Shown here: positions 1 through 64,000 of the stretch, piece after piece
Layout of the letters: each line of letters opens with the position of its first letter
Numbering within the stretch: the first letter of the stretch is position 1
IMG/VR virus record: IMGVR_UViG_3300022602_000024
Coordinates: 124,001 to 188,000 of that record
Length of the DNA stretch: 64,000 nucleotides
Direction: 5' to 3' (one strand)
Notes under the pieces: generated by a model
The model's input: only the letters and a program-made list of their open reading frames with translations
The model's database searches: none
What the model was told of the DNA's origin: nothing
Translations under genes and position numbers: made by a program

Positions 1-983
1 CTAGTGATCAAGTGTTGCCATACTTCGGGCACCTGATGAAAATTCAAATTTGTAATCACAGTATTAAAATTCACTGAGTTTCTTGGATTATTTTTTTCTG
101 CTAACCAATCAAATATAGAATCTATGTTTTTTTGTATGTAAGGCCAACGACTAGGAGTTCTTTGTATGTATGCAATATCATCTATGGCATCTATACTTAA
201 ATTGAACATGACTTGATCAAAATTTCCCAAAATATCCAGCAAACGTTTGTTGACATTGGTACAGTTGGTGTTGATGAATGCCAATATGTGTTGACTATGT
301 CCTGTTGTAACTAGATCTTCTAAGAAATCTATGTTTTCTTTGATAATGGTTGGTTCTCCGCCAGTGAGCCATACCGTTTCCAATGAACTGTAATGATCTT
401 TCAGTATAGTAGCCAATGGTCTCTTAACTGGCCAATCATAAAGATCTCCAAACTCGCCACCGTTGAGAACTCCAATGGATGTTTTGCTAAATTTAATTTG
501 TTGTTTTGTAGTAATATTTCTATCTAAGAAAAATTCTGAATATTGTATACTGTTGTCAGGCCCACACATTTTACAGGCCAGGTTGCATAAATTGCCGGTA
601 CTGATCTGCATGTCAATCCAGTCAACATTTAATTCGCCATTATTTTCTGCTGCATACTGGATTCGATCCTGCACACGACTCAATGGTATTCGATCATTGG
701 CATTTTTTCTTACACTATTGCCTTTGGTGTGATCTTTATTTTCTAGTTTCCAACAAGAGTTACAACATTCAGGTTCCTTGCCGTTGATTAAATCTAATCT
801 TAATTGTTTTTGTTCTTGGCTATTCCAAAAATCAGATATATTGTGTGTATTAACATTATATACTTGTTGTTGATCGTCGGTCATTCTACCAAGTATGGCA
901 CAACATGATACTATATCGCCATTGGGCTGAATCATATTGTGTGCAAAAGGATATGCACAAATTGTAGGACTGTGTATTTCCAT
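1..983 (-). CDS. Radical SAM protein with N-terminal SPASM/twitch-like Cys region (partial, runs off window start)
   Basis: Manual translation from ATG at 983 (not in ORF track): MEIHSPTICAYPF..SCC..CCNSCW, CxxxCxxC motif CNLACKMC at 564-587, LTGGEP motif; no stop before position 1. Confidence 0.85.
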   Translation of the reverse strand, partial: MEIHSPTICAYPFAHNMIQPNGDIVSCCAILGRMTDDQQQVYNVNTHNISDFWNSQEQKQLRLDLINGKEPECCNSCWKLENKDHTKGNSVRKNANDRIPLSRVQDRIQYAAENNGELNVDWIDMQISTGNLCNLACKMCGPDNSIQYSEFFLDRNITTKQQIKFSKTSIGVLNGGEFGDLYDWPVKRPLATILKDHYSSLETVWLTGGEPTIIKENIDFLEDLVTTGHSQHILAFINTNCTNVNKRLLDILGNFDQVMFNLSIDAIDDIAYIQRTPSRWPYIQKNIDSIFDWLAEKNNPRNSVNFNTVITNLNFHQVPEVWQHLIT

Positions 984-986
984 GTG

Positions 987-1298
987 TTAGTTAAGTGCTA
1001 TTAACGCCAGTTTGGTTAATCCCACCATGTCAATGCAAAACAATAATGCGTAGTTGGCCAACATGCCAAATGATCCACGTGTCCATGCTGCCCAGGCATA
1101 GATCAAGGTACTGGCCACCCAGATACAGTATAATTGTAGCAATGGCGGATTGGGCAAAAATATAGTCATGCCTAGTGCACACCCAATACTACCAAACCAT
1201 CCTAGTATTTCAAGGCAAAAGCGTAATGGCCATTCGTTGTAGTCACGTTTCATCCAGTCTGCAGTACTTGAAAAGCATCGGTTGATTATTTGTTTCAT
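987..1298 (-). CDS. Hypothetical membrane protein
   Basis: ORF track; several hydrophobic segments; 4-nt overlap with upstream gene. Confidence 0.6.
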   Translation of the reverse strand: MKQIINRCFSSTADWMKRDYNEWPLRFCLEILGWFGSIGCALGMTIFLPNPPLLQLYCIWVASTLIYAWAAWTRGSFGMLANYALLFCIDMVGLTKLALIALN

Positions 1299-1939
1299 TT
1301 GGGTAAGTGGTAAAATTTTTGTTGGTATTGATCTATTACTTGTCTATACCGTACAATATCACGTTCTAAGAAATTCTTTTGTAGACTATGATAGTTGGTT
1401 TCGTATACTTTTTTGTAGTATTCGATCTGTTTTCTAAGTTCCAGCTCATCAGCAGTGGCAACATTCATACGCCGATCTCGTTCTATAACCAAGTCAAGCC
1501 CGTTCTCTTTGAAGAACATGTTGGTTAAATCGTTGCCCGAGTATAAATGACGGTCAGGATCAAACGGCTCATACGGCTGATGATCTTTGATTGTTGCATC
1601 CAGTGGAATCCAATGTATAGGCAAATCCCAGATGGGACCCAACATCATGGATACACTATAGGTATGCTCGTCAAATACTCCGCTGACCAACAACTTGGCC
1701 ACTTGTGGATCATCTAAACTAATGTCTGGATTGAGCCTCAGGTACTGTGTGATACCTTTGGTATGCCTGACTTCAGGATCTGTTATATGTGCAAAGATCT
1801 TGTACTGTGATAAATCTAATAGTGGATCAAATAAGTTAACATAATCCCACCCATGTGCAGCCAAGAATGTGTTATGTGTTATATAACCATTCTTAGGGCA
1901 CAGTATGTATAGGAAGCGATCTTTGATCCTGCAGAACAT
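1295..1939 (-). CDS. Hypothetical protein
   Basis: 214-aa ORF translationally coupled to both neighbours. Confidence 0.6.
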   Translation of the reverse strand: MFCRIKDRFLYILCPKNGYITHNTFLAAHGWDYVNLFDPLLDLSQYKIFAHITDPEVRHTKGITQYLRLNPDISLDDPQVAKLLVSGVFDEHTYSVSMMLGPIWDLPIHWIPLDATIKDHQPYEPFDPDRHLYSGNDLTNMFFKENGLDLVIERDRRMNVATADELELRKQIEYYKKVYETNYHSLQKNFLERDIVRYRQVIDQYQQKFYHLPK

Positions 1940-2199
1940 TAAAGAGTTTTGCCAACAGTTTCTAAAATAGTATTCAAATCTTCGTGTTCACGATTGGTAT
2001 CGGTGAGTTTTGATTTTTGGGCAATCTTGATTGCTTTTTTCAAAACACTGGGTTTGATTTCTAACTCTTCAGCAATGGCTTTGACTGTATCACTGAGTCC
2101 GGCATTCAAGTCTTCGATTTCTTGAAGTACGTGCATACCTTCGTTGATAATTTGTGTGAGTTTGGCTTTTTGTTCGCCACTGAACATACGTGCTGACAT
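1939..2199 (-). CDS. Small helical DNA-binding protein, T4 DsbA-like
   Basis: Pattern EIEDLNAGLSDTVKAIAEELEIKPSVLKKAIKIA resembles phage DsbA-type proteins; SD AGGAG upstream. Confidence 0.5.
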   Translation of the reverse strand: MSARMFSGEQKAKLTQIINEGMHVLQEIEDLNAGLSDTVKAIAEELEIKPSVLKKAIKIAQKSKLTDTNREHEDLNTILETVGKTL

Positions 2200-2223
2200 A
2201 AGGTCTCCTTAGTTGAAAATGTT

Positions 2224-2252
2224 ATTATATACTAGTTTATTTGATATTGCAA
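2224..2252 (-). promoter_or_regulatory. Sigma70-type promoter TTGCAA-17-TATAAT
   Basis: -35 at 2247-2252, -10 at 2224-2229, 17-bp spacer, upstream of ORF starting 2199. Confidence 0.7.
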
Positions 2253-2267
2253 GACTATTTTGGAATT

Positions 2268-2359
2268 AATGCTCACTTTAGGGGTCTTTGGGCACGACTC
2301 CTATCAACCCTGGCCAGCAGCCGGCCACACCGTAACACAAGGTCACTAAGGTAGGTGTT
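2268..2359 (-). ncRNA. Candidate structured RNA, family not recognised
   Basis: GC-rich intergenic block with stems ACACC/GGUGU, GUGAC/GUUAC, UGGCCGG/CUGGCCA, GGGUU/GACCC; G.U pairs work on minus strand. Confidence 0.5.
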
Positions 2360-4312
2360 CTATTTTTTATAAAGTGCTCGTAATACCTGTTTTAACAGGT
2401 GTTGCACAGTGGGATCAGATGCAGGCAAATTGGATTTGGTTTCCATACTGTAAGCAATATCATTCCACTCTTTGTTTTCTATGGTATTCAATGATCCATT
2501 TGAATTGGCAGAGTTGATTGCTTTCAATCCTGCAATGGTAATGGGCACTATTTGATAAGTGGCAAAGCGCCCGCCTACGGTTCTGTTAATTCTCATGCCT
2601 GCTAATCCTGTTTTGGCTTTTGCAGCAAATTCTTGTTTAACAGCATCTCCAACTGCAACAGGTACGATTTTGACATCTGTTTGTTTAAGTCGACGCTCCG
2701 ACAGATAGTAGTTCAATGCAGTAGTCATTTTGCTATCAAATGCAGCCAACCCAACATTCAATACTGGACTACCTTTGGTACGCAGATAATTTACCAATGC
2801 ACTGGAATCAGCTGGATTTACTGGTCGTTGGTCTTGTGTTATTTTTGCTAATTTTGTCTTGTATTCTTGCACATAAGCAGCAGGATCACTGGCAATGATC
2901 ATGGCACGAACAAAACGTCCCACTGCATTTTTAATGCCCTGCAGGTCCGCCAAGTAGTTGCCGCCAGCATGACGGAAACTGATATACTTGCCGTTGTTGC
3001 TGATACTGGCAGTATGTGCACGGGATACATTGTTGGCAAAGTCGGCTAATTTTTTAATATCAATGGTTGTAGCCTGTGCAGGACGCCCAAACACATCAGT
3101 CTTTTTCTTTTTGACCTTGACATCATTCTCCCAGTTTCCACCTGATAAATCTCGAAACACACTACGAGCATAGTCATTGCCTTCACGACCAAAGTATTTG
3201 AGCACATACTCGTCGCCTAAGAATACTGCCAGTTTAAGTACATCTAACTTTTGTGGGATACTGACATTGATGTGTAACCCTGTACTGTCATTTGTGTATA
3301 GGCCCATTTGTTGTGCAAGGCCATAAAATCGGTTTAATGCGGTCATAGCATCCAAGGCCGGCAATGGGGGACTGACAATTTCTGCAGCAGAATCTTCTTC
3401 ATTGTCAGGCGATAAACTACCATCAGGCTCAATATACCAGTCAGTGAGGTTTTTTGCTTTCTGATGATAACTATGGAACACCTGAACTGTGCTTTCCATA
3501 GCAGTAGTCACTGCTGGTTGTAGTACTGCAGCAGCATCTTCGTAACTGCCCCCATCATCTTCATCATCGTAGTAGTCATCACTTTCATAATCAGTTAATC
3601 TCAATTGATCCCAGACTGTGGATGGATCATAGGTGAAGTATTGACTGGTATGCACATCAACCCGGCCGTTGCCAGTTAGCCAGATCAAGAAGCCTTTCCA
3701 TGAAGTGCCTGCGGCAGCCATAGAACGCATACGTACACCTAGTTGTTCTAACTCATTGTTACTGTTTTTTATGTATAGCAAATAACCAACCATTCGTGCA
3801 AATTTCAGTTGATCTGACAATTTTTTACTGGCAAAACTGAAACTGCGATCATCATCTGCGCGAATACGTTTGACAGCAAGATCGGAATATTTTTTCTGTT
3901 GTGTTGGGGTCAGTTTGTTATACAGTTCAATAACACCAGGCAAGATACCGTCTTTGAAAGCTGGATATGCTGCGGTCGCAGTATCGAATCCTTTGAGTGG
4001 TTGCTTGAATCGAAATACAGAATCAAACCACTCGGGAGTCAGATCAATATCGGCCTGGCGACCACCAATTCGTTCATCCCACACATTGTTCTGATACAAG
4101 GCGTCATCTGTTTGATCTGTGGTATAAGCGGGCTTTTCTCCAGGTTCTTCAGCAGGAGTACCTTTGACAGTAGCCTCGGGCACACATACTTCAAATTCAA
4201 ATCCAACTAACACGCCAGCGGCATGTCCTTGCTCTACTGCTTGTGCAAAGGAAGTAGGGTCCATACGGACTTCATCTAATTCGGGTTGGTGGGCAAATTC
4301 TGTAATCTTCAT
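2360..4312 (-). CDS. Putative amidoligase (COOH-NH2 ligase type 2) with capsid-targeting-like leader
   Basis: Motifs VGFEFE, WYIEPDGSL, AEIVSPP, TNDSTGLHINVS; N-terminus MKITEFA. Confidence 0.75.
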   Translation of the reverse strand: MKITEFAHQPELDEVRMDPTSFAQAVEQGHAAGVLVGFEFEVCVPEATVKGTPAEEPGEKPAYTTDQTDDALYQNNVWDERIGGRQADIDLTPEWFDSVFRFKQPLKGFDTATAAYPAFKDGILPGVIELYNKLTPTQQKKYSDLAVKRIRADDDRSFSFASKKLSDQLKFARMVGYLLYIKNSNNELEQLGVRMRSMAAAGTSWKGFLIWLTGNGRVDVHTSQYFTYDPSTVWDQLRLTDYESDDYYDDEDDGGSYEDAAAVLQPAVTTAMESTVQVFHSYHQKAKNLTDWYIEPDGSLSPDNEEDSAAEIVSPPLPALDAMTALNRFYGLAQQMGLYTNDSTGLHINVSIPQKLDVLKLAVFLGDEYVLKYFGREGNDYARSVFRDLSGGNWENDVKVKKKKTDVFGRPAQATTIDIKKLADFANNVSRAHTASISNNGKYISFRHAGGNYLADLQGIKNAVGRFVRAMIIASDPAAYVQEYKTKLAKITQDQRPVNPADSSALVNYLRTKGSPVLNVGLAAFDSKMTTALNYYLSERRLKQTDVKIVPVAVGDAVKQEFAAKAKTGLAGMRINRTVGGRFATYQIVPITIAGLKAINSANSNGSLNTIENKEWNDIAYSMETKSNLPASDPTVQHLLKQVLRALYKK

Positions 4313-4318
4313 AATATG

Positions 4319-4332
4319 TATTTATATAAATA
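4319..4332 (-). promoter_or_regulatory. T4-late-type promoter TATAAATA (palindromic, present on both strands)
   Basis: tatttatataaata 7 bp upstream of the amidoligase ATG. Confidence 0.6.
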
Positions 4333-4336
4333 TCTA

Positions 4337-4446
4337 GTGCCGTTGCAATACGGATAGATGAAGATTTGAAAAACCTGGGGACTTTCCGTATCTTGCCCCT
4401 GGGCAACAACGAATTGGCAGGCGAGTTTCATTAATCATCGCGGCAC
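4337..4446 (-). ncRNA. Candidate structured RNA, family not recognised
   Basis: Outer stem GTGCCG/CGGCAC (4337-42 / 4441-46), inner ATACGGA/TCCGTAT (4348-54 / 4385-91), hairpin TTGCCC/GGGCAA (4393-4406). Confidence 0.45.
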
Positions 4447-4452
4447 ACTGTT

Positions 4453-6417
4453 TCATAAATTAATCTGCGGTGATTTACCAACCCAGCGTGAATCTCTAAT
4501 AATGGTTCCTACTTTAAAGTAGTTATCATCTACTTTGCGTACACCCATAGTGATCCAATTGTCATTACGGGTATCAGTAAATGCATATCCAGTACCATTG
4601 GGTTTGTCTTTAAAATATCTTAGTCCGCGATTCAACATGGCTGCACAGGCTTCCATCAATTGTTCAACCGTCATTCTGGAGCCTCTATTCAATTTGATTT
4701 GATCAAAAAAGTGCTTGGTAAACTCTAATTTAATACCCTTGGCATGGGCAAAGTGTTGTGTAGCTGTTGTCACTAGTTGTAGTTTGCGCATCAGTTCTTC
4801 GGTATAATAGGGATCAACTTCCCAGTCACTGTGTTCGTGAATCTTTTTAGCCTTGCCGGCTTTCATGTTGGCCAACCAATGTGCCATGCGTTGTTTTTCG
4901 CCTGTACTGTGTTTGGCAACATTTCTTAATGTACTTACGCTGGCTTTGGTATTAACGCCTGAACGTTTAGCAAGTCCTTTGCGTCCGGGATGTTTACCAT
5001 CAGCAAAGTTTTCTGCCACACCTTGCTTAACGAATTGAACGTTTAATTTGGCATTCTTCCACAACGGATTCTTAGGATCCATTCTTTGTTGTAGCAACCA
5101 TATAGCGGATACTCTGTGTGCCCCATCTTCAAACTTGCCGTTTAACACTATTATTGGATCGAGTTGGGCTAATGACTCTGGATGTTTTTTAAAATACTCA
5201 GCATACTCTATTGCCTTTTCAGTTACGTTCCAACTGTGGTAATCTTTAGCGTCCCAATCATCAACTACATTGTTATAGTAAGGCACACCGGGTATAGATG
5301 ATATAATCTGGCCTACAGTCATTTTGCGAGTTGTTATCTTTGCATCGGACGCAAATGGTTTAGGCTTACCAGAACTTGGTCCCGGTTGTGGGACACCATC
5401 GGCAAAGTTTTCCCATACATTTTTACCCGGCTTGTGCTTGTCCCAAAAGCCAGCACCAGCATCAGTCTGTTGACCACTGCGGCGAATTTTATATCCTTTG
5501 CTCTTTACGTAGTCATACATTGTTTTAGCAATACCTTGACTACGATAGCGTTCGTCAACTTCCAAGTCCTGTGGTAATAATTCATCACCATCAAAGGCAA
5601 ATAATACATGACCTAACTCACGACCATTACTACTTGCAGTAACATACATTACTTGGTTATCATAATCGTCATCATCAACGTATTCATCATCTTTTTGTAT
5701 TTCAATATTGATATCTATACCATTAAATGCTTCTTCTTCTAAACTTTCGCCACGATAAGGACGTACCCAAGAGAAACGTGTGCTGGCCGGAATCCACTTT
5801 AATCCTAAACCGCGATTGCCTTTGGCTGGATCAGTGTCAATCAACAACCAGTCTTTTTCATCGCTAAACTTTACTTCGTGTTGCCGACGAATAATACGCA
5901 CAATCTTGCCTGTGCTTTCAATCTTGGCCATCATGGCAGGCTCTGTGTCTTCATCTAGGAATGTGCTGGCAATCTTACGACACAGATTTTTTAACTTTTC
6001 ATTCTTTGTTTCTACTACGCGGAAACGTGCTGAACTGGTATCTTGTGTGGGATCAATGTATCCACAGTATACACGTTTAATACCTACTCCGTGTAAAAAT
6101 CGACTGCAACTTTCGTCATGGCGATCATCCATTGCTTCACTGCAAGGACTCAATGTTGTAATGACTGTAGATCCTGGGGGAACAGGACCGTTTTCACTAA
6201 CGTAAGCATTGACAGCTACACGTTCAGCGTGTATGCGCTTGCCCTCTGAATCGGGCAAGTTAATACCGCAAACTTCTACTCCGTTGGGATCTAACACACA
6301 AGCTGCTACGCAACCATATGTGTCTTCATCACGTTCTTGTCCAGAAATGACCATTTCGCATAACCTGGCCAGTATGCGATCTAAATGTTCTGTACTGAGT
6401 ATTTCTTTAGTCTGCAT
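4453..6417 (-). CDS. Modular polyprotein: Zn-dependent deaminase + small domain + GNAT + ParB-like + basic module + FTKHF C-terminal domain
   Basis: HAE..TTLSPC..C deaminase motif; RYRSQGIAKTMY GNAT motif A; PIIVLNGKFEDGAHR ParB-like; junctions VWENFADG and GVAENFADG. Confidence 0.7.
   Translation of the reverse strand: MQTKEILSTEHLDRILARLCEMVISGQERDEDTYGCVAACVLDPNGVEVCGINLPDSEGKRIHAERVAVNAYVSENGPVPPGSTVITTLSPCSEAMDDRHDESCSRFLHGVGIKRVYCGYIDPTQDTSSARFRVVETKNEKLKNLCRKIASTFLDEDTEPAMMAKIESTGKIVRIIRRQHEVKFSDEKDWLLIDTDPAKGNRGLGLKWIPASTRFSWVRPYRGESLEEEAFNGIDINIEIQKDDEYVDDDDYDNQVMYVTASSNGRELGHVLFAFDGDELLPQDLEVDERYRSQGIAKTMYDYVKSKGYKIRRSGQQTDAGAGFWDKHKPGKNVWENFADGVPQPGPSSGKPKPFASDAKITTRKMTVGQIISSIPGVPYYNNVVDDWDAKDYHSWNVTEKAIEYAEYFKKHPESLAQLDPIIVLNGKFEDGAHRVSAIWLLQQRMDPKNPLWKNAKLNVQFVKQGVAENFADGKHPGRKGLAKRSGVNTKASVSTLRNVAKHSTGEKQRMAHWLANMKAGKAKKIHEHSDWEVDPYYTEELMRKLQLVTTATQHFAHAKGIKLEFTKHFFDQIKLNRGSRMTVEQLMEACAAMLNRGLRYFKDKPNGTGYAFTDTRNDNWITMGVRKVDDNYFKVGTIIRDSRWVGKSPQINL
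5011..5025 (-). repeat. GVAE linker repeat, variant CAAGGTGTGGCAGAA
   Basis: In frame within 4453..6417; one synonymous change from the core repeat. Confidence 0.75.
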
Positions 6418-6790
6418 GCTTCAACCCAAAGTATTCAGGATTGGCTTGAGCAAAGTCACGCATGATGATGCCGGCATTGCTGTTGGCTTCGTTTTCTTCT
6501 GGGGTACCAGTTTCGCCAGCACCGTCGTACAACTTGCCCTCTAAGTCTTGCTTGTAGTGTGTGAGTTCGTGTGCTAGTGTTCTTAATACATCAACAGGAT
6601 GACGACCAGCAACCACCAGTTCAATAGACTTGGTGTTGGGATTATATCCGCCAAAACTGGTGTCTACAGGGCGTGCTAATAATTTAATAGGAGGCAATTT
6701 TTCCAGCTCTAATCGTTCGGCTACCCAAGGGGCAAACCGATGAACAAACTGCTTGGCCATGCCTTCAATTAAAAAATCACTTGCTCTCAT
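6407..6790 (-). CDS. HEXXH zincin-like metallopeptidase domain protein with leader MRASDFLIE
   Basis: LRTLAHELTHYKQ motif. Confidence 0.6.
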   Translation of the reverse strand: MRASDFLIEGMAKQFVHRFAPWVAERLELEKLPPIKLLARPVDTSFGGYNPNTKSIELVVAGRHPVDVLRTLAHELTHYKQDLEGKLYDGAGETGTPEENEANSNAGIIMRDFAQANPEYFGLKHAD

Positions 6791-7142
6791 TCAAAATCCA
6801 CGTCTGTGCCGATTCTAACAATTGTTGTAATTCTTCTACACTCTCACAATGCCATTTACGCAATGACTTGTTGATACGGCTATTTGGATCATGTGCAGTT
6901 TTTGCACTAGTACGACTCTTTTTCATGCCCTTCATACGTGCGCAGAAACTGGCACGACGTTTGGCAGCTTTTGATCCTTTTTTCAGTTTACTGGGTTTAG
7001 TAGTTACAGCAGTCTGTAGTTTGCTACCAGGATGTTCTTTACGATAACTGGCAACACCTTTTTTGTTCAGTCCGCCGTTTTTGTTCTTGCCTGATTTTTT
7101 CTGCCAGGCTGCAGTTTCTGTGACAATTTCTTCAAATTTCAT
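6777..7142 (-). CDS. Basic phage protein with leader MKFEEIVTE
   Basis: Start moved to 7142 for ATGA overlap with the dps stop; Lys/Arg-rich AAWQKKSGKN..RRASFCARM. Confidence 0.65.
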   Translation of the reverse strand: MKFEEIVTETAAWQKKSGKNKNGGLNKKGVASYRKEHPGSKLQTAVTTKPSKLKKGSKAAKRRASFCARMKGMKKSRTSAKTAHDPNSRINKSLRKWHCESVEELQQLLESAQTWILNESK

Positions 7143-7573
7143 TTTGATGTGGCCCTTAACATCCATGCGTGTTTACGGAACGCGTCCATACGTTCTGCTA
7201 AGAAGTTGCTAAATCCATGCTCGCCCTCGGCTTCGGCAATATCATATACACGCTTTAAAATCAATACCATATTCTCAGCATCTTGTAATAGTTCAGCAAC
7301 CATTTGTTCACCAGGTACAACTTCGGTAGCATCATCAATGCCGCTCAACACACTGAAGCGACTGTTACTACCAGGAGCATAACTGCCTAGGGCACGAATC
7401 TTTTCTGCAAACTCATCCACGGTACCATATACTTCAGTGTAGATGGTTTCAAACAATGCGTGTAGTTCTTGGAAGTTGATGCCTTCTACATTCCAATGAA
7501 AGAACGCAGCTTTCAAATAAAATGTAAATTGGCTAGCAAAGGCTATCTTTGCGGCTTTGGCTAATTCGTTCAT
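7139..7573 (-). CDS. dps: Dps / DNA-binding ferritin-like protein
   Basis: FHWNVEG..LHALFE..DEFAEKIR..HAWML motifs; start at 7573 by ATGA coupling. Confidence 0.9.
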   Translation of the reverse strand: MNELAKAAKIAFASQFTFYLKAAFFHWNVEGINFQELHALFETIYTEVYGTVDEFAEKIRALGSYAPGSNSRFSVLSGIDDATEVVPGEQMVAELLQDAENMVLILKRVYDIAEAEGEHGFSNFLAERMDAFRKHAWMLRATSK

Positions 7574-9687
7574 AGGTCGTATCCTGCTGCTTTCATTTCC
7601 TGTAGTCGCCATTGTATCTCAAGGCGTTCTAATCTTTGTTGTTGTGATTCGTTTAGGCCTGGTGTTCCGGGAATAGCACTTGAGCTATCGTTGGGCACAC
7701 TAGCGGCTGCTGGGTATTCGTTTAGGCTTTCGTGTGCCCATTGATCGTGCTCACTGCTCCATTGTCCTTGCCCATCCGACCATGAGTCTTCGTCGATCCC
7801 ATTTTTAAATGGCCAACCACTGGCATCTTCTTCGGCATATTGCTTGTGCACTTCACGAGCCTTCTTTTCGTCGGCATCACGGCTTTGTACTACTTTAGGC
7901 TGTGGTGCTACGGGTTCTTTTTCAAACTCTTTACGCATTTGCGACAAACTGGTATTGGGTTTCTTAGCCGCAGGCTTTGCAGTTTGGAATCCTAGTATTT
8001 CGTCAACTTGACCTTTGGTGCTATCTTCTTCAGTTTTTTTCTTTAAGAAGTTAGGAACCGTGGTATTTCGATCAAGTCTATCAACTGTGGTTTTAGTTAT
8101 GCTTGGCTTTATTTTTGTGGCAATTTTTCGATCGTTCCAATTGACGTCAGCATCCTTGGGATTCATTAATTCTATATCACGGTCGTTTTTAGATAAAGAG
8201 TTTCTATCATCTGGCCAACGTTGACCTTCCGCCACACCTTGCTGTTTACCGCGAACAAAATAATACACATCAACGTCTCTGTTGGCGGCATTTAGTTTGT
8301 TGGCGTAATCTTCTGCCTCTTGATCATTATTGAATGTTTTTACTACTTCGGTTTCGTGGTCTCTTTCGCCATTTGGATACAATGTAGTATCTTGGCGATA
8401 AACGATCCATGACATAGTAGAGCCTTCCGCCACACCTTTCTTTTTCAATGTATCAGGATGTGCTAGACCTTTTTTGACTTTTTCTGCCTGACTCATTTTA
8501 TCAACTTGTTTGCCAAGTTTGGGATCAACATCGTGCCAAGTCTGTGGATGTGGCTTTTTGTCGCCTTCCGCCACACCTTGCTTCTTCATATACTTCTTAC
8601 GCAATTTTAAGTCTGCTGGCGTTGCTTTTCTGATTAAATTCAAATATTTGTTTACTGGAATTTCTTTTATCTCAATGGGTTTGATGCCTTCTACTCCGGG
8701 AATAGAATGAAACTCTCTGCTATTGCCACCTTGAACAAACTGTGGTTTTCCATCTGGACCCTTGAATGGTAATTTATGTAGATACACATATTCACCTTTT
8801 CTAATCTGGCCACTGAACAAAACCATTTGTGGATCATTGGGGAACATACCTGTGTCTGAACCTGGTGTAGTCAGACCCATGGCTATAGCAACTTTTGGAT
8901 CTGAAGTAGCGTAGATAGCATTTTGATTACTACCAGCGGCACCACCTGTATCTACAGATTGTCTTGGTTCTAACATAGTAATCTTTTGTCTTGACCCATG
9001 CCAAAGATAGGTATTAATAACTTTGCCTTCCGCCACACCTTGCTGTCCAATTTGAAGATATTCAGTGGGCCAATCAAACACTATGTTATCGTATGCATCA
9101 AACACTGTCTCGAGGTAATCTCTTAACTCGTCAGGTATACGCTCTTTACTCCATGCTTTGGGCATTTCAGAATCATCGCCGTGCCATGCTTTCCAAGCCA
9201 TTGGGGTCCAATAGTCTAAGGCATCACTATCCAAATTGCCGGCTTTTTGCAATGCTGGAGCAACAGACTTAAACCCTTCTCTGTTGGCCCAAGTAGCAAA
9301 GATTTTGTGATAAGGCTTGTTATTTGCCACTGCCCATTGATATAGATCTCGTACATCAGTTGGTGGCATTTGTGTATCAGGAATACGTGGTTCTTTTTGC
9401 ATCCTGCCCATCATGGTATCAAATCGCTTGTCGCCAGTTGCCTCCGCCACACCCTCTGACTTGGGCTTTTTGTGATGCTTCTTCATGTTGATGGCAATAG
9501 CAGCCTGTTGTGCGGCATTGGCAGCTTCTTCTACTGACTCATTGGGCACACAGTTATTGACTCTGACACCACCTTTGATCTTGGTGCCTTCTTTGTGCTT
9601 GCCAGTCCAGCACTTGGCATCCAAGCGTTGTTTAATCGCCCGGGCTTCTTTAACAGTTAGTGCATCAACAATATCATTTAAAAGCAT
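7570..9687 (-). CDS. Modular polyprotein with five GVAE(G) linkers, including an ADP-ribosyltransferase-like module
   Basis: Linkers at 9453, 9039, 8577, 8436, 8238; module 2 has LWHGS..AIYATSD..E pattern. Confidence 0.75.
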   Translation of the reverse strand: MLLNDIVDALTVKEARAIKQRLDAKCWTGKHKEGTKIKGGVRVNNCVPNESVEEAANAAQQAAIAINMKKHHKKPKSEGVAEATGDKRFDTMMGRMQKEPRIPDTQMPPTDVRDLYQWAVANNKPYHKIFATWANREGFKSVAPALQKAGNLDSDALDYWTPMAWKAWHGDDSEMPKAWSKERIPDELRDYLETVFDAYDNIVFDWPTEYLQIGQQGVAEGKVINTYLWHGSRQKITMLEPRQSVDTGGAAGSNQNAIYATSDPKVAIAMGLTTPGSDTGMFPNDPQMVLFSGQIRKGEYVYLHKLPFKGPDGKPQFVQGGNSREFHSIPGVEGIKPIEIKEIPVNKYLNLIRKATPADLKLRKKYMKKQGVAEGDKKPHPQTWHDVDPKLGKQVDKMSQAEKVKKGLAHPDTLKKKGVAEGSTMSWIVYRQDTTLYPNGERDHETEVVKTFNNDQEAEDYANKLNAANRDVDVYYFVRGKQQGVAEGQRWPDDRNSLSKNDRDIELMNPKDADVNWNDRKIATKIKPSITKTTVDRLDRNTTVPNFLKKKTEEDSTKGQVDEILGFQTAKPAAKKPNTSLSQMRKEFEKEPVAPQPKVVQSRDADEKKAREVHKQYAEEDASGWPFKNGIDEDSWSDGQGQWSSEHDQWAHESLNEYPAAASVPNDSSSAIPGTPGLNESQQQRLERLEIQWRLQEMKAAGYDL
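8225..9453 (-). repeat. Five dispersed in-frame copies of GGTGTGGCGGA(A/G)G
   Basis: Plus-strand ccttccgccacacc at 8225, 8423, 8564, 9026 and cctccgccacacc at 9441; spacings 198, 141, 462, 414 nt. Confidence 0.9.
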
Positions 9688-10412
9688 TACTTTTGTCCTA
9701 ACTTGGCCTGTTTAATAGCATTAGCAACTTGTGTTACTTGTGCAGGATTACCGGTAGTAATCAAATCTTCGATAGACTTGCCCAACGCACCTGTGGTCTT
9801 TTTAGCAGCTTGATCCATGCCTTGTCCTGTTGCAGGATTTGCTTGTGGATTATTGGCCATTTTAACTGCACTTTGTGCGGCCTGTGAGGGACTTGTAGTC
9901 ATATTCACACCAGCGGACTTTAATTTGTTTATATTTTGTTGTGCGTTTTGCACTTCTTTGTTCATTTTGGCAGCATCAATGGGATTACCTGTTGTTCCGG
10001 TTGCTCCAGTGGGCATGATGTTTTCTTCAACATACTTTGACCACTCGTTCATTAGTTCTTCTTCTAGACTTGCATCTTCAGCACATCCGCCTACACCTTG
10101 GCCGGGTTTGGGAGTACCTTTATCGGTGCCCTTCCAGTAACCGCCAAACTTAGAACCACTGGCATGATGTTCAGCATCAGCCATTGAATCTTCTTCTACA
10201 TCTGCGTTGATGTTTTTTTCATCGGGCACTACTCTGGCTATATTGGCCAGAGATATAGCTCTATTGTCTGCAGCTTTTTGTACAATTGCTTTGGCTTGTG
10301 CAGCGGCTGCAGGGGATGGTTGGTCTATTGTGGCTGGCTTACCAAAGTTGCCTTCATTGCCTTCATCCAAACGTTTGAAGATATTTAATATATCTGCGAA
10401 ATTGTTATCCAT
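9687..10412 (-). CDS. Hypothetical low-complexity (A/Q/N-rich) protein, possible head cargo
   Basis: Coupled to both neighbours; leader MDNNFADILNIFKRLDE. Confidence 0.6.
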   Translation of the reverse strand: MDNNFADILNIFKRLDEGNEGNFGKPATIDQPSPAAAAQAKAIVQKAADNRAISLANIARVVPDEKNINADVEEDSMADAEHHASGSKFGGYWKGTDKGTPKPGQGVGGCAEDASLEEELMNEWSKYVEENIMPTGATGTTGNPIDAAKMNKEVQNAQQNINKLKSAGVNMTTSPSQAAQSAVKMANNPQANPATGQGMDQAAKKTTGALGKSIEDLITTGNPAQVTQVANAIKQAKLGQK

Positions 10413-12367
10413 TATTTTACCTTCTTAACGTTGGTTAGTCTATTGCCGTAGCCACTGAGTTTCTTTTGCAGTGCTTTACGAGTAAATGCTTCGTCGCCAA
10501 ACTCACTTACCACACTAGCAATACTGCTGGAACTAGTTGCACCTGCATCTTCTTTAACTGTTTGTTTGCTTTCACGGAATCCGCGACGCTGACTCAAAAG
10601 ATCTTCATAATCAGAATCATCTTCTTCGTGATCTGGACGTGCTACACCAGTGCCACCACATGATCTGCAACTGGTTCCTTCCCATTGGCCTTCGCCAGTG
10701 CCACGGCAATTATAACACTCGTGATCATCGTCATCCTCGTGTGAGCCTTCTGCCATGCCGCCAAATCCTGTCTTGGCTTTGTTGTACATTTTTTCAACAT
10801 TGGCATCACTAGCAGGACCAACATTTGGCGCTTGGGTCTTCTGCTGAATTTCTTGATCTTTATTGTATTTTTTACCGGAGCTAGTTGTTAGCATTTGTGA
10901 TAACTTCTTAATTAGATCAATGCCAAACTTTGCAAATAAAAATTCTGCGGCCCATTCTAATCCATTATCTACTAGGGTTTCTTTCAACTCATCTTTAGCT
11001 ACATCAGCTACTGCGCCGGCAACCCCGGCATGAGCAGCTCCTGCTACTGCTGCATGACCAGCTAGTCCCACACCTAAAGCCATAACAACAAGATCTTTCC
11101 ATTGTGCGTTCATAAATTTGATCTGTGCAGGGGTTGCTTTACCTTGTCTTTTCAAATTTAAAATTTGAAGCATTTGCCATGTTTCTTGTGCTTCATTTTG
11201 GCCTATAGTGAATAGTTTGGTTAGAAAACTAGGAACGATATTGGCAAATTTAGTTATTCCATTTAATGAGAAACCTTCTGCTACATCTTGTGGTAGTGCA
11301 TAAGTTTGTGCAAAAATATCTTTTTTAACAGCACCATAATCATTGGCACCGTGGCGAACAATGTAGTCGTTGCCTGCGGTATATTGTAAGTCTCCCCAGC
11401 TGGTATGTAGTACACCATCGTGGTCAGCTAACTTGGCTAACTTGGGAATTTTTTTGGGAGTAGCGGTACCGTCGCCGTTGTCATCATATAGTTTGGCAAA
11501 CTTAGCTGGTTCCACTGGATATTGCTCACCTTTGGGCCCAGTAATAATATGTGCCTGAGCAGAATGTTTCATCGGACCTTCTAGTGTTTTGACTGTACCT
11601 GGTTGTCCTGGTACTGTGTATTTGACAGGGGTGGCCTTTTTATAAGTTTGGAATGCGCCTTGTTTGAACCAAGCATCATTGATCGCTGGAGAATCGCCCT
11701 CCGCCACACCTTGCTTAACTGTTTTATAAGCACTCTGTAAAACAAACATATATTCTTTATCTGTGATATCCGGTAGTATACCTTCAACCGCGGTACTAAA
11801 AAAGTCATCACCTGCTATCATATTCATAGCATGTATCATACCCAATTCATCAACATTTTTTTGTTTTGCTACTTGTATAGCAATTTCCAATAGTTTTCTT
11901 AATCTACGACTTCTTTCATTATCGCCACCGTCGTTATTTGGAGGAACAAACTCATTTAAATTGCCCTCCGCCACACCTTCGGGTTCTCTAATAGCAGGAT
12001 TGTCAATCTGTTGAGCAACTGCTGTTAGGCTTTCATTGCTATTGGTAATCTTTTTGTACATCCATGCTTCAAGTGGAGTTCCTGATTTCACATGTTGATA
12101 AATCTTCTTAGCATCCTGTACAATGGCTTTTAATTCACCCAATGCCATGCCGTCTAATTGTTCGTCTTCTGACATGTCCTTATTATAATGCTTTTTAACA
12201 TCATTAGCAAATTGTTTTTTGGTGGCCTTTACTATACCGCTAAAACGCTTGTCTCCGCGCTTGTAGTTGCCGGCTTTGTCAGCCGCACTTGCATCTGCGC
12301 CTGCGGCAGTTTTGTAACGTGCTAGTGCATCGTTGCTTAATTCTGTGACAAATTCTGTAGGTTTCAT
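10412..12367 (-). CDS. Modular polyprotein with GVAEG/DVAEG/GMAEG linkers and a DnaJ-type Zn finger
   Basis: Leader MKPTEFVTE; linkers at 11977, 11710, 11287, 10759; CYNCRGTG..CRSCGGTG. Confidence 0.75.
   Translation of the reverse strand: MKPTEFVTELSNDALARYKTAAGADASAADKAGNYKRGDKRFSGIVKATKKQFANDVKKHYNKDMSEDEQLDGMALGELKAIVQDAKKIYQHVKSGTPLEAWMYKKITNSNESLTAVAQQIDNPAIREPEGVAEGNLNEFVPPNNDGGDNERSRRLRKLLEIAIQVAKQKNVDELGMIHAMNMIAGDDFFSTAVEGILPDITDKEYMFVLQSAYKTVKQGVAEGDSPAINDAWFKQGAFQTYKKATPVKYTVPGQPGTVKTLEGPMKHSAQAHIITGPKGEQYPVEPAKFAKLYDDNGDGTATPKKIPKLAKLADHDGVLHTSWGDLQYTAGNDYIVRHGANDYGAVKKDIFAQTYALPQDVAEGFSLNGITKFANIVPSFLTKLFTIGQNEAQETWQMLQILNLKRQGKATPAQIKFMNAQWKDLVVMALGVGLAGHAAVAGAAHAGVAGAVADVAKDELKETLVDNGLEWAAEFLFAKFGIDLIKKLSQMLTTSSGKKYNKDQEIQQKTQAPNVGPASDANVEKMYNKAKTGFGGMAEGSHEDDDDHECYNCRGTGEGQWEGTSCRSCGGTGVARPDHEEDDSDYEDLLSQRRGFRESKQTVKEDAGATSSSSIASVVSEFGDEAFTRKALQKKLSGYGNRLTNVKKVK
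11697..11977 (-). repeat. Two in-frame copies of GGTGTGGCGGAGGG
   Basis: Plus-strand ccctccgccacacc at 11697 and 11964, 267 nt apart. Confidence 0.9.
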
Positions 12368-12391
12368 GTAATTTTTCCGTATTAACTATAT

Positions 12392-12667
12392 TTATTCGGA
12401 TATAACAAAGTCGGTTGCGGAAGCGGCACCATTGACTTTGATGTTTCGAACAGTAATAGATCCATGTCGATTCACGTGTTCTATTCGTACTGAGTGCAGT
12501 CCAGGTTCTAAATTTACTATGATATTTTCTTGTATATAAACTTCGGGACCAGGCCAAGTAAAGTCCCGCTCAGTAAGCAAATCATCATCCACATATACTC
12601 GGTAAGTTGGATGCCCCGTACTCCAGGATGCATAAACATCTACAAGTATAGAGCATTCTTGGATCAT
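12392..12667 (-). CDS. Hypothetical beta-rich protein
   Basis: ORF track; 4-nt overlap with upstream gene. Confidence 0.6.
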   Translation of the reverse strand: MIQECSILVDVYASWSTGHPTYRVYVDDDLLTERDFTWPGPEVYIQENIIVNLEPGLHSVRIEHVNRHGSITVRNIKVNGAASATDFVISE

Positions 12668-13752
12668 TTTAAGCCTCTACCAATGCCACCTTTGATGGGT
12701 TGTTGTCCAGTTTTTGTGGGTTTGCGTCCTGTTAGTCCCAAGGCTTTCATTTCTTTGCCCAAGGTATCGCCTGTTACATCGTTTTGATCACCAGCAGTGG
12801 CCATAACATAACGAGGATCGTTTCCACCTCGAACAACACCTACCCCGCCCATTTCAGCAACACGCCCATAGCGTTCTTCACCTTCAGACGGTTTCCAAGA
12901 AAAGCGATTTTCGTGAGCCATGCGCTTTTGTACTAGTGTATTGATAATTCTGTCTAATTGGTCTTTGGGTACATGTTGTGCTACTAGTTTGGTCTTGCTG
13001 TTTCGATTCATGGGTTCGTAATACAAATCAACAAAAGCAGGATCTATAATACGTACTTCATTTAGTCCAGCGGCTTTGACAGTTTTAGGAAGTTTAACAG
13101 GTCTTGGTGCTTCAATTGGGGCAGCAGGAGCAAGTTTATCGGTCATTAGTTTTTCGGCTTCTACTGTATACTTGCCAAACAAATCTTTAATAATCGCTTG
13201 ACGTGTTTTTTCATCTGCAGCCACATACTGCGCACGCAACTCAGTACCTGATCGCATGGGTTGTCCTAGTACATCAAAATCAAATGTAGGAACAGTCATA
13301 ATATAAGCATGACGATTCATGCCTTCTGTTTCCTTCATGTTACCCGGCATCTTTTGCAAGTAAGCAGGTGTGCCGTCTTTTTTGGTAAAGGATTTGAAGC
13401 GTGGATCTTCGGCCATGTCTTTTTCGCTCACTGCAAAGATCACCACAGTATTGGCAGGATCAGCAATGCTTAAATTACCGCCAGTAATAACAGTTTCAAT
13501 TTGATATGGGCTTGTTGCTTGTATGATACGGTCAGAAGGAACCCCTGTTAGTTGCATAAAGTAAGCCTTTTCTGCAAAACTAAAGGGGCTCTTTGGGGGT
13601 TCTACTTTATTACTAGTAGCAATATAGACGTTGTTGCGTCCGTATTTTGTGGTTAGATAGTTATATACCGCGTGGTGACCTTTGTGAAAAGGCTGAAAAC
13701 GCCCAGGGTATATAACCAACAGTTGTGGTTCTGATAATTCCGTAATATACAT
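12664..13752 (-). CDS. Cytidyltransferase-like (HIGH-motif) nucleotidyltransferase with leader MYITELSE
   Basis: IYPGRFQPFHKGH motif; SPFSFAEK; RSGTELR. Confidence 0.75.
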   Translation of the reverse strand: MYITELSEPQLLVIYPGRFQPFHKGHHAVYNYLTTKYGRNNVYIATSNKVEPPKSPFSFAEKAYFMQLTGVPSDRIIQATSPYQIETVITGGNLSIADPANTVVIFAVSEKDMAEDPRFKSFTKKDGTPAYLQKMPGNMKETEGMNRHAYIMTVPTFDFDVLGQPMRSGTELRAQYVAADEKTRQAIIKDLFGKYTVEAEKLMTDKLAPAAPIEAPRPVKLPKTVKAAGLNEVRIIDPAFVDLYYEPMNRNSKTKLVAQHVPKDQLDRIINTLVQKRMAHENRFSWKPSEGEERYGRVAEMGGVGVVRGGNDPRYVMATAGDQNDVTGDTLGKEMKALGLTGRKPTKTGQQPIKGGIGRGLK

Positions 13753-13781
13753 AGTAATAGTCCGCTATTACTATATTTAGT

Positions 13782-14165
13782 TCATATATTTTTTAGCAGC
13801 CACATATAAAGAGGAGTCTCAAATGTTAGTCTGTATATTTCTATAATATTATTGGTACCTATGCTGGCAGTATGATTATTTGATATTTTGTTTAAGATAG
13901 GACTTAAATAATATCCATTTATCTCTATATTTTCTGTTAATAACAAATTATCATCGTCTGCATCTTTATTGGGGAAAACAATATCAACGGTGTGAGATCC
14001 CGCCGGTAAAATATTATCAAAAGTCACTAAAATTTTCCCCCCAGTGATCCCGGATGTATTGCCGGTAACAACGGTTTTTTTATTTAATTTAATAATATAT
14101 TTAGGTGGTATATTCTTAAAGATGCTGACTAAAGTTATTTTAAAATATAATTTTTCTGTCAACAT
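13782..14165 (-). CDS. Hypothetical protein, paralog-like to 14177..14626
   Basis: Both begin ML(T/D)..EKL.FKI and end F.(T/S)P.Y.WLL..I. Confidence 0.55.
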   Translation of the reverse strand: MLTEKLYFKITLVSIFKNIPPKYIIKLNKKTVVTGNTSGITGGKILVTFDNILPAGSHTVDIVFPNKDADDDNLLLTENIEINGYYLSPILNKISNNHTASIGTNNIIEIYRLTFETPLYMWLLKNI

Positions 14166-14176
14166 TTACAGGTTTA

Positions 14177-14626
14177 TTAAATAGTTTCAAGTAACCAAAT
14201 ATAAAAAGGCGAATTAAAAGGAAAAGTCCATGCTCCGTTCCAACCCAAATCGATACAATTATTTAATACGGGACGTTCAGGATCATCACCTGTAAAAATA
14301 CTATTGCTATGTAGTAAGGTTCCAACATCTATTTCGTCGATTTCGACACTCTTGATATTAAGTACCATATCTTTAAGTATCTCGGTTTTGTCTTCGCTTT
14401 GTACAGTATCGCTGTTGTCTTTGTTCTCTAATCGAATTTTTAAAACAACGGGACCCTCTTCTACGGTATAATCAAACTCTTCGTAGTATGTTTCTTCACT
14501 GGCACCTGTAATGGCCTTGTGATCAACTATTACAGAGTCGTTGATTAATATACTATAGACGGGCACTTTTTTCCAATAAGTGCCCGCTATGCCGATCTTA
14601 AAATGAAGTTTTTCGGTATCTAACAT
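14177..14626 (-). CDS. Hypothetical protein
   Basis: ORF track; C-terminal FPFNSPFYIWLLETI. Confidence 0.6.
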   Translation of the reverse strand: MLDTEKLHFKIGIAGTYWKKVPVYSILINDSVIVDHKAITGASEETYYEEFDYTVEEGPVVLKIRLENKDNSDTVQSEDKTEILKDMVLNIKSVEIDEIDVGTLLHSNSIFTGDDPERPVLNNCIDLGWNGAWTFPFNSPFYIWLLETI

Positions 14627-14627
14627 A

Positions 14628-15515
14628 TTAGTTTGCTGGAGTAGTTTCCAATGGTTTATCTAGTTTATGTCCTTGTGCAGCCAGGGTATCTTCAATGATA
14701 CCAATTGATCCACGATTGCCGATAGCAATCTTGTCAAGGTCTCCGGCATACTCATAATGTCCCACATGGTTCAACAACACTTTGCTATGTGCCCAAATCT
14801 CGCCACCTAGTTTTTGCCAACGTCTGCAGAACAACCAGTCTTCGCTCAAATAATGTCCACGCTCGTCAATTTCACAATCAAAGATTGAATACATCATGGG
14901 CTCGTATTGTTTGCCCAAGCCCACATCATCAACATATTTTGTCTCTGGATGTGCTGCAATCAATTGCTCATATACGCTACGACGGAACAACAAGAAGCCT
15001 GTGCCCATAGTGTCCACTGTAAAGATATCGCCTTGGATCTTGGTCTGTGGCTTCAAGTTAATAACATAGTTAACTGGCAAGGCTTTCTTGGGATACAATC
15101 CGCCAATGACTTCTTTGTCATATGCCAACATCTGTAGAATTGATTCTGGTTGGAAACGAATATCTGCATCAATGAACATAAAGTGTGTGGCCTGTGTATT
15201 GGTCATCATTTTGGCCATCAAGTTGTTACGTGCACGTGTAACCAATGACTCGTTAACCATGGTATCTAAACTCCAGTTGAGTCCTGCTTGTTGTGCCAAC
15301 AAGGTAAAACGCAAAAAGCTAGTCATTGTGGGCTCACTTACCATACCACCATAGCATGGAATACCAATATGCAAATGTATCTTGCTAAAGTCAAATGGTG
15401 TGCCCTGTTGTTGCGGAGCAGGTGCTTGTGCGGCTTGCGCTTTTTGTTTGGCTGCAGCTGCTTTGATTAAGTTAACTGCGTCACTTTGATTTACAGGTTT
15501 TTTTGAATCACTCAT
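14628..15515 (-). CDS. GT-A fold glycosyltransferase-like protein
   Basis: IGIPCYGG, RARNNL, FIDADI (DxD), LSEDWLFC motifs. Confidence 0.7.
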   Translation of the reverse strand: MSDSKKPVNQSDAVNLIKAAAAKQKAQAAQAPAPQQQGTPFDFSKIHLHIGIPCYGGMVSEPTMTSFLRFTLLAQQAGLNWSLDTMVNESLVTRARNNLMAKMMTNTQATHFMFIDADIRFQPESILQMLAYDKEVIGGLYPKKALPVNYVINLKPQTKIQGDIFTVDTMGTGFLLFRRSVYEQLIAAHPETKYVDDVGLGKQYEPMMYSIFDCEIDERGHYLSEDWLFCRRWQKLGGEIWAHSKVLLNHVGHYEYAGDLDKIAIGNRGSIGIIEDTLAAQGHKLDKPLETTPAN

Positions 15516-15539
15516 GGGTTTCTTTCTTTGGTTAATTGA

Positions 15540-15716
15540 TTATGCTTTGCTAACTTCGACAACAACTCCGTTGCCGAGTAATTCTTCTGCTACACTGGTT
15601 AAGGCCAGTAAGGATTCTTCACTGACGATTTCACTGTCGGTTTCTGTTCCTTCTGGTGTAGTTTTATGTAATTTACTTACAGTAATAACGATTACTTCTT
15701 CTTGAATACGTGCCAT
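15540..15716 (-). CDS. Small hypothetical protein (58 aa)
   Basis: Manual translation MARIQEEVIVITVSKL..VVVEVSKA; SD GGAG upstream; below ORF-track cutoff. Confidence 0.6.
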   Translation of the reverse strand: MARIQEEVIVITVSKLHKTTPEGTETDSEIVSEESLLALTSVAEELLGNGVVVEVSKA

Positions 15717-15740
15717 CATGCACTCCTTGAATATATGCTA

Positions 15741-16472
15741 TTATTTAGCAGGTGGTACTACCAACTCATGAATATTTGTTACCAAACCTGGGCTTATAAG
15801 GTTCAAAAACGTAACAATAGACAAATCATTGGCGTAGAAGTACAGACTCCACATATAACCACTGGTTGATTGTAGTGCTCTACTTAATCCCCCAGTCATT
15901 TTAACTATTTCTTTGTCGGCTGAATTAAAATAATTCCACAACTGTTGTCTTGTTTCCCCGGGATAAAATCCATCTTTGAGTATTATTTTGTATCGGTATC
16001 CATTGTCAGTTTTTTTAATAATGGCACCAGAATTTAAAATTTCAGCAATAAAAGAATCTTCGGGTCCTGCAAGACCATGAGTATATTTTTTAAACAACAC
16101 GGGTGCTTGATCTACAATCTCTACTAGATCGTCTTCGGACTCTGTGTAGATTTGAATCCATGGTTCCTCTACTCGAATACGTGTATTGATAGTACGATCC
16201 TGCTTGAGTTGACGAATATGTTCTAAAAACTCAATATCGGCAGCTTCTAGGTCACGAGTTCTGCGACCCCACCAGCCAAAATGATTCATGTCTCGGTCCC
16301 AGACCTTTCGATGTTCAATAGTGCTCTCAATATCTTTGCTGTCAATGGCACGTCCACCAGGGGCATAAACCACAAGTTTGTAAAGATACTGATTAAAGTA
16401 TTTTTTAGTAGTGTGGGCTATTTCAATCTTAGGATTGAACTGAGTCCAGAACAATATATCCATTTGAATCAA
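15741..16472 (-). CDS. Hypothetical protein
   Basis: 243-aa ORF downstream of clpA. Confidence 0.6.
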   Translation of the reverse strand: MIQMDILFWTQFNPKIEIAHTTKKYFNQYLYKLVVYAPGGRAIDSKDIESTIEHRKVWDRDMNHFGWWGRRTRDLEAADIEFLEHIRQLKQDRTINTRIRVEEPWIQIYTESEDDLVEIVDQAPVLFKKYTHGLAGPEDSFIAEILNSGAIIKKTDNGYRYKIILKDGFYPGETRQQLWNYFNSADKEIVKMTGGLSRALQSTSGYMWSLYFYANDLSIVTFLNLISPGLVTNIHELVVPPAK

Positions 16473-18717
16473 TCATAGGTGAGGTTGGTGTAAATGGTCC
16501 CAACACATTGAATTTAAATTCTTTGTCAAAATCAACTTCTATAACGGTATTTACAGGCACATTTTCAAAAAGTATTTTTTTACTAAGTGGGACTTTAATC
16601 AAATCATTGATCTTACGTCCTAGGGGTCTAGCACCCATTTTGGCATCGTATCCTACTTCTGCCAAGTGATCTACCGCAGTTTCTGTAACACGAATACGAA
16701 TAGACTTTTCGCTAAGTAATTCATTAATTTCATTAATGAATTTACCGACAATTTTCTTGATACTCATGTTATCTAGTTTGTTAAACTTGCAAATACCGTC
16801 TAAACGATTACGAAACTCAGGTCTAAAGAAGTCTTTAACAGCCTTGTCGTCTTCGTCGGTTTTTTGTAATGCAGTACTAAATCCAATAGTATTGCGTTCA
16901 TTGTCGCTGGCACCCAAGTTACTAGTAAGAATAACAATGGCATTACGAGCATCAGCTTTTTTGCCATTACTGCTGGTAATCATACCTTCGTCCATTAAGG
17001 CCAGCAGGATGTTGGTAACGTCTGGGTGTGCTTTTTCAACTTCGTCGAATAAAATAATACAGTTAGGATTCTTTTCGATATCACTAATCAACATACCGCC
17101 ACCTAAGTTGCTGTCATCGTAGCCTACATAGCCCGGGGGTGCACCGATCAGTTTTGCAACTGTATGCTTTTCTTGATATTCACTCATGTCATAGCGTAAC
17201 AGTTTCATACCCATGCCTTCAGCCAATAACTTGGCCAATTCTGTTTTACCAGTACCTGTTGGGCCTAGAAACAAATAACTACCCACAGGCTTGTCCGGAC
17301 TCTTGAGTCCGGCACGAGCAACATAGATCTTTTCCAACACAGTATCTACTACTGTGTCTTGTCCGTACAACTTGTTTTTAATTGTTTCTTCCAGTCCTAC
17401 TAAGCTCTTGGTTGATTCGTTACCAATTTGTTCCACAGGAATCTTGGTAAACTTACTGATAATGTCTACAATATTGCTCTTACGTACAGTCCATCCCATA
17501 GCATTGATTTTTAACTTGGCGGCTGCAGTATCAATCAAGTCAATGGCTTTGTCAGGCAAACGTTTGTCTGGTTGATAACGCACACTTAAATCTACTGCAG
17601 ATTCAATAGCATCGTCACTGATATTGCCACCATGAAACTCTTCAAAATACTCACGTAGTCCACGTAAGATTTCTTTGGCAGTTGCTGGAGTAGGTTCTTC
17701 TACTGTTAGTCTACAGAATCTGCGCATTAGGGCACGATCTTTTTCAAAACTTTGTGTATATTCTTCCCATGTGGTCGAAGCAATAACTTTGATTTGTCCT
17801 TTGGTCAATGCAGGTTTAATCATGTTAGCAAAGTCTACACTTGATCCACCACTGCCAGCACCTGCACCACGCATTTGATGTGCTTCGTCAATGAACAATA
17901 TACATTTGCCTTTGGTTTGTAATGCACCAATAACGTCTTTGAACTTTTCTTCAAACTCGCCACGATACTTACTACCAGCAAGCAATGATCCGATATCTAG
18001 ATTGTAAACGACATAATCACGCAGGTAACCGGGAACTTCACCATTGACAATGTTACGTGCCAGGCCTTCGGCAATGGCAGTCTTACCTACTCCAGCATCT
18101 CCTACTAGTAATACATTTGATTTATTGCGTTTAGCTAATACCTGTGCTATTTCGTCTAGTTCAAATTCACGTCCCACTACAGGGTCAATACGACCTTCAC
18201 GTGCTTGTACATTTAAGTTTTCGCAATGTTCTTTTAGTATTTCGTCGGCACGAGCACTCATAGTACCACGGCGTGGTTTGGTTTCAACATAGTAACTGTT
18301 GTAGAACTCAACTACTGAGCTACGCTCCATTCCGTATTTGACAAAGAAGTAACTAGCGTAACTATTTGTTTCTCCAGCAAGACTCAAAAAGATATCGACA
18401 ATCTGTACATGATGGCGACCGCTAAACAGGACTTGTGTAAGTGCACGATTAAACACACGTTCTAAACTGTGTGTTTTCTTTGGAACACAATCTGCTTCGT
18501 TACTGACCAAATAAGTTTGTTTATTTAAATAGTCTTCTATATCATTCAGTAACCCAACAGTATCTACACCAAATGCAGTCATCAGGTCATTAAATGGTTT
18601 AAAGGTCATTAAGCCGTGTGTGAGATGCTCTAGCGTAACATACTCATGATTATATTTTTTTGCAATGTCTGTGGCATTGGCAATAACGACTTCAATTTCG
18701 GGATTGTGTTGTATCAT
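16429..18717 (-). CDS. clpA: Clp/Hsp100 ATPase, ClpA-like
   Basis: N-domain, Walker A GDAGVGKT and GPTGTGKT, FIDEAH, LIGAPPGYVG, FRPEFRNR, GARPL; no ClpB middle domain seen. Confidence 0.9.
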   Translation of the reverse strand: MIQHNPEIEVVIANATDIAKKYNHEYVTLEHLTHGLMTFKPFNDLMTAFGVDTVGLLNDIEDYLNKQTYLVSNEADCVPKKTHSLERVFNRALTQVLFSGRHHVQIVDIFLSLAGETNSYASYFFVKYGMERSSVVEFYNSYYVETKPRRGTMSARADEILKEHCENLNVQAREGRIDPVVGREFELDEIAQVLAKRNKSNVLLVGDAGVGKTAIAEGLARNIVNGEVPGYLRDYVVYNLDIGSLLAGSKYRGEFEEKFKDVIGALQTKGKCILFIDEAHQMRGAGAGSGGSSVDFANMIKPALTKGQIKVIASTTWEEYTQSFEKDRALMRRFCRLTVEEPTPATAKEILRGLREYFEEFHGGNISDDAIESAVDLSVRYQPDKRLPDKAIDLIDTAAAKLKINAMGWTVRKSNIVDIISKFTKIPVEQIGNESTKSLVGLEETIKNKLYGQDTVVDTVLEKIYVARAGLKSPDKPVGSYLFLGPTGTGKTELAKLLAEGMGMKLLRYDMSEYQEKHTVAKLIGAPPGYVGYDDSNLGGGMLISDIEKNPNCIILFDEVEKAHPDVTNILLALMDEGMITSSNGKKADARNAIVILTSNLGASDNERNTIGFSTALQKTDEDDKAVKDFFRPEFRNRLDGICKFNKLDNMSIKKIVGKFINEINELLSEKSIRIRVTETAVDHLAEVGYDAKMGARPLGRKINDLIKVPLSKKILFENVPVNTVIEVDFDKEFKFNVLGPFTPTSPMIDSNGYIVLDSVQS

Positions 18718-18725
18718 AAAAATAT

Positions 18726-19577
18726 TTATTGTGAATTGACAATTGTTTGTATGTAATCGATTTGATCTGTGGTTAGATTATTTGGTATAGTTATTGCTAA
18801 TTCTGCGTACAAATCCCCTCGCTGGTTAGTATTCATCTGATATAGTCCTTGTCCGCGCAATCTAAATTTCATTCCAGGTTGTGTACCTGGTGGTAATGAC
18901 ATTTCAAATGTCGTTCCATCAATTCCGGTTACTATAACAGTACCTCCGGTGATGGCTTTTAAGCAGTTTACACTGATTTGTGTGTAAAGGTCAATGTTGT
19001 TAATGCCAAACCCTTCTGCAGGTTGTACAGTAAACTGAACAAATAAATCTCCACGTGGCAGTGTATTAAATAGATTATCTCCTAATCCAGAATATCTTAT
19101 TTGTGTACCTGTAGTAACACCTCTAGGTACTTGCACTTCTAATACAGATGTTTCTCCATTTGTTGTTCTTACTTGTACTGTTTTAACTTGATCTGTTAAT
19201 GTAGATGCCAATGATAAAGGAATTTCGATTCGAAGATCTTTATTCTTGCGTGTTTGCTGTTGTTGCCTTACGTGAGCAAATGGATCGTTACCAAAGCCAA
19301 ACTGTCTGAATATATCCCCGATATCTCCGGGCATGCCATTTGAGTGCCATTGGAAATGTACACCACCGGGCATACCTCCAGGATTTTGTCTTTCAAAATC
19401 ATATTGTTGCCGTTTATTGGCATCAGCTAAGGTATCGTAAGCAGTCTGTATTTCTTGAAACCGCCGGGTATCGCCGCCTTTGTCGGGGTGATGTTGACTG
19501 GCCAATTTCCTATAGGCCTTTTTGATTTCATCTGCACTGGCAGACTCACTAACACCCAATGTTTCGTAATGCGTCAT
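18726..19577 (-). CDS. dnaJ: DnaJ-class co-chaperone (CbpA-like, no Zn finger)
   Basis: J domain with HPD (HHPDKGG); C-terminal DnaJ domain. Confidence 0.85.
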   Translation of the reverse strand: MTHYETLGVSESASADEIKKAYRKLASQHHPDKGGDTRRFQEIQTAYDTLADANKRQQYDFERQNPGGMPGGVHFQWHSNGMPGDIGDIFRQFGFGNDPFAHVRQQQQTRKNKDLRIEIPLSLASTLTDQVKTVQVRTTNGETSVLEVQVPRGVTTGTQIRYSGLGDNLFNTLPRGDLFVQFTVQPAEGFGINNIDLYTQISVNCLKAITGGTVIVTGIDGTTFEMSLPPGTQPGMKFRLRGQGLYQMNTNQRGDLYAELAITIPNNLTTDQIDYIQTIVNSQ

Positions 19578-19583
19578 ACTAAT

Positions 19584-19612
19584 ATTATAAAAGAAAAACC
19601 GGATAGAGTCAA
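19584..19612 (-). promoter_or_regulatory. Sigma70-type promoter TTGACT-17-TATAAT for dnaJ-clpA
   Basis: -35 at 19607-19612, -10 at 19584-19589. Confidence 0.75.
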
Positions 19613-19623
19613 ACTATCCGGTT
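19590..19623 (-). terminator. Intrinsic terminator after holin
   Basis: Perfect 10-bp inverted repeat AACCGGATAG/CTATCCGGTT followed by a U-tract on the minus strand. Confidence 0.8.
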
Positions 19624-19639
19624 AAAGTTAACAGGTAAC

Positions 19640-20320
19640 TTACTTGGCTGCTACGCCTGCTTCTTTTTCTTTGGTACGTCCAAATGCGCTAACACCTAGA
19701 ATACCACCAAAGGCCAAGTGGATAAGTCCACCGTTGCTCAAGGTCAAACTTTGCCATGCAGTATATCCAATTTGAACACCAAAGCCACGTTCTATAATAG
19801 GCAGGAACATACTGATCATAGGAAACGCCACAAAGTCCATAAAACAAATCAACATATATAACCAACCCATTGCTGGACGCCAAAATGCTTTCATCCAGTG
19901 TTCGGGTTCTTGTCCGGCCTGTGCGTTCATTAACTGTCCAAATGCTGCAGTGGTATTGGCATCGGGTGCTACCTGTTGCTGTTGTCCCATCATCGGGCGT
20001 TGTTGGTTGTATCCACTGCCAAATCCTCCTGATGGATTACCGAACCCGCCAGGTGAGCCTCCAAACCCGCCTCCGCTAAAGCTACTTGCGTTGTTCCCGC
20101 CGAGCGGGGTTGCACCAAAACCACTTGTGCTGGGACTGCCGAATCCTCCTGCTTGAGGTGCGCCAAATGCTGGTGCAGGTGTTGTTGCGGTGGGCGCGAC
20201 GGGTGTTGCATTGCTGGCTCCAAAGAAACTGGGAGCACTAGACGTTGCTCCGGGTGGTAATGCTGCAGGCGCAGTTGTTGTGGTTGCAGTTAATTGATCA
20301 TCAGGGTCTAATTTTGGCAT
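19640..20320 (-). CDS. Putative holin (GTA 3TM-like) with long Gly/Pro/Phe-rich N-terminus
   Basis: C-terminal WRPAMGWLYM..FGGILGVSAFGRTKEK; end of lysis cassette. Confidence 0.6.
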   Translation of the reverse strand: MPKLDPDDQLTATTTTAPAALPPGATSSAPSFFGASNATPVAPTATTPAPAFGAPQAGGFGSPSTSGFGATPLGGNNASSFSGGGFGGSPGGFGNPSGGFGSGYNQQRPMMGQQQQVAPDANTTAAFGQLMNAQAGQEPEHWMKAFWRPAMGWLYMLICFMDFVAFPMISMFLPIIERGFGVQIGYTAWQSLTLSNGGLIHLAFGGILGVSAFGRTKEKEAGVAAK

Positions 20321-20330
20321 TTTTCTTTCC

Positions 20331-20588
20331 TTATACTAAGCCGGCTAAATTGATTAGTCCATTTATAATAGTATTCAATTCTTCTTTGAAAGCAAGTTGT
20401 TGCTCGTCTTGGATAATATCCATTTGACGTTGAATATCTTTGAGAGTCTCTCCTGCTTCAGCAGGGCTCATGGCATTTGTTTGTACCTGTTGAACAACTT
20501 GTTGAACAAATTGTGCGGCGTTAGCAAATGCTGCGTCGTGGCCAGAGGCCATTGTGGCTAAACGTTGGTTAATTTCATCTAAGTTCAT
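20331..20588 (-). CDS. Hypothetical helical protein
   Basis: ORF track; coupled to upstream lipoprotein. Confidence 0.55.
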   Translation of the reverse strand: MNLDEINQRLATMASGHDAAFANAAQFVQQVVQQVQTNAMSPAEAGETLKDIQRQMDIIQDEQQLAFKEELNTIINGLINLAGLV

Positions 20589-20989
20589 CTTGGTCTATTT
20601 CCTATAACATGTTGCATTAAACCTGCACTATTTTCTATCGCTCCAAACTTCAACTTACAAAACACAGGACTCACAGGATCGCCTTTGTTATAGCGTTCTA
20701 CTAGGCCTTGTGCAATTTCGTTCAATGATGTAGCAGCTTTGTAGTTGTCATCATTCTTGGGAATATTTTCACTGTACAGTTTAAATGCATTGGTTTCGTA
20801 GGCTATACGTTCAGCATTGGCACGACTGGCCACTGCGTCATCACATTTGGTTTTAAACTGGCCGGCATCAGCACGGATAACAGTAATGTTGTTGTACTCG
20901 TTGGGATCATAATGCGTCATCAAGTAAGCATCAATTACAGTACAACTTGAAAGCATCAATACTGCAGGGATTAGTAGAAGTTTGCGCAT
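20585..20989 (-). CDS. Putative lipoprotein
   Basis: Signal MRKLLLIPAVLMLSSC (lipobox LSSC). Confidence 0.65.
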   Translation of the reverse strand: MRKLLLIPAVLMLSSCTVIDAYLMTHYDPNEYNNITVIRADAGQFKTKCDDAVASRANAERIAYETNAFKLYSENIPKNDDNYKAATSLNEIAQGLVERYNKGDPVSPVFCKLKFGAIENSAGLMQHVIGNRPR

Positions 20990-21267
20990 TATTTTACCCG
21001 ATCAAATATTTGTTTTTGTGTATTATACCAGTCATTCCAGTTGTCAACACGTGCACGGCATTCATGATACTTGGTATAGTTGTCGGCTACATTACCAATC
21101 ACATCACTGAGTTTGTCTGTGTCAACAGGCAACACACCAAGATCTGGGCAAGCAACTTTTAAATCTTCAGGCACATCTGGGAATGACATAACAACAGGAA
21201 CTGGCTTGCTGGCACACCCAGACAACATTAATACTGTGGCTATTAAAAATATTTGTCCATATCTCAT
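20989..21267 (-). CDS. Putative o-spanin (Rz1-like lipoprotein)
   Basis: Lipobox LSGC, Pro-rich segment, follows i-spanin-like gene. Confidence 0.65.
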   Translation of the reverse strand: MRYGQIFLIATVLMLSGCASKPVPVVMSFPDVPEDLKVACPDLGVLPVDTDKLSDVIGNVADNYTKYHECRARVDNWNDWYNTQKQIFDRVK

Positions 21268-21725
21268 TTGTTGTCCTTCTTGGGTGCTAGTGGGTACTTG
21301 GCAGCTGAATTCAATATGTGTACTGCATCAGGATCTACTTTGCACTCAGCATCAATTTTGGTTGCAATGGTCTTGATACGTTCATGTATAACAACTTGAC
21401 GTTGATGAATAACTTTAACTTTTTGTTTGCTGGCCTTGGCCAACTTATCATTGGCCGCTTTTCCGGCTGCTTCGGCTGCCGCAACTTTGGCCTGCACTTC
21501 TTCAACTCGCTTACGCCACTCTAATTCTGTACTGTAACTGCCAAAGAAATAAACTCCGGCTATGGTGATTACCACTGCGGCTACTCTCACTGGAGTTTTG
21601 ATCAGCAATGCTGGTTTGTAAAATTGAAACAGGTAAGTGGCAAGATATGTCACCACACCCAAGACCATAATAGCAATAGTTGCCAAGTATAACCAACTAT
21701 CGGGAATGAAACTTAACATCCACAT
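21264..21725 (-). CDS. Putative i-spanin (Rz-like)
   Basis: N-terminal TM segments then coiled coil; directly after endolysin. Confidence 0.6.
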   Translation of the reverse strand: MWMLSFIPDSWLYLATIAIMVLGVVTYLATYLFQFYKPALLIKTPVRVAAVVITIAGVYFFGSYSTELEWRKRVEEVQAKVAAAEAAGKAANDKLAKASKQKVKVIHQRQVVIHERIKTIATKIDAECKVDPDAVHILNSAAKYPLAPKKDNK

Positions 21726-21726
21726 G

Positions 21727-22350
21727 TTATGCTCCGAATACTTGTAGTGCGTGTTGGAAGCGTGCTACCCGATCGTCTAGACCCAGGTAACCACCATTGA
21801 TCACTTTGGTTAGTCCATGCATGTCTTGTACATCTGCATAGTGATTGCAATTGTGATGTTCCCAGAAGAAACAAGCCGACTCTACTGCCCCGTCGGGAGT
21901 TTCACAATAGTTAACAGTTTCTTCTAGTCCTTTACCAATTTCCTTGGCAAATGCTTCGTATAGGCTACGGCCAGTGAGTTGAATCAATCCACGACCATGG
22001 AACATCCATCCATCTCCGCTTTCTTCGGGACCATTGCCCATACGGTCACAATAGGCTCGGTTGGCAATCATTTCAGGATGATGTGCGTATTGTTCGGCTA
22101 CACCTGGCGGGAAACGTTTTGGCCAAATGCTGCTTAACGCATGAGCCTGATAGTTTAAATTTTCTTTGAGCGCAGTATATCCGCCGGACTCGTGGGCAGT
22201 TTGCGCCATGAATGCCGCAACTCTTACTGGACTGGTAATTTGGTATTTAGGCAATTCATCACACAAGGCAGCATGCCATTGTGCGGATTGATGATTGCCT
22301 GCTAATATTTGTGCTACTTGATCTGCTCTAAAGTCAAACTCGAATGCCAT
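21727..22350 (-). CDS. GH19 chitinase/lysozyme-family endolysin
   Basis: AAFMAQTAHESGG, ENLNY, FHGRGLIQLTG, TKVINGG motifs; start at 22350 has SD GGAG. Confidence 0.9.
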   Translation of the reverse strand: MAFEFDFRADQVAQILAGNHQSAQWHAALCDELPKYQITSPVRVAAFMAQTAHESGGYTALKENLNYQAHALSSIWPKRFPPGVAEQYAHHPEMIANRAYCDRMGNGPEESGDGWMFHGRGLIQLTGRSLYEAFAKEIGKGLEETVNYCETPDGAVESACFFWEHHNCNHYADVQDMHGLTKVINGGYLGLDDRVARFQHALQVFGA

Positions 22351-22422
22351 AACTAACTCCTTTGATACAGTATTTACCAAAGGAGTTGTTAAATTTTATT
22401 ACGTTTCTATTATATACGCAGT

Positions 22423-22968
22423 TTATCGTATACCAGCGGCTGCACGCAATGATTCTGTAAAATCGTTTTTGGGTGCTTTGGTATCTACTTTGACACCAGC
22501 GGCAGTTTTTAGTTGGTCTATTGCTTCGTGTCCGTATTCACGTTCGTATGCTTCGGGACTGTTGGGTATTAAGTCTTGTAGTGATTCTAAACTTAGTTGC
22601 GTTTCTGTGCGTCCTTTGTAGTAACGAACACGCCAATCCTCAATCTTTTGCTCAGTTACATTCATTAGGTCTTCCATCAAAGCCATGATGTTTTCAGCAA
22701 CATCATGTTTACGATCCAACTCTACAAAAACAATGTAACTACCATCATCCATTTCACCCGAACTAACATCTGCATCAATAACCCAAGGATAACCTTTTTC
22801 AATAAATGCCACCAAGTCTTGTGCGGGCTCTTTGGCATCCAGTTTAAAACTGACCACAACAACATCGCAGTCGTCGCCTAGTTTGCTTTTGAATTCGTCA
22901 ATATGCAATTCAGGGTGTACTAAACGCTTTAGATCTCCGTGCTCAAGTCCTTCGAATATATTAGACAT
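22423..22968 (-). CDS. Conserved-type phage hypothetical protein
   Basis: Start at 22968 (MSNIFEG) has SD GGAG and ATG beside upstream stop. Confidence 0.6.
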   Translation of the reverse strand: MSNIFEGLEHGDLKRLVHPELHIDEFKSKLGDDCDVVVVSFKLDAKEPAQDLVAFIEKGYPWVIDADVSSGEMDDGSYIVFVELDRKHDVAENIMALMEDLMNVTEQKIEDWRVRYYKGRTETQLSLESLQDLIPNSPEAYEREYGHEAIDQLKTAAGVKVDTKAPKNDFTESLRAAAGIR

Positions 22969-23524
22969 TTGCAGCTCCTGGTTGTTGCTCTGGAGCAATA
23001 CCTGCTTCAGCATTGACATTTGACTGTTGATTTACAGCTTCATTGTCGGCGCCAGTTTCGTAGGCTTGATCGACTTCTTCCATGTCAACTGTACCCGACT
23101 CTAATTCTAACGCACCTTGTTGTATGTCCTGCATTAGTTTCTTGGGCATAATGATTTCAACCAGCCATACAGGACTTTTTACATCCTTGGGCACTTTAGT
23201 ACCAGGCTTAAAATCGTATGGGGTCTTAATCTTTACAGGGTGTTCAAAGTAATCTTTTTTGTAGTTTACTTCAATGTCGTATTCGCTTAGACGTGCAGCT
23301 CCGCGTGGATCAGGCATTTTTTTGTAGGGCCACATAAAAGTACATTTAACAAAATACTTTTCGTATTCGGGACCGTCTACTAATTCACCTTGTTTCCAGT
23401 TGGCAAATGCATATAAGTCAAGTTCGTCTACAACACGCTCAAAATCTAACAGTGTGCTGACAGCACTATCTGTCATTAAGATTTCTTTGGTGTTTTGTAA
23501 TAAGTCTCTAATTTTTGCAGGCAT
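22961..23524 (-). CDS. Phage hypothetical protein
   Basis: ORF track; preceded by GATAAATA. Confidence 0.6.
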   Translation of the reverse strand: MPAKIRDLLQNTKEILMTDSAVSTLLDFERVVDELDLYAFANWKQGELVDGPEYEKYFVKCTFMWPYKKMPDPRGAARLSEYDIEVNYKKDYFEHPVKIKTPYDFKPGTKVPKDVKSPVWLVEIIMPKKLMQDIQQGALELESGTVDMEEVDQAYETGADNEAVNQQSNVNAEAGIAPEQQPGAANV

Positions 23525-23560
23525 AGTGTAAATATTTATCAGTTATTTAAACAATGCAAC

Positions 23561-24856
23561 TTATCTGATCTGCTTTAATTTTTTGTCTTTTATTGTAACA
23601 TTATTGTTAGTATAATTTTGCAAATACCCATTATTAGTAAATGCAGGAACGGTGTTATTGGTTGCAGTACTGGGTCCTAAATAATAAAACGGACTTAGTT
23701 GTATAGTTAACCCAGTGGGTTTATTTGATTCGTACAAAAAATATTTTGGATCTATTTTGTCTATTAGAAAATTAATTCCAGCCTCCCAGGCTCCGTACAA
23801 TTTTGTATTTTTAAAGTTCTGATAGAACCAAGTATCCATTTCATTATAAAAACTGTTGGTGGGTTTGCTTGTTTGCCATGTAGATAGGTCATAGTCTGGA
23901 TATATTATAGATTTAACAATATTCTCGTATGTACTGCGCCTAGCGATATTATTCATATTGGCAAATTCTACCAGGTAGTTAAGATGTGAATTGTGTGCTT
24001 GATCAAACCAATTTTTAACCAGATGAGCTTGTTTAATACATATTTCCGGAAAGTCGGGAGTCCAGTAGAACAATTCGTTTGTAATATTAGAGTAATCTCC
24101 AACTATTGGGTGAGCACTATTTGTATGCAAATCAGAAAAGAATAAGTACCACTCTTTATTAATCAACAATAAACGTGGTTTATCGATCCCAATAACCACT
24201 GCAATTTTTTTACCCGAATCTAATAAAGCACGATGCTCGGGCAAGTTAAATTGATCATATTTGTCACTGTGTGCTGGCTGAAACCAATGTCTTGTTTGAA
24301 AAATCCATGACTCATCTCTAGTATCTGCTTGTTCGAGCATATTTTCTGCAAAATCGTGAATCCTGACAATGGTTTTTGGAAAATTTGTTTTAACCCAATT
24401 TAACAAAGGCTGTGCAGCAAACTGAAACTCACTTAGAGTATTTTCTGCACTGGTGTTAAATGGATCGTTGGTTACATCTTTTTCGCCGGTTTTAGGATAT
24501 CTAAAAATTATCTCGTCTAAATGTATACCATTTAATAAAAAAGCAAATGCTGCAGTTGTGCTATCACTGCCCCCGCTGCATTCTAAACGAATATAATCAT
24601 AGTTGTCTCGTAGTTGTTGTGCACGCATACGATACAATTCTCTAATGTTAACACCGGGCTCTATTGTCCAGTCTAACTTACCATAAGTATCTAAATTAAA
24701 TTTCCAACTTGGCCCTTGGTTAACTTTGGTTGCATACATATACGCCTGGGGTTTAGAATAAAATATCTTATCACCAACTTTGTAGTATCCAAGTTTGGGG
24801 TTGGTATCAACCCCGGGTATATCGTAAATTGCCATAAGTTTATTGTAACGAGACAC
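23561..24856 (-). CDS. PP-loop (adenine nucleotide alpha-hydrolase / asparagine synthetase-like) protein
   Basis: SGGSDS motif; clear paralog of 26940..28130 (KLGYY.VGDKIF, FYWTPD.PE, WQ/FQTSKPTNSFYNEMD). Confidence 0.7.
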   Translation of the reverse strand: MSRYNKLMAIYDIPGVDTNPKLGYYKVGDKIFYSKPQAYMYATKVNQGPSWKFNLDTYGKLDWTIEPGVNIRELYRMRAQQLRDNYDYIRLECSGGSDSTTAAFAFLLNGIHLDEIIFRYPKTGEKDVTNDPFNTSAENTLSEFQFAAQPLLNWVKTNFPKTIVRIHDFAENMLEQADTRDESWIFQTRHWFQPAHSDKYDQFNLPEHRALLDSGKKIAVVIGIDKPRLLLINKEWYLFFSDLHTNSAHPIVGDYSNITNELFYWTPDFPEICIKQAHLVKNWFDQAHNSHLNYLVEFANMNNIARRSTYENIVKSIIYPDYDLSTWQTSKPTNSFYNEMDTWFYQNFKNTKLYGAWEAGINFLIDKIDPKYFLYESNKPTGLTIQLSPFYYLGPSTATNNTVPAFTNNGYLQNYTNNNVTIKDKKLKQIR

Positions 24857-25751
24857 CTTGTGTCAGACGGCGCCAATCATTGGTTTGTTTGTGGTACCAA
24901 GTTTGAATTTCGGCATCAGGGGCTTGGTCAATGTCTTGGCAATGGTCGGGCTTGAATGAATCTAATACAACTTGGCTACGACCTGCTTTTAGCAAGATTT
25001 CGCGCCATTCTTTAAATTTACTATCCGACATATTTGCAGGCACTAATAACTGTGCTGGGCTATTCATTAACTCTAAATCTTTGCTGAATCCTTCTGATGC
25101 TAATGTTTTGACTCCAGCAACAGTCTGATTACCGGTAATACCCAGTGCATAAATTTGATTTTTACCTTCTTTGTATTGTTCAATGTCGCCTAGGAAGTTG
25201 ACAGAAAAATCAGTTGTACCATTTAGAACTGACAATACTGCTTCGCTGGTGCTTTTAAAAGGAATAACAACCAAGTTGGGATATTTTTTAGCAAGTTGTG
25301 TAACTACAAGATGTGTAGTTGTGCCAAGCCCACTGATCCCGATGCTCAATGATTTATCATGTGGTACTTCATTCCATGATTTGTATTTTTTACTTGCAAT
25401 AACAATAGGGGCACTGCATACTGGCAATAGTTCTTTAAATTGACCAATGTCGTGACTTTCAGACACAGGAAAGAAATTGGGTCTAATAAAAAATGCAGAA
25501 CTATTTGCTAGAATAGAATTGTTTTGTGAATTACTTAGTATATAGTTGGCTGCAACACTACCACCAGCCCCGGGTTTAGTATCGAAAATAAATGTGTATT
25601 TGTCTTGTATTTTGTTTGCTTCGTCAGCAAGCGAGCGATGAAAGTTTGCTGCCGTGTCGGATGCTGTCCAACTATAAATGATTGTTACAACTTCTCGTGC
25701 CTGTGCAGTTAGTACAGAGGCGAGAAGGAGAACTGATAAAAGTTTTTTCAT
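24840..25751 (-). CDS. Bug/TctC-family periplasmic solute-binding protein
   Basis: Signal MKKLLSVLLLASVLTAQA; KPGAGGSVA; GLGTTTHL; IPFKSTSEA. Confidence 0.8.
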   Translation of the reverse strand: MKKLLSVLLLASVLTAQAREVVTIIYSWTASDTAANFHRSLADEANKIQDKYTFIFDTKPGAGGSVAANYILSNSQNNSILANSSAFFIRPNFFPVSESHDIGQFKELLPVCSAPIVIASKKYKSWNEVPHDKSLSIGISGLGTTTHLVVTQLAKKYPNLVVIPFKSTSEAVLSVLNGTTDFSVNFLGDIEQYKEGKNQIYALGITGNQTVAGVKTLASEGFSKDLELMNSPAQLLVPANMSDSKFKEWREILLKAGRSQVVLDSFKPDHCQDIDQAPDAEIQTWYHKQTNDWRRLTQGVSLQ

Positions 25752-25831
25752 AAAATATTTCCTATTTGTTTGTATGAGTATACGAGAAAGTGAATGGGAA
25801 GTCAATCCCATTCACTGATTGAAATTACCGA

Positions 25832-26773
25832 TTAGCTGTTCTTGATGTTGTTGATCAATCCAGCAGTAAAGTAGTCTTGATATTGATCATAAACTACTGC
25901 GGTAGCGGCCTTGAATCTAGCACGCTCTGTCACAGACAAATGTGATACTTTGATACCATCCTTAGCGGCTTGTTCTTGTACGTCGGCAATGTCACTGATA
26001 CTTTCAACACGTTCAATTTGTGCTGCTTCTAATGCTGCTTGTTGGAAGATTGTTTGAGTTTCGGCGTCCAAGCTGGCCCACAAGTCTTTGTTGATGATGA
26101 TACTGGTCAAGAACAAACTGTGTTCAGTGTGATTGATAACAGTGGAAACTTTGTATTGTCCCATGTTGTAGATGCGTGGGTATGTGCTTTCGCCCATGTC
26201 AACAGATCGATTACCAATGGCACCAGCCAAGTCTTCAATGGCCATAACAACTGGTTCTGCACCGACTGCTTTGAATGTGTCCACTGCCACTGGGCAATTT
26301 GCAACACGAATCTTCAAACCTTTGAATTGCTCAATACTGTTGATTTCTTCGTTGCCAGGAATGACACGGAAACCACCTGAGTATGTGTAAGCCAGGCCTT
26401 TGACGTTGGACTTGGCAGCCAAGCCATCAAACAGCTGTTGACCAACTGCGCCATCTAACACACGGCTAGCATGATCGTGGTCTTCAAAAATGTAAGGCAT
26501 ATCTAATGCATACATATCTTTGTCTAGTTGCCCCAATGTAGTTGTGTACATTTGGCTGATGTTGATTTCGCCATTATTAACTAAATCTAACAACTGATAA
26601 CGATCAACGCATTGGCCATTGTTGTATTTTTCTTCCCATTCAGTACAACTCAAAATCTCAATTTCGATATTGTTGTTGGTTTTTTCAGCTACTACTCGGC
26701 TGAAATGTTGTGCTGCACGCAAGAATAGATCGTAAGGCTCATGTGCTAGAACCCATGTGAGTTTTTTTGTCAT
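25832..26773 (-). CDS. dctP: DctP-family TRAP solute-binding protein lacking an obvious signal peptide
   Basis: DMPYIFEDHDH, GLAYTYSGGFR, FKGLKIRV, GAEPVVM motifs. Confidence 0.8.
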   Translation of the reverse strand: MTKKLTWVLAHEPYDLFLRAAQHFSRVVAEKTNNNIEIEILSCTEWEEKYNNGQCVDRYQLLDLVNNGEINISQMYTTTLGQLDKDMYALDMPYIFEDHDHASRVLDGAVGQQLFDGLAAKSNVKGLAYTYSGGFRVIPGNEEINSIEQFKGLKIRVANCPVAVDTFKAVGAEPVVMAIEDLAGAIGNRSVDMGESTYPRIYNMGQYKVSTVINHTEHSLFLTSIIINKDLWASLDAETQTIFQQAALEAAQIERVESISDIADVQEQAAKDGIKVSHLSVTERARFKAATAVVYDQYQDYFTAGLINNIKNS

Positions 26774-26810
26774 TTTGTTTTCCTTGTCAAAAAGTTTTAA
26801 TTTTTTGGCT

Positions 26811-26920
26811 AGTAGAGATTCTACTTACGGGAATCGGCGTTCTAAGTGTATCACACTAGTAAAAGGGTTTCACTACCCTAAGCGTCAATTTTGTTCCGAC
26901 GTCGGTTAATCCGGCGTTGC
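26811..26920 (-). ncRNA. Candidate cis-regulatory leader RNA of the dctP-bug operon
   Basis: Hairpins AGGGT/ACCCT (26864-79), AGTGT/ACACT (26845-57), AGTAGA/TCTACT (26811-25); palindrome CCGACGTCGG; ATAAATA just upstream at 26927-33. Confidence 0.45.
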
Positions 26921-26939
26921 TAATTTTATTTATCGCTTA

Positions 26940-28130
26940 CTAAAATTTGTGATGTATATTGATACCGGAATCTACAAAATGTGCATCACCTAGTTCGTAA
27001 AAAGGACTCAGAAATCCTATAAACCCCACTGGATTACCCATTTCTTTGTTAAAATATTTAGTATCAATATTATCTACTATGTATTTCAGTCCAGCTTGCC
27101 ACGCAGAATATGCGTGGGTGTCTTTGAAATTTTGATAAAACCAGTAATCCATTTCATTGTAAAAACTGTTGGTTGGCTTGCTGGTTTGAAATGTTGCTGG
27201 ATCGTAATCTGGATACAACAAAGGTTTAATAATATGTTCAAAGGTGGTTCTTTGTGCAAAGCTGTAGTTAGGCCATCTGGCTAGATACTGTAGATGTTTG
27301 TTCTGTGGCATGGCAAACCAGTTTTTAATTATGTGTGCTTGTTTACATAATAATTCCGGCATGTCGGGAGTCCAATAAAAATATTCATTTGTGATATTGG
27401 TCCATCGGCCCACTTCAGGATTTGCATTATTGGCCTGAGCATCTAAGAAATACAAGTACCATTTGCCTTCTTTGATACAGACCTTGGGTTTATCAACTCC
27501 CCATAACATGCATACACTTTTGCCGCCATCGAGAGTGTGTTTGTGACTATCCACTGCATCTACTGTGTGTTTAAATGCATGCCCGGGCTGAAAGTAATCT
27601 TTGGTGCGAAAGACCCATTCTTCGTCATGCCCGGTGTTCAGCATGTCTTGGGAATAGTCGTGAAATGTAATTTTTGTGTTGGGTGAATTGTCTGCTATCC
27701 AGTTTAAAAATGGTTTAGCCGCATACTCCCATTCGCTTAACGTATTTTCTGGTTTAGTGTTGAACGGATCTGCTAACATATTCTTTTCCCCAGTCTTGGG
27801 ATATCGAAATACAACTTCGTCTAAATGAATTTTATTTTTTATAAAACTATACGCTGCCGTTGAACTATCGCCGCCCCCAGACACCTCTAGTCGAATATAA
27901 TCATATCGGTCTCGTAACTGTTGAGCACGCAGTCGGTACAATTCCAATAAGCTGGATTCTGGTTCAACTTTCCACTGCACCTTACCAAAAATATCATTAT
28001 TGAAATTCCAAACTGGAAAATGCCCGGACTTGCTGGCATCAATCAATGCCAGTGGTTTTACGTAGAAAATTTTATCTCCTACTGTATAGTAACCTAATTT
28101 GGGATTTTGTTCGTTGAGAATTTCGGTCAT
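26940..28130 (-). CDS. PP-loop (asparagine synthetase-like) protein
   Basis: SGGGDS motif; paralog of 23561..24856. Confidence 0.7.
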   Translation of the reverse strand: MTEILNEQNPKLGYYTVGDKIFYVKPLALIDASKSGHFPVWNFNNDIFGKVQWKVEPESSLLELYRLRAQQLRDRYDYIRLEVSGGGDSSTAAYSFIKNKIHLDEVVFRYPKTGEKNMLADPFNTKPENTLSEWEYAAKPFLNWIADNSPNTKITFHDYSQDMLNTGHDEEWVFRTKDYFQPGHAFKHTVDAVDSHKHTLDGGKSVCMLWGVDKPKVCIKEGKWYLYFLDAQANNANPEVGRWTNITNEYFYWTPDMPELLCKQAHIIKNWFAMPQNKHLQYLARWPNYSFAQRTTFEHIIKPLLYPDYDPATFQTSKPTNSFYNEMDYWFYQNFKDTHAYSAWQAGLKYIVDNIDTKYFNKEMGNPVGFIGFLSPFYELGDAHFVDSGINIHHKF

Positions 28131-28897
28131 AATGTATTGGTGCGTAGTCTGAAACTGATGGCCATTAATTTGTCTGTTGAATAACTAGCACATGGTTTAA
28201 TTTGATGCAAATATCTGCTGTCCCACACCATTATTCTTCCGGGACGGGGAGCCACTACATTTTCTACATCGCCAATGGGAAAGTTGCGTGGTTGATCTTG
28301 CTCGTATTTGCCGGTAAAATCTCCAGTGGTTGCATCATCACCGTGGAACAAAGTTTCACCGTACAATTGCGGGTGCCATTCGGTGTTGGCAAAATATACC
28401 AAGGTGTAGCAAGTATCATCATCCAAGAATGGGTTGTCACGGTGCACTGCCTTGCTGCGGGCACGAAACTCTACATCCATGCCGTCACCGTACACACGCC
28501 AGGCACTGTTGGCTGCACCGGGTTCGCCATTGCTTTTTGTTATTCCCTGCACTGGACTAATGCCCTGCATGTAATTCATACTTTCCGGAACTCCGGCAAT
28601 GGTGAACTTGTTTTCGGTCAACTCATTTATGTGTTGCCATAATTTAAACACTCGATTGGCACGATTTTCTAAACTGGCTTCGTCCCACGCCAGGGGTAAC
28701 CTCAACGCAGCCGGTAAATCTCTCGGGGTTACCCATTTGTTATTCCTGGGATACCAATTTGAATGTGGCCGATCATAGAAGTTTACGCAATATTCACTGT
28801 CTAGCAAATACTCGTATACATCATTTAGCAATGTTGAAGGTACTTCGTTATCGTACACCACCAATGAGTACGACCCCGGTTTAATTGATTTGGTCAT
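28127..28897 (-). CDS. 2OG-Fe(II) oxygenase (prolyl hydroxylase-like)
   Basis: HRD..YTLVYFANTEW..GETLF..PGRI..LH..ISFR; start moved to 28897. Confidence 0.8.
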   Translation of the reverse strand: MTKSIKPGSYSLVVYDNEVPSTLLNDVYEYLLDSEYCVNFYDRPHSNWYPRNNKWVTPRDLPAALRLPLAWDEASLENRANRVFKLWQHINELTENKFTIAGVPESMNYMQGISPVQGITKSNGEPGAANSAWRVYGDGMDVEFRARSKAVHRDNPFLDDDTCYTLVYFANTEWHPQLYGETLFHGDDATTGDFTGKYEQDQPRNFPIGDVENVVAPRPGRIMVWDSRYLHQIKPCASYSTDKLMAISFRLRTNTL

Positions 28898-28904
28898 AAT
28901 TCTT

Positions 28905-29561
28905 TTATGTATTATTGAGTCTGGTATTTCTTGTTGGTTGACACCCTGCAAGTATAACTTCATCTAACCAATATGACTCAATTGGTGTTATGTATTTGTG
29001 ATTGGCATCTACAGTTATAAACTTCATAATATCAGGGTCATCGTATGCAACAGGGAATTCTAATATGCGACTAACCCATTTTAAATAATGAGTAGTGTGT
29101 AAAAAGAAAGCCTCATGATCTAAGTAGTGTACAGGAAAATCACTGTTAAGTAAAGTGTTATAGTAATAATTTTGGGCAATTGGAGTGGTATGTTCTTTAC
29201 GAACTCGAAGTTGTTGTACTTGGTTAATATTTTGGTCCCGCACAATGATTGCTATTTGCACGTCGACCCCAAACTCACGAGCACGCTCTGCCACTTCTAG
29301 GATCTTGGGAACATAACGTATCCCATCAAAAAAGAAAGGGCAACTTACATTGGCTAGATGATAGTCTTTGCCGTCAAACATTGACTCTGTTAAACGTTCG
29401 GGGTGCACCCAATACTCAGCAAAGGGTTCTTGATCACTAGGTATCCAGTAGTTGTCCAGCATTTCTTCCCAACCAGCGACCTCGGGATGTAAACTTAATA
29501 ATCGACTAAACAAATGGTTACCTGATCCTTGGGGACCAGTGATAATTAATAACTTCTTCAT
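28905..29561 (-). CDS. Sulfotransferase-like P-loop protein
   Basis: IITGPQGSGNHL N-terminal loop; IIVRD motif. Confidence 0.55.
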   Translation of the reverse strand: MKKLLIITGPQGSGNHLFSRLLSLHPEVAGWEEMLDNYWIPSDQEPFAEYWVHPERLTESMFDGKDYHLANVSCPFFFDGIRYVPKILEVAERAREFGVDVQIAIIVRDQNINQVQQLRVRKEHTTPIAQNYYYNTLLNSDFPVHYLDHEAFFLHTTHYLKWVSRILEFPVAYDDPDIMKFITVDANHKYITPIESYWLDEVILAGCQPTRNTRLNNT

Positions 29562-30229
29562 ACAGTCATTATAGAACTGTTTTTCAATCTTGTCAAAAAC
29601 TTTCTGGTGTCGGGAGTAATAATACCAGTTAACTGCAATGTCACACGTGGTTTAAATCCTGCGTTGGCAGTACTGTGGGGAACATTTTGCCAATCAAATG
29701 TGGTCACATCGCCTGACTTCCAGCCGCGGTAATGGAAATTACCGTACTCCCAAAACTGGCCTGGTTCCCAATCAGTCAATGCTATGAAGTATCTACCAAC
29801 CCGAGTTGGATCTTCAGGAAACCATTTGTACAGTTTATCAATGTGTAGGTGCCATAATTGTCCGGGCATTTGTACATGTATTCGCTCCATGCAATCTTCT
29901 AACGCAAAATGATCACTTATGCGTTGCAGTGGCTCGGGCAATTTCCATGCCAAGTTGGTAATGGTGACTTTGGGATCTACACCAATGCGTTCTAAATCGT
30001 ATTCTTCTTCCTCTAGTTCGGGCTTGGGTACAAATACGCCTTCGCCTTTGAACCCGCGTGTTTCCCAGTTAGCTGGTTTTGAATCTGCCACAATCTGTTT
30101 TACTTCTTCATCCCAGTTAGGTTCAAATTTTCCTAACTTGATCACAGTATCGAACCGTGGGTCAATACGATCATTATCAAAATGATATTCACTTTTTTCT
30201 GCTAATTTATCCCAGCTGCTTTGTTTCAT
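29558..30229 (-). CDS. 2OG-Fe(II) oxygenase (Asp/Asn beta-hydroxylase-like)
   Basis: HLHID, PHSTAN..PRVTLQ. Confidence 0.7.
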   Translation of the reverse strand: MKQSSWDKLAEKSEYHFDNDRIDPRFDTVIKLGKFEPNWDEEVKQIVADSKPANWETRGFKGEGVFVPKPELEEEEYDLERIGVDPKVTITNLAWKLPEPLQRISDHFALEDCMERIHVQMPGQLWHLHIDKLYKWFPEDPTRVGRYFIALTDWEPGQFWEYGNFHYRGWKSGDVTTFDWQNVPHSTANAGFKPRVTLQLTGIITPDTRKFLTRLKNSSIMTV

Positions 30230-30846
30230 ATTACTGTTACCCTTATGTCATCCGCACCGTAATTTTGATTGTACTCGGTGGGCGGTTGTTGTATATTTAC
30301 TACTTTGGCCAACTCTTGATTTGTATTAACAATGTGTCCCTTATAACGCCATACTGCTTCTTGTATGTCTCGATTTTGTGCTGAGATAATTGTAGCCATT
30401 GTGCGTAAATCTTTATAGTACTGATCGTACCTAGGATAAGTTATATCGAAGTGCCCACATTTTACCCACCAGCCAAGACAAGCATCATTGGGACGTTGTA
30501 CCAACACAATGGGGCAGTCTGGCCAGTAATCCTTTAAGAAGTCTATGTGATGTGCAAATACATGACTCTTGATGATGCGCACACCCGATCCTCTGAACGG
30601 GCGGTCAAATTCGGCTTCGCATAATTCTTTGGTATAGCGATTGATCGTGTCAAAGAAGCCGCCAAATTCCATGCCGGGATCAAAGTATGCACCCATGTGC
30701 ATCAACTGTGTAGTGCCTGATGCATCATGATAATAAGTACGCTCTTCACTATAATCTGACCTATCAATGTCGGCACTGTAGTAAATATTCTTGCTTACAC
30801 TGCTCCATTTAGAACCTGGAGCACCAGTCATAAAAATATACTTCAT
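30226..30846 (-). CDS. Sulfotransferase-like protein
   Basis: FMTGAPGSKWS; IIKSH; IVLVQR. Confidence 0.5.
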   Translation of the reverse strand: MKYIFMTGAPGSKWSSVSKNIYYSADIDRSDYSEERTYYHDASGTTQLMHMGAYFDPGMEFGGFFDTINRYTKELCEAEFDRPFRGSGVRIIKSHVFAHHIDFLKDYWPDCPIVLVQRPNDACLGWWVKCGHFDITYPRYDQYYKDLRTMATIISAQNRDIQEAVWRYKGHIVNTNQELAKVVNIQQPPTEYNQNYGADDIRVTVI

Positions 30847-31817
30847 TCTTTACTTAAATCAATCTTTTCCAATACAGGTAAAAAGGTTGCACGTAATTCA
30901 TCCATGGTTCGCCGCAGGCCTGCAGGTGTTAACTCTGACTCTTCGTAAAACACTACATTTGATTCCATCCACTCTGCATATTCTCGACTGCGAATTGCAG
31001 CACTGAACTTTCGCTGGTACCAATCAACCACATCGGCTGGTGCACCTTTAGGCAACTCTAAACTCCAGGCCGCATACACTCTGATACCAGGTGCCACATC
31101 TCGCAACAATGGAACGTCAGGAAACTGTTTCATCGTTCTGGTTCCTGTAAATCCAATGGCACGAACCTTACCTGCATCGACTAATGGTTTAGCAACTGCA
31201 ATGGGCATGATACCAAACTCTGTGCCGACCCGGCCATCATACTGTGCTACACTTTGTACTGCTGGTGCTGGCCCATTGAACTTGATTGGCTTGACCATGT
31301 CTCTATTGCCATGTCCTTTTTCCATCAAGTATTCAAATGCAGTACGATGTGCTCCGCCCCCGACAGCTATGTTAATAGGAGCACTGGTGATTCGAATAAG
31401 TCTTATAAACTCCTCAGGAGTAGTAATAGTGCTCTTAGTACTTGCTACTAATACTAATGGGCTCTTACCCATTGTTAGTACATCTGTAAAATCATCATAG
31501 CAAAACTTTTTAACTTTCTTTTCCCAAATGTCATTGGTAACATATGTACTCATATGACTAGGCAAGCTAATAGTATACCCATCTGCAGGCTCGCCTAAGA
31601 ATTTGTTTTGTGCAACTACGCTATCTGCTCCGGGAATGTTTTGTACCACATAGGTAAAATTAGGATTTGTTTTTTGTACAATCTCTGCTAGTTTTCTAAA
31701 TGCAATTTCATTACCAGCACCGGGAGTGTTGCCTACAATAACTGTCACTGGCCGAGTAGGTTCCCAGGCTAACGCTAGCACAGGTACTAGTAATAATATT
31801 GCTAAAAGTTTTTTCAT
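30843..31817 (-). CDS. Bug/TctC-family periplasmic solute-binding protein
   Basis: Signal MKKLLAILLLVPVLALA; PGAG, IPGADS, DAGKVRAIG, FPDVP. Confidence 0.85.
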   Translation of the reverse strand: MKKLLAILLLVPVLALAWEPTRPVTVIVGNTPGAGNEIAFRKLAEIVQKTNPNFTYVVQNIPGADSVVAQNKFLGEPADGYTISLPSHMSTYVTNDIWEKKVKKFCYDDFTDVLTMGKSPLVLVASTKSTITTPEEFIRLIRITSAPINIAVGGGAHRTAFEYLMEKGHGNRDMVKPIKFNGPAPAVQSVAQYDGRVGTEFGIMPIAVAKPLVDAGKVRAIGFTGTRTMKQFPDVPLLRDVAPGIRVYAAWSLELPKGAPADVVDWYQRKFSAAIRSREYAEWMESNVVFYEESELTPAGLRRTMDELRATFLPVLEKIDLSKE

Positions 31818-32377
31818 TTTGTTTCCTTGAATAATAAATTGTTAATTTCGTCTGGTATCCATGCAACTGGCATACGTTCGGGGTGCCATACAACACCAGC
31901 TATTGCTAATCTTCTGTCTATCCACGCTTCGCAGTTGCCATGTTCATCTGTAGCAAGTTCGGTGGCAGTATCTTGCAACTGTTCAATGTACAAATTATGA
32001 TAACTGTTTACTAATTTTGTTTCACCAAAATAATTCACTTGATGTGCAGTATCCAGGTGTCCTTCTATTTCGCCTATTTTGCCGCCTAATATGTCTGTTA
32101 GTAAAAAACAACCATGGCAAACACCAACCACAGGCTTTTGTTGCTTTATTGTTTCTATTACTAGGTTTAACTCTGTTGTTCTACGTACTGCACTATCATC
32201 CCCGCCGGTTATAACAAGTGCATCAATTGAATTGGCCAATTCTGTAAAATCTTGATCTGCTCTATTTGCAATAGGAACGAGCGTATGACTTTTTAAATAC
32301 ACGTACCACAGGTGTTCCAGTGAATCATACGCTCGACCTTTATGAAATAAAACTCGTTGAGTGAGTCCTATCTTCAA
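31814..32377 (-). CDS. Class I glutamine amidotransferase-like (peptidase C26/PuuD-like)
   Basis: ITGGDD, GVCHG, VNSYH, WHPE; likely TTG start at 32377 beside upstream stop. Confidence 0.8.
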   Translation of the reverse strand: MKIGLTQRVLFHKGRAYDSLEHLWYVYLKSHTLVPIANRADQDFTELANSIDALVITGGDDSAVRRTTELNLVIETIKQQKPVVGVCHGCFLLTDILGGKIGEIEGHLDTAHQVNYFGETKLVNSYHNLYIEQLQDTATELATDEHGNCEAWIDRRLAIAGVVWHPERMPVAWIPDEINNLLFKETK

Positions 32378-32378
32378 A

Positions 32379-33071
32379 TTACCATCCGTAAGCGTCAGCA
32401 ACCAATTGCTTGCCGGATTTAGCAGCAACTGTATTACGGCAGCTAATATCATACAGGTCTCTGCGCATTGCAGCTACCAACTCTTGTATACGGTCCATAT
32501 TTTCTTCTGTGACCAATTGTTCTAATTTGCGTCCGCCGATGTTGGCATGGAAGCCTTCGTCCTTGGCAATCTTGCGATATGCACCAGAGATAAACTCATC
32601 TTCAATACAGTCGGCCATGGTGTTCCATACTGCTTCTGCACGACCTTCAGCAACTAGTTGATAAGCGGCCAATGCAACTGGATCAGTTTCGGCACCGTAC
32701 TTGGCTAATAGTCCAGCGCCTTTAGCAGTTGGTTTTGCAGCCTCTTTAGCAATAGCAGCTTCAACATCAACTGGGCCGCCTTGGATGTGTTCAATGACTT
32801 CTTTGACTAAACGGAAGTGCACTGCTTCATCGTGTGCTTGTTGTGTTAACAGTTGTAGTTCTACTGGATCTGCGTCTGCGGGCATTGTAGCGATTGCTTG
32901 GCTGATTTCAACCATGTTCATACGCTCATTTACCATACGACCAACGAAGTGTTCTACTAGTTCTTCCTGGGCAGGCTTTGAGTCAAAGTATGCTTTGACA
33001 TTGTGTTGGCTTGCTCGGAATAGTGCTTGATTGTCTGCTACGATTTGAGCAACAAATTGTTTTGCGTTCAT
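32379..33071 (-). CDS. Ferritin-like di-iron protein
   Basis: Two ExxH motifs (DEAVH, DEGFH) plus NERMNMVE and AEGRAE helices. Confidence 0.7.
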   Translation of the reverse strand: MNAKQFVAQIVADNQALFRASQHNVKAYFDSKPAQEELVEHFVGRMVNERMNMVEISQAIATMPADADPVELQLLTQQAHDEAVHFRLVKEVIEHIQGGPVDVEAAIAKEAAKPTAKGAGLLAKYGAETDPVALAAYQLVAEGRAEAVWNTMADCIEDEFISGAYRKIAKDEGFHANIGGRKLEQLVTEENMDRIQELVAAMRRDLYDISCRNTVAAKSGKQLVADAYGW

Positions 33072-33165
33072 AAATTCTCCTAGTGTATTTAATGAATTTT
33101 AACAAGAATAAAAATTTTAATATCTTGTTTAAATATTTACCAAAAAATAATATTTTTTTAACTAC

Positions 33166-33834
33166 TTATTGATTTTTTAAATAACTAGCGTAAAATTCAT
33201 TGGCTATTTCTATATATTTTTTATCTCCATTTACAAAATTATCTATTCTTACGATGTTGTTGTGCATACTTTGTTGATTGTGTACTTCAGAAAAGTCTAT
33301 ATTCAGTAATCGTGCAGAATCTGGACTTGCATTTCTTAGTTTTAGAAAATCGTCTAATATCTGTTGCACTTTAAATGGATGATGTGGCTTAGCGTTTGGA
33401 TGCCAGTTTGTATTTTTATTTGCCCATATTTCTCGACATTTTACTATGTCATCGGCAGTAGTTGGGTATACTGCAATTATTTTTGCATTAGTAAAGGTAT
33501 TTAACAATGAGTTGATGCATATTAAATGTGTTGGGATAATGCATATTTTATGGGTATCGTATATTTTGATCTTAGTAACAAAATCTTTAAATAATTCATT
33601 GTTGTTGTTATTAAGTTCTGTAACTGCATTCAGCAGTTGATACGGGGATCCTGCTCCCAACAACAATGGGATAAAATTTGTTATTTGTTCTCGTTGAATA
33701 TGTCCATTTACTGCGCCGTTGGGCAAAATTCGTCCAACTGTATCACCAGTTAATAATATTTCAGTTAACGCACTAATAAATTGCCCGCCAGCACCTGCGT
33801 GATAGCATACAAAATATATTTTTTGATCGATCAT
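33166..33834 (-). CDS. Sulfotransferase-like hypothetical protein
   Basis: VCYHAGAGGQFI N-terminal loop; ..PTH motif. Confidence 0.4.
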   Translation of the reverse strand: MIDQKIYFVCYHAGAGGQFISALTEILLTGDTVGRILPNGAVNGHIQREQITNFIPLLLGAGSPYQLLNAVTELNNNNNELFKDFVTKIKIYDTHKICIIPTHLICINSLLNTFTNAKIIAVYPTTADDIVKCREIWANKNTNWHPNAKPHHPFKVQQILDDFLKLRNASPDSARLLNIDFSEVHNQQSMHNNIVRIDNFVNGDKKYIEIANEFYASYLKNQ

Positions 33835-33875
33835 TTATGTGTAAATAAAATACTATTTATAAACAAAGAATTTCA

Positions 33876-34613
33876 ATGAATACTAAAATTTTTAAACTAA
33901 TCAAAGAAAATTTGCAAGAATCATTTAGTTTACCCAAGTACCAGAATATCATCATAGATGAAACAACTGCGGTAGATCAACTGCCATGGACACCTGCTCG
34001 CTACAGAAAGTTCAAGGACTCTGTAGAAGCTGAGTTGAGTCTCCCCTGTGACTATATTGGTGCCTTAGGTGCGATTGTTGCCGACCTCAGTGAACGTTAC
34101 ACACATCGTTTCTTTGCAGAAATCTGGAAACCCAGAACTGGTGATTATGACTACACTGGCTGGGCACTTGCAGATGAAATCAACAAACAAGATCCTCAAG
34201 CAGTGCTTGATGTAGGTTGCGGATATCATCCTTTCAAAGGACGTATCGACAATCTAGTAGGAATCGATCCTTACAACAACTGCGCTGACTTTGAAGTTGA
34301 TATATTAGACTATAGAGTTAAACAAAAATATGATCATATCATTGCATTAGGATCAATTAACTTCAACAGTCGAGATGAGATTGAAGCACGTTTTGCACAT
34401 TGTGTAGATTTGCTTGCACCCAATGGCCGGTTTTATCTACGTGCTAACCCTGGCATTGCACACAAGACTGGACCTTATGTGGATATCTTTCCTTGGAGTT
34501 TTGAAATAGTATCCGAGTTTGCTGAAAAGTATAACTTAAAATTGTTAGAATTCAAACGTGACGGCAACGAGCGACTGTATTTTAGTTATCAAAAAATTAA
34601 AGCAACTCATTGA
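33876..34613 (+). CDS. Class I SAM-dependent methyltransferase with N-terminal helical domain
   Basis: VLDVGCG motif I, GIDPY, YDHIIALGSI. Confidence 0.8.
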   Translation: MNTKIFKLIKENLQESFSLPKYQNIIIDETTAVDQLPWTPARYRKFKDSVEAELSLPCDYIGALGAIVADLSERYTHRFFAEIWKPRTGDYDYTGWALADEINKQDPQAVLDVGCGYHPFKGRIDNLVGIDPYNNCADFEVDILDYRVKQKYDHIIALGSINFNSRDEIEARFAHCVDLLAPNGRFYLRANPGIAHKTGPYVDIFPWSFEIVSEFAEKYNLKLLEFKRDGNERLYFSYQKIKATH

Positions 34614-35433
34614 TATCTATCTTCCACGGAATAGAGATTTGTGCATTTGCATATTGGTTAATCAACTCTATGCAATTTGCACGTCGATCATCTGTTAACT
34701 GGATGCCCACAAACTCTGACATTTCTTCTAACAAACCAATTATTTGCTGATTGGCAATGGTATGAAATGGCAAGTTATATTCGGGTGCAGCAGCAAATGG
34801 CACAAGTTTAGCAAATTGTTGACTGTACCATCCAACAATTAATTTTTCCATTGCACAGATAAGTTGAAGATTTGAGTCAACTGTGTCAAAAGTGATGCTG
34901 CCAAATTTGTCAGTTATCAATGTATACTTTGCTGGGTAAAATTTTTGAAATAATGTAGTCAACTTGTCAAGAGCAAATTTTGTTCTATCTTTGGCAATGT
35001 TTTTATACACACTATTAAACACAATTTGGTCAAAGTCGTTGTCGGTAAATGTAATATTGATCACTTTGCAGTTTTCTATAGATTCAGTGATTATACTGGG
35101 ATCAAGTGAATGACTAGCAATAGAAATAATCTTTGGTTCTTCTTGGTAATTTATTTGAAATCGGCTTTCAAACCAAGTTTGATATTCTGTAAAATTGTTG
35201 GTATAGTCTGAGAGACGAGGATTGGTATACTCGGCAAACTTGGCAAATGCCTGTATGGAAATAATGTCTTGGAAATTGTGTAGGTGCAACCACTCTCGAT
35301 TTTTGTGTGCATATACAGGATCATTTAATGGGTTTAGAGGATAACAAAAACCATTAAGAAGAAGTGCAATAAATCTACCCGAGGCTCCGCCTAGATACCT
35401 GACTACAACAGCTGGACATGGACAAGAAATCAT
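34597..35433 (-). CDS. Sulfotransferase-like hypothetical protein
   Basis: VRYLGGASGRFI loop, similar to 33166..33834. Confidence 0.4.
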   Translation of the reverse strand: MISCPCPAVVVRYLGGASGRFIALLLNGFCYPLNPLNDPVYAHKNREWLHLHNFQDIISIQAFAKFAEYTNPRLSDYTNNFTEYQTWFESRFQINYQEEPKIISIASHSLDPSIITESIENCKVINITFTDNDFDQIVFNSVYKNIAKDRTKFALDKLTTLFQKFYPAKYTLITDKFGSITFDTVDSNLQLICAMEKLIVGWYSQQFAKLVPFAAAPEYNLPFHTIANQQIIGLLEEMSEFVGIQLTDDRRANCIELINQYANAQISIPWKIDINELL

Positions 35434-35557
35434 TGAAAAACTTTTGTGCTAGCCTAATACTTATCTCGTAAAAAATATTTAATAAACCCTGTTAATTGCC
35501 CGCCGGTGGGTTCCGTAAATACTTGGTGACTTTGAACCAACTTCAAATCACAACATC

Positions 35558-36364
35558 ATGAAAGATGACAAGTTCACACTAAACCAAAAGGAGGCACACT
35601 TGTCCAAACGCAGAAATCGATTAGTAGAAACCCAAGTATATCAACAACCCAAACAAGTCAAATACAAACAACCCGATTTAAAAATAGTAAATGACGACTA
35701 TGTAGTTCAAAGACGTAGAAAAGTAGAATTAATCCCCAAGAGTCTAAATCAAGAAACTTATATTGATTTATTGACCAATCCCCACAAACTTATTATATTT
35801 GCAACAGGACCAGCAGGCACGGGTAAAACCATGCTGGCGGTAATGGCTGCAATACAGGCATATCAAGCAGGCGACTGTAATAAAATTGTAATCACACGTC
35901 CCGCAGTAGGTGTGGACGACGAACAACATGGCTTTTTACCTGGGGACCTGAACGCAAAAATGGCACCATGGACCAGACCAATATTAGACGTATTTGCCGA
36001 ATACTATCGGCCTGTAGAAATCACTAAAATGCTAGAAGAACAAACAATCGAGGTATCTCCACTGGCATTTATGCGAGGGCGGACATTTAAAAATTCGTGG
36101 ATCATTGCTGACGAGATGCAGAATGCCACGCCAAGTCAAATGAAAATGCTGCTCACCCGCTTAGGTGATAATAGTAAGATGGTAGTAACTGGGGACACAC
36201 AACAGGCTGACCGCAAAGAGAACAATAATGGTCTCATTGATTTCAAGCGTTTAGTTACAGAATATCAAAACTGTAAGTACGTTAGCGGCATTGAGTTTGA
36301 AGGTAGAGATATTCACCGTCATGCTGCTGTTGTGGAAATCCTAAAGATATATAAAGAACTTTAA
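35558..36364 (+). CDS. phoH: PhoH-like ATPase
   Basis: GPAGTGKT, LGFLPG-like HGFLPGD, PLAFMRGRTF, DEMQN, GDTQQAD. Confidence 0.95.
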   Translation: MKDDKFTLNQKEAHLSKRRNRLVETQVYQQPKQVKYKQPDLKIVNDDYVVQRRRKVELIPKSLNQETYIDLLTNPHKLIIFATGPAGTGKTMLAVMAAIQAYQAGDCNKIVITRPAVGVDDEQHGFLPGDLNAKMAPWTRPILDVFAEYYRPVEITKMLEEQTIEVSPLAFMRGRTFKNSWIIADEMQNATPSQMKMLLTRLGDNSKMVVTGDTQQADRKENNNGLIDFKRLVTEYQNCKYVSGIEFEGRDIHRHAAVVEILKIYKEL

Positions 36365-36945
36365 GAGGTAATTAACGAGAATATTTCTTTCCAATTTTTA
36401 ACCAGTGGGATATGGTCATGATAGTAATTCATATTATGACCATGTTCGACTACAATGGATCGTAATCCTAACCTGTGGCCAACTTCGGCATTGATAGGTT
36501 TATCTTCAATCCAATAACACCCAGTATCACGATAAGGCAATAGTGCGTGATCTTTATCAGCACCGGTGTCTAAACATACCACTTTAGTAAATGCAGTCTT
36601 TCCAAACAGTTTGGCAAGATTCATTTCACGTAGTTTACCTGCATTGGGATCTGTACTTAAACTGGTAATACAATGGAATGTGTATCCGTATTCTTCGTGT
36701 AAACGTTTAACATAATACATGGCATCACGTAAGGGAGGTAAAAACCCAATCGCTGCCGACTCGTTAAACATCTTGATCAGTTTACGACCTTGTTCGTAAT
36801 CAATGCCGTATCTACGATCAATATTGTAATCAAACTCACCACCGGGAATTTTGGTAAATCCATGTTGTTCCATCCAAACTGCAAACGCATATTCCCAGTT
36901 CAACAACACACCGTCGGCATCAACCAATATAACACTATCTTTCAA
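36361..36945 (-). CDS. HAD-family 5'-nucleotidase-like protein (T4 30.2-like)
   Basis: ILVDADGVLLNW, ITSLS, WIEDK. Confidence 0.8.
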   Translation of the reverse strand: MKDSVILVDADGVLLNWEYAFAVWMEQHGFTKIPGGEFDYNIDRRYGIDYEQGRKLIKMFNESAAIGFLPPLRDAMYYVKRLHEEYGYTFHCITSLSTDPNAGKLREMNLAKLFGKTAFTKVVCLDTGADKDHALLPYRDTGCYWIEDKPINAEVGHRLGLRSIVVEHGHNMNYYHDHIPLVKNWKEIFSLITS

Positions 36946-37121
36946 ATCAACTCCTTAAACATTCGTTTCCGACCTTCTTCGCCTATTTCAGCATCAAAGA
37001 TTTCTCTGACACGTTGCATCATTGCACAGGCCAACATCAATAGATCATTGCGATCATCTGTTAGCTGAATACATGAATCAATGGGAACCATCAGTTCTAA
37101 CATGCGTTCTTGCAAATCCAT
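36942..37121 (-). CDS. Small hypothetical protein (59 aa)
   Basis: Manual translation MDLQERMLELMVPID..MFKELI; coupled at both ends. Confidence 0.6.
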   Translation of the reverse strand: MDLQERMLELMVPIDSCIQLTDDRNDLLMLACAMMQRVREIFDAEIGEEGRKRMFKELI

Positions 37122-37774
37122 TACAACACCTTTACAAAATTTAAAAACGTAACTTTAGCATTGCTACGATAAGAATCTTGTCTATGCGATTTGACACGAC
37201 CTTGAATCTTTCCTGTTTCACACACCTTGTCTGCACGATTGGCCCAGTAAGACATCAAATTGCCATCACTGTCGCATCCATATACCAGCCAACTGTTGGT
37301 CTCTTTGAAATACCGTTTGTCGATCATGGTAAAGTCAACGGTGATTTTTTCTCGCTCGCGACCCACATAACGACTTTTGGTTTCGTATTGCGAACTGATT
37401 TCACGAACACGATCCTTGGCTTGATAATCTCGCATGAGTTTTGGCGCCCATGCCAGCAAGCCCAGTTCGTTGGCTTTGACAGTTTCGTTAGCCAACAACT
37501 TGTTAATTTGAACCAAAAAGCTATCTGCTGTGCCTTTTGTAAGAGTTTGCATGATTTCTGCTTGTTGTAAATAAACAACAATTTCGTCAGCAGCATCACG
37601 CTGTTGCTGATTTACAACAGCCTCAGAATCCAATGTTTCCCGGATAATCTGGCGATTTGGCACTAGAGTTCGATCCTCTACCCGAGTGGGATCTTTATAT
37701 ATCAAATGCCCATTGATTTCAAACGCAGAAACAGCAGTTGCAAGTGCTACTCGAGTATTATACGTGGGTTTCAT
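37121..37774 (-). CDS. Hypothetical protein with OB-like C-terminus
   Basis: Start moved to 37774 because a promoter lies at 37806-37834. Confidence 0.55.
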   Translation of the reverse strand: MKPTYNTRVALATAVSAFEINGHLIYKDPTRVEDRTLVPNRQIIRETLDSEAVVNQQQRDAADEIVVYLQQAEIMQTLTKGTADSFLVQINKLLANETVKANELGLLAWAPKLMRDYQAKDRVREISSQYETKSRYVGREREKITVDFTMIDKRYFKETNSWLVYGCDSDGNLMSYWANRADKVCETGKIQGRVKSHRQDSYRSNAKVTFLNFVKVL

Positions 37775-37805
37775 TGTTGATCCTTTTGTCCTAACTAATG
37801 CTGTT

Positions 37806-37834
37806 ATTATAGCACTATTGGATTTATTGGTCAA
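37806..37834 (-). promoter_or_regulatory. Sigma70-type promoter TTGACC-17-TATAAT
   Basis: Exact spacing; -35 overlaps the upstream TGA stop. Confidence 0.8.
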
Positions 37835-38073
37835 CCTTTTTTGTTTGTAATAAACTGGTGCAGGTAGTTTAAATAGGAGGTTTGATTGGCTAATTTCGCC
37901 TCTAACGACTCCATTCTGTTCCGTAATTTGCGGTTTTCGTCTTGCATTTGCTCCATTGTATACACGGTGTCCTTTAGACGCTTTTCGTGATTTAGCAAGT
38001 TAGGGCGTGGTGGAGCATTTGGGTCCACTGGACGCTTTTTCTTGGGTTGCATTGCTTTAAATAACGGATTCAT
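37831..38073 (-). CDS. Coiled-coil hypothetical protein
   Basis: ORF track. Confidence 0.55.
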   Translation of the reverse strand: MNPLFKAMQPKKKRPVDPNAPPRPNLLNHEKRLKDTVYTMEQMQDENRKLRNRMESLEAKLANQTSYLNYLHQFITNKKG

Positions 38074-38393
38074 ACGTAATATTTATCGTTAGGCGGACCT
38101 GGTGCTTTAAGACAAACCGTATAAGTATCTTCCTCATAGTAGGCTTCGTTTTCTTCTCCGGGCTCAAATATAAAAATATCACCGGTGTAGAAATGCTCAC
38201 CATTGACCACAACATGCCCCTGTGTGATCAAACTCAGCTCTCTTGCTATCTTGTGATAGTGTCGGGGGCTGACATCACCTTTGGGGTTGAATGTGTAACT
38301 CAATTCAAAGTCTTCGGTTTTCCATACAGCTCGATCAAACGAACCTACAAACCAACCACGGTCACCAGATTCACTCAGCTTGAACTTCTGCAT
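38070..38393 (-). CDS. Cupin-fold protein
   Basis: SPRHYHKIARE..GDIFIFEPGE. Confidence 0.7.
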   Translation of the reverse strand: MQKFKLSESGDRGWFVGSFDRAVWKTEDFELSYTFNPKGDVSPRHYHKIARELSLITQGHVVVNGEHFYTGDIFIFEPGEENEAYYEEDTYTVCLKAPGPPNDKYYV

Positions 38394-38775
38394 TTTCTGT
38401 TTTAACTTCTACATCAGTGACTGTATCTTTGGCTTCTTCTTTGGGCAAGAACTGTGCCAAGTATTCGGGATCTAATTCAGTCATTACTTTGGCCACATAC
38501 TGTGGATAGCCTTCTAAGAAGTATTTGAACAACTTGTCAAAATCACTGTTTTGTTTTGTTACATCGTATCTGTTTTGAATCACAGTTTTCTTGTTGAGGT
38601 TTAAAATAACGCCAGCATAAACTTGATCTTTACTGCTTAGGCCACGAGTAAATTCAATGCGTTCATCGTATTGATGATTGGCGGGGTCTGCCATATAACC
38701 CTTTTGACTGGTCTTTTTTGGGTCACGTGGTTTGATTACATAAAATGCTAGTAGGTGTAGGTCTTTGATTTTCAT
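38371..38775 (-). CDS. Hypothetical protein
   Basis: ORF track. Confidence 0.55.
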   Translation of the reverse strand: MKIKDLHLLAFYVIKPRDPKKTSQKGYMADPANHQYDERIEFTRGLSSKDQVYAGVILNLNKKTVIQNRYDVTKQNSDFDKLFKYFLEGYPQYVAKVMTELDPEYLAQFLPKEEAKDTVTDVEVKTENAEVQAE

Positions 38776-38776
38776 A

Positions 38777-39697
38777 TTAGTTGATTTGTGTTAATTCGAT
38801 TAAGGTTGCTGACAAGTTGATTTCGGGATCTGCGCAGACTGCATGATTGACTAGTCCTGTGCGTATTGCTAAGATTGCACGATCTTGTCCATCTTCAGTT
38901 TTACTCCACAGTTCAAGGTTATCATAACACCAACGGAAAATCTCGTCAATGTCTTCGGATGATGCTTGATTGCAAATGGCTTGGCGTGCTTCCTTGATAC
39001 GTCCTGCTTTGAACAATTGAACTGCATCCAGTTTCCAGTCTTTGACTGAACGATCATTTTCACCGGGTGTGCTTAGTCGTCCTGTGGTACTGTTGGCTTG
39101 CAACAGATTCAAACACTTGCGCAGGTCGGGATATGTTGCTTTGACATAACTGTCTAAAGTTTCTAAATCAAACTCTACTGATTCAGAAACCATAACAGTT
39201 GCGGCACGTGCAGTAAATTCTGTTACATCGCTTTTGTCAATGTGAAAGCCTTGGCATCTACTGTGTAGTGCATCCATGATCTTGTGTGGCTTATTACAAG
39301 TAAAAATAAACCTAGCAGACTCTTGGTAAGTCTCCATCAAGCCACGCATGATGGCCTGTGCATTGTGACTCAAGTAGTCGGCCTCGTCCATTAAAATAAC
39401 TTTAAATGGACCAAATGGCATTGTGCTGACAAATCCCTCTACACGAGTTTTGATAAAGTCCACACCATTGTCTCTGGACGCATTGATATGTAAGGTATCA
39501 TAATCTTCGATGCCCAACTCATTGATCAACACCTTGGCTAGAGTTGTTTTTCCTGTTCCGGGACTGCCACTTAATAATATGTGCGGAATACTTCCTGATC
39601 GGATCCAGGATTCAATTTGCTCACGCTGACTAGCATCTGTAAACACATAATCCCCAATGGTCTTGGGCCTATACTTTTCTGTCCATAACTCTTTCAT
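38777..39697 (-). CDS. Clamp loader ATPase subunit (RFC / T4 gp44-like)
   Basis: LWTEKYRPK, GSPGTGKT, INASRDNG, DEADYL, SRC, YPDLR. Confidence 0.9.
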   Translation of the reverse strand: MKELWTEKYRPKTIGDYVFTDASQREQIESWIRSGSIPHILLSGSPGTGKTTLAKVLINELGIEDYDTLHINASRDNGVDFIKTRVEGFVSTMPFGPFKVILMDEADYLSHNAQAIMRGLMETYQESARFIFTCNKPHKIMDALHSRCQGFHIDKSDVTEFTARAATVMVSESVEFDLETLDSYVKATYPDLRKCLNLLQANSTTGRLSTPGENDRSVKDWKLDAVQLFKAGRIKEARQAICNQASSEDIDEIFRWCYDNLELWSKTEDGQDRAILAIRTGLVNHAVCADPEINLSATLIELTQIN

Positions 39698-39903
39698 GCA
39701 AATCTCCCAATGGTGTTGTAAATTAAATCGTCTAGTTCTCTTGAGAAGTCTTGTCCAGCTCTGCGCTTTTCAAAGATAGCCTCAACGAGCTCGTCGGTAG
39801 GAACATATCGATCATCGCGATGTTTAAGTTCGTCAATTAAATCTTCAGTAGTAAACTCTGACAAGTCAACGTCCACTTCAACTTCTGTGTAAATTGTTGG
39901 CAT
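39694..39903 (-). CDS. Small hypothetical protein
   Basis: Start moved to 39903 (MPTIYTEVEV), SD GAGGAG. Confidence 0.55.
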   Translation of the reverse strand: MPTIYTEVEVDVDLSEFTTEDLIDELKHRDDRYVPTDELVEAIFEKRRAGQDFSRELDDLIYNTIGRFA

Positions 39904-40070
39904 TATACAATCTCCTCTAAAATTCCCAGTGCTTCTGCTGCAATGAGCAACCACCCTGCTTCAGGCAAGCCCACTATAATTAATGATGCGCCTGCTCCAA
40001 TTCGTAATACACTCTTTACAAGACTAACATAAAAATGTCCTCGGCTTGTATCTTTAGGTTGAATTTCCAT
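39903..40070 (-). CDS. Small membrane protein
   Basis: Start moved to 40070 (MEIQPKD), hydrophobic C-terminus. Confidence 0.5.
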   Translation of the reverse strand: MEIQPKDTSRGHFYVSLVKSVLRIGAGASLIIVGLPEAGWLLIAAEALGILEEIV

Positions 40071-40303
40071 TATAATTTCCAATCTTTCTTTACTTGTTGC
40101 CAAACTTGGCGTGGGTGAGTCACTGTCCATACAGGTATTATAGCACAGGCCGCTAACAATAAAAACCATTTAGGAAAAGTTTTTATCATAGGAGGATGGT
40201 GCGGACACCGACCTTGTTTATAGTCACATTCGGGTGTATACGTCTGGCGGCATACGTTGCATTTTACTTCTTCAGGATTTCTACTATCCGGTCCTGTTCC
40301 CAT
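40070..40303 (-). CDS. Small protein with CxxC..C..H and a TM segment
   Basis: CNVC..CDYKQGRCPHH. Confidence 0.5.
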   Translation of the reverse strand: MGTGPDSRNPEEVKCNVCRQTYTPECDYKQGRCPHHPPMIKTFPKWFLLLAACAIIPVWTVTHPRQVWQQVKKDWKL

Positions 40304-40485
40304 TGTTCTTCTCCGGCAAATGTTGGAAGTTGATTGTATCTATCTTCCAACCAACATTTTAGCAGGTATAGATCTCTTTTGCAATAGGAAGCGGTAAAAC
40401 CGTCGTTGTAAGGACTAGCAATTTCTACCAAAACTTTGCTAATGGCGTTGCGAACGCCATCAAGGTCAGGTTTTGCAAATCCCAT
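40264..40485 (-). CDS. Hypothetical protein
   Basis: ORF track. Confidence 0.5.
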   Translation of the reverse strand: MGFAKPDLDGVRNAISKVLVEIASPYNDGFTASYCKRDLYLLKCWLEDRYNQLPTFAGEEQWEQDRIVEILKK

Positions 40486-40486
40486 A

Positions 40487-40858
40487 TTACCACCGTTCTT
40501 TGCTGTCGATCAAGTCAGCAGTACTGATATTATCGTCACTGGGTTCTGTATCGGACACCATTAAGATATCATTGGTATCAATGCGTCGGATAGTGACATC
40601 ACCAGTTTGATCTTCAATGTCCACTCCACGTGTCCAGCGACCGTGTGCAACCAATACCCATTGTCCGACTTGAATATCAGTTTGTTCGGGACCTACTGCA
40701 TATACCTGTGCCCAACGTGGGCGAATGCCTGCCGAACGCAAATCATCGCCCAGCAACAAAATGCCACTGCTTAATTTGCGTCCTTCAAAATTCATATCCG
40801 CTACTAGAACATGATCCTTTAATGCTCGAATTTCATTTACTTTGATTGGTGCAAACAC
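40487..40858 (-). CDS. groES: GroES-like co-chaperonin
   Basis: IRALKDHVLV, SGILL, VYAVGP, VGQWVL. Confidence 0.75.
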   Translation of the reverse strand: MFAPIKVNEIRALKDHVLVADMNFEGRKLSSGILLLGDDLRSAGIRPRWAQVYAVGPEQTDIQVGQWVLVAHGRWTRGVDIEDQTGDVTIRRIDTNDILMVSDTEPSDDNISTADLIDSKERW

Positions 40859-40860
40859 TT

Positions 40861-41316
40861 TTAAATCCTTGTTGGTCCGTTTGATTTACGTTGTTCTGCC
40901 GGAGTAGGTCCAGGGCCTTGATTAACGTTAACTGTTTTAGCAACAGATCCTGCCAGGCTACCACGTGCCGGCGGTGTTGCTGGTTGTGCAGACTCTGTGG
41001 GCTCTAAGTTAGTTGTCGGTTTGACCAAATTGTTAGCTAAATCGTGTAGTGCTTGTGCTTTGCTTGCTTCCATATTTGCCTGCTGTTGGTTATAACTTAT
41101 TGGGTCGTTTGGACTGTACCCTTGGTCAGCAGCGGGAACTGCATAAACTTGATCCATCACTTGATTACGGCCTGCAGCAATTTTGCCGCCACTGCCAATT
41201 ACATCGCCACGTGCATTAACTCCCATATTACCCACTGCATTAGTGGTCTCTTGGGACAATCGAACTTTATCAATGTCGATCATTTTGCCACGGGACGATT
41301 TGTATACTCTTGCCAT
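40861..41316 (-). CDS. Phage hypothetical protein
   Basis: GNMGVNARGD motif; low-complexity tail. Confidence 0.6.
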   Translation of the reverse strand: MARVYKSSRGKMIDIDKVRLSQETTNAVGNMGVNARGDVIGSGGKIAAGRNQVMDQVYAVPAADQGYSPNDPISYNQQQANMEASKAQALHDLANNLVKPTTNLEPTESAQPATPPARGSLAGSVAKTVNVNQGPGPTPAEQRKSNGPTRI

Positions 41317-41329
41317 ATGTATTTCCTTA

Positions 41330-41848
41330 TTATTTCAAAAACTCTTCAATCGGTAAGTCGTAGTAAAGACTGTTGATTCGGTGTACTCCCAGTAAGTATA
41401 ACACATAACTGGCCACACTACTACCTCTACCTAGACCCCATACTACCGAATTTGCTCGCATGGTATCTACAAAGTATTTAAGATAACGCAACAGATCAAA
41501 CAAATCTCTTTCGTGATACAACAACAGTTCTTGACCTACACGTTGTAATTCTGCATCTGTAGTACACAAATCCAACACATGTTGGGCTATGTCTAACTGT
41601 CGGTACTCTGCGGGCATGTGCCACGATTCTTGTTGTGTTCTATGAAATATGTCAACACTATAGTCAGGTGGCAGTGGGTGATACTCTTTTACTGCAGGTA
41701 AATCGCTATAAGTGCGTTTTACACTGGTGTTGTACTTGTCCCAATCTTCAACTAAAAATTTAGATACATCCGTTGTGGGATCCTTGTAAAGTAGTTCACA
41801 AAGTTCTTCTGTTGTAGTGTATGCTCGGCCAAACGGATCATACTTCAT
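41330..41848 (-). CDS. Short DnaE (Pol III alpha)-like protein without catalytic DxD
   Basis: LQRVGQELLLY, VWGLGRGSSVASYVLYLLGVHRI; ends at PIEEFLK. Confidence 0.7.
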   Translation of the reverse strand: MKYDPFGRAYTTTEELCELLYKDPTTDVSKFLVEDWDKYNTSVKRTYSDLPAVKEYHPLPPDYSVDIFHRTQQESWHMPAEYRQLDIAQHVLDLCTTDAELQRVGQELLLYHERDLFDLLRYLKYFVDTMRANSVVWGLGRGSSVASYVLYLLGVHRINSLYYDLPIEEFLK

Positions 41849-42084
41849 TGTATGTCAATGATATTTTTAAATTGTTTAGAATTCTTTTCCATTTCTTCCA
41901 AAGCCTTGCGGTTTCGAAGTTGGATCTCTGTTTGATAATCTTCTTGTAACAATTGTAGTTGATAAACCATATCTGTGCTACCAGTTCGGTAAGCAAAGGT
42001 AATACGGCGCATGATATCGCCGTATTTTTGGTTTAGTTCTTCGTTAGTAAACTTACTAAGATCAGGTGTAAGAGGATGTCCCAT
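41845..42084 (-). CDS. Hypothetical protein
   Basis: ORF track. Confidence 0.55.
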   Translation of the reverse strand: MGHPLTPDLSKFTNEELNQKYGDIMRRITFAYRTGSTDMVYQLQLLQEDYQTEIQLRNRKALEEMEKNSKQFKNIIDIQ

Positions 42085-42128
42085 AGTGCAAGTATACGAC
42101 TTTCCCGTCGATTAGTCAACTGTTTTGG

Positions 42129-43538
42129 TTAAGTACGATACCAAGTTGCAGTACTGGCCAAATAAGTGAATTTTGCTGCAATGTTGCCACCAAAGAATAT
42201 GGTACTAGGCGCAAACTTAACTGTGTGACCAGATCCATAAATATTAGCACTGGCAATGTTGGACACCGTACTGATCTTGATAGTTTGACGATCCACTGGA
42301 TTGGGCGGAAGTATAATATTGGCAAGTGGAATAGGTACTTCTAGTGAACTGTCAATAACCAAAGTACTTACTGCATTGTTGGCAGTGAAGTTATTTGGTC
42401 CTGAACTAGTGAATATCTGCAGATACGTGCCACCTTCAACAATACCAGCAAAAGTTTTTACTGCCTGATTGTTTTCAATGCTTAGGGCCTGAGTAGTTTG
42501 ATCAAAGGTACTTCGACCATCAGGTGAAGTAAAGAACGCAATATTACCACCTAGACCATAGGTAACATTGGAACCTGTAGCAAAGAAATTAATTCCGGCA
42601 GTTTGTTGAAAAGTATTGGCAGTATTGAATGTGCCAGTATAAGTCAATGCATTAAAGTAGCCCAGCAAGTCATTGGTTACTGCTGGTGCTAGTGTACCGG
42701 TGATTAGATTACCACGAGCACCAGTTACACTATAACCACCTAATCCACCGGTATCAGTCTGTGTATAGGTTACATTGGCCAAGGATAAATTACCGATACC
42801 TACAGAATTGATACTGCCATGAACGCTAAGGATATCTTGTCCTTGCTCCAAAGCCAAAGCAGTGGTTAGACTGGGGCCATAACCCAACATGAATGTGGAG
42901 TTTGTGGTTGGGTTATAGTACAAATCTGGATCGCGGAAGGTGCTACGATTACGTGTTACGTCAAAGATCAAATAGGTATTACCGCCATCAACACTAGAAA
43001 AATCAAATACATAACTACCAGCAGCATCAAAGGTGATAGAGTTAGTAGATGAACTATAACCGGCAATGTCATTAACTGCAATGCTAACGCTCAATGGTAA
43101 TGTTAGTGTATGACTAGGATCGCTAACAACAACCCAAACACGCATAACACCGTAACCTAAAGCACCTGCACCGACTGATGCAGGCCAGTTAACAAAGTTA
43201 ACAGAAATAGGAGCTGCAGTTGTGATCTTTTGGAAGTTAGCAATGTTAAAGTCTAGTGTAACTGCATTGCTGACTGCACCATTGTCAAACAGGGCCTGTG
43301 TCCATGCGCTCAATTGTGGACGCTTGATCTGTGTACCAGCCATGTCATTGGTAATGGTCTGCCCAGAAAGTGCACTGGTAACAATAACTTTGCTTTGTAA
43401 ATCTGTAATCTCGTTGGCTGCAGACAGCAAATTGTTCTTGATGTTGGTGAAATTGTCACGGAAACCTTGACTGGGATTGTCTTGTCCTGCAATAGGGAAG
43501 GTTCCGTCAATGTTGTATGGGTTGATTTGTGATGCCAT
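42129..43538 (-). CDS. Virion fibre/baseplate-associated protein
   Basis: N-terminus FPIAGQDN.SQGFRDNF shared with 44070..45029; Thr/Gly/Asn-rich beta body. Confidence 0.6.
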   Translation of the reverse strand: MASQINPYNIDGTFPIAGQDNPSQGFRDNFTNIKNNLLSAANEITDLQSKVIVTSALSGQTITNDMAGTQIKRPQLSAWTQALFDNGAVSNAVTLDFNIANFQKITTAAPISVNFVNWPASVGAGALGYGVMRVWVVVSDPSHTLTLPLSVSIAVNDIAGYSSSTNSITFDAAGSYVFDFSSVDGGNTYLIFDVTRNRSTFRDPDLYYNPTTNSTFMLGYGPSLTTALALEQGQDILSVHGSINSVGIGNLSLANVTYTQTDTGGLGGYSVTGARGNLITGTLAPAVTNDLLGYFNALTYTGTFNTANTFQQTAGINFFATGSNVTYGLGGNIAFFTSPDGRSTFDQTTQALSIENNQAVKTFAGIVEGGTYLQIFTSSGPNNFTANNAVSTLVIDSSLEVPIPLANIILPPNPVDRQTIKISTVSNIASANIYGSGHTVKFAPSTIFFGGNIAAKFTYLASTATWYRT

Positions 43539-43567
43539 TTAAGTGTTATCCTAGATTATTGTAGTAT

Positions 43568-44068
43568 TTAGCCTATGGCCTCGTAGGCAATTACTACATC
43601 AAACGGTATAGCATAATAACTTGGTTGACCGACCTGTGTAACGTAGGCACAAATAACTAGCCCTTCATTCAAATAAATTGGAATATCTTTGGTTATTGCA
43701 GCAACACGACCTGCGAAATGTTCGCGATATAGCAAGTACTGTGTGTTATTAACAGTGTTGTATATGTGTATCTGTACCAGGTAACTTGCTACATTTCCAA
43801 TACCAGCATTATAAGTAAATTGCCATTCCCCTGAGACACTTCCTAAGTTAGAGCTTGCCTCAGTTATTAACATAGTATTGATTTTATATACCAAATTACT
43901 ACCACCAGGGTTTTGAAATATACCGTAAGGTGTACTTGGAATAAAGGGGGCATTATAAAGTTGTTCGCCTTGTCCCGGAGCATAATAATTTACAGGTCCG
44001 ACGGTTGCATTCCAGAAAAAACTAAGTGGTGTGATTGTGGTTATATTTGCTAAATTAGGGGTTGCCAT
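43568..44068 (-). CDS. Putative virion protein
   Basis: In structural cluster; TAAATA upstream region. Confidence 0.5.
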   Translation of the reverse strand: MATPNLANITTITPLSFFWNATVGPVNYYAPGQGEQLYNAPFIPSTPYGIFQNPGGSNLVYKINTMLITEASSNLGSVSGEWQFTYNAGIGNVASYLVQIHIYNTVNNTQYLLYREHFAGRVAAITKDIPIYLNEGLVICAYVTQVGQPSYYAIPFDVVIAYEAIG

Positions 44069-44069
44069 T

Positions 44070-45029
44070 TTATCCTCCGAAGATCATTGACATAATGATG
44101 GGTAGTGCTCTGTTGTAATAAGGGGTGCCATTTGCCCAAAATACGCCTGTATTGGTAGTGACTCGTCCTGCAGTGACATTTCCAGTGGTAGTAACATTGC
44201 TGGTCAAATTCTGCAACAATGCAACTGCGGTAGCATTGGTATAAAATCCACTGCTCAATGAATTGATTTGCACCTGCTGACTTGCAGCATTGGCTTGCCA
44301 TGCCACATTGGCTGCAGTCAAGTTGGCTTGCCATGCAGTATTTACCGTGGTTATTTGTGTGTTTACATAGCTGGTTATATTGGCAGTAACATTAGCAGTA
44401 ACAACATTACCAATATTACTGAGTTGGCTATTTACATAACTCAGCATGCCTGTGTTGGCAGTTATGATGGCAGCATTTGCAGCATTGATAGCAAGTATCA
44501 AGTTTGCACTTAGGCTAGCGATTGAATTGTTAACATTTGCACTCAAATTGCTAACTGCTAGTGTTATGTTGGTGTTTAATAACGAAACATTAGTAGTTAA
44601 TTGATTTATTGTTGCAAATCCTGTGCCAGTTGTAAATGCCGCCACATTGGCTTGTATACTTTGAATAGTGGGATCGTATGGCAAGTATTGTGCTACTTGT
44701 GCATTGCCGTAGTTAAAAGTGGTCAAAGTATTGTTGGTAGGAACTTTGACCCAGTTGTTTATATATGGATATCCGCCCACACAAAAATAAATCCAGTTAT
44801 TGTCGTATGCAAACTGGTTTGGTGTGCCGTAATAACTCAGTGTAGGAGGTACAGTGGTATTCAATGCGGCCAAGGCCACATTGGCTTCCAGATTGGTTAT
44901 TTCTACTGCGGCAGTATTAAGATTGTTCTTAATAACAGTAAAATTTGTACGAAAACCCTGTGTATCATTGTCCTGCCCAGCAATAGGGAAGGTGATATCC
45001 AGATCAGTTACGTTAATATTAGATGACAT
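44070..45029 (-). CDS. Virion fibre protein
   Basis: FPIAGQDNDTQGFRTNF N-terminus, coiled-coil N/A-rich body. Confidence 0.6.
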   Translation of the reverse strand: MSSNINVTDLDITFPIAGQDNDTQGFRTNFTVIKNNLNTAAVEITNLEANVALAALNTTVPPTLSYYGTPNQFAYDNNWIYFCVGGYPYINNWVKVPTNNTLTTFNYGNAQVAQYLPYDPTIQSIQANVAAFTTGTGFATINQLTTNVSLLNTNITLAVSNLSANVNNSIASLSANLILAINAANAAIITANTGMLSYVNSQLSNIGNVVTANVTANITSYVNTQITTVNTAWQANLTAANVAWQANAASQQVQINSLSSGFYTNATAVALLQNLTSNVTTTGNVTAGRVTTNTGVFWANGTPYYNRALPIIMSMIFGG

Positions 45030-45055
45030 TTAAAGTTTATCCTGCGTTTTAGTAT

Positions 45056-48000
45056 TTATTGAAATGCCGTTACCTGGGGGAATTTCACGTATTCGTCATT
45101 GGCATTGGGTTCGTAGTACTTGTCTCTATTGGTAAAGAATTTGGTACTGCCATTGTTAAATGTAGTTGCGTGTTTGACAACATTTACAGCAACTTTATAC
45201 AAAGTATACTCAGGTACTGTTTGTCCAATGGTTAATATAGGGTTGTAATACAAAATGGCACCGTTATTGGTTTTGCCATTAATAACCTGCACCCGTTGAT
45301 TTACTTCAATTTGTTTTACAAATTCTAATGTTACTACATCTCCAACCAAGTTGATTTGCCATACACCGCCACGTTGATTTTCTGCATATATAATTTGAAT
45401 ATTTGGTTCTACTGCTGCCGCAAGAGGTGCAGTTTTAAATGTAATATTTTTATTATTGACCTGGTAAGAACTAGGGGATTGTATTGCTCCGTTAATCAAC
45501 ACTGTTGGAGGAGTAAGTGAATTGTTATATTCAACCTCACTCATAACAAATGTAGTAGTTCCTACTATGTTACCGTTTGTGTCAACATACCCGTCGGCAA
45601 CAAAACTGTCTTCGTTGCGATCAGCATGGAATATTTGAATATTTTTAATTGGTGTTGGTTTTGGTGGTGGAACAACAAAAGTAATGATATCTTCAGATAT
45701 GGTATATGCGCTGCTTGACTGTATTAGTCCGTTAACAAATACATTAGGAGTTTTATTCAATACGATTGGTAATCTGAAACTAACAGTATTTCCGTCGCCA
45801 GTTAAAGTAACACCTGCTTGTATATTATCTAAATATCCCGGGATTACGGTATATGAATCATATCCTTCGGAATCATATCCTTCAGTCTGGTAAGTATCAA
45901 TGTTATCGCCAATGAATCCATCATAATAGTTTACCCACCCGTCATACGGTCCAGCATTGATGAAATTTTCTTGTTGAGCAAAAATTAGTGTCTGACCGTT
46001 AGTGAAATTGGTAATACCATCTAATCCACCTGCAGCCTGTATTGTTGAAATGGTATGACCGTTAATACTAGAAAAAGGAACTCGAACTGCATAGTTTACA
46101 ACTGCAGCTATAGTTCCTACATTGGTATAAGGCAGTGCATCAAAAGTTGATTCGGCACCACCTATCCAAGTATTACCAACAAAATACTCACTATAATATT
46201 TGTCAATCTCGTATCTATCTACAGTAAATTCGATGTTGTTAAAATTAATACCAGCACGGTTTAATCTGTATGCAATCAAAGCGCCAGCACCGGGTGTTGC
46301 ATAGGCAAGAACCACTGCTTTAGTATATCCCAATGGCGGACTAAATGTTGATGTAGTAGAGCCAGGCTGGTTGCTGGTCATCCAAGGTGGTAAACTGCTT
46401 TGATCATAATATCCCACGCCATCAACCAATCGTTGAATCATATTTTCTGTGGTGTTAGGATAGATTGTATATATGTCTTGTCCGTCAGCATTGACATATG
46501 GGTTGGTAATCATTCCTTGTAAATCAATTTCAAGTGCCGGACCTTTACCGGAAGAATTTAAGTCCGGATCAATGACTTCAACATAAACAACTTCGTACTT
46601 GACCTTATAACTCTTGTCCAATACAACCGCAGTTTTTATACCGCCAAAATCATATGTTTTTGTCCAGTGGTTGTTGATGATTGATTCTTCGAATACTGTT
46701 AAGTTAGCAGAATCCAGTCCTGGTAAAAATAACATATTCATTTCAGTGTTGACACCAAACCATGGATCCAATGGTTTATAAATTAATTCTGGATCAAAAA
46801 TCTCTGTATTACTGATCACAGAATTAAAGATTTGTCGTTGTGCAGTTGACGGCATTGCTTTGAGATATACATCAACATAAGGATTCTTGTCAATGACATT
46901 TAATTTTATCATAAATGTTTTCATTGCACTAGCAGTGCCATCTGAAGTTTCTGCCAATACTGTAAATTCATATTGTTTGTCAACAGTAGTTGTACCACCA
47001 TCGAACATAGTATCGTAAGTGTCTAAATCAAACGCTTCAAACGCAACACGACCGCTGATATCACCTGAAGGTAATAGTTCTAGTCCTTGTGGTAATCTTG
47101 CTGGTACCCCTGGTGAATCCACAATACTGTAAACCAATGGTTTTCCAATGGGACTCACTGCAACAACACTCAAATCACTGACTGACCCATTGTCGATTGT
47201 TCCCAAGTCAGTTGCAGTGGTCCAGTTGATAATGTTGTTGACATCACCTAGGATTGGCAAACTGAAGAATTTGGGTGTGCTGGAATAAGTTACATTGCTG
47301 TAGGTTATGGTACCGCTGATATTGCTGGCAGTATTTACAGTCTTGCTGACCACTATGGCAAGATTGAATTCCTGTAGTGCCGCAATCTGCGAATTAACAT
47401 GCCCGTACAACCAACCAGTCTGTTCGTCTAACTGTAGACCTGGCAAGCCAATGTTGCTTGATACATTGCCCTGTATATAACTGTCAAACGGAATGTTGTC
47501 AAATCCGATATCATAGACCGGAATGTATGCGTCAAAGGTACCAGCAGTATCCACAATAGAATATTTTAATCCCACATTTCCACTAAAGTCGGTGCCGACA
47601 AATTGATACGCATAATAACTCAACTGGCGACCTTGTGGGAGACTAGTAACGGTATTCAACAACACTGGGGGAGTAACATTCAGTGTGTCAATGGTTAAGA
47701 AAGTATCGTCGGTGGTATCAAGTTGGCTATCAGCAGTAAATCCACTGCGTGCCACAACATTAATAAAATACGTTTGTGTGTCGTAGTTGGCACCATCGAA
47801 TGCCTGTACTGTAAAACTGTAACCAACACTTTGATTCAACTGTGTAAAATCATAAGGACCATAATCATACTCTTGCTGACTCATAGTATTGTAAACTGTG
47901 CCAGTGAGAGTAGTGGGAGTATTTAAGTTTTGTAACGGAGTAACTGTCCATACATTGTTGTTGACCTTGCCCACAATCTGTGTTCCGGGTGCAACTCCGC

Positions 48001-48961
48001 CACCAGACAGCACCATTTGCAAATAAATTGGACCCGATGCAGATCCAATGGTCAAGGTATTTTTTGCTATGATACAGTTTGACAAGGTAACAGTTGCACC
48101 AATGTTGCTGGTATCATTGCCATCATATCCAGCCGGTCCGTAAGGTCCGATCAATTGTACAGGCTGTAAGTATCCGCTAATCAATCCAGTAGTCGGCGAT
48201 AAAGTTACACCCGGGGGCAAGCTGCCGTCTTTTAGTGACCATTGTATGACTGCATTTGGGTTAAGTTCTGCCACAGTTAACTGTTGTGTAAACAAAGATC
48301 CATCAAAAAACGTACCTAAATTTGTTGTAGTAGGTTCAATTACCGCACCATACACGTTGGTTAATGTCAGACTAAATGATTGATCCGTAACATGTCCTGT
48401 ACTGCTAGTAGCACGTACAGTAAATCTATACGTTTGGCTCTGGTCAACTGCAACAGAATCTAAAAATGTTGGCACACCTTGCAAGTAACCTAGAGCGGTG
48501 AGTTCCATACCTGTAGGCAATTCTCCAGATATTAAACTGTAAGTGACTGGCAAATTGTTAATGGTCTGTGCTTGCAGTTGCAATGAATAAAATTGACCAT
48601 TGGGAATGGTTCCTAGATCTCCACTGGGTGTGACCCAAGAAAAATCATTGTTTACAAAATTTGATAGTTCTAAAGTAAAACTTCCGTCTAATATGTATCC
48701 ATTGGCACTGCGTGCTCTTATGATAAATGTATAATCCGTTGCGGTGGCATAGTTAGTAGATGCGCTAGTGATGGGAGTACCCGATATGACTCCGTTGCTA
48801 TTTAATACAAGACCTGATGGTAAAGCTCCATTGATAACAGAGTACGTTACTTCTGCTCCGTTATCAGCAGTATCTAATGCTAATATATCTATAGATACAG
48901 GAACACCGTTTAATAAATTAGCCAGCGAACCTGTGGGAGTTATCCATTGCAATTGTGCCAT
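45056..48961 (-). CDS. Large structural protein with repeated Ig-like (He_PIG-type) domains, probable baseplate component
   Basis: Repeated W.T..G.LG..Y.L..G.LP.G..L...G.I.G.P units. Confidence 0.7.
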   Translation of the reverse strand: MAQLQWITPTGSLANLLNGVPVSIDILALDTADNGAEVTYSVINGALPSGLVLNSNGVISGTPITSASTNYATATDYTFIIRARSANGYILDGSFTLELSNFVNNDFSWVTPSGDLGTIPNGQFYSLQLQAQTINNLPVTYSLISGELPTGMELTALGYLQGVPTFLDSVAVDQSQTYRFTVRATSSTGHVTDQSFSLTLTNVYGAVIEPTTTNLGTFFDGSLFTQQLTVAELNPNAVIQWSLKDGSLPPGVTLSPTTGLISGYLQPVQLIGPYGPAGYDGNDTSNIGATVTLSNCIIAKNTLTIGSASGPIYLQMVLSGGGVAPGTQIVGKVNNNVWTVTPLQNLNTPTTLTGTVYNTMSQQEYDYGPYDFTQLNQSVGYSFTVQAFDGANYDTQTYFINVVARSGFTADSQLDTTDDTFLTIDTLNVTPPVLLNTVTSLPQGRQLSYYAYQFVGTDFSGNVGLKYSIVDTAGTFDAYIPVYDIGFDNIPFDSYIQGNVSSNIGLPGLQLDEQTGWLYGHVNSQIAALQEFNLAIVVSKTVNTASNISGTITYSNVTYSSTPKFFSLPILGDVNNIINWTTATDLGTIDNGSVSDLSVVAVSPIGKPLVYSIVDSPGVPARLPQGLELLPSGDISGRVAFEAFDLDTYDTMFDGGTTTVDKQYEFTVLAETSDGTASAMKTFMIKLNVIDKNPYVDVYLKAMPSTAQRQIFNSVISNTEIFDPELIYKPLDPWFGVNTEMNMLFLPGLDSANLTVFEESIINNHWTKTYDFGGIKTAVVLDKSYKVKYEVVYVEVIDPDLNSSGKGPALEIDLQGMITNPYVNADGQDIYTIYPNTTENMIQRLVDGVGYYDQSSLPPWMTSNQPGSTTSTFSPPLGYTKAVVLAYATPGAGALIAYRLNRAGINFNNIEFTVDRYEIDKYYSEYFVGNTWIGGAESTFDALPYTNVGTIAAVVNYAVRVPFSSINGHTISTIQAAGGLDGITNFTNGQTLIFAQQENFINAGPYDGWVNYYDGFIGDNIDTYQTEGYDSEGYDSYTVIPGYLDNIQAGVTLTGDGNTVSFRLPIVLNKTPNVFVNGLIQSSSAYTISEDIITFVVPPPKPTPIKNIQIFHADRNEDSFVADGYVDTNGNIVGTTTFVMSEVEYNNSLTPPTVLINGAIQSPSSYQVNNKNITFKTAPLAAAVEPNIQIIYAENQRGGVWQINLVGDVVTLEFVKQIEVNQRVQVINGKTNNGAILYYNPILTIGQTVPEYTLYKVAVNVVKHATTFNNGSTKFFTNRDKYYEPNANDEYVKFPQVTAFQ

Positions 48962-48962
48962 T

Positions 48963-51329
48963 TTATAGTATTACCGCTTCAATGATTTTTTCGCCTGGTT
49001 CCAAATTGGTAGTGAGTGATTTGGCAAAAACTGCTTGCCCCAACAACACAGTGCCTACACTGGCAGCATACCCAGGAGTGTTGGAAGTTACCAAACTGTC
49101 GCCTTTGGTAACAGGGCCAATCAATTTAACAGGAACTCGTCCACGTAGTGCAACTGGCAATCCTGTCACTGCATCATTCATCAAGTATGCGGGATTGGTT
49201 GATATGGCTCCAGCGACTCTTGTATCGCAGTGAAGATTTGTTGTGGTGATTTCAGCATCGCCGCCAAAGATAACAACTGTACCAGGTTCGTAGTCTGCGT
49301 CAGCAACATATATCTCTGCCAAGTCGGCGTATTGTGCGTGAATAGCAGTACCATAAATGTTGTTCCACCAAGCAGTAGTACTACCAATATTGTAAGTCAG
49401 GTTAGCACTAGGAGTAATGTTACCCGTAACAGATTCGTTGTAAACTGTTGTAGTAGTACCTTGCACAGTCAAGTTGCCACTGACTAATATGCTACCAGCA
49501 GTGACATTACCGGAATAAACACCTGTGGTACCAATTACATTACCGTAGTGTGTGGTTGCAATCACATTGCCAGCAGTGACATTACCGGAATAAACACCTG
49601 TGGTTGCGATCACATTACCATAGTATGTTGTTGCAATCACATTGCCAGCAGTTACATTTGCAAATGTAGGACTTGCAGTGGTTCTAATGTCTTGTGGAGT
49701 GCTAATGTTGGCATAACTAGAACCCACTGCAATAGTAACACCATTGGTACTGGCAAAAGTCAAGTTACCACCTGTTGACAGTGTTCCTGATCCTGAGGTG
49801 CCTACTAAAGTTATATTTGAGTTGGGTACTGTAAAGGTTACATTTGCAGCTGTTATTATTCGACCAAATGCGTCTGTGGTAATAACAGGAATATTGCCAT
49901 TTCCGCCCACTGTTACAGCGCCAGGTCCCACCGGGGTCAAGTTAATAGCATTGGCCGAAATGGTCAGGTTACCTGCACCAGAACTAACAGAAACAACACG
50001 ATTGCCGTAGTCATATACACCTGTTCCGTTGACTGTTCCGTTGACAGTACCGTATAATGTTCCGTAACTATTTCCGATCACGTTACCAGCAGTTAAGTTT
50101 CCGGATACGCTAGCAGATGGTGCAGATACTGTGGCAGTTATATTCAATGTGCCGATTGTAGAGTAGCTGGCTCCTACATTGTTGGCTTGTAATATACCTG
50201 TACTGATAGTACCAGTACCAGTTACAGTTAGCCCTGTTAAGGTTCCTAAGCTAGTAATATATGGTTGTGCTGCAGTTTGTACTTGGCCATAATATGGACC
50301 TACAATACCCAGTGCAGAAACGTTACCACCTACGCCGACGCCACCTGTAACAACCAACGCACCTGTTGCAGTTGACGTTGACGGAGTAGGAATGCCAATA
50401 GCAACATTTTGTGTAAAATATCCACCAGAAACTGCATTATACAGTATACCAACGCCAGGTGAATTTGGAGTAATAACTGGATAGCCTCCAGAATATACAG
50501 TCCCAGCAGCTACAATGTTTCCTGCGGTAGTTAGGTTACCACTTCCACTGACAGAGATATTCCCACCAACATTTAAATTGCCGCCTACGCCTGCACCGCC
50601 TGCTACAATCAACGCACCAGAAGAAGTAGAAGTTGAAACAGTTGAGTTACTTAAGAATTGACTTCCAAAATGTGTATTCCCGTAAACACCACCAACAACA
50701 ATATTATTTCCTAAAGTTGCATTAGTTGGGGTTATTATGTAAGCAAAGTCATTGGTTGTGTATTGATGCCCAAAGAATGCATAGGTATTTGAACCATAAT
50801 TGTTATACACATTACCAAAAATACCAGTATCTTGATAGTCAGTTGCAGGGTCGTTTGCATGAATTAAGAATAAACCAGCACTGCTGGTATTGTTTACAAC
50901 ATTATTAATACTTTGAAAACTTGCATAGATATTGCCAATGGGGTTTGTTGGAGTACCAATGTTAAGTCCCGACCCAATTGGTAACAAATTTCCTGATACA
51001 TTGATATTACCATAAAAGAAAGACTTCCCACCGGCATAAACGCCAACATTTGCAATTATATTGTTGGCAGTAACATTGCCGGTTATGTTGGCATTAGTGG
51101 CGGTTATGCTAGGAGAATAAAGATTTGTGATATTTGCTGAGCCGGCATTTAGTTGCAGTTCAACGTTGGCATTTAACCAGTCTTGGCTTACACTCGACAA
51201 TTGTGCCGAAATATTAGCAAAATTGTTATCAACCTTATTAAAAGCGTCAAATAGCGTATCGCCAGTCCCACTGTTGGGAGTTGATGTGTTGATATTTACG
51301 ACCGAAGTCGAGCCATTCCAGAATGCCAT
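48963..51329 (-). CDS. Tail fibre-like protein with C-terminal intramolecular-chaperone-like domain
   Basis: GxxVGG/GNV repeats; YADLAEIY..YEPGTVV..ALRGRVPVK. Confidence 0.7.
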   Translation of the reverse strand: MAFWNGSTSVVNINTSTPNSGTGDTLFDAFNKVDNNFANISAQLSSVSQDWLNANVELQLNAGSANITNLYSPSITATNANITGNVTANNIIANVGVYAGGKSFFYGNINVSGNLLPIGSGLNIGTPTNPIGNIYASFQSINNVVNNTSSAGLFLIHANDPATDYQDTGIFGNVYNNYGSNTYAFFGHQYTTNDFAYIITPTNATLGNNIVVGGVYGNTHFGSQFLSNSTVSTSTSSGALIVAGGAGVGGNLNVGGNISVSGSGNLTTAGNIVAAGTVYSGGYPVITPNSPGVGILYNAVSGGYFTQNVAIGIPTPSTSTATGALVVTGGVGVGGNVSALGIVGPYYGQVQTAAQPYITSLGTLTGLTVTGTGTISTGILQANNVGASYSTIGTLNITATVSAPSASVSGNLTAGNVIGNSYGTLYGTVNGTVNGTGVYDYGNRVVSVSSGAGNLTISANAINLTPVGPGAVTVGGNGNIPVITTDAFGRIITAANVTFTVPNSNITLVGTSGSGTLSTGGNLTFASTNGVTIAVGSSYANISTPQDIRTTASPTFANVTAGNVIATTYYGNVIATTGVYSGNVTAGNVIATTHYGNVIGTTGVYSGNVTAGSILVSGNLTVQGTTTTVYNESVTGNITPSANLTYNIGSTTAWWNNIYGTAIHAQYADLAEIYVADADYEPGTVVIFGGDAEITTTNLHCDTRVAGAISTNPAYLMNDAVTGLPVALRGRVPVKLIGPVTKGDSLVTSNTPGYAASVGTVLLGQAVFAKSLTTNLEPGEKIIEAVIL
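49495..49658 (-). repeat. 75-bp (25-aa) tandem repeat in fibre gene, about 2.2 copies
   Basis: ccagcagt(g/t)acatt at 49495, 49570, 49645. Confidence 0.85.
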
Positions 51330-51403
51330 ATGTCAAATCCTTGTATATGCTTATTTAGCGGATTTGAACAAAGCGGGTATTTGACCCTGAATTAAGTAGG
51401 TAG

Positions 51404-51730
51404 TTATCCGGGACTAAAACTACTGCCGCAACCACAGGTAGTTTGGGCATTGGGATTGTTGATGCTAAAACTTGCACCCATCAAGTCATCTTTGAAATCG
51501 ATAGTGGCACCTTGCAAATATTGGCTACTCATTGAATCTACCAATACTTTGACCCCATCAAAGTCTAAATCAAAGTCGTCTTCGTTGACTTCTTCGTCAA
51601 AGGTAAATCCGTATTGCATACCTGAACAACCACCACCTTGTACAAAAACACGCAGTTTAAGGGCAGGATTATTTTCTTCGGCAAAAATTTCTTGTATTTT
51701 TGCAGTTGCGTTTTCTGTTAATGTAATCAT
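51404..51730 (-). CDS. erpA: A-type Fe-S carrier (ErpA/IscA/HesB)
   Basis: GGGCSG and CGCGSSF motifs. Confidence 0.9.
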
Positions 51731-52272
51731 AATTTTTTATTAATAGCGTCCCAGTCCATGATACGCCAGATGTTGTCTAAGTATTTTTCTTTGTCAGCAT
51801 GGTAGTCTAAACTCCACGAGTGCTCCCACCAATCCACTAACAAGGCAATATCAGTGCGTTTAGCATGATTTCGTATTGTCTTGATTGTGCCGCTTTTGCT
51901 GAGATAAATCCAATTACTGCCCTGCAGTTTCATGGCTTCTTCTTTGAATGCTTTCTTAAAATCTGTAAAACTCTTGTGATTACGATTGATCAAGTCCAGG
52001 ATTCTACCATGTGGTTGACGAGTGCCAGGCGACTTAAACTGTGCAAAGTAGATACTGTGTAAGTAAGCACCCGCTTCATTAAATGTAGCATCGCCTTCAC
52101 CTTTGTTAAACTTTTCAACGTAGGTTTTGTACAAGTGCCCGTAATGATAATCGATAGTGGCTGAACTCATGACAGGGCTTAATCCGCCTTTGGCATATGG
52201 CAGTTTGATCTGTTCTAATTCTACCCGATTTTTTGCTTCCAGTAGATCCAGTGTTTGTCTGATATCGTTCAT
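51727..52272 (-). CDS. sod: Fe/Mn superoxide dismutase with leader [12 protein letters not shown]
   Basis: [22 protein letters not shown] ligands. Confidence 0.85.
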
Positions 52273-52276
52273 ACTG

Positions 52277-52495
52277 TTATTTAGTACGATACACTACACG
52301 CCCACGATTCATGTCGTATGGGCTCATTTCTACTTCTACGTTATCGCCTAATAATATGCGTATATTATTTTGCCTGAGCTTACCACCAATGGTTGCCATT
52401 ATCCTGTGATCATTTTCCAACACAATTCTAAACATTGCATTGGGCAGGACTTCTTCAACGCGGCCTGCCATTCGTATTAAATCTTCTTTACTCAA
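52277..52495 (-). CDS. infA: Translation initiation factor IF-1
   Basis: [31 protein letters not shown]. Confidence 0.95.
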
Positions 52496-52501
52496 TGGTT
52501 T

Positions 52502-52900
52502 TTATCTCCTCATACTACTTATCTCAACAGCTTGTTCGTCTGTGAATACTGGAACGGCATTTGACTTGTGCATGGTAGCAATGCCTTTGACCTTGGTACC
52601 TGTGTAAACTTTTGCTGGTGCTAGGGTAGCAACACCTGCACCAGAATTGAGGCTGGGAATATGATTGGTAGTTGTACGGCCTACAGGAGTAGATAATTTA
52701 TACGTCAATGGTTCGGCTTTAAGGGCACGGTTGCGTTTTCGAGTTTCAGCTTCTACTTCTACACCTTGACGTTTAAGTAGGTCTTGCCATTCTTGTGCTA
52801 AACGCTCATGCTCACGTTTTGCTTCGGCACTTTTGAACTTGATTTTGCCACGTTTTTTGCCAGTGGTTGATAGCCAAGGACCTTCAAGATGCATAGTCAT
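52502..52900 (-). CDS. Phage hypothetical protein
   Basis: YTGTKVKGIATMHKSNAVPV motif. Confidence 0.65.
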   Translation of the reverse strand: MTMHLEGPWLSTTGKKRGKIKFKSAEAKREHERLAQEWQDLLKRQGVEVEAETRKRNRALKAEPLTYKLSTPVGRTTTNHIPSLNSGAGVATLAPAKVYTGTKVKGIATMHKSNAVPVFTDEQAVEISSMRR

Positions 52901-52923
52901 AGTAATACTCCTGATAAAAACAT

Positions 52924-52952
52924 ATTATAACACAGGTTGATTTAATGGTCAA
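52924..52952 (-). promoter_or_regulatory. Sigma70-type promoter TTGACC-17-TATAAT
   Basis: Exact spacing; extended -10 TG. Confidence 0.8.
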
Positions 52953-53314
52953 ATCTTGATTTTTTGCAAATTTGCCACACTCATGTCTACCATTTCAAAT
53001 TCAGGACCCACCATTAGATACTTGTCGTCCAGCACAAAAATATGGTCTTTGAAGCGATCTTTTAGTACTGCAACAATTTCTTCTGTGTTTTTGCCTTGTG
53101 CAATAAACTGATCATCATCTTTGTCAAACCAATAGATCATATCGCCGTGGTGTTCAATTTTGACCTGGTGTATCATTTCGTTTAATACTTTATGCACTTC
53201 CCGTTCAATCTCTCGACGATGCGAAGCGTACCCTTCAAAATAGCCTTCTACAATGTTGACCAGCAACCAAGTGCACGCAAACCAAATCAAAAATGTTCCC
53301 AAATCTTCAAACAT
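52949..53314 (-). CDS. Hypothetical protein with N-terminal TM
   Basis: ORF track. Confidence 0.55.
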   Translation of the reverse strand: MFEDLGTFLIWFACTWLLVNIVEGYFEGYASHRREIEREVHKVLNEMIHQVKIEHHGDMIYWFDKDDDQFIAQGKNTEEIVAVLKDRFKDHIFVLDDKYLMVGPEFEMVDMSVANLQKIKI

Positions 53315-53317
53315 AGT

Positions 53318-53989
53318 TTAATCCCATAAGTTTTGATAATATTTTCCAAACAACACAAAGCCGTTTTGGATACGCTTTTCTACTTTTTTCATGCCCTCAT
53401 AATCACACCGGTAAGTATGATTGGGTCCATTTACTAGTTTAAACATTTTGGGTTTACCATTTTCATACCACTCGCAGGCCACACTTCGATGGTCGGCCAC
53501 TCCTGAACTAAATGCATCTTGCCACGAGTCATCTACTTTACATTCAAATGCAAAGATCATTTCGTCCAAGACCCAATCCCAACGCTTGAAGTGGTTGCCA
53601 TCAATATCCCACTCATTCTCTCTAGGTGGGGCACTTGTACTACGCAATTCTTTGGGTACGTCCCGGTCATCTACATTGGGAGCACCGTGTTTGCTGGCTT
53701 TCAATTGTCTCAACATAGGCAGTATGATATCAGCCAATGTATGATCCATGCTCCAAGTATCATAAGGGTCAATCTGTACGTAATTGATTCGAGGATGTAC
53801 AAAGTCTAAGAATGCCTGCCAAGCAACGCAAAAGGGTTCTAAACGGTTAACCCACCGGGTATATCGGTGGTTGGGGCGATCTTCAATATTGTAAAATACA
53901 CTGTCATCCCGTTCCCAAAAGCAAACCGCTTTTAGGATATCATATGGGCTGACCCAGTGATTGCGATATTTTGATTTGTAAATTTTCAT
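53318..53989 (-). CDS. Phage hypothetical protein
   Basis: DTWSMDHTLA..WDWVLDEMIFAF..GKYYQNLWD. Confidence 0.65.
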   Translation of the reverse strand: MKIYKSKYRNHWVSPYDILKAVCFWERDDSVFYNIEDRPNHRYTRWVNRLEPFCVAWQAFLDFVHPRINYVQIDPYDTWSMDHTLADIILPMLRQLKASKHGAPNVDDRDVPKELRSTSAPPRENEWDIDGNHFKRWDWVLDEMIFAFECKVDDSWQDAFSSGVADHRSVACEWYENGKPKMFKLVNGPNHTYRCDYEGMKKVEKRIQNGFVLFGKYYQNLWD

Positions 53990-54267
53990 TTATCGTCCTT
54001 GAGTATGTTCCATGCGGCTTCTTGTTGTTCTCGATATTCTTTGTACTTATCTTTAACTAGGCTTATGGTCAGTTTAGTCCAAACATAAGTAAATCCCACA
54101 ATGGCTATTGCACCACAGACAGTTTTGTATGCGCTGTCAGGAACTGAATCCGAAGTAGACTGCAGCGCACAAAATACCCACATTACAATCAAGGCCGGGT
54201 CACGCATGCTTTTGATAAAAAACCAAATAAAACCTAATTCTAACATAAGATCTCCTGCAAAATACAA
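53986..54267 (-). CDS. Membrane hypothetical protein
   Basis: Hydrophobic segments; true start may be MLELG, since a promoter -10 lies at 54267-72. Confidence 0.5.
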   Translation of the reverse strand: MYFAGDLMLELGFIWFFIKSMRDPALIVMWVFCALQSTSDSVPDSAYKTVCGAIAIVGFTYVWTKLTISLVKDKYKEYREQQEAAWNILKDDK

Positions 54268-54284
54268 TTATAGCACACCGTGGA

Positions 54285-54539
54285 CTATCCTACAACTGGA
54301 GTGTTGTATTTTAGCAAAAAATAAGTGGCGTCTTCATCACTCAAGTTGGCAGTGATATGCACACGATATCCGTAGCCCATATGGTCAAATCCAATGGTCC
54401 ATGAGGGTTCGGGACGACTATGAGCCATAACCCATTGTCCCATTTTGGTTTGTTGCCATTGGTAAATTGGCTCAGCGGCATAGATTTCAGGATCTTCCGA
54501 GTCACTCATTCTAAAACTGTGTACTGTAATTCTTTTCAT
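54285..54539 (-). CDS. Small protein, F-L-x-W/Y C-terminal family
   Basis: DATYFLLKY. Confidence 0.55.
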   Translation of the reverse strand: MKRITVHSFRMSDSEDPEIYAAEPIYQWQQTKMGQWVMAHSRPEPSWTIGFDHMGYGYRVHITANLSDEDATYFLLKYNTPVVG

Positions 54540-54802
54540 CGTGAATACTTTAATAAAAATACCATATATTTCTGTTCATCCACGATATCTACTTCTCGAC
54601 TTATATTTCCAATATAATCCGCATCAGAGAATTTCAACCGTATGCCGTAGGTATCTCGGAAAAATGCAAACATTCCCGCATTGGTTTCGCAGGCCGCAGC
54701 ACCTTCGGTTTTTCGGCATTGACTCATCATAGACCAAAATCGGTAATCGCCTAACACAGTATTTAGGCGTTGGTCGTGGTCTTTGTACAGGTCATTCGTC
54801 AT
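54536..54802 (-). CDS. Small protein, F-L-x-W/Y C-terminal family
   Basis: KYMVFLLKYS. Confidence 0.55.
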   Translation of the reverse strand: MTNDLYKDHDQRLNTVLGDYRFWSMMSQCRKTEGAAACETNAGMFAFFRDTYGIRLKFSDADYIGNISREVDIVDEQKYMVFLLKYSR

Positions 54803-54895
54803 TGACTATGTGATATTGACTGTAAGGGTAAGTATCCTGCAACCACTCCAGTAGGCCAGGCTCATTGGGCAGGCGAATATCACCTGTACGATTTG

Positions 54896-55144
54896 TTATG
54901 TACATTTTCTCAATCCTGTAATATCTGAGTAAGCAACACGGACAACGTTGTATACAACATCATCCAACTTGAAGGGCAAGTCCAAACTTACCGTGACTTT
55001 GGGCCCTTCAGACAAGTTTCTAATATTATCTGCACCCACGGTGCCCACAAACGGCACACCTTGATATGTGCCTTCCACTCTATCGCCGAATTGATAGCGT
55101 GGTTTGGGAATGGTTTCGTTAAAAAAGTCAGTTAGATTGCCCAT
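54896..55144 (-). CDS. Small SH3-like hypothetical protein
   Basis: YQFGDRVEG..FVGTV. Confidence 0.5.
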   Translation of the reverse strand: MGNLTDFFNETIPKPRYQFGDRVEGTYQGVPFVGTVGADNIRNLSEGPKVTVSLDLPFKLDDVVYNVVRVAYSDITGLRKCT

Positions 55145-55155
55145 ATGTTTGTATA

Positions 55156-55770
55156 TTATTTTAATGTAATAGGACCAACTTGTTTTAAAAAATCTGCAAC
55201 ATCATCATAATGGTTAAAAAACTTAAATTGCAGTATTTCTCTATGTCCCTTGGACCATATTTCGTGTGGATGCGATGTGTTAAGTAACCATGCATGATTT
55301 AATGTTGATGGGTATGACTCATAATATGAATCTTCATTGGAATCGTATACAATAGTTTTTGCTAGTTGGTCTTCAGACGACACAATATAATTGATTTTGC
55401 ATTGAGGTAAACTATATTCCTCTGAAATTTTAGCATCAACATGCCGAGTAACATCAGCAATGGTATCACTCCATATAACCATACCAAAATTTAGTGGTTT
55501 AAATATTTCAACCACTTGTTTATGCCATGGTAATAATCTATTAAGTATAGGACCGCTCAATGAGCCCCAATTTGGACTTAGACGTTGACTTAGCATTAGT
55601 GATCCATGCCGGTCTAAATTATATTGTGTGCCGCCCCATTCGTCAACTTCTATCAAATCGTGGTCCAACTTACCAAGTTTTTGTTTATCAAACACAGTAC
55701 GATATAATGCCCTGATACTATCCCAATTTTGTTCTATTGTTATATTCACCGGACAACATAGTTTATTCAT
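55156..55770 (-). CDS. Possible 2OG-Fe(II)/DSBH-fold protein
   Basis: RHVD..CKINY..AWLLNTSHPH..REILQF. Confidence 0.45.
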   Translation of the reverse strand: MNKLCCPVNITIEQNWDSIRALYRTVFDKQKLGKLDHDLIEVDEWGGTQYNLDRHGSLMLSQRLSPNWGSLSGPILNRLLPWHKQVVEIFKPLNFGMVIWSDTIADVTRHVDAKISEEYSLPQCKINYIVSSEDQLAKTIVYDSNEDSYYESYPSTLNHAWLLNTSHPHEIWSKGHREILQFKFFNHYDDVADFLKQVGPITLK

Positions 55771-56052
55771 ACGTCATTCTTTCTAAGCAACATAAAGATC
55801 TTAGCAGCAGCCCAACAGAGTGCCACAAACCCAATGGTTGCACAAACCGTACGTACTACTTCTTCGGTCAGTGTGATTGTGATATGTAAATCAGGTGTTA
55901 TCATTTTTGTCTTCCTTTATGTGTTGTTTAAAATACTGTACCCATTCGTATAAAATACGATTCTGTTCTTCCAGTTGCTCTACTCGCTTGGTCAATGCAA
56001 TTATACGCTCTTCCTGCGACATGTCAACCAGGAATTCTAATACACTCATCAT

Positions 56053-56292
56053 TCAACTCCATTTTAAAATTCTAAATGTCCATAGAGGACTATTAGAATC
56101 AATATCAAACCATAACTGGTTATTTTCAATCCAGACAGTTAGTCCTTTTTGACTGAAATATTCTTGCCCGAATTCCAATAATCTCGGACGGTCGTTACAA
56201 TATTTTTTTCCCTTATTATGAAATTCAACTAGATATTCGGCTATCAAAAAATTTGTAAACCAAGAAGGGCAAGTGTTAAATGGAAATTTCAT
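56053..56292 (-). CDS. Small hypothetical protein
   Basis: Ends FRILKWS; ATGA coupling. Confidence 0.5.
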   Translation of the reverse strand: MKFPFNTCPSWFTNFLIAEYLVEFHNKGKKYCNDRPRLLEFGQEYFSQKGLTVWIENNQLWFDIDSNSPLWTFRILKWS

Positions 56293-56483
56293 TGTTCAAT
56301 TCCGAAATGTTCTCTAATCTCATCGCCCATAGTCCCGCCACCATCTTTCCGTTCACGCAAGATGTTATCTACTCGGCCGGCACATTCCTGGACCAGCAAC
56401 TCGGCCAATTGTTGAGCACGCCCGGCCAACTCTGGAGCCGCATAGCCAGCCTCCAGCATCAATTTTCTTAGGTTTTCGTTCAT
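56289..56483 (-). CDS. MNER-FAELIV-HFGVE family small protein
   Basis: MNENLRKL..LAELLVQEC..EHFGIE. Confidence 0.7.
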   Translation of the reverse strand: MNENLRKLMLEAGYAAPELAGRAQQLAELLVQECAGRVDNILRERKDGGGTMGDEIREHFGIEQ

Positions 56484-56596
56484 CGTCCATCCTTAGCATC
56501 ATTATAGCCCATCAAATAACCCATCACCAAAGCAAACAACATACCCGCAATAGCAATGGCTGTGCCAATGATTGGTCCCAAATTAAATTCATTCAT
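56480..56596 (-). CDS. Small membrane peptide (38 aa)
   Basis: MNEFNLGPIIGTAIAIAGMLF..; coupled to neighbours. Confidence 0.5.
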   Translation of the reverse strand: MNEFNLGPIIGTAIAIAGMLFALVMGYLMGYNDAKDGR

Positions 56597-56765
56597 GCCG
56601 GTCCTTTTCCCAAGGGGTAAATTCGTATCTGTAAAAGGGTAACAGGCCAAACAACCATGTACCAACCTTTACTTGTTTTAATTCTCTATGCTCAACTTCG
56701 GGCCGGTATTGGTCTGGGGTATTTCTAATTCTCGTGAAGTCATCTTGGAAATTTGTTAGATTCAT
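56589..56765 (-). CDS. Small hypothetical protein (58 aa)
   Basis: Manual translation MNLTNFQDDF..WEKDRHE; ATG overlaps upstream stop. Confidence 0.45.
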   Translation of the reverse strand: MNLTNFQDDFTRIRNTPDQYRPEVEHRELKQVKVGTWLFGLLPFYRYEFTPWEKDRHE

Positions 56766-56983
56766 CATTCAACTCCGTAAGATTCTTTAATGGCGTCAAT
56801 CATTTTTTCACAAGCACGGTCATACCCAATAACATAATGTGTATCAGTTGCTGGTTTTCCTCTAACCTCAAAGGCAATGTCTAAACAGTCTCTGACAATC
56901 AACTCGGCGAACTTTTGAATTTCACTGCCAGCAAGAACTACACCACCTGCTTTTTCTGCTAACTCTTTTACTCTTGGATTCAT
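56765..56983 (-). CDS. MNER-FAELIV-HFGVE family small protein
   Basis: MNPRVKELA..KFAELIVRDC..SYGVE. Confidence 0.7.
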   Translation of the reverse strand: MNPRVKELAEKAGGVVLAGSEIQKFAELIVRDCLDIAFEVRGKPATDTHYVIGYDRACEKMIDAIKESYGVE

Positions 56984-57168
56984 TTTTGATCCTTTAAGGT
57001 AATATGCTCAATGATGCCTTTTACTTTATCAGTGGTAATATCTGATAATTGATTAAATGTAAAATGACCTAGCCCAACCTCGTGTAATACTGCGGTGCGT
57101 TGGATAGCATTGGCATTTAATTTGTCCAGGACTTCATTCAATAGTTTTTCTTCATTTGGATTTTTCAT
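56980..57168 (-). CDS. Small hypothetical protein
   Basis: ORF track; ATGA coupling. Confidence 0.5.
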   Translation of the reverse strand: MKNPNEEKLLNEVLDKLNANAIQRTAVLHEVGLGHFTFNQLSDITTDKVKGIIEHITLKDQK

Positions 57169-57626
57169 TTTACACCTTTTATTTTACAGTTATCACCGTG
57201 CCAGCGTTTGTAGTTGGGCACATTAGCAGTATTACCACAATGTGGGCAAGTCATTGTTTCACGCATTGTTTGAGCACCTTTGTTGCGAGCAGGATCTTTC
57301 ATTGCCGCACTATGATCGGGCCTCTCAACTCCTAATGCTTTTAAGTTTGGAACACCTTTTCGTGCTTTACTAATCTTATCTCCAAAACCCTCAGGTTTAG
57401 CAACTCCGGGCCTGCCAATCTGCGGCAACGCCTTGCCTTTGTTAGGATGTTCTTTCCCGGCCATTGAGTTCTTCTCGCCACTCATACGGGCACTTTGGTC
57501 TGCTCTCTTACGCCCTGTAAGTTTTTCTGCCTGCCGGGCATTTCCTATAATTTTTTTATCACTAACATTATGTTTTTTGCTAGATTGTAAGTCCCGCATC
57601 ATTTTATCAAAATCTTTTTTATTCAT
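57165..57626 (-). CDS. NUMOD3-like repeat DNA-binding protein with CPHC..WHGDNC tail
   Basis: RMSGEKNSMAGK, KISKARKG; start moved to 57626. Confidence 0.6.
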   Translation of the reverse strand: MNKKDFDKMMRDLQSSKKHNVSDKKIIGNARQAEKLTGRKRADQSARMSGEKNSMAGKEHPNKGKALPQIGRPGVAKPEGFGDKISKARKGVPNLKALGVERPDHSAAMKDPARNKGAQTMRETMTCPHCGNTANVPNYKRWHGDNCKIKGVK

Positions 57627-57627
57627 A

Positions 57628-58500
57628 TTAAGCCTTTTGTTTTTCCCAACGGGCACGATAATCTTTTTTGTTTGGATACTTTGCCATATAACGCCATAAC
57701 TTATCCTCAACAAATCTTACACTTGTTTCTTTAGCATTTGTCCAGTTATCCCATAGCCAATCTAGCATCTCTGCTTTTTGTTCTTCTGTTGCCCCTGGGC
57801 ACATTGTTGTGTTCCAAACAACATCAGCAATCCACCCCCAGTATGTCTCACGATCCATGAGCAAATCCTCGTAAGTGACTCGACTGTAAATAGCGTGCCT
57901 GTTATTCAACGGAATCCATTTTGGACTTCCAGCAGGATATTGTGCTAAATCTTGAGCCGTGGCCAATGGAGTATTCATTGTAAAAATAAACTTTACTCTA
58001 CCATTAAATGGAATAACAAATCCAGTTCTTGTTGGGTCAAGGTCTTTCCAGTGCTGAATTGCGGCTTGTTCAATTTCTTCTGCCTGAGTAACCTGACTTC
58101 CTAAACTTGTGTTATATTCTAAACGATCACCAGAATTCTTATCCATAGCAATCTTAAACATATCTAAAAAGCCTTTGCTTGGTGTAAATAAATCATTCAT
58201 ATCATCAATGTATACTGCCAAGAATTCATTAGGTTGTAACAAATAAACACCAACTGCAATACTTTTAACAAACGCCCAGGGTTTCATATCACCTTTAAGC
58301 GTAATCATTTTTGTATTTTTTTGGTCTGCGGTGTCTTCCACAGTCCAACTTTTTCCAACACCCGGTTGGCCAGCAATGTATAAATTATGGTCTTGGTCGT
58401 CAAAAAATTCATCTACTGCACTAACAAAAAGACGCCTATAATCTTGCCCTTTTAGTAAAAATGCTTGATGTTGTGCCCCAAAATAGTCAGAAAAAGACAT
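57628..58500 (-). CDS. P-loop (AAA-like) ATPase
   Basis: IAGQPGVGKS; VYIDD; FIFTMN. Confidence 0.65.
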   Translation of the reverse strand: MSFSDYFGAQHQAFLLKGQDYRRLFVSAVDEFFDDQDHNLYIAGQPGVGKSWTVEDTADQKNTKMITLKGDMKPWAFVKSIAVGVYLLQPNEFLAVYIDDMNDLFTPSKGFLDMFKIAMDKNSGDRLEYNTSLGSQVTQAEEIEQAAIQHWKDLDPTRTGFVIPFNGRVKFIFTMNTPLATAQDLAQYPAGSPKWIPLNNRHAIYSRVTYEDLLMDRETYWGWIADVVWNTTMCPGATEEQKAEMLDWLWDNWTNAKETSVRFVEDKLWRYMAKYPNKKDYRARWEKQKA

Positions 58501-58529
58501 TTTACTTTCCTTTAGTTAAACAATAAGTT

Positions 58530-58558
58530 ATTATAGCATTATTCGGATTTTGAGTCAA
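58530..58558 (-). promoter_or_regulatory. Sigma70-type promoter TTGACT-17-TATAAT
   Basis: Exact spacing upstream of the ATPase. Confidence 0.75.
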
Positions 58559-58754
58559 GACCCCAGTGTTGTAAAACCACAACAGGGTCACTACACAATA
58601 AGGCACATTCCCGCACAATCAACTCGGCGAACTTTTTGTAATCTTCTAATCTTGGATACTTAAAATCACCATCGTTTATATTAGATTCATTTGTCATCCA
58701 GTTGTGATAATTTAATCCAGCCTCATCAGCAAGTTGTCGAATTCGTTCGTTCAT
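58539..58754 (-). CDS. MNER-FAELIV family small protein, variant C-terminus
   Basis: MNERIRQLA..KFAELIVRECA. Confidence 0.7.
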   Translation of the reverse strand: MNERIRQLADEAGLNYHNWMTNESNINDGDFKYPRLEDYKKFAELIVRECALLCSDPVVVLQHWGLDSKSE

Positions 58755-58757
58755 TCT

Positions 58758-58871
58758 TCAACTCCGAAATGTTCTTTTAAGTATATTACTAATGCCAACA
58801 AATACAAAAATAATTGGCAAAACTAATAAACCAATAACGACCATCCACCAAGGCATATCTCGTTCGTTCAT
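58758..58871 (-). CDS. 37-aa membrane peptide with MNER start and family terminal DNA read in a shifted frame
   Basis: Manual translation MNERDMPWWMVVIGLLVLPIIFVFVGISNILKRTFRS. Confidence 0.6.
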   Translation of the reverse strand: MNERDMPWWMVVIGLLVLPIIFVFVGISNILKRTFRS

Positions 58872-59119
58872 GGATTATTCCCAAAATAAGTGCTACGGTT
58901 TCTCAGTTGTTGATTAATACCGGATTCTTCAACTCCGAAATGTTTCAACAAAAATTCTAAATCAGGATGTCCTCTATGAAAGGCAGTATCAATACATTCT
59001 TTCACAATCAACTCGGCGAACTTTTCTTTGTCAAAGACTTCAATGTCGTGTTTTCCTTCAACGAGCACTTCTTTGTATGAAGTGGCCTGTTCAGCAAGTT
59101 CTTTAATTCGTTCGTTCAT
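58868..59119 (-). CDS. MNER-FAELIV-HFGVE family small protein
   Basis: MNERIKELA..KFAELIVKEC..KHFGVEE plus extension. Confidence 0.7.
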   Translation of the reverse strand: MNERIKELAEQATSYKEVLVEGKHDIEVFDKEKFAELIVKECIDTAFHRGHPDLEFLLKHFGVEESGINQQLRNRSTYFGNNP

Positions 59120-59361
59120 AGTTCAACTCCAAAATGTTTTTTCATGTCTTCGTAAGTAAAGTCAATGGCTCGATCCCATTCAACACCATCCCCATTGCCC
59201 CCTCCAAGTTGTTTTTCAACAACTTCCATACATTCCCGAACAATCAACTCGGCAAACTTGTCCTTTAGTATTGATAACTGAGAATGGGTCAGTGTAGTCC
59301 AAGTTTCTGGTATAGATTGATCCATAGCCTGTCCAAATAGTTTATTGATTCGTTCGTTCAT
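59116..59361 (-). CDS. MNER-FAELIV-HFGVE family small protein
   Basis: MNERINKL..KFAELIVREC..KHFGVEL. Confidence 0.7.
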   Translation of the reverse strand: MNERINKLFGQAMDQSIPETWTTLTHSQLSILKDKFAELIVRECMEVVEKQLGGGNGDGVEWDRAIDFTYEDMKKHFGVEL

Positions 59362-59403
59362 AGTCTGACTCCTTGTATGTATTATAGCACATTTTTTGTA
59401 TCG

Positions 59404-59658
59404 TTACCCCCAACGTAGCAGAAAAGCCACAAGATCTTGTTCATCTTTGAACTCAAATATGCCTTCGCTGACAAAACGCCAGCGTGATGGACTGTCGTGT
59501 GAACGCATTTCGCCAAATTGGTGCGTACACCATTCCAAACAGGGTCGCCAGCCTTGATATCTGTACTTGCCGTTGATGGTTTCGTCTGTTGGCGGTGCCA
59601 CACTGGCCACGTGCCATCGACTCAATTTGTTCATCATAGCCACATCAAACTGAACCAA
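59404..59658 (-). CDS. Small protein, WC..F-L-x-W family
   Basis: EWCTHQFG..FEFKDEQDLVAFLLRWG. Confidence 0.6.
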   Translation of the reverse strand: MVQFDVAMMNKLSRWHVASVAPPTDETINGKYRYQGWRPCLEWCTHQFGEMRSHDSPSRWRFVSEGIFEFKDEQDLVAFLLRWG

Positions 59659-59888
59659 ACCGCCGATTTTTCTTCGGCAAAGTAAAAGGTTGTATTACGA
59701 AAATTCGCATTCCAATGCCAAGGTCTATCATCGTCAACTGTGTCTTTGGTTGGTGCTTCCTTACCAATGTTACGACAACACCAATCTACCATCCTGGAGA
59801 TTTTTAGGCCCGATACAGTCACTTGGGCCGCTATCATGCCCACTTTAACAAAAATGCAGTCATATCTTCGGGAGTCCGAAACCGCCAC
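59634..59888 (-). CDS. Small protein, WC..F-L-x-W family
   Basis: DWCCRNIG..FYFAEEKSAVWFSLMW. Confidence 0.6.
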   Translation of the reverse strand: MAVSDSRRYDCIFVKVGMIAAQVTVSGLKISRMVDWCCRNIGKEAPTKDTVDDDRPWHWNANFRNTTFYFAEEKSAVWFSLMWL

Positions 59889-60121
59889 ATGTTGAAACTG
59901 ATCCTAATACCGCAACCAGTTTCTTTACTCCATTCATGTATAGGGTCCATGTCTGATTCGTTCAAGCCCATTTCCAAGCCACGTGGACCCGGAGTCCAGT
60001 TTGCCCGCAGTTTAAATCCAGGTAGTCTTTCCCATTCTATCTTAATCGGTTTTCTTGCCATATTGTACTTTCCACCATTAAATTCTCTGCAAAACTTTTC
60101 TGAAAACGCAATCATAGCCAC
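59834..60121 (-). CDS. Small protein, WC..F-L-x-W family
   Basis: EWSKETG..WRFRTPEDMTAFLLKWA. Confidence 0.6.
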   Translation of the reverse strand: MAMIAFSEKFCREFNGGKYNMARKPIKIEWERLPGFKLRANWTPGPRGLEMGLNESDMDPIHEWSKETGCGIRISFNMWRFRTPEDMTAFLLKWA

Positions 60122-60342
60122 CTTAACGAAAACAATACAAAGGTCTGTTCATCTGGCAGTTCCACAGTCATGCCCACCACTTGGCCTTGATGTAGTCGAC
60201 ACCATTCTTCAAGTTCATGGTAGTGATCAATCCAATAGGCCGTATCTGTTAAGACCAATATGATGTTTTCGCTTTCCACATACACATTGTTGGCAACAAC
60301 AAACCGAACATTTTTCCAACTCTCAAATACATCTTCATTCAC
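60112..60342 (-). CDS. Small protein, WC..F-L-x-W family
   Basis: EWCRLHQG..PDEQTFVLFSLRW. Confidence 0.6.
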   Translation of the reverse strand: MNEDVFESWKNVRFVVANNVYVESENIILVLTDTAYWIDHYHELEEWCRLHQGQVVGMTVELPDEQTFVLFSLRWL

Positions 60343-60646
60343 GATCTAAATACCTTAAGCGGAACCAAGTTTCTTTGGCATCATCATAAAAGTCCAAACA
60401 AACAACATCCTTGTGGATATTCTCCCTGTGGAACTTACGATTCTGTTCAGTATCATGCCAAATATTATCACTGCGGTCGTAGTCATCGAGCTCTTGGGCT
60501 GTTCTGGGTGTGTATCCCGAATGTCTGCGGACAGTAAAGCCTAACTCACGCCGCATGACGTCACGAATCAGCAGGTGACTCGGTGGCCAATCCTTGGCAA
60601 GGCGATTGTAAATATCGGCCCATTCTTTATCGTTTAGCGTGACCAT
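60335..60646 (-). CDS. Small protein, F-L-x-W/Y family
   Basis: LDFYDDAKETWFRLRY. Confidence 0.55.
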   Translation of the reverse strand: MVTLNDKEWADIYNRLAKDWPPSHLLIRDVMRRELGFTVRRHSGYTPRTAQELDDYDRSDNIWHDTEQNRKFHRENIHKDVVCLDFYDDAKETWFRLRYLDRE

Positions 60647-60813
60647 CTCAGTGCAAAATGTGTAGCATGTTCAGGTTGTCGGAATTTGAATGTCCAATTC
60701 CAACTGGGGAATTGATTATCAATTGCAAAGTTTTCAAATCCAACGTGTTCTTGACACCATTGGATAGCATCATGAACACTGGTTTTACCATCTCTTATAG
60801 TTACAGTAGTCAT
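60634..60813 (-). CDS. Small protein (59 aa), WC..F-L-x-W family
   Basis: Manual translation ..QWCQEHVG..FKFRQPEHATHFALRW; directly after promoter. Confidence 0.6.
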   Translation of the reverse strand: MTTVTIRDGKTSVHDAIQWCQEHVGFENFAIDNQFPSWNWTFKFRQPEHATHFALRWSR

Positions 60814-60818
60814 ACTAT

Positions 60819-60847
60819 ATTATAACATATTTGTCTTTATTGGTCAA
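60819..60847 (-). promoter_or_regulatory. Sigma70-type promoter TTGACC-17-TATAAT
   Basis: Exact spacing; heads the small-gene array. Confidence 0.8.
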
Positions 60848-61353
60848 TCGCGTCGCAGTATATCCCAAGCACGCTTCTTTTCCAGGTATTCAGCCAATTT
60901 GGTTCGATATTCATCAGCCAGGTGCCGTAGTTCTTCAAAGTCATTTTCAAGTTCGGTATTGCGAACCAAAGTACTAGGAATTCGTAACTGCTCTTTGATT
61001 TCTTTCAGTGCATCCATTAGACTTTCGCCATTTACTCGAATGTCGGCGTTTTCGCCCTGTAATTCAATGGTACCACTGGGATGAGCCGCAATCGCAGTGG
61101 TTGCCCAAGAACTGGACCCATTACCAATCACATATGGATTGTAAGAATAACCGGGTGCAGCCCCTACGCTGAGTCCCCCGATCCCACCAGTATAGCCATA
61201 TGAGGCACTCATGCTGGCCAAGTCAATCGTAGCCCCTATGTCCGATATAGTGATAGTATCTACTGTGTCTGTATCTGTTGTTAAGGTTATGTTTGATGTA
61301 GTCATAAAAAAGCCTATACGGTTAAGTATAGGCAGTTTGTTGAGAGATGTCAA
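60844..61353 (-). CDS. Hypothetical protein
   Basis: ORF track; true start likely internal (MTTSNI). Confidence 0.55.
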   Translation of the reverse strand: MTSLNKLPILNRIGFFMTTSNITLTTDTDTVDTITISDIGATIDLASMSASYGYTGGIGGLSVGAAPGYSYNPYVIGNGSSSWATTAIAAHPSGTIELQGENADIRVNGESLMDALKEIKEQLRIPSTLVRNTELENDFEELRHLADEYRTKLAEYLEKKRAWDILRRD

Positions 61354-61362
61354 CTGTTTAGA

Positions 61363-61911
61363 TTAGAAACTAAAGCCAACACCTAAACCATATGCGTTCT
61401 CAGTAATAGTTTGGTAACTCTTACTTGCGTTGATGTTAACTGCAACACCTTTAGCAACTGGAATGCTGTATGTAGCATAAGCAACTGATTGCTTTGGATT
61501 TGTACTACCTGCGTCATTTACACGAGTTTTAGCACCGACCAATGCAAAACCAGGACCTGCTTTTACACCAACTTGTGCGCCAAGCAAACCGTAGTTGTAA
61601 TGACTTGTTGGTTTTCCGCTAACACCATTGTCGTAGCCTAGGCCAACGTATGGTTGAACGATACCGATGTTTTTACCAACTGTGGTTTCGATACTGGTGA
61701 ATGTACCGCCACCGCCTTGATAAACAGCAGTACGGTCTTGAATACCAAACTGTAAGCCGGCAATTTCTTTACCAGCACGTAAGTATTCGGCGGTGCTCAA
61801 CTGTTTAGTTGTTGTATCTCTAACGTGATCAATGTCAAAAGACAAATAGTCTGCAGCCATGCTAGTTACAGATGCTAGTGCAATCAAAGATGCAATTGCG
61901 ATTTTCTTCAT
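61363..61911 (-). CDS. Putative outer-membrane beta-barrel protein
   Basis: Sec signal MKKIAIASLIALASVTSMA; alternating beta strands; C-terminal GLGVGFSF. Confidence 0.7.
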   Translation of the reverse strand: MKKIAIASLIALASVTSMAADYLSFDIDHVRDTTTKQLSTAEYLRAGKEIAGLQFGIQDRTAVYQGGGGTFTSIETTVGKNIGIVQPYVGLGYDNGVSGKPTSHYNYGLLGAQVGVKAGPGFALVGAKTRVNDAGSTNPKQSVAYATYSIPVAKGVAVNINASKSYQTITENAYGLGVGFSF

Positions 61912-62014
61912 TTTTTAATTTCCTTTAAAATAAGTCTACTGACTTGTACTATTATTTATATACCAATGGGTATATATGTTTAAAATAACTCCAAAAGACA
62001 CCAATTACGGATAT

Positions 62015-62857
62015 CTACAGGGTTATTTCGAACTCCTGAGGATTGAACTCTTCGGCTCTTTCCTCGTATCCTTTGTAGCCACGCGGGTTGCACACAATGC
62101 GGCATTCACCAATGGTGTAATCAAACTTGCTATGAGTATGACCATGTGTCCAAAGTTGTATCTCTGGATGATCTAAAATAAACTCACTTAGGTCACTGCT
62201 ATAAGCACCATTCATAATGGTTTCGTTAACATAGCGTGGATGTGTACTCGCCTTGCTGGGACTATGATGTGTTACCACTACCACTGGATTGGTTAGACCT
62301 GCTGCTCGACGTTCTGTTAAAGTCTTCTTGAAGTAGGCCATAGTTTGATGGTGATCCGCCATGGTACGCTCGGGCTGTAATCTAAAATAATTGCCATTGG
62401 TTTTGGCAGTGATCTGGCGATAATCATTCATCATTGACCTCATTTGCCAAAGTGTAATTTCATCTCCGCGATTCATATCAGTCCAAAGTGTAGCACCCAT
62501 AAAAGTAACGCCATCTAATTCATATGTTTCATTTTCTAACAAATGAACATTATCAGGTAACTGACTACGGATATGATCGTAGGTTTTGTGATACTTAAAC
62601 CCATAGTGTTCATGATTGCCCATAACCATGATGGTCTCGCGATACTTGCGGCCACACTCTTCTTCTAAGAATCTGTAGAAACGATCTGGTCTATGATCTG
62701 CACGCTCATGCTCCAACAACACCATGTTGGGATTGTACTCGGCTTTTCGAATACTCTTTGCTTCGCACAGGTCTCCTGAAATAATCAGCACATCGCCGCC
62801 GGGTAATGTCAGATCAGCAAAGTCCAAATGGAGGTCAGAGATTACATTTATTTTCAT
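62015..62857 (-). CDS. Calcineurin-like metallophosphoesterase
   Basis: SDLH, GD, GNHE, THH, HGHTH. Confidence 0.9.
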   Translation of the reverse strand: MKINVISDLHLDFADLTLPGGDVLIISGDLCEAKSIRKAEYNPNMVLLEHERADHRPDRFYRFLEEECGRKYRETIMVMGNHEHYGFKYHKTYDHIRSQLPDNVHLLENETYELDGVTFMGATLWTDMNRGDEITLWQMRSMMNDYRQITAKTNGNYFRLQPERTMADHHQTMAYFKKTLTERRAAGLTNPVVVVTHHSPSKASTHPRYVNETIMNGAYSSDLSEFILDHPEIQLWTHGHTHSKFDYTIGECRIVCNPRGYKGYEERAEEFNPQEFEITL

Positions 62858-62863
62858 ATAGGT

Positions 62864-62892
62864 ATTTTAGCACAAGTTGTGCTGAAGGTCAA
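62864..62892 (-). promoter_or_regulatory. Sigma70-type promoter TTGACC-17-TAAAAT
   Basis: Exact spacing; extended -10 TG. Confidence 0.7.
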
Positions 62893-63254
62893 TCGAAATA
62901 ACGCTTGGTTTGGACAATCCAGCCAATTTTGGCTATGTCCGTTTCCACTTCGGGTGTGATATAACTTTCTTCTACAAATCCATCAAAGTCTGTTCCGCTA
63001 AATCCAGTGCCGGAACAATACCAGTTATGGTAGCTATCATCTTCCCGTATTTCGGATATCATTACTGCGGCATGACTCCAACTGCAATCCCATTGAATGT
63101 TTTTCAATATGGCCCATACATCCTTGGGAGAATACAGGTTATTGCACAGGGCAGCATATAAATTTTGAGCGTAAATTTCCCGATGCCGTACTTTATCAAT
63201 GATCCAGTTGGCACCACGTATATCGCGTTCTAGATTAAAAACACGTCTGCTCAT
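62889..63254 (-). CDS. Phage hypothetical protein
   Basis: YAQNLYAALCNN..YHNWYCSG. Confidence 0.6.
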   Translation of the reverse strand: MSRRVFNLERDIRGANWIIDKVRHREIYAQNLYAALCNNLYSPKDVWAILKNIQWDCSWSHAAVMISEIREDDSYHNWYCSGTGFSGTDFDGFVEESYITPEVETDIAKIGWIVQTKRYFD

Positions 63255-63376
63255 AATAGTATTTACATCGTTTATTAAAAAATACCAAAGACATAAATAA
63301 TATTATAATTCAACACAATAGTGCGGCTCGGTCCGATACACATTCGATAAATATTACTAATACACAGGAGTATCCT

Positions 63377-64000
63377 ATGACAGAACGTCGTAAAATTCGT
63401 TGGCTAATTGCCCATTTTCCCGCATACTTATTCATAAGAACTGCAGAAGCATTTAGTGCCGAATTAGAAAAAATGCGCCCAGGAGAATTTGAAATTGAAA
63501 TTCTCACCATGAAAGATTATGTAAACAAATACAACAAATTGCATGAATTCCTGATAGCACCGCCAGGAGTTGAAGGACTTGAAGATGGCCCAGCTGGCGG
63601 CGCAGCTAGATGGGAAAAAGCAGTGAGCAAATGGCCTAAAATGTTCGCGGCATTAGGTGATGGCGAGTTTGAACTAAGTCAAACGCCAATTGGTCTAATC
63701 GGAACACATCTATATAGAAATTTCTCCGCAATAGATCTACCTTTCTTATTTAAAGATCATGACCACGTAACTGACGTATTAGATGGGCAAATTGGAGATA
63801 GCTTATGTAATCAACTAGCCAAAGAAACACCTATCAGAGGGTTAGCATTTACCTATTCGGGTGGGTATAGAGTAATAGGTTCAAAGCAGAAAATTAAAAA
63901 TCTAACAGAACTTTCTGCAACCAAGTTGTTAACACACAGTATACACAGTAGCAAATTATTCAAAGGCATAGGAGCCAAAACATTTGGTAAACAATATTCA
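63377..64000 (+). CDS. Second DctP-like TRAP solute-binding protein (partial, runs off window end)
   Basis: Manual translation MTERRKIRWLIAHFP..DLPFLFKDHDH..GLAFTYSGGYR; SD AGGAG; not in ORF track. Confidence 0.8.
   Translation, partial: MTERRKIRWLIAHFPAYLFIRTAEAFSAELEKMRPGEFEIEILTMKDYVNKYNKLHEFLIAPPGVEGLEDGPAGGAARWEKAVSKWPKMFAALGDGEFELSQTPIGLIGTHLYRNFSAIDLPFLFKDHDHVTDVLDGQIGDSLCNQLAKETPIRGLAFTYSGGYRVIGSKQKIKNLTELSATKLLTHSIHSSKLFKGIGAKTFGKQYS

Follow-up and report, generated by a model that had tools for sequence, protein, structure and literature searches.

In phage T4, the internal proteins IPI/II/III and Alt bear a capsid-targeting sequence (CTS), and gp21, the prohead protease, processes them (Mullaney and Black 1996; reviewed in PMC3012670 and PMC9026906). 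For IPIII, the N-terminal 10 residues are sufficient for packaging; positions 4 and 7 act in targeting, positions 8 and 10 in processing (PMC9026906). Head, inner-body and ejection proteins of phages phiKZ, 201phi2-1 and SPN3US are cut after S/A/G-x-E by a gp21-like protease, gp175 (PMC9026906, PMC5694885, PMC7411985), and for the polyvalent proteins, strings of 2-15 effector domains, both packaging into the capsid and injection have been predicted (Iyer, Burroughs, Anand, de Souza and Aravind 2017, PMC5512222).

A block of ten consecutive minus-strand genes (A to J, positions 2360-13752) was examined in the present study, located in a window of 64,000 nt (the whole stretch of DNA analysed; positions 124,001 to 188,000 of IMG/VR record IMGVR_UViG_3300022602_000024) within the 354-kb genome of a freshwater jumbo phage. 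Coordinates below are window positions on the minus strand unless stated otherwise, and a slash marks a predicted cleavage position. We consider this block to be probably the cargo locus of a T4-type head assembly, in which polyproteins would be cut at linkers and their modules injected, with the linker DNA serving as a site of exchange.

Phage lineage and head genes

The MCP is 65-70% identical to that of PA5oct/Rak2-like phages; the capsid lineage is thus shared with these phages, and the phage is not a Tevenvirus. Its head genes follow the order found in T4, portal (20)-67-68-21-22-23. The prohead protease that the first-pass annotation had proposed to look for is encoded in this module, as a gp21-type gene (Peptidase_S77, PF03420, 89 bits) whose product is 37% identical to T4 gp21 and keeps the catalytic His and Ser motifs (equivalents of H85 and S140). 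Leader-like N-termini are present on the gp67-position gene and on the acidic, 360-aa gp68-position gene, and the MCP starts MTQALLE/S...EALLE/G. Among the 15 related contigs that were searched, nine encode the S77 protease (10 of 16 including G000 itself), and every tested contig with a homologous head module also has it; G007, G010, G011 and G013 lack both the protease and an MCP homologue, which makes these negatives uninformative on co-occurrence.

Searches of the block against GenBank phages (megablast, tblastn) returned no near relatives, the sole match being 53 aa in a Synechococcus phage, and homologues of A-J were found neither in PA5oct nor in any phage with a proteome. A related genome with an MCP identity of 94% (G009) is without nearly all modules of genes F and H, indicating that cargo turnover is fast.

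Leader sequences

Eight of the ten genes start with a leader of 8-17 residues whose core reads M-[KR]-x-x-[ED]-[FIL]-[IVL]-x-E. These eight N-termini, from which the first-pass annotation had concluded that the proteins are packaged in the head, were all recovered on the minus strand at their coordinates. Seven of the leaders end in (L/I/V)-x-E, namely LDE (A), LIE (C), VTE (D), VKE (F), LDE (G), VTE (H) and LSE (J), the exception being leader B, which ends in ILSTE (STE) with no hydrophobic P3 residue. The two genes lacking a leader encode a Dps/ferritin (E, 7139-7573) and a 91-aa ORF (I, 12392-12667), the latter probably lying outside the leader system.

Six internal Met positions out of 1697 (0.35%) match a regular expression for the leader; at this rate, ~1.5 matches would be expected among 416 N-termini; 21 were observed, six of them in the block. 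The whole-genome profile scan that had been suggested agrees with this, with 21 N-terminal candidates at ≥10 bits of a nine-column PSSM versus none of the 1697 internal Met positions. An independent relative with a genome of 349 kb (G002) reproduces this result, as 11 of its N-termini reach ≥12 bits against two of 1481 internal Met positions. The block leaders are far beyond chance. Start codons were called heuristically, and leaders B and G fit the core consensus poorly, so that coincidence or an annotation artefact might be suspected; the internal-Met counts, the replication in G002 and the concentration of GVAE in the three genes B, F and H (see below) refute this reading, to which we assign a negligible probability.

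Genome-wide, ~25 genes carry a leader, including the gp67-position gene and, outside the block, genes for an SOD, a lysozyme-like protein and a 5'-nucleotidase. Leaders equally common on replication genes had been named in advance as evidence against packaging, and the genome-wide scan found none on recognisable replication genes. The Fe/Mn SOD (51727-52272) has a weaker and longer variant of the leader, a ~20-aa N-terminal extension consisting of 12 residues followed by /AKNRVELE/Q (52210-52272). Both its previously noted N-terminus and its identity were confirmed, with Sod_Fe_N at 37.9 bits (cut-off 27), Sod_Fe_C at 70.8 bits (cut-off 20.9) and the N-domain starting at residue 22.

The T4 record gives the leaders MKTYQEFIAE for IPII/III, MELITELFDE for Alt and MAKINELLRE for gp24, confirming the sequence of the T4 leader originally invoked for comparison, whose role is described in PMC9026906. 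The pattern here is near-identical, as seen when MKITEIIAE is set beside MKTYQEFIAE, MKINEIISE beside MAKINELLRE, and MYITELSE beside MELITELFDE. We think it very unlikely that this likeness is coincidental and that the motif instead serves translation initiation, acts as an N-degron or Clp adaptor tag, or directs proteins to the membrane or to secretion. An initiation context would account for M-K/R at positions 1-2, which is common in highly expressed genes, and promoter-like NTAAATA directly adjoins the ATG of several leader genes, but the acidic-hydrophobic-hydrophobic-x-Glu core is left unexplained. Clp-like proteins are encoded in the phage group (PA5oct annotation); however, the motif co-occurs with a T4-type protease, is present on the gp67-position core protein and is found internally, before a module, in G002. 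The leaders are also not hydrophobic signal peptides.

Genes and domains of the block

Gene A (2360-4312) encodes a 650-aa amidoligase-domain protein with the leader MKITEFAHQPELDE/ (4271-4312). The amidoligase assignment holds, with Amidoligase_2 (PF12224) scoring 29.6 bits against a cut-off of 22, over residues 254-351 alone. A paralogue of 824 aa (genome positions 198108-200582) begins with the leader MRFKEIKPLAEQQLDE/. The T4 late-promoter consensus TATAAATA (4319-4326) is located 6 nt 5' of the gene A ATG and has 25 copies in the genome; 13 of these precede a gene by ≤45 nt, the portal gene being among those so preceded.

Gene B (4453-6417) encodes a 654-aa polyprotein comprising the leader MQTKEILSTE/ (6388-6417), a cytidine/dCMP deaminase, a GNAT, a ParB-like (DGxHR) and a basic C-terminal module, with sites SLEE/E before the GNAT (~5746-5754), VWE/NFADG (5401-5427) and QGVAE/NFADG (5002-5028). 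A Pfam search with module B3 (5011-5409) gave no match, so the ParBc assignment is unconfirmed by Pfam; its ParB-like character is based on a DGxHR-like motif and on a bona fide PF02195 module in the related protein P0008. Gene C (6407-6790) encodes a putative zincin (127 aa, HELTH) with the leader MRASDFLIE/ (6764-6790). The metallopeptidase identity proposed earlier is putative, based on the HExxH motif and on sub-threshold Pfam matches to DUF6647 and Peptidase_M91; in relatives, this module is found at the C-terminal end of larger proteins. Gene D (6777-7142), starting at the second ATG of its ORF, encodes a basic DUF6321 protein (121 aa, pI 10.6) with the leader MKFEEIVTE/ (7116-7142). The label 'structural protein T4-GC0119' on cyanophage DUF6321 proteins was rejected as proteomic evidence, as the main text calls them hypothetical and the supplements are silent. 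The matches to dCMP/cytidine deaminase, GNAT, DUF6321 and ferritin/Dps exceed their Pfam cut-offs.

Gene F (7570-9687) encodes a 705-aa polyprotein with the leader MLLNDIVDALTVKE/ (9646-9687) and GVAE/ linkers at 9433-9459, 9019-9045, 8557-8583, 8416-8442 and 8218-8244. Its module F3 (8566-9027) is DUF3990/ART-like, with LWHGSR, IYATS and GEYVYLH as the motifs read when an H-Y-E-type ART triad was sought. The AF2 model (pLDDT 75.7) matches DUF3990 in AFDB at E values of 1e-6 to 1e-8 and TM ~0.6; the best PDB structures, Arr, PARP16 and cholera toxin A1, are weak matches (E 0.07 or worse, TM ~0.4), and a profile search against PDB sequences gave nothing significant. Gene G (9687-10412, 241 aa) has a long leader, MDNNFADILNIFKRLDE/ (10362-10412). 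The 651-aa polyprotein of gene H (10412-12367) combines the leader MKPTEFVTE/ (12341-12367) with linkers at 11957-11983, 11690-11716, 11267-11293 (DVAE/G) and 10739-10765 (GMAE/G), and its modules include PGDYG (11276-11698), an Ala/Gly-rich hydrophobic module and a DnaJ-type CxxCxGxG zinc finger. Gene J (12664-13752, 362 aa) has the leader MYITELSE/ (13729-13752) and a possible internal site, RVAE/M (12844-12870). Its nucleotidyltransferase identity falls just short in Pfam (20.3 against a cut-off of 21) and stands on a PHROG cytidyltransferase match and the HxGH motif; homologues in relatives have no leader and form the N-terminal parts of linker polyproteins.

Linkers between modules

The polyproteins recognised in the first pass comprise four (B), six (F) and five (H) modules divided by Q-G-V-A-E/G. 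GVAE occurs nine times in the proteome, eight of these in B, F and H, and all six occurrences of GVAEG are in F and H. The linker pattern, hydrophobic-x-Glu/small, equals that of the leaders and of the MCP propeptide; searching the literature for this motif gave nothing relevant. Residues K/R2, E/D5 and F/I/L6, conserved in the leaders, are absent from the internal linkers, which implies a role of the leader beyond cleavage.

Several modules change their N-terminal context between relatives. The PGDYG module, which here follows QGVAE/G, stands alone after MKINELE/NG in L002, L003 and L005, and DUF6321, here stand-alone after a leader, is internal in a 441-aa protein of G002 that still starts with MKIEELIT. 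Homologues of F3 are preceded by a leader, by a leader plus linker, or by a ParB module plus linker, and leader and linker can also be directly fused (MRAQEFTQGVAE/G and MRINEILVEQGVAEG). Since the same modules are found behind either element, leader and linker are interchangeable.

This interchange bears on the proposition that B, F and H are classic polyvalent proteins, processed by the metallopeptidase (zincin C) or left uncut, with QGVAEG as a flexible linker and recombination scar. An MPTase domain has been proposed to process polyvalent proteins (Iyer et al. 2017, PMC5512222), and the block does encode an HExxH protein, with the C-terminal placement in relatives described above. However, the block proteins yielded no MPTase-PolyVal or LPD Pfam domains at E values up to 0.1-1, a merely flexible linker would not need an invariant Glu, and the pattern shared with leaders and MCP propeptide speaks against this explanation, as does the replacement and fusion of leader and linker; we regard it as improbable.

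Virion proteins of PA5oct

Proteins of PA5oct flagged by ESI-MS/MS include gp333 (gp67 position, MKINDIITE), gp332, gp246 (MKIKDILVE) and the SOD homologue gp223, which has the same N-terminal extension as the SOD here; its counterparts of the proteins at the gp67 and gp68 positions are both flagged as virion-detected. The leader-like gp213, gp103 and gp077 were undetected by mass spectrometry. Four of eight annotated leader matches are MS-positive against a baseline of 20%, numbers too small for statistics, and the mass-spectrometry list also includes 'virion-unrelated enzymes'.

Leader proteins that enter the prohead and are cut might instead be scaffold or core components (cf. T4 gp22, gp67 and gp68), degraded and expelled before DNA packaging, and so not injected cargo. 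The SOD homologue of PA5oct, found in mature virions, argues against this, as do the products of the block, which are folded enzymes (amidoligase, deaminase, GNAT, nucleotidyltransferase, SOD) and not coiled-coil or acidic scaffold-like proteins. Precise, conserved sites between modules likewise suggest the release of intact modules, not degradation. We therefore consider a scaffold role unlikely, even though leader-like N-termini on the gp67-position and acidic 360-aa gp68-position genes agree with it and this type of N-terminus is common to T4 core proteins. The capsid-cargo reading of the first-pass annotation is instead supported by the protease, the T4-like leaders, the replication genes without leaders, the leader at the gp67 position, the PA5oct flags and the interchangeability of leader and linker.

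Linker DNA and proposed cassette exchange

The most unusual feature, which the first-pass annotation had not noted, is that the linker is conserved at the DNA level, with an identical core of 15-18 nt and CAAGGTGTGGCGGAAGGC as the 18-mer. Seven of the eight GVA sites use GGT-GTG-GCG, in which rare codons are employed (GCG, 5.8% of Ala codons; GTG, 18.5% of Val codons). The 18-mer is present in at least 120 IMG/VR stretches; 100 of 101 matches are in frame within ORFs (median length 548 aa), and their flanks form 78 clusters from 93 upstream and 81 from 95 downstream sequences, such that ~80 unrelated module pairs are joined. Among the 53 ORFs that have a junction and are complete at the 5' end, a recognisable leader was identified in only 20, based on a crude start call. 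Some of the identity of the linker DNA could reflect shared ancestry, since a single clade of jumbo phages may account for all the related contigs.

A lake metagenome contig carries a variant in which a net 801 nt (residues 221-487) are missing, the ends coinciding exactly with linkers F220 and F487, to give a three-module variant. Module F5 forms a linker-bounded unitig in lake metagenomes with a depth of ~400x versus ~5x for its flanks, and long loose ends of the assembly branch at linker positions. Inter-linker joints with sides of ~20 nt were dismissed as artefacts of the repeated linker, and recombination at linkers therefore rests on the one robust variant together with the depth and branching patterns. 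We tentatively suggest that QGVAEG might be a dual-purpose junction, offering 18-21 nt of DNA homology for integron-like, in-frame exchange of effector cassettes within a clade of freshwater jumbo phages and, at the same time, a prohead-protease site that ensures co-packaging of modules under one leader and their release for injection. Such a route to the evolution and delivery of phage effector arsenals would be new to the literature.

Proposed mechanism and implications

We infer a mechanism that involves targeting, cleavage, head retention, injection and recombination. By analogy with the T4 CTS, the leader would steer its protein into the prohead scaffolding core, and the gp21-type protease would cut at the terminal hydrophobic-x-Glu. 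A single leader would bring in the four to six modules of B, F or H, between which the Q-G-V-A-E/G linkers would offer the same protease site, and maturation would split them into individual proteins, one per module, within the DNA-filled head. The freed modules would then reach the host together with the genome, an injection of block proteins with the DNA that we purely infer. The predicted cargo, enzymes together with basic proteins, consists of amidoligase, deaminase, GNAT, ParB-like, zincin, DUF6321, DUF3990/ART-like, PGDYG, nucleotidyltransferase, SOD, lysozyme-like and 5'-nucleotidase proteins, for which a role in counter-defence or in the early takeover of the host is plausible. The linker DNA would provide homology for the gain, loss and exchange of modules, and any module placed between two linkers would automatically become packaged, cleavable cargo.

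If correct, the T4 capsid-targeting principle would be a general delivery platform, scaled to dozens of enzymes in distant jumbo phages, and leader and linker motifs would allow injected early takeover and anti-defence effectors of uncultured phages, otherwise invisible, to be predicted from sequence. The DNA-conserved linker represents a concrete, testable mechanism for rapid cassette-like turnover of this arsenal, and the linker design could permit one fusion gene to supply several foreign proteins for packaging into a phage head.

Comparison with known systems

The T4 CTS system shares with this phage a leader of ~10 residues on unrelated proteins, its hydrophobic-x-Glu end, a gp21-type protease, a matching head module and a cargo set that is hypervariable between close relatives. 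It differs in scale, with a handful of leader genes in T4 and ~25 here, and in cargo: T4 internal proteins are without internal cleavage-type linkers, whereas large enzymes and multi-module polyproteins are the predicted cargo here. Phages phiKZ, 201phi2-1 and SPN3US likewise have a T4-like protease that cuts many head proteins C-terminal to Glu, each at several sites, and a large ejected protein mass. In those phages, which belong to a different lineage, the P3 residue is small, in contrast to the hydrophobic V/L/I/M here, and neither a repeated DNA-conserved linker nor a CTS-like consensus leader is present. Polyvalent proteins have ParB-like, ART, GNAT, deaminase and peptidase domains and extensive mosaicism in common with the block; an MPTase zincin is held responsible for their processing, as opposed to the prohead-protease-type linker, CTS-like leader and DNA conservation of the linker described here.

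In T-even phages, short coding motifs bound hypervariable, swappable segments, as in the CTS-flanked IP loci and the His-box and Gly-rich motifs of tail-fibre adhesins. In comparison with these junction motifs, a single 18-nt sequence, present in at least 120 metagenomic contigs, here joins ~80 unrelated module pairs and would double as a protease site.

Phage genome and relatives

The window covers bases 124001-188000 of its source record, a single IMG/VR virus of 354,429 bp with an estimated completeness of 98%. Based on major capsid protein (MCP) identity, the nearest cultured phages are Vibrio phage 2.275.O (70%), Pseudomonas phage PA5oct (67%) and jumbo phages of the Rak2/121Q/BF type (65%). 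Searches of GenBank phages found none sharing the flagged block of ten consecutive minus-strand genes (A to J, window positions 2360-13752); the sequence was found again in many metagenomic studies of lakes and other freshwater, dated from 2016 to 2023.

Distribution of leader sequences

The first-pass annotation proposed that enzymes of this block begin with leaders resembling the T4 capsid-targeting sequence (CTS), and all N-termini that it quoted were located on the minus strand of the window. A leader with the core M-[KR]-x-x-[ED]-[FIL]-[IVL]-x-E opens eight of the ten genes, the exceptions being the Dps-like gene E and a 91-aa ORF, I. Using internal Met positions as the chance control for 416 genes called genome-wide, a simple leader regular expression matches 0.35% of internal Met, equating to ~1.5 expected N-termini compared to 21 observed, six of them in the block. 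A nine-column position-specific scoring matrix (PSSM), trained on this genome alone, reached at least 10 bits at 21 N-terminal candidates versus 0 of 1697 internal Met, and the motif was present on no recognisable replication gene among the 416, upholding the expectation that such leaders are not equally common there. The same matrix reached at least 12 bits at 11 N-termini of an independent relative (G002, 348.7 kb, 100% complete), including MRFTEIITE, MRAKEFITE, MRATEFIIE and MRAIEFVTE, versus 2 of 1481 internal Met. Matches outside the seed set include an 824-aa paralogue of the amidoligase protein A (MRFKEIKPLAEQQLDE), a 300-aa protein (MLINEVITE), a 5'-nucleotidase (MKSFEFE), a lysozyme-like Glyco_hydro_19 protein (MFLHDILNE), a second cluster at 259.8-265.5 kb of the genome, MKITEIIAE at 344 kb, and the pair of small genes that separates the portal gene from the protease gene.

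Three small neighbouring ORFs (12392-12667, 13782-14165 and 14177-14626), situated directly upstream of or within the block, are paralogue-like and lack a leader; two have the C-terminus ...P[LF]Y[MI]WLL[KE][NT]I in common.

The T4 late-promoter consensus TATAAATA is rare, with 25 copies in the genome, of which 13 lie no more than 45 nt upstream of a gene; the genes that it precedes include gene A (consensus at 4319-4326), the portal gene and several genes that look structural. The pattern NTAAATA-N5-7-ATG was found at 14 gene starts, four of which belong to leader genes, and all 14 are without a Shine-Dalgarno sequence (e.g. genome positions 18819, 201519, 310427, 312298, 330188 and 344417). 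The arrangement points to late-type promoters that adjoin the start codon and would yield leaderless or near-leaderless late mRNAs, and the promoter-like motifs hint weakly at late co-expression.

Comparison with T4 leaders and virion data

The prohead protease anticipated alongside these leaders is encoded at 16741-17379 of the genome as a gp21-type Peptidase_S77 with 37% identity to T4 gp21, retaining the His and Ser motifs, in the gene order portal/67/68/21/22/23. An S77 protease is also present in nine of 15 related contigs searched, the other six being either small fragments or also without any MCP homologue. Leaders in the T4 record (a slash marks the presumed cut site) are MKTYQEFIAE/A for IPII and IPIII, MELITELFDE/D for Alt, MAKINELLRE/S for gp24, MLKEQLIAE/A for gp22 and MNEPQLLIE/T for gp21, and those of the present genome follow the same pattern (MKITEIIAE/A, MKINEIISE/S, MYITELSE/P, MKPTEFVTE/L, MRASDFLIE/G), while its MCP begins MTQALLE/S...EALLE/G. 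Ten N-terminal residues of IPIII are enough for packaging, residues 4 and 7 being important for targeting and 8 and 10 for processing (PMC9026906). In addition to cleavage positions P3 and P1, the leaders conserve K/R2, E/D5 and F/I/L6, which are missing from the linkers (Q-G-V-A-E/G) between modules of polyproteins B, F and H; this argues for a leader role beyond merely marking a cut site.

PA5oct provides experimental evidence of an indirect kind: its RefSeq record notes 93 virion-associated proteins by ESI-MS/MS, albeit in a list that also contains seven 'virion-unrelated enzymes' (PMC7318152). No homologue of A to J was found in PA5oct. Flagged proteins include gp333, with the N-terminus MKINDIITE/G (orthologue of the gp67-position protein), and gp332 (gp68-position protein), as well as the leader-like gp246, gp135 and gp254; the leader-like gp213, gp103 and gp077 carry no flag. 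The superoxide dismutase (SOD) homologue gp223 is also flagged, and the N-terminal extension preceding the canonical SOD start ends in IAE/A in PA5oct, LLE/A in the present phage and LLE/D in G002. The window contains several metal and oxidative-stress genes, namely the Dps/ferritin-like gene of the block (7139-7573), an IscA-type Fe-S assembly gene (51404-51730) and the Fe/Mn SOD gene (51727-52272), the end of which is overlapped by the IscA-type gene.

Polyproteins and their modules

Of nine GVAE motifs in the proteome as a whole, eight lie in the neighbouring proteins B, F and H, and all six occurrences of GVAEG are in F and H. Predicted cutting at GVAE-type sites produces modules of 47-218 aa with widely differing pI, including cytidine/dCMP deaminase and GNAT modules in B, and PGDYG and DnaJ-type zinc finger modules in H. 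A basic DUF6321 domain forms protein D, and a related basic module follows E/NFADG in B. The remaining modules mostly fall into no family or match internal stretches of large phage proteins. The motifs LWHGSR, IYATS and GEYVYLH are present in the third module of F (F3), the AF2 model of which (pLDDT 75.7) matches DUF3990 models (E down to 6e-8, TM ~0.6) and, weakly, the ADP-ribosyltransferases (ARTs) Arr, PARP16 and cholera toxin A1. This makes an ART-like activity of F3 plausible.

Module H4 (10748-11275) contains a long hydrophobic Ala/Gly/Val-rich stretch, MALGVGLAGHAAVAGAAHAGVAGAVADVA, possibly a membrane-inserting segment of the kind that an ejection protein aiding DNA passage across the envelope would have. 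Both junctions in B at 5002-5028 and 5401-5427 are followed by the identical hexapeptide E/NFADG; protein G begins MDNNFAD, and environmental homologues carry QGVEE/NFADGK. E/NFADG represents a second type of conserved junction, located ahead of basic DUF6321-like modules. A recurrent small module, found in many relatives, consists of a Lys/Arg-rich run and then a Gly/Tyr/Ser-rich acidic run (KKRKKKS...GYYGGSGESGEGGGD); it directly follows leaders or linkers (related proteins P0013 and P0019; loci L017:9263-11236 and L018:9047-11236) and may be a spacer or DNA-binding element. Polyproteins of loci L006-L019 that begin with a leaderless nucleotidyltransferase (e.g. L007:9389-10522, L018:9047-11236) have a common C-terminal tail, ES[AV]DYL[DE]E[KN], absent from proteins of the window, that may act as a signal for targeting or processing at the C-terminus; in T4, Alt undergoes processing at both termini. 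In T4-like cyanophages, S-P4 gp060 (L180:1184-2773) and P-SSM2 gp114 (L181:1946-2761) are very basic, Cys-rich, multi-module proteins ending in DUF6321, with x-x-E/G junctions and genes located between the tail and terminase genes, and may be a marine counterpart of the cargo polyproteins.

Interchange of leaders and linkers

The same modules were found behind leaders and behind linkers. The PGDYG module follows QGVAE/G in the present phage and is a stand-alone protein after MKINELE/NG in three IMG/VR contigs. DUF6321 stands alone after MKFEEIVTE/ here, is internal in a 441-aa G002 protein still starting MKIEELIT, and begins directly after ...VNE/G or ...QNE/S in T4-like cyanophages. A ParB-like module in L018 is flanked by GMAE/G and GVAE/G, and GNAT modules in L008 and L009 are preceded by [IV]AE/E. 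In environmental homologues of F3, the preceding sequence is a leader (MKIADLE/, MRLKEIS), a leader-linker fusion (MRAQEFTQGVAE/G, MRILEIIE/SREHYNWRQQGVAE/G, MLIRDLLSE/QRGVTE/G), or another module and linker (KQGISE/G).

This interchangeability is the strongest internal evidence for what appears to be a common processing logic. Together with the invariant Glu and the control counts, it agrees less well with the rival readings: leader proteins that behave like scaffold and end in degradation and expulsion, polyproteins processed by the putative zincin C or left unprocessed, another role for the N-terminal motif, or chance. The most economical reading extends that of the first-pass annotation; that the proteins are targeted, cleaved and injected, and how recombination proceeds, are all inferred. 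As capsid-targeting propeptides, the leaders would be cut off by the S77 protease, and the linkers would be internal copies of its cleavage site, such that one leader could import several modules that are then freed, with the cargo entering the host by injection with the DNA.

Linker DNA conservation and module turnover

The linkers are encoded by exactly GGT-GTG-GCG at seven of eight GVA sites, giving an identical core GGTGTGGCGGA(A/G)GG with no further copy elsewhere in the genome; GCG accounts for 5.8% of Ala and GTG for 18.5% of Val codons, so that the chance per site is ~0.004. The leaders of D (7116-7142) and H (12341-12367) have 11 identical nt, TTGTCACAGAA, coding [FI]VTE, which hints that leaders, as linkers, may be conserved at the DNA level too. 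At least 120 IMG/VR stretches contain the 18-mer CAAGGTGTGGCGGAAGGC, the maximum being four copies in 4.5 kb. In the loci available for analysis it encodes QGVAEG in 100 of 101 matches, within long ORFs (median 548 aa). Since its 60-aa flanks fall into 78 clusters from 93 upstream and 81 from 95 downstream sequences, one DNA junction joins ~80 unrelated module pairs. A recognisable leader starts 20 of the 53 junction-bearing ORFs with a complete 5' end (e.g. MRATEFIIEGVAEG, MRINEILVEQGVAEG). A literature search found nothing on the linker motif.

Contigs of four lake metagenomes were aligned to window positions 7570-12367. A contig-level variant found in two samples (sides of 93 and 255 nt) jumps from 8243 to 9088, the joint being filled by 43 unmatched letters; its net loss of 801 nt is the exact distance from linker F220 (9019) to linker F487 (8218), removing residues 221-487 and thereby modules F3-F5 in frame. 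Module F5 forms a 212-nt unitig with a linker at both ends, zero differences and ~400x depth versus ~5x for adjoining modules, and an identical F5 cassette therefore occupies many genomic contexts. Long loose contig ends were also found, branching at the linkers. Joints with ~20-nt sides between linkers were set aside as artefacts of the repeated linker. Relative G009 has 94% MCP identity, yet nearly no F or H modules in common, in line with rapid module turnover, and G002, G006 and G008 each carry single F or H modules inside other proteins. Linker DNA would also provide homology for cassette exchange, and this proposed dual role in protein and DNA is the most original aspect of the system.

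Relation to known systems

The proposed mode of working is that of the T4 CTS and internal-protein system, from which the present case departs in its lineage, its scale and its arrangement of cargo in polyproteins. This mode is also that of the polyvalent proteins (Iyer et al.), except that the proteins described here are without an MPTase domain and have a defined leader and linker.

What the first reader, a model, noticed from the sequence alone, without database searches (positions are those of the whole stretch)
5011..11977. In-frame DNA repeat GGTGTGGCGGA punctuates modular polyproteins: a possible cassette-shuffling, protease-processed cargo system
Seen: the 11-mer GGTGTGGCGGA (Gly-Val-Ala-Glu) occurs 7 times with identical codons (first bases 8238, 8436, 8577, 9039, 9453, 11710, 11977), once with GCA (5022), plus degenerate DVAEG (11287) and GMAEG (10759). 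All are in frame in three genes and separate unrelated modules of 47-176 aa. GGT-GTG-GCG conserved 7/7 in an AT-rich genome suggests selection on, or recent copying of, the DNA itself. Established: T4 gp21 and phiKZ gp175 prohead proteases cleave head proteins after Glu. Inference: the repeat is both a maturation cleavage site and a recombination junction, letting effector modules be gained, lost or swapped like integron cassettes inside ORFs, then packaged as one polyprotein and released as separate proteins.
Basis: partly seen in the sequence, partly recalled or inferred. Interest (0 to 1): 0.92.

Follow-up and report, generated by a model that had tools for sequence, protein, structure and literature searches.

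The report
In-frame junction for swapping phage protein modules
A 17-base sequence encoding Gln-Gly-Val-Ala-Glu-Gly sits in frame between unrelated protein modules in a giant T4-type phage and hundreds of relatives; modules are gained, lost and exchanged exactly at it, and it looks like a head-protease cutting site, so it may both shuffle and release capsid-delivered proteins.

Summary
GGTGTGGCGGA occurs 7 times (0 expected), always in frame on the coding (minus) strand. It uses the rare codons GTG and GCG.

In about 200 related IMG/VR phage loci I found 536 distinct in-frame copies of a 17-nt core, CAAGGTGTGGCGGAAGG. The flanks are unrelated.

Modules are exchanged exactly at the element:
- One 154-aa module, weakly similar in predicted fold to the Arr ADP-ribosyltransferase, keeps its length in more than 100 protein architectures.
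- Homology starts and stops at the junctions.
- Two syntenic phages differ by one cassette lying between two junctions.

The peptide is constrained separately from the DNA. P1 Glu (527/536) and a hydrophobic P3 (530/536) are almost invariant, while P2, P4, P5 and P1' vary. This is the L/I-X-Glu rule of the T4 gp21 prohead protease.

The genes start with a leader such as MRATEFIVE, which resembles the T4 capsid-targeting sequence MKTYQEFIAE. Related contigs encode gp21 homologues.

Best reading: capsid-targeted polyproteins are cut at the junctions, and the identical junction DNA lets cassettes recombine in frame. Cassette exchange is shown by comparison. Cleavage and packaging are inferred. 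I found no prior description.

The parts
10412..12367 (-). Polyprotein gene A (651 aa). Five modules are separated by two canonical and two degenerate junctions. The N-terminus carries the leader MKPTEFVTE.
   Evidence: ORF; module map. PHROG and Pfam give only partial hits (phrog_26930 at res 7-60; PGDYG at 264-356).
9687..10412 (-). 241-aa low-complexity protein lying between the two polyprotein genes. Its start and stop each overlap the neighbouring gene by 1 nt. The N-terminus MDNNFAD has relatives in L028/L029, where it is followed by a QGMAE junction.
7570..9687 (-). Polyprotein gene B (705 aa). Six modules of 82, 138, 154, 47, 66 and 218 aa are separated by five canonical junctions.
   Evidence: No Pfam family hit. 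Relatives match individual modules only.
4453..6417 (-). Polyprotein gene C (654 aa). In order: cytidine/dCMP deaminase (res 26-119), GNAT acetyltransferase (242-310), a stretch with a DGxHR (ParB-like) motif, the junction QGVAE|NFADG, then a basic tail plus a C-terminal domain.
   Evidence: Pfam hits; junction. The ParB-like call rests on the motif only (read).
11966..11977 (-). Canonical junction GVAE (GGT GTG GCG GAG); context EPEGVAEGN.
11699..11710 (-). Canonical junction GVAE; context VKQGVAEGD.
9442..9453 (-). Canonical junction GVAE; context KSEGVAEAT.
9028..9039 (-). Canonical junction GVAE; context GQQGVAEGK. It is the left boundary of the F1 cassette.
8566..8577 (-). Canonical junction GVAE; context KKQGVAEGD. 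It is the right boundary of the F1 cassette.
8425..8436 (-). Canonical junction GVAE; context KKKGVAEGS.
8227..8238 (-). Canonical junction GVAE; context KQQGVAEGQ.
5011..5022 (-). Junction with one synonymous change (GGT GTG GCA GAA); context VKQGVAENF. It is followed by the NFADG basic tail module.
   Evidence: Homology to about 30 loci starts here.
11276..11287 (-). Degenerate junction DVAE (GAT GTA GCA GAA). The peptide rule (hydrophobic P3, Glu P1) is kept while the DNA identity is lost.
10748..10759 (-). Degenerate junction GMAE (GGC ATG GCA GAA).
5410..5421 (-). Probable decayed junction NVWE|NFADG at the end of the GNAT module. The 18-nt ENFADG coding repeat 5395-5412 matches 4996-5013 at 94%.
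   Evidence: Homology of the GNAT module to L008/L028/L029 ends at 5411.
8566..9027 (-). Cassette F1, a 154-aa module with a predicted Arr-like (H-Y-E) ADP-ribosyltransferase fold. It is the most widely shuffled cassette.
   Evidence: Alignment A1 has H10, Y39 and E105 invariant. AF2 model has pLDDT 70. Foldseek best hits are rifampin ADP-ribosyltransferase 2hw2 (prob 0.99, TM 0.41-0.44) and 9iba. Found in at least 105 architectures.
6407..6790 (-). 127-aa minimal zincin (HExxH) metallopeptidase with the leader MRASDFLIEGMA. It is a rival candidate for the processing protease. In relatives it is itself a cassette.
   Evidence: Weak Pfam hits DUF6647, DUF6782, M91 and M78. 195 homologues. AF2 pLDDT 87; Foldseek hits to selecase/abylysin, IrrE/PprI, Wss1 and CapP. 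Fusions seen in P0003, P0013 and P0104.
6777..7166 (-). Basic DUF6321 protein. The internal Met gives the leader MKFEEIVTE (7116-7142).
   Evidence: Pfam and PHROG hits; in those PHROG families the domain sits at the C-terminal end of profiles up to 928 positions long. Leader DNA repeat D12.
7139..7612 (-). Dps/ferritin-like protein lying inside the cluster.
   Evidence: Pfam Ferritin hit, 4e-21.
2360..4312 (-). 650-aa protein with an amidoligase_2 domain and the leader-like N-terminus MKITEFAHQ.
12664..13752 (-). Nucleotidyltransferase (NMNAT-like) protein with the N-terminus MYITELSEP and a possible decayed junction GRVAEM (12853-12864). In L006 a homologous module is fused through QGVAE to F1.
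12341..12367 (-). CTS-like leader of gene A (MKPTEFVTE). The same type is found at 6755-6790, 7116-7142 and 4286-4312.
   Evidence: T4 IPII/IPIII N-termini for comparison.

Best explanation
Window 2360-13752 is a cluster of genes for multi-module cargo proteins of a 354-kb T4-type jumbo phage. Each gene starts with a short leader of the form M-[R/K]-x-x-[E/D]-[F/I/L]-[I/V/L]-x-E, which resembles the T4 capsid-targeting sequence. Unrelated enzyme or binding modules follow, and a fixed 17-nt in-frame element, CAA GGT GTG GCG GAA GG (Q-G-V-A-E-G), joins them.

The element appears to work at two levels.

(1) As a peptide (inferred). It presents [V/M/L/I]-x-Glu followed by a small residue, which is the recognition rule of the T4 gp21-type prohead protease. 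The leader would carry the whole polyprotein into the prohead. The protease would then cut after each junction Glu, releasing the modules as separate internal or ejected proteins. Candidate modules include an Arr-like ADP-ribosyltransferase, a deaminase, a GNAT, a ParB-like module, a zincin and basic tails.

(2) As DNA. The identical GC-rich 17-mer is the only homology shared by otherwise unrelated cassettes. Homologous or microhomology-mediated recombination between junctions, within a genome or between co-infecting phages, inserts, deletes or replaces a module while keeping the reading frame and the cleavage site. The outcome is shown by comparison; the mechanism is inferred. Cassettes whose junctions keep the consensus stay exchangeable. 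This would explain why rare codons stay fixed. Junctions that drift (DVAE, GMAE) keep the peptide rule but become fixed fossils.
For: DNA level
- The window has 7 exact copies against 0 expected, with codon-usage p of about 4e-17.
- In 80 protein-related loci, 114 of 148 GVAE sites use GGTGTGGCGGA. Across 117 distinct contexts the conserved block is about 17 nt with random flanks.
- All 114 exact 11-mers, and all 174 sites within 3 mismatches of the 17-mer, are in frame 0 of long ORFs.
- An independent set found by the 17-mer alone gives 309 of 310 sites in frame 0, up to 8 per ORF, and both strands used in only 1 of 120 loci. Hits in bacterial genomes are single, in mixed frames and in GC-rich DNA, as expected by chance.

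Cassette exchange
- F1 keeps 145-155 aa between two junctions, with different neighbours. It occurs in tandem in L017 and as a stand-alone gene (leader-junction-F1-junction-DN-stop) in L016.
- DNA identity among 44 cassette pairs is 0.27 in the flanks, 0.95 in the left junction, 0.55-0.97 inside, and 0.28 just after the right junction.
- L002 and L005 are collinear at 93%, 100% and 82% identity. They differ by one 116-aa cassette between two junctions, and both alignments overlap on the single L005 junction.
- F1 is 95-97% identical between genomes whose surroundings are 67-80% identical.
- 52% of blastn HSP endpoints in the three window genes lie within 20 nt of a junction, against 5% expected.
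- The F1 profile finds 105 representatives at E<=1e-30. These proteins are 162-1622 aa long, with F1 at positions 9 to 1227.

Peptide level
- In 536 distinct sites, P1 is Glu in 527 and P3 is V/M/L/I in 530. P2 Ala (477), P4 Gly (472), P5 Gln (374) and P1' Gly (363) vary.
- gp21 cuts after L/I-X-E (PMC9026906).
- The leader occurs on 142 of 3789 ORFs, where fewer than 1 is expected. T4 IPII and IPIII start MKTYQEFIAE|A. One homologue starts MRYHEFIAES.
- In the window, leader-like N-termini occur only in this cluster.
- gp21 homologues at 34-37% identity lie in junction-bearing contigs L041, L092 and L108, with T4-like portal, terminase and capsid genes. Their capsid proteins start with L-L-E-G sites.
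- Both ends of the F1 model are disordered.
Against: - No experimental evidence exists for cleavage, packaging or ejection. No cultured phage carries the junction.
- No T4-like protease or other head gene was detected in the 64-kb window. The rest of the 354-kb contig could not be read.
- The gp21 rule needs only three residues, so it does not by itself explain the conserved hexapeptide.
- Several modules are metabolic-looking enzymes (NMNAT-like, Dps-like, amidoligase) that are not typical capsid cargo.
- Terminal junction scars such as ...QGVAE-DN-stop have no obvious cleavage role.
- Junction variants are not more alike within an ORF than between phages. There is therefore no signal of local gene conversion. 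Direct selection on the RNA or DNA sequence for some other function cannot be excluded.
- Whether 17 nt of homology is enough for the phage's recombination system is assumed, not tested.
Confidence: 0.6

Rival explanations
1. The element is a recombination junction and flexible linker only. Under this reading the polyproteins act as intact multi-domain (polyvalent) proteins and are never cut at the junction. The hexapeptide is conserved merely because the DNA is.
For: - Nucleotide-level conservation, including rare codons.
- Terminal scar junctions followed by only 2 residues.
- Some polyvalent proteins are known to be delivered unprocessed (PMC5512222).
Against: If only the DNA mattered, substitutions should fall evenly over the 17 nt. 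Instead the two defining bases of the Glu codon (6 and 2 changes in 536) and the middle base of the Val codon (6 changes) are far more constrained than the equivalent bases of the Gly and Ala codons (31-38 changes). The P3 changes that do occur are to M, L or I. Decayed junctions (DVAE, GMAE) keep hydrophobic-x-Glu after losing DNA identity.
Confidence: 0.15
2. The polyproteins are processed at the junction, but by the co-encoded minimal zincin metallopeptidase (window 6407-6790), or by a host protease after delivery. This follows the proposal for MPTase domains of polyvalent proteins. The prohead protease would not be involved.
For: - An HExxH protein lies inside the cluster with the same leader. 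Its confident zincin fold resembles selecase, IrrE and Wss1.
- Homologues are fused to other cassettes through GVAE.
- MPTase is the commonest domain of polyvalent proteins and is predicted to release their domains (PMC5512222).
Against: - The specificity of this zincin is unknown.
- The invariant P1 Glu with hydrophobic P3 matches the documented gp21 rule, and the leader matches the T4 capsid-targeting sequence.
- The zincin behaves as one more shuffled cassette rather than as a constant partner.
- I did not test whether every junction-bearing phage has the zincin.
Confidence: 0.13
3. The nucleotide identity is kept by a function of the mRNA or DNA sequence other than recombination. Examples are a programmed translational pause between domains or a binding site for a phage factor. 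Cassette boundaries would coincide with it only because it marks domain ends.
For: - Synonymous positions are 86-95% fixed population-wide with no within-ORF clustering, as expected for direct purifying selection.
- GTG and GCG are rare codons.
Against: - Common codons (GGT, GAA, CAA) are fixed as strongly as the rare ones, so sequence identity rather than codon rarity is what is kept.
- Flanks show no conservation, so there is no conserved RNA structure.
- No Rfam family matches at the junctions.
- Decayed junctions persist in apparently intact genes.
- Indel and transfer breakpoints map to the element itself.
Confidence: 0.08
4. A dedicated sequence-specific enzyme (recombinase or homing endonuclease) recognises the 17-mer and moves cassettes actively, as integrons or homing elements do.
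For: - The core is sharply delimited and highly conserved.
- A GIY-YIG endonuclease gene lies next to the junction-bearing ORF in L092, L108 and L128.
Against: - The GIY-YIG neighbour is confined to one subgroup, 3 of about 200 loci.
- No integrase or recombinase was seen in the cluster.
- All copies are direct and lack the palindromic structure of attC or sfx sites.
Confidence: 0.04

Closest known systems
T4 internal proteins IPI/IPII/IPIII and Alt: capsid-targeting sequence plus gp21 processing
   Same: - Both have a short N-terminal leader (T4: MKTYQEFIAE; here MRATEFIVE and MRYHEFIAE types).
- In both, cleavage is expected after Glu in a hydrophobic-x-Glu motif followed by Ala or Gly.
- The cargo is diverse and fast-evolving, and only the leader is conserved.
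- T4 Alt is a packaged ADP-ribosyltransferase. The commonest cassette here is predicted to be an ADP-ribosyltransferase.
(PMC3012670, PMC9026906)
   Different: - T4 cargo proteins are single-module, with one N-terminal site (Alt has an additional C-terminal one). Here up to 8 internal sites string unrelated modules into one polypeptide.
- The site is fixed at the nucleotide level.
- Processing and packaging are untested here.
PeSL (promoter-early stem-loop) cassettes that mediate modular shuffling in T4-type phages
   Same: - Short conserved DNA motifs flank non-essential cassettes in T4-type genomes.
- Close relatives differ by insertions, deletions or replacements whose breakpoints lie in the motif.
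- The proposed mechanism is homologous recombination by the general phage machinery, and the authors themselves compared PeSL cassettes with integrons.
(PMC2839356, PMC4122927)
   Different: - PeSLs are intergenic regulatory units (promoter plus terminator) that move whole genes. The element here is coding, in frame, only 17 nt long, and moves protein domains inside ORFs.
- Mini-circles were demonstrated for PeSLs and have not been looked for here.
Polyvalent proteins of phages and conjugative elements (Iyer, Burroughs, Anand, de Souza, Aravind 2017)
   Same: - Many unrelated enzymatic domains sit in one polypeptide of a phage.
- Zincin-like metallopeptidase, ParB-like and ADP-ribosyltransferase-type domains are present.
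- The idea of delivery with the DNA, followed by proteolytic release of domains, is shared.
(PMC5512222)
   Different: - That work does not mention linkers ('linker' occurs 0 times in its text), and I found no conserved inter-domain junction or nucleotide-level conservation described there.
- No Pfam LPD domains were found here.
- The protease implied by the motif is the prohead protease rather than an MPTase.
Processed head and ejection proteins of phiKZ-like giant phages (gp175, SPN3US gp245)
   Same: The prohead protease cuts many internal head proteins after Glu, sometimes at several sites (PMC5694885, PMC9026906).
   Different: - Those motifs have S, A or G at P3 (AXE and SXE), not Val.
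- Those propeptides are long.
- No repeated DNA junction or cassette exchange has been reported for them.
Integron cassettes and shufflons
   Same: A repeated short site bounds exchangeable cassettes. In shufflons the sites lie in frame within a gene.
   Different: - No integrase or Rci-type recombinase was seen here.
- The sites are direct repeats, not inverted.
- They have no attC-like secondary structure, and the cassettes are protein domains rather than genes.

Membership tests
T4-type capsid-targeted internal proteins (CTS + gp21) | N-terminal propeptide of about 10-20 residues resembling the T4 CTS | tested here: met
   The leader M[RK]xx[ED][FILV][ILVFA]xE is found on 142 of 3789 ORFs of related loci, where fewer than 1 is expected. 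It occurs in the window at 12367, 6790, 7142, 6417 and 4312. T4 IPII and IPIII start MKTYQEFIAE. The resemblance covers only about 6 positions, so it is suggestive and not statistically testable.
T4-type capsid-targeted internal proteins (CTS + gp21) | Cleavage motif hydrophobic(L/I)-X-Glu, cut after Glu | tested here: met
   Met at the sequence level only. P1 is Glu in 527 of 536 sites and P3 is V/M/L/I in 530 of 536, while P2 is free. The rule is taken from PMC9026906. Val rather than Leu or Ile dominates P3.
T4-type capsid-targeted internal proteins (CTS + gp21) | A gp21-family prohead protease encoded by the same phage | tested here: inconclusive
   Homologues at 34-37% identity are present in junction-bearing contigs L041, L092 and L108. 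None was found in the 64-kb window.
T4-type capsid-targeted internal proteins (CTS + gp21) | Processed protein present inside the virion and ejected with the DNA | not testable with these tools
   This needs virion proteomics or N-terminomics. No cultured relative exists.
Polyvalent proteins (Iyer et al. 2017) | Two or more unrelated conflict-type domains in one phage polypeptide | tested here: met
   Gene C combines a deaminase, a GNAT and a ParB-like motif. Gene B contains an Arr-like ADP-ribosyltransferase fold. Architectures with up to 8 junctions are seen.
Polyvalent proteins (Iyer et al. 2017) | Associated zincin-like MPTase domain | tested here: met
   A separate 127-aa HExxH zincin lies in the cluster, and in relatives it is fused to other modules.
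Polyvalent proteins (Iyer et al. 2017) | Signature LPD (large polyvalent-protein-associated) domains | tested here: not met
   No LPD family appeared among the Pfam hits for the nine cluster proteins.
PeSL-type modular shuffling cassettes of T4-type phages | Conserved short motif on both sides of cassettes, with indel breakpoints inside the motif | tested here: met
PeSL-type modular shuffling cassettes of T4-type phages | The motif is an intergenic promoter plus stem-loop terminator | tested here: not met
   The element is coding and in frame in 309 of 310 sites of the independent set and in all 174 sites of the first set. Its flanks are not conserved.
PeSL-type modular shuffling cassettes of T4-type phages | Excised mini-circles | not testable with these tools
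   This needs inverse PCR or read-level data.
Integron | Tyrosine-recombinase integrase and structured attC sites | tested here: not met
   No recombinase family was found in the cluster or its neighbours. The 17-mer is not palindromic and its flanks are unrelated.
phiKZ gp175-type cleavage sites | S/A/G at P3, X at P2, Glu at P1 | tested here: not met
   P3 is Val, Met, Leu or Ile in 530 of 536 sites.
H-Y-E ADP-ribosyltransferases (Arr-like), for cassette F1 | ART fold with a His, Tyr, Glu/Asp catalytic triad | tested here: inconclusive
   H10, Y39 and E105 are invariant. Foldseek's best hits are Arr structures, with prob 0.99 but TM only 0.41-0.44, on a model of pLDDT 70. There is no sequence-level hit in the PDB or Pfam.

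The most novel reading that the evidence does not exclude
The junction is part of a true 'domain integron'. In this reading it is a dedicated mobility system working inside open reading frames. The 17-mer would be recognised by a specific factor, or would form excised cassette circles, so that phages in a community draw on a shared pool of protein-domain cassettes. Each cassette would arrive pre-equipped with a frame-preserving linker that is also the release site for capsid delivery.
Probability: 0.12. Interest if true: 0.95.

Novelty: new variant of a known kind. Interest (0 to 1): 0.8.

Why it matters
If the reading is right, these phages use one short sequence for two jobs.

First, it lets a single targeting leader carry a string of unrelated effectors into the capsid and release them as separate proteins.

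Second, it lets any module be swapped for any other without breaking the reading frame.

That would be a natural, in-frame counterpart of exon shuffling or modular cloning, acting on the set of proteins a phage delivers into its host. It would explain how T4-type phages diversify injected anti-defence proteins so quickly.

It also gives a simple sequence tag (leader plus junction) for finding candidate capsid-delivered effectors in metagenomes. Hundreds of uncharacterised modules are already delimited by it.

Finally, it suggests a ready-made design for packaging several proteins into phage heads. The two-level constraint, on peptide and on DNA, can be tested directly by recoding.

Tried and rejected
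- **Close relatives among cultured phages.** Megablast of the region found none. tblastn of the 705-aa and 654-aa proteins found none. The 651-aa protein hit only a 53-aa module in Synechococcus phage BUCT-ZZ01, whose multi-module protein has no GVAE junction.
- **Bacterial genomes.** The 17-mer gives only single hits in GC-rich DNA and mixed frames, which is chance. It gave no clue to the host.
- **Local gene conversion.** Junction variants are not more alike within an ORF than between phages (p = 0.18 and 0.48).
- **Homing-endonuclease association.** The GIY-YIG neighbour is confined to three loci.
- **T4 late promoter.** TATAAATA is not enriched (4 found, 5 expected), although one copy lies just upstream of the 650-aa gene.
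- **Known RNA families.** None matches at the junctions. No tRNAs were found.
- **Head genes in the window.** T4 queries found none.
- **Sequence-level identification of F1.** Nothing was found in the PDB or Pfam.
- **Third-codon-position comparison inside F1.** It was uninformative because the ten 154-aa copies are too closely related (0.77 inside against 0.8-1.0 at the junctions).
- **phiKZ-type cleavage rule.** Rejected on P3.
- **Chance or assembly artefact.** Rejected, because the element recurs in more than 200 independent contigs from many samples.

Full report
**Observation.** The 11-mer GGTGTGGCGGA occurs 7 times in the window, all on the minus strand, with first bases exactly as reported. 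None occurred in 100 shuffles. A six-frame scan confirms the GCA variant at 5022 and the degenerate DVAEG (11287) and GMAEG (10759) sites. All lie in frame in three minus-strand genes of 654, 705 and 651 aa. They cut these genes into modules of 47-469 aa that do not resemble each other. In long ORFs of the window, GTG is 17% of Val codons and GCG is 5% of Ala codons. Finding GGT-GTG-GCG at 7 of 8 GVAE sites therefore has p of about 4e-17. The repeat finder recovers the same 7-copy family.

**Source and relatives.** The window is part of IMGVR_UViG_3300022602_000024, a 354-kb viral contig. It has no near match among cultured phages. Its ClpA-like ATPase is 38-44% identical to those of jumbo phages such as Phosso, PA5oct, Atu_ph07 and SCTP-2. 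The neighbourhood includes a clamp loader, a tail-fibre-like protein, a DnaJ-like protein and a GH19 lysin. A protein-based scan of IMG/VR returned 80 loci, most of which match single modules of the 705-aa protein. For example, they match residues 211-375 at 96% identity and nothing else.

**The element across phages.** In the first 80 loci, 148 GVAE sites lie in long ORFs and 114 of them use the exact 11-mer. Over 117 distinct contexts, information content is high from about -5 to +13 (A.CAAGGTGTGGCGGAAG) and drops to background on both sides. Every exact copy, and every copy within 3 mismatches, is in frame 0 on the coding strand. In the independent 17-mer set, 309 of 310 sites are in frame 0, with up to 8 per ORF. 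Only 1 of 120 loci has sites on both strands. The same 17-mer in 596 Gb of bacterial genomes gives only single, mixed-frame hits in GC-rich DNA, which is the chance background.

**Cassette exchange at the element.** I split junction-bearing ORFs at the element and clustered the pieces. One module, F1 (window 8566-9027), keeps a constant length of 145-155 aa between two junctions but has different neighbours in more than 25 loci. It is tandemly duplicated in L017. In L016 it stands alone as leader-junction-F1-junction followed by two residues and a stop.
- Among ten distinct 154-aa copies (44 pairs with unrelated flanks), DNA identity is 0.27 up to 15 nt before the cassette. It is 0.95 in the left junction, 0.55-0.97 inside, and 0.28-0.31 immediately after the right junction.
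- L002 and L005 are collinear at 93%, 100% and 82% identity. They differ by one 116-aa cassette lying exactly between two junctions of L002, and both alignments overlap on the single junction of L005. This is the signature of recombination between direct repeats.
- F1 is 95-97% identical between genomes whose surrounding DNA is 67-80% identical, which indicates lateral transfer of the cassette.
- For the window's three genes, 52% of blastn alignment endpoints fall within 20 nt of a canonical junction, against 5% expected. Several different modules contribute: 9027-9456, 8419-8582, 5011-5134 and 4856-5013.
- A profile of F1 searched against 1.84 billion representative proteins finds 105 proteins at E<=1e-30. 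They are 162-1622 aa long, with F1 at positions 9 to 1227, so there are at least a hundred architectures.

**A separate constraint on the peptide.** Across 536 distinct in-frame sites within 4 mismatches of the 17-mer, substitutions are very uneven.
- P1 Glu is kept in 527 sites.
- P3 is Val, Met, Leu or Ile in 530.
- P2 Ala (477), P4 Gly (472), P5 Gln (374, otherwise mostly Glu or Lys) and P1' Gly (363, otherwise Ala, Asp, Glu, Val, Ser or Asn) vary freely.

The T4 prohead protease gp21 cuts after Glu in L/I-X-E (PMC9026906), so the conserved positions are exactly those it reads. The window's decayed junctions, DVAE and GMAE, have lost DNA identity but keep this rule. The synonymous third positions are nevertheless 86-95% fixed, including the rare GTG and GCG codons. 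The element is therefore constrained both as peptide and as DNA.

**The leader.** Junction-bearing genes, and many neighbours, start with M-[R/K]-x-x-[E/D]-[F/I/L]-[I/V/L]-x-E. Examples are MRATEFIVE-GVAE, MRATEFITE-QGVAE and MKPTEFVTE. The pattern occurs on 142 of 3789 distinct ORFs of the loci, where fewer than one is expected. Its codons are ordinary, unlike those of the junction. In the window such N-termini occur only in the 2360-13752 cluster. I read the T4 internal protein genes from NC_000866. IPIII and IPII begin MKTYQEFIAE followed by Ala, which is the capsid-targeting sequence removed by gp21 (PMC9026906, PMC3012670). A homologue of the window's zincin begins MRYHEFIAES.

tblastn with T4 proteins finds gp21 homologues (34-37% identity) in junction-bearing contigs L041, L092 and L108. 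Portal, terminase, sheath and capsid homologues are also present. The capsid proteins of these contigs begin with L-L-E-G and A-L-[LM]-E-G sites like T4 gp23. None of these head genes lies in the window itself.

**The modules.**
- Gene C carries a cytidine/dCMP deaminase, a GNAT and a DGxHR (ParB-like) motif.
- F1 has invariant His10, Tyr39 and Glu105. Its model (pLDDT 70) has the rifampin ADP-ribosyltransferases as best structural matches (prob 0.99, TM 0.41-0.44), so the ADP-ribosyltransferase assignment is tentative.
- The 127-aa HExxH protein at 6407-6790 models confidently (pLDDT 87) as a minimal zincin like selecase, IrrE and Wss1. In relatives it is fused to other cassettes.
- The cluster also contains Dps-like, DUF6321, amidoligase and NMNAT-like proteins.
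- A second DNA-conserved boundary, GAA AAC TTT GCx GAT GGT (E|NFADG), opens a basic tail module of about 55 aa that is present in about 30 loci.

**Interpretation.** Cassette exchange at the junction is shown by comparison. Two steps are inferred from the position-specific constraint, the T4-like leader and the presence of gp21 homologues in related phages: that the junction is cut by a gp21-type protease, and that the polyproteins are capsid cargo. The idea that nucleotide identity persists because it mediates recombination is also an inference. It is favoured because common and rare codons are fixed alike, the flanks are random, breakpoints map to the element, and scar junctions exist where no linker or cleavage is needed. 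It is weakened by the lack of within-ORF homogenisation and by the untested assumption that 17 nt of homology is enough.

**Rivals.** The alternatives are: a linker that is never cut; processing by the zincin; an RNA-level function; and a dedicated enzyme. Each is weighed in the Rival explanations section.

**Comparison with known systems.**
[quoted passage not shown] (PMC5512222).
- At the DNA level the closest precedent is the PeSL cassette system of T4-type phages. There, recombination between short conserved intergenic motifs shuffles genes and forms mini-circles (PMC2839356, PMC4122927).
- What is new here is the combination. A coding, in-frame, nucleotide-conserved junction bounds protein-domain cassettes and also carries the protease rule.
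- Full-text searches for the peptide and for related concepts found no prior description.

**Limits.** There are no experimental data and no cultured representative. Only 64 kb of the 354-kb contig was readable. Many counts include related sequences: contexts were de-duplicated, but phylogenetic non-independence remains. The leader resemblance rests on a handful of residues.

Noticed in passing
window 4333-4446 (+), intergenic between genes 2360-4312 and 4453-6417: There is a sub-threshold full-length Rfam match to the Rhizobiales sRNA Atu_At1 (40.7 bits against a gathering score of 60; E = 6e-4 over 12.5 kb). It lies on the strand opposite to the genes. The same intergenic stretch is 87% identical in L054 4272-4406, so it is a conserved non-coding element of unknown role.
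   Followed up: partly
window 4996-5013 and 5395-5412 (-): A second in-frame DNA repeat (18 nt, 94% identical) encodes E-NFADG. It opens a basic tail module of about 55 aa (NFADGK..PG....W..NM..G..KK) that ends many polyproteins in about 30 related loci. It often follows GVAE directly.
   Followed up: partly
window 16429-18717 and 18726-19577 (-): The phage encodes a ClpA/ClpB-like double AAA+ ATPase (phrog_4871, 1e-238) directly next to a full DnaJ-like co-chaperone (J domain plus DnaJ_C), a few kb from the cargo cluster. I did not examine whether they handle the polyproteins.
   Followed up: no
window 13782-14165 and 14177-14626 (-): Two tandem small proteins (127 and 149 aa) look like paralogues. 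They share an N-terminal 'L.F.I' motif and a C-terminal 'P.Y.WLL..I' motif. Neither has a Pfam family.
   Followed up: no
L092 3214-3984, L108 7870-8592, L128 2001-2678: In one subgroup of smaller T4-type contigs, a GIY-YIG homing-endonuclease-like gene sits between the major capsid gene and a junction-bearing ORF, 220-490 nt from the junction. This arrangement is not seen in the other loci.
   Followed up: yes
L323 10996-12834 (Synechococcus phage BUCT-ZZ01, ON615601): This is the only cultured phage that shares a module with the window. It has a 613-aa basic multi-module protein next to the large terminase gene. The protein has no GVAE but carries a recurring N-E-S motif at apparent module ends, which may be a different junction type.
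   Followed up: no
window 8566-9027 and F1 copies in L002-L019: Within the F1 cassette, the 5' third is much more diverged between copies (55-73% DNA identity) than the 3' two-thirds (90-97%). This suggests mosaicism or unequal constraint inside the cassette.
   Followed up: no
window 10410-10414 and 9685-9689 (-): The three genes 10412-12367, 9687-10412 and 7570-9687 are joined by 1-nt stop/start overlaps. This suggests one translationally coupled operon.
   Followed up: no
window 19640-20320 and 21727-22380 (-): A weak GTA-type 3TM holin match and a GH19 (chitinase class I-like) lysin suggest a lysis cassette downstream of the chaperone genes.
   Followed up: no

Follow-up and report, generated by a model that had tools for sequence, protein, structure and literature searches.

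This locus raises the question of why a phage should string several unrelated domains on a single polypeptide and end the junctions between them in glutamate. The gene lies in the window, i.e. the whole 64,000-nucleotide stretch of DNA that was analyzed, which belongs to an uncultured T4-like giant phage with a genome of 354 kb, and its reading frame runs unbroken from ATG to stop.

4453-6417, minus strand: polyprotein ORF of 654 aa, stop codon at 4453-4455

Relatives of this ORF are abundant in metagenomes (1,726 at E<=0.001); a comparison with 50,697 cultured phage records, using the ORF in tblastn and 12 kb in megablast, gave no match, and a PHROGs search with the ORF returned nothing.

Borders set from the ends of BLAST HSPs together with AlphaFold2 pLDDT divide the chain into six modules, M1 to M6. 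Across 120 relatives the HSP ends cluster at residues 156-161, 222-231, 336-341, 464-470 and 524-525, and pLDDT falls below 50 at residues 156-160, 219-226, 330-350, 467-475 and 522-528. M6 and residues 1-528 were predicted separately, and because the model of the latter has a pTM of 0.37 and disordered linkers, the chain does not present itself as one integrated enzyme; nor is it a string of dead modules, as catalytic or signature residues are kept. The initial annotation, which described one gene fusing deaminase, GNAT, ParB-like and possible RNase-like modules, was therefore right about an intact ORF and about four domains that fold apart, but it overlooked two more, at residues 157-228 and 470-528. 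The full order, starting from the N-terminus, is as follows.

6388-6417, minus strand: N-terminal decapeptide MQTKEILSTE, candidate capsid-targeting-like leader (weak fit, P3 being Ser)
5950-6387, minus strand: M1, residues 11-156, predicted CDA-fold zinc deaminase (Pfam PF00383), ending FLDE156
5734-5949, minus strand: M2, residues 157-228 (72 aa), small five-strand beta domain, ending SLEE228
5410-5733, minus strand: M3, residues 229-336, predicted short GNAT acetyltransferase (Pfam PF00583), ending VWE336
5395-5409, minus strand: NFADG stub, residues 337-341, the opening of an M5-type module (five residues) ahead of M4
5011-5394, minus strand: M4, residues 342-469, ParB/sulfiredoxin-like domain, ending QGVAE469
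4834-5010, minus strand: M5, residues 470-528 (59 aa), basic helical virus-only domain, NFADGK...HWLANMKAGKAKK, ending IHE528
4456-4833, minus strand: M6, residues 529-654, putative RelE/ParE/RegB-like (BECR-like) domain (HMMER, AlphaFold2, VIA-align)

M1 is assigned to the CDA-fold zinc deaminases by its motif and its Pfam match: the signature H63 A64 E65, P91 C92 and C104 is invariant in 33 relatives, dCMP_cyt_deam_1 (PF00383) reaches 38.8 bits (cut-off 25; E 9e-10), and Foldseek retrieves RibD/RibG, TadA and dCMP deaminases at E 4e-7 to 4e-4, while a sequence search of the PDB returned nothing meaningful. HAE and PC had been noted earlier and are indeed present; the PCxxxC spacing proposed with them is not, the second zinc cysteine being C104 and the ligands lying at an unusual 11-residue spacing, PC-x11-C. 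The strands of M2 are visible in the AlphaFold2 model, and the domain is an exchangeable unit, at 67-97% identity, in 13 of 120 relatives, module copies having been counted in the first 120 hits out of the 1,726. M3, present in 55 relatives, is assigned to the GNAT superfamily by motif A and by a modeled fold of a beta sheet plus helices. The acetyl-CoA motif RSQGIA that had already been singled out is found at R292-S-Q-G295-I-A297 (R-x-x-G-x-A); Acetyltransf_1 (PF00583) scores 22.9 bits on the isolated module, relative to a cut-off of 20.7, and 20.4 on the whole ORF, and PF13508 matches as well. Sequence searches of the PDB with M3 and M4 gave nothing meaningful.

M4 is called ParB-like on the strength of its modeled fold, whose structural neighbors are GmrSD_N, DndB and ParB_N (TM 0.48-0.58); the DGAHR motif reported for it is real and invariant in an alignment of 36 relatives (D431-G-A-H-R435), a scan of which matched neither PF02195 nor any other Pfam family, and the M4 profile found no PDB match. 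The module ends in the commonest junction of the family, QGVAE(G), which is coded by a conserved 17-base sequence, CAAGGTGTGGCGGAAGG. Ahead of it stands the NFADG stub, seen in the query and in no relative, 35 of which read E-[GNDSA]-[VIF]PQPG at this place. The duplication of the ENFADG segment in the DNA, also reported before, extends over 4996-5013 and 5395-5412 with 17 of 18 bases identical, and the stub is likely what an in-frame deletion or a recombination event left behind. M5 occurs in 101 copies in the 120 relatives and is nearly always the final module; its prevalence in these first hits is partly a selection effect, because none of the ORFs picked solely by the 17-mer ends in M5, an observation that also led us to reject M5 as a universal C-terminal tail. 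Its fusion partners in Atlas clusters are NUDIX, GNAT, NT5C, Pterin_4a, Sod_Cu and ART-PolyVal, and its profile retrieved nothing meaningful from the PDB. Neither M2, M5 nor M6 matches Pfam, its LPD and PBECR families included.

For M6, which has homologues in 24 cluster representatives (HMMER), we predict with moderate support a BECR-fold, RNase-like domain. The AlphaFold2 model (pLDDT 94) consists, in module numbering, of a strand at 35-38, helices at 40-46 and 56-74 and strands at 82-87, 94-102, 105-113 and 123-125. An exhaustive VIA-align comparison with 48,161 PDB chains places RelE, ParE and T4 RegB at the top, and matches in the AlphaFold DB include DUF4258 and RelE models. The segment LEFTKHFFDQ..R of the earlier description contains two residues, H569 and R578 (module H41 and R50), that are invariant in 22 relatives; D615 is kept in at least 90% of them, and at T638 (module position 110) all 22 have Thr or Ser. 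The conserved His opens the first core helix and the Thr/Ser sits in strand three of the C-terminal four, so that the model of M6 shares with RelE/ParE, T4 RegB, PBECR and DUF4258 a beta-alpha-alpha-beta-beta-beta core, a helix-start His and a late-strand Thr/Ser; M6 is, besides, a C-terminal module of phage multidomain proteins. The RelE-like reading draws on VIA-align and on these conserved residues, since every Foldseek match in the PDB had E >0.06. The tentative BECR guess made at the outset is hence strengthened by the ranking and by the residues, but the Z scores are just 5.2-6.0, an extra N-terminal helix sets M6 apart from RelE, ParE and RegB, there is no sequence-profile match to them, and a Pfam scan of 22 members assigned no family.

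Among the more than 1,700 metagenomic relatives the same modules recur in different arrangements and with a mosaic of identities, M1 and M3 being 46% and 95% identical to ours in one relative (P0012) and 94% and 52% identical in another (P0003). With six modules in one polypeptide, the ORF is within the range of polyvalent proteins (2-15 conflict-type domains). The family-wide module repertoire also includes NUDIX, cytidylyltransferase, NT5C and HD/RelA-SpoT.

What the modules have in common is the way in which they are joined. All five disordered linkers of the ORF contain [ILV]xE (E156, E228, E336, E469 and E528), an outcome with a chance of ~2e-4. When junctions of relatives are placed by the start of the downstream module, independently of any motif, those preceding M5 have Glu at P1 in 114/114 and V, L, I or M at P3 in 109/114; before M4, the corresponding counts are 69/73 and 70/73 (V, M, I or L), and in both cases P2 is free to vary. 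Junctions with unlike sequences (VWE, VTE, VSE, MNE, IEE, LDE, IHE) keep the Glu at P1 and the hydrophobic residue at P3. The Glu-ending junctions pointed out in the initial annotation thus coincide with HSP ends and with low pLDDT, and they fit a rule that had gone unnoticed there, the L/I-x-E rule of a T4-type prohead protease that the genome encodes. In T4, gp21 cleaves after L/I-x-E, and an N-terminal CTS of ten residues with that ending brings internal proteins into the head (PMC9026906, PMC8442874), the CTS reading MKTYQEFIAE (PMC8442874).

Similar N-termini are found at this locus. The decapeptide MQTKEILSTE is kept in two relatives (P0003 and P0005), most relatives beginning MRAxEF[IV]xE or M[YH]LFDLFE[DG], and four ORFs of the cluster together with most relatives have a CTS-like N-terminus, examples of which are MKPTEFVTE, MRASDFLIE, MKFEEIVTE and MRAKEFIIE. 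Such N-termini occur in 29/51 ORFs picked by the 17-mer alone versus 117/625 control ORFs. Stand-alone M6 proteins read MKxxExxxE|HSDW, and the end of their leader therefore occupies the position of the IHE|HSDW border. Neighboring ORFs with such N-termini or with GVAE junctions are the following.

6407-6790, minus strand: zincin-like metallopeptidase (HELTH), 127 aa, starting MRASDFLIE, with weak matches to DUF6647, Peptidase_M91 and DUF6782
6777-7142, minus strand: DUF6321 basic protein (Pfam PF19846, E 1.5e-17), starting MKFEEIVTE
7570-9687, minus strand: 705-aa polyprotein with five GVAE junctions, Glu codons starting at 9442, 9028, 8566, 8425 and 8227
10412-12367, minus strand: 651-aa polyprotein starting MKPTEFVTE, with two GVAE and one DVAE, Glu codons starting at 11966, 11699 and 11276

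The head genes of the phage, arranged in the order protease, scaffold, capsid, agree with this picture. The protease is a Peptidase_S77 of the T4 gp21 family (PF03420, 89 bits, cut-off 27), the capsid protein belongs to the Gp23 family (PF07068, 328 bits) and has an invariant L40-x-E42 (LAE|N) directly before its conserved core, in the region where T4 gp23 has LTE65|A, and the scaffold protein contains six [ILV]AE over its 372 aa, a 13-fold enrichment relative to the proteome mean. The phage is a jumbo phage of the Rak2/GAP32 clade; its capsid protein is closest, among cultured phages, to that of Vibrio phage 2.275.O (70% identity), in which M5 was sought and found absent. GAP32, CBB, Serratia BF and PA5oct fall in the same capsid clade, to which phAPEC6 presumably belongs as well. 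The head of phAPEC6 contains a proteinaceous inner body (PMC7247149).

A head-protease-type site at each border suggests that the polyprotein is probably packed into the capsid, cut and injected, and a head-protease-processed effector polyprotein is the explanation to which we give somewhat better than even chances. The polyprotein would be made late in infection and incorporated into the prohead's scaffolding core through its T4-CTS-like leader, the basic M5 or both; the gp21-type prohead serine protease would then cut after Glu at exposed [V/I/L]-x-E sites, i.e. at E156, E228, E336, E469 and E528. The freed deaminase, M2, GNAT, ParB-like domain, basic M5 and BECR-like RNase would stay beside the DNA inside the head, be injected together with it and immediately target nucleotides, nucleic acids or proteins of the host, a role in host takeover or anti-defence being plausible. 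Six more [ILV]xE motifs sit inside folded domains of the ORF, and accessibility must be invoked for their sparing. Also speaking against this explanation are the Ser at P3 of the ORF's own leader, the distance of the cluster from the head genes, the missing M5 in Vibrio phage 2.275.O, the absence of any part of the ORF from the cultured phage records, and the fact that deaminase, NUDIX, cytidylyltransferase and NT5C modules could just as well serve nucleotide metabolism in the cytoplasm.

The first alternative to be weighed is that the chain is never cleaved and works as one multidomain enzyme or effector, packaged or not, with QGVAE and its variants serving as a flexible linker that has spread as a recombination joint. 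In our ORF the junction before M5 is coded as follows.

5011-5022, minus strand: junction codons GGT GTG GCA GAA (G466-V-A-E469), one base off the family-wide GGTGTGGCGGAA

In 94 junction contexts whose flanks are less than 50% identical, GTG is used in 81% and GCG in 79%, as compared with a background of 19% and 7.5%, and the spelling of QGVAE(G) by identical rare codons, GGT GTG GCG GAA, across these 94 unrelated contexts suggests a recombination joint, so that, within the favored explanation as well, the 17-mer may be a homology joint for module swaps between polyproteins and between phages. Conservation of the junction nucleotides beyond the need of the protein, along with the unprocessed packaging of certain polyvalent proteins, N4 vRNAP among them (PMC5512222), speaks for an uncleaved chain; a DNA joint, however, gives no account of the Glu at P1 and the hydrophobic P3 kept at unlike junctions such as VWE and IHE, and the same module starts follow a cleavable-looking leader in stand-alone genes, which makes this alternative unlikely. 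The junction was also considered as a place where ribosomes bind internally ahead of a start codon, an idea that was rejected because no consistent in-frame start follows it. It is conceivable, although we would wager against it, that the two properties of the junction belong together in a cassette system, in which the 17-base joint would be both the code for a head-protease site and the crossover point, kept uniform by recombination in spite of its rare codons, and the modules between joints would be co-packaged, cut and delivered; such a system would be a protein-level analogue of the integron for capsid cargo.

Still less likely, in our view, is that the cuts are made by the adjacent zincin-like metallopeptidase, be it before packaging, in the head or after injection, in which case the ORF would be a polyvalent protein processed by its neighbor. 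The metallopeptidase ORF overlaps the start of the 654-aa ORF and is present in fused form in many relatives, in-frame fusions to these modules being seen in P0002, P0050 and the L005 ORF, and a role of MPTase domains in such processing, by autoproteolysis of polyvalent proteins, was proposed by Iyer et al. in 2017 (PMC5512222). Against it, the pattern of a hydrophobic P3, any P2 and Glu at P1 is the one that T4-type prohead serine proteases are known to follow, and it recurs in the scaffold and the capsid protein, neither of them an MPTase substrate; in many polyproteins of the family the junctions are present and the same chain has no MPTase module; and the peptidase Pfam matches are all below their cut-offs. 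Equally improbable is that the modules are cytoplasmic auxiliary enzymes of nucleotide or nucleic-acid metabolism, joined so as to be co-expressed and not packaged at all, with an N-terminal peptide that aids translation initiation or stability, for although the deaminase, NUDIX, cytidylyltransferase, NT5C and HD/RelA-SpoT of the repertoire and the position of the cluster away from the head genes favor it, it leaves the strict Glu-P1/hydrophobic-P3 borders and the T4-CTS-like N-termini unexplained, and the ParB-like nuclease, BECR-like RNase, ART-PolyVal and metallopeptidase modules belong to types characteristic of injected conflict effectors (PMC5512222).

Taken as a head-protease-processed effector polyprotein, the ORF is, we infer, a variant of two known systems. 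With the T4 internal head proteins (IPI, IPII, IPIII, Alt) it shares the kit of gp21-family protease, scaffold and gp23-family capsid, leaders like MKTYQEFIAE (in its neighbors and most relatives, its own being a weak fit) and, as predicted here, cuts after hydrophobic-x-Glu and a fast-evolving anti-host cargo. The T4 proteins, however, are single-domain and cut once (Alt at both ends), whereas the present chains link as many as seven or more unrelated enzyme modules with a cleavage-type site at each border, the cargo families are others (deaminase, GNAT, ParB-like, BECR-like), conservation of the junction extends to its DNA, and packaging is a prediction. The polyvalent proteins (PMC5512222) likewise assemble numerous domains of the conflict type on single polypeptides of mobile elements, with extreme mosaicism and predicted delivery with the DNA, and the vocabulary in common comprises GNAT, putative ParB-like and BECR-like RNase domains, both assigned here by fold, and zincin MPTase domains, the last in the adjacent ORF and in fusions of relatives rather than inside the 654-aa ORF, as well as ART-PolyVal, which is fused to M5 in relatives; the deaminase, M2 and M5, by contrast, are absent from that vocabulary, and head-protease sites at each border, CTS-like leaders and a conserved junction do not figure in Iyer et al. 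2017 (PMC5512222). The inner-body and ejection proteins of phiKZ and SPN3US, too, are cut after Glu in giant phages, by the gp21-related protease gp175/gp245, and then ejected, but they are unrelated, and the cuts remove propeptides rather than separate strings of enzymes. The motif of that protease is S/A/G-x-E, unlike the one found here.

If this explanation is right, a large uncultured branch of Rak2/GAP32-like jumbo phages delivers at the moment of infection a combinatorial arsenal of deaminase, acetyltransferase, ParB-like nuclease, RNase, NUDIX, ADP-ribosyltransferase and peptidase modules, which would be interchangeable and bordered by protease sites that double as recombination joints. 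The CTS/internal-protein paradigm of T4 would thereby be widened from single proteins to programmable polyproteins, the leader and the [VIL]-x-E borders would provide a sequence rule with which to search metagenomes for injected effectors, and natural design rules would become available for loading T4-type capsids with multi-protein cargo. M2, M5 and M6 are three unannotated domains that we flag for study.

As regards expression, the polyprotein cluster lies ~110 kb from the head genes and is not encoded among the virion or late genes, and the T4 late-promoter consensus is not enriched within the window (4 found versus 5 expected). The sole late-promoter-like TATAAATA, which is not significant, is located 7 nt upstream of the ATG of the next ORF.

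2360-4312, minus strand: 650-aa amidoligase-domain protein (Pfam PF12224, E 8e-7), starting MKITEF

The minus-strand frame at window positions 4453-6417 is one intact ORF of 654 amino acids, in which the four modules recognised by the initial annotation are all present and to which two more, M2 and M5, have to be added, giving six:

Residues 11-156, M1: CDA-fold deaminase (Pfam; Foldseek)
Residues 157-228, M2: five-strand beta domain that matches no known family
Residues 229-336, M3: short GNAT
Residues 337-341: NFADG stub
Residues 342-469, M4: ParB/Srx-like
Residues 470-528, M5: basic helical domain, found in viruses only
Residues 529-654, M6: RelE/ParE/RegB-like (BECR-like) domain

Separate modules, as opposed to a single integrated enzyme, are what the AlphaFold2 model of residues 1-528 indicates: its domains are well folded, yet pTM is 0.37 and pLDDT falls below 50 at 156-160, 219-226, 330-350, 467-475 and 522-528, so that the protein, as modelled, is beads on a string. 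BLAST alignment ends from 120 metagenomic relatives pile narrowly at residues 156-161, 222-231, 336-341, 464-470 and 524-525. Every sequence feature listed by the initial annotation is present, with one correction concerning the deaminase, where HAE (residues 63-65) and PC (91-92) stand whereas the second zinc cysteine is C104, and the spacing is therefore PC-x11-C, not PCxxxC; H63-A64-E65, P91-C92 and C104 are invariant in 33 relatives, and the nearest structures to M1 are RibD/RibG, TadA and dCMP deaminases (Foldseek E 4e-7 to 4e-4). The acetyl-CoA motif A of the GNAT runs R292-S-Q-G-I-A297, the ParB-like DGAHR occupies residues 431-435 (invariant in 36 relatives), and LEFTKHFFDQ..R lies in the last domain, with H569 and R578 invariant among relatives. 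Profile searches with M4 gave no match, and its structural neighbours are GmrSD_N, DndB and ParB_N (TM 0.48-0.58); M5 is fused in viruses to NUDIX, GNAT, NT5C, Pterin_4a, Sod_Cu and ART-PolyVal.

For M6 (model pLDDT 94), exhaustive alignment against 48,161 PDB chains gave RelE, ParE and T4 RegB as the best matches, with Z of 5.2-6.0, values in the range (Z <8) that, by the aligner's own warning, may mean merely a common arrangement; DUF4258 and RelE models are among its AlphaFold DB matches. An invariant His opens the first core helix and a Thr/Ser lies in a late strand, both of which agree, as does the topology, with phage BECR domains as published (PMC5512222). The BECR fold, an RNase fold offered initially as a weak guess, thus gains from fold, His and Thr/Ser within the limit set by those Z values, and M6 is probably a BECR domain.

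All five linkers carry [ILV]-x-E (FLDE156, SLEE228, VWE336, VAE469, IHE528), for which the chance is about 2e-4 given 11 such motifs per 654 residues. Family-wide, with junctions located from the start of the next module and not from the motif itself, the residues counted back from the putative cut (P1 to P3) are as follows:

Before M5: P1 Glu in 114/114; P3 V/L/I/M in 109/114; P2 free (A, D, E, W, K, N, Q)
Before M4: P1 Glu in 69/73; P3 V/M/I/L in 70/73; P2 free

Stand-alone M6 proteins (~135 aa) begin MKxxExxxE|HSDW, and their leader therefore ends at the exact KKIHE|HSDW border of the polyprotein; at a related locus, L018, the deaminase is its own 226-aa gene, built of leader, M1 and M5.

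T4 gp21 cleaves after L/I-x-E, and the capsid targeting sequence (CTS) of T4, 10 residues at the N-terminus (MKTYQEFIAE), brings internal proteins into the scaffolding core, after which it is removed (PMC9026906; PMC8442874). The source IMG/VR virus record (354,429 bp, estimated 98% complete, ~40% GC), of which the window covers positions 124001-188000, has genes for a gp21-family prohead protease (Peptidase_S77, 89 bits) and, on the other side of a coiled-coil scaffold gene, for a gp23-family capsid protein (PF07068, 328 bits). In the capsid protein, L40-x-E42 (LAE|N), both residues being invariant relative to the Vibrio phage homologue, immediately precedes the conserved core, and T4 gp23 has LTE65|A in the matching region. 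The scaffold protein holds 6 [ILV]AE in 372 aa, 13x the proteome mean, which ranks it second in density among 272 ORFs; first comes a Dps/ferritin-like ORF within the effector cluster (window 7139-7612, minus strand; 3 in 157 aa), which again adjoins polyproteins on a related contig (L005, 11039-11476). Four cluster ORFs begin MKITEF.., MRASDFLIE, MKFEEIVTE and MKPTEFVTE, a CTS-like pattern that fits only two further ORFs in the 354-kb genome, one of them MKITEIIAEA; the majority of relatives start MRAxEF[IV]xE or M[YH]LFDLFE[DG], and MQTKEILSTE, the start of the 654-aa ORF itself, fits the pattern more poorly. The N-termini nearest the T4 CTS, MKITEIIAEAKK and MRIKEIIFES, belong to two small ORFs outside the window (record positions 344007-344417 and 259841-260275, both minus strand), which are candidate classical internal proteins.

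We lean slightly towards reading the 654-aa ORF as a putative polyprotein that would be packaged in the capsid, cleaved by the gp21-type protease at each module border, and injected in pieces together with the DNA; the long distance between the polyprotein cluster and the head genes counts against packaging. Cleavage by an adjacent zincin-like peptidase instead, the role proposed for such enzymes in polyvalent proteins (PMC5512222), remains a rival, against which counts the strict Glu at P1 and hydrophobic P3 with free P2 that the junctions have in common with the capsid and scaffold proteins. The same pattern argues against an uncut protein whose junctions are mere linkers or joints, and against fused metabolic enzymes that would stay in the cytoplasm and never enter the capsid, both of which likewise remain. 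A further candidate protease in the genome is a 762-aa AAA+ ATP-dependent protease-like ORF (window 16429-18717, minus strand; phrog_4871, E 1e-238), an unusual phage accessory gene. Conceptually, the nearest known counterparts are the CTS-bearing internal proteins of T4 and the polyvalent proteins described by Iyer et al. 2017, a paper in which deaminases are not listed; the jumbo-phage survey from that group mentions neither CTS nor prohead protease, and full-text searches turned up no account of polyproteins with head-protease sites in the Rak2/121Q/GAP32 clade.

The junction is also conserved as DNA. GGTGTGGCGGA occurs in 7 copies in the genome, all in-frame within polyprotein ORFs, and the 17-mer encoding the commonest junction, CAAGGTGTGGCGGAAGG, matches at least 120 IMG/VR stretches, the ORFs at the listed matches reaching 1,570 aa and seven junctions. 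Among junction contexts taken from loci fetched by protein similarity and thinned to <50% flank identity (n=94 contexts), codon usage was as follows:

GGT (Gly): 95% of junction contexts; background 44%
GTG (Val): 81%; background 19%
GCG (Ala): 79%; background 7.5%

Judged from sequence, such codon conservation is beyond the reach of protein-level selection alone, and we favour a putative recombination joint whose uniformity would be maintained by exchange; alternatively, rare codons or SD-like sequence may make translation pause where domains meet, or the sequence may serve as an RNA signal.

The family is extensively shuffled. A word-indexed search returned 1,726 proteins at E<=0.001, in which the modules of the 654-aa ORF reappear alongside NUDIX, nucleotidyltransferase, HD/RelA-SpoT, chitinase/LysM, cytidylyltransferase, DUF6647 metallopeptidase and DUF6321 in many orders, and identity to single relatives is mosaic (P0012: M1 46%, M3 95%, M5 93%; P0003: M1 94%, M2 97%, M3 52%, M5 45%; P0006: M1 45%, M4 92%). 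Neighbouring window ORFs of 705 and 651 aa hold five and two GVAE junctions, respectively, and GVAE[GN] is absent from the rest of the genome outside the polyprotein ORFs. The duplication of the ENFADG codons reported initially holds (4996-5013 and 5395-5412, 17/18 bases identical); the NFADG stub ahead of M4 is unique to the 654-aa ORF, 35 relatives having E-[GNDSA]-[VIF]PQPG, and it is likely to be a scar left when an M5 module was deleted in frame. A 241-aa low-complexity ORF (window 9687-10412, minus strand) begins MDNNFAD.., an echo of the NFADG start of M5. The effector cluster probably reaches to 13752, since the L005 homologue (5395-6651) of a cytidylyltransferase-like ORF that begins MYITELSE (window 12664-13752, minus strand) has three junctions of the form xVAE|N. 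In T4-like cyanophages (Synechococcus phage S-SM1, L085:2286-3773), the gene directly following terminase gp16 codes for a basic protein of 495 aa whose C-terminus is the DUF6321 basic tail (window 6777-7142); the tail occurs in 451 cultured phage records, mostly of cyanophages and pelagiphages.

The capsid protein shares 65-70% identity with homologues from Vibrio phage 2.275.O, PA5oct, GAP32, CBB and Serratia BF, a group that constitutes the Rak2/121Q/GAP32 clade (10.1101/406421). No part of the 654-aa protein was found in any cultured phage record, and since Vibrio phage 2.275.O (MG592671.1, 349 kb), whose capsid protein makes it the closest relative in culture (70% identity), lacks M5, the repertoire of polyproteins seems restricted to a sub-branch with no cultured members. 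We take phAPEC6 to belong to the same clade. Its head contains a proteinaceous inner body (PMC7247149). The T4 late-promoter motif shows no overall enrichment within the window; one consensus copy, TATAAATA (window 4319-4326, minus strand), lies 7 nt upstream of the ATG of a 650-aa amidoligase ORF. Two very large ORFs, of 1,301 and 788 aa, occupy window 45056-51329 (minus strand), the latter with a tail-fibre-like C-terminus (phrog_19602).
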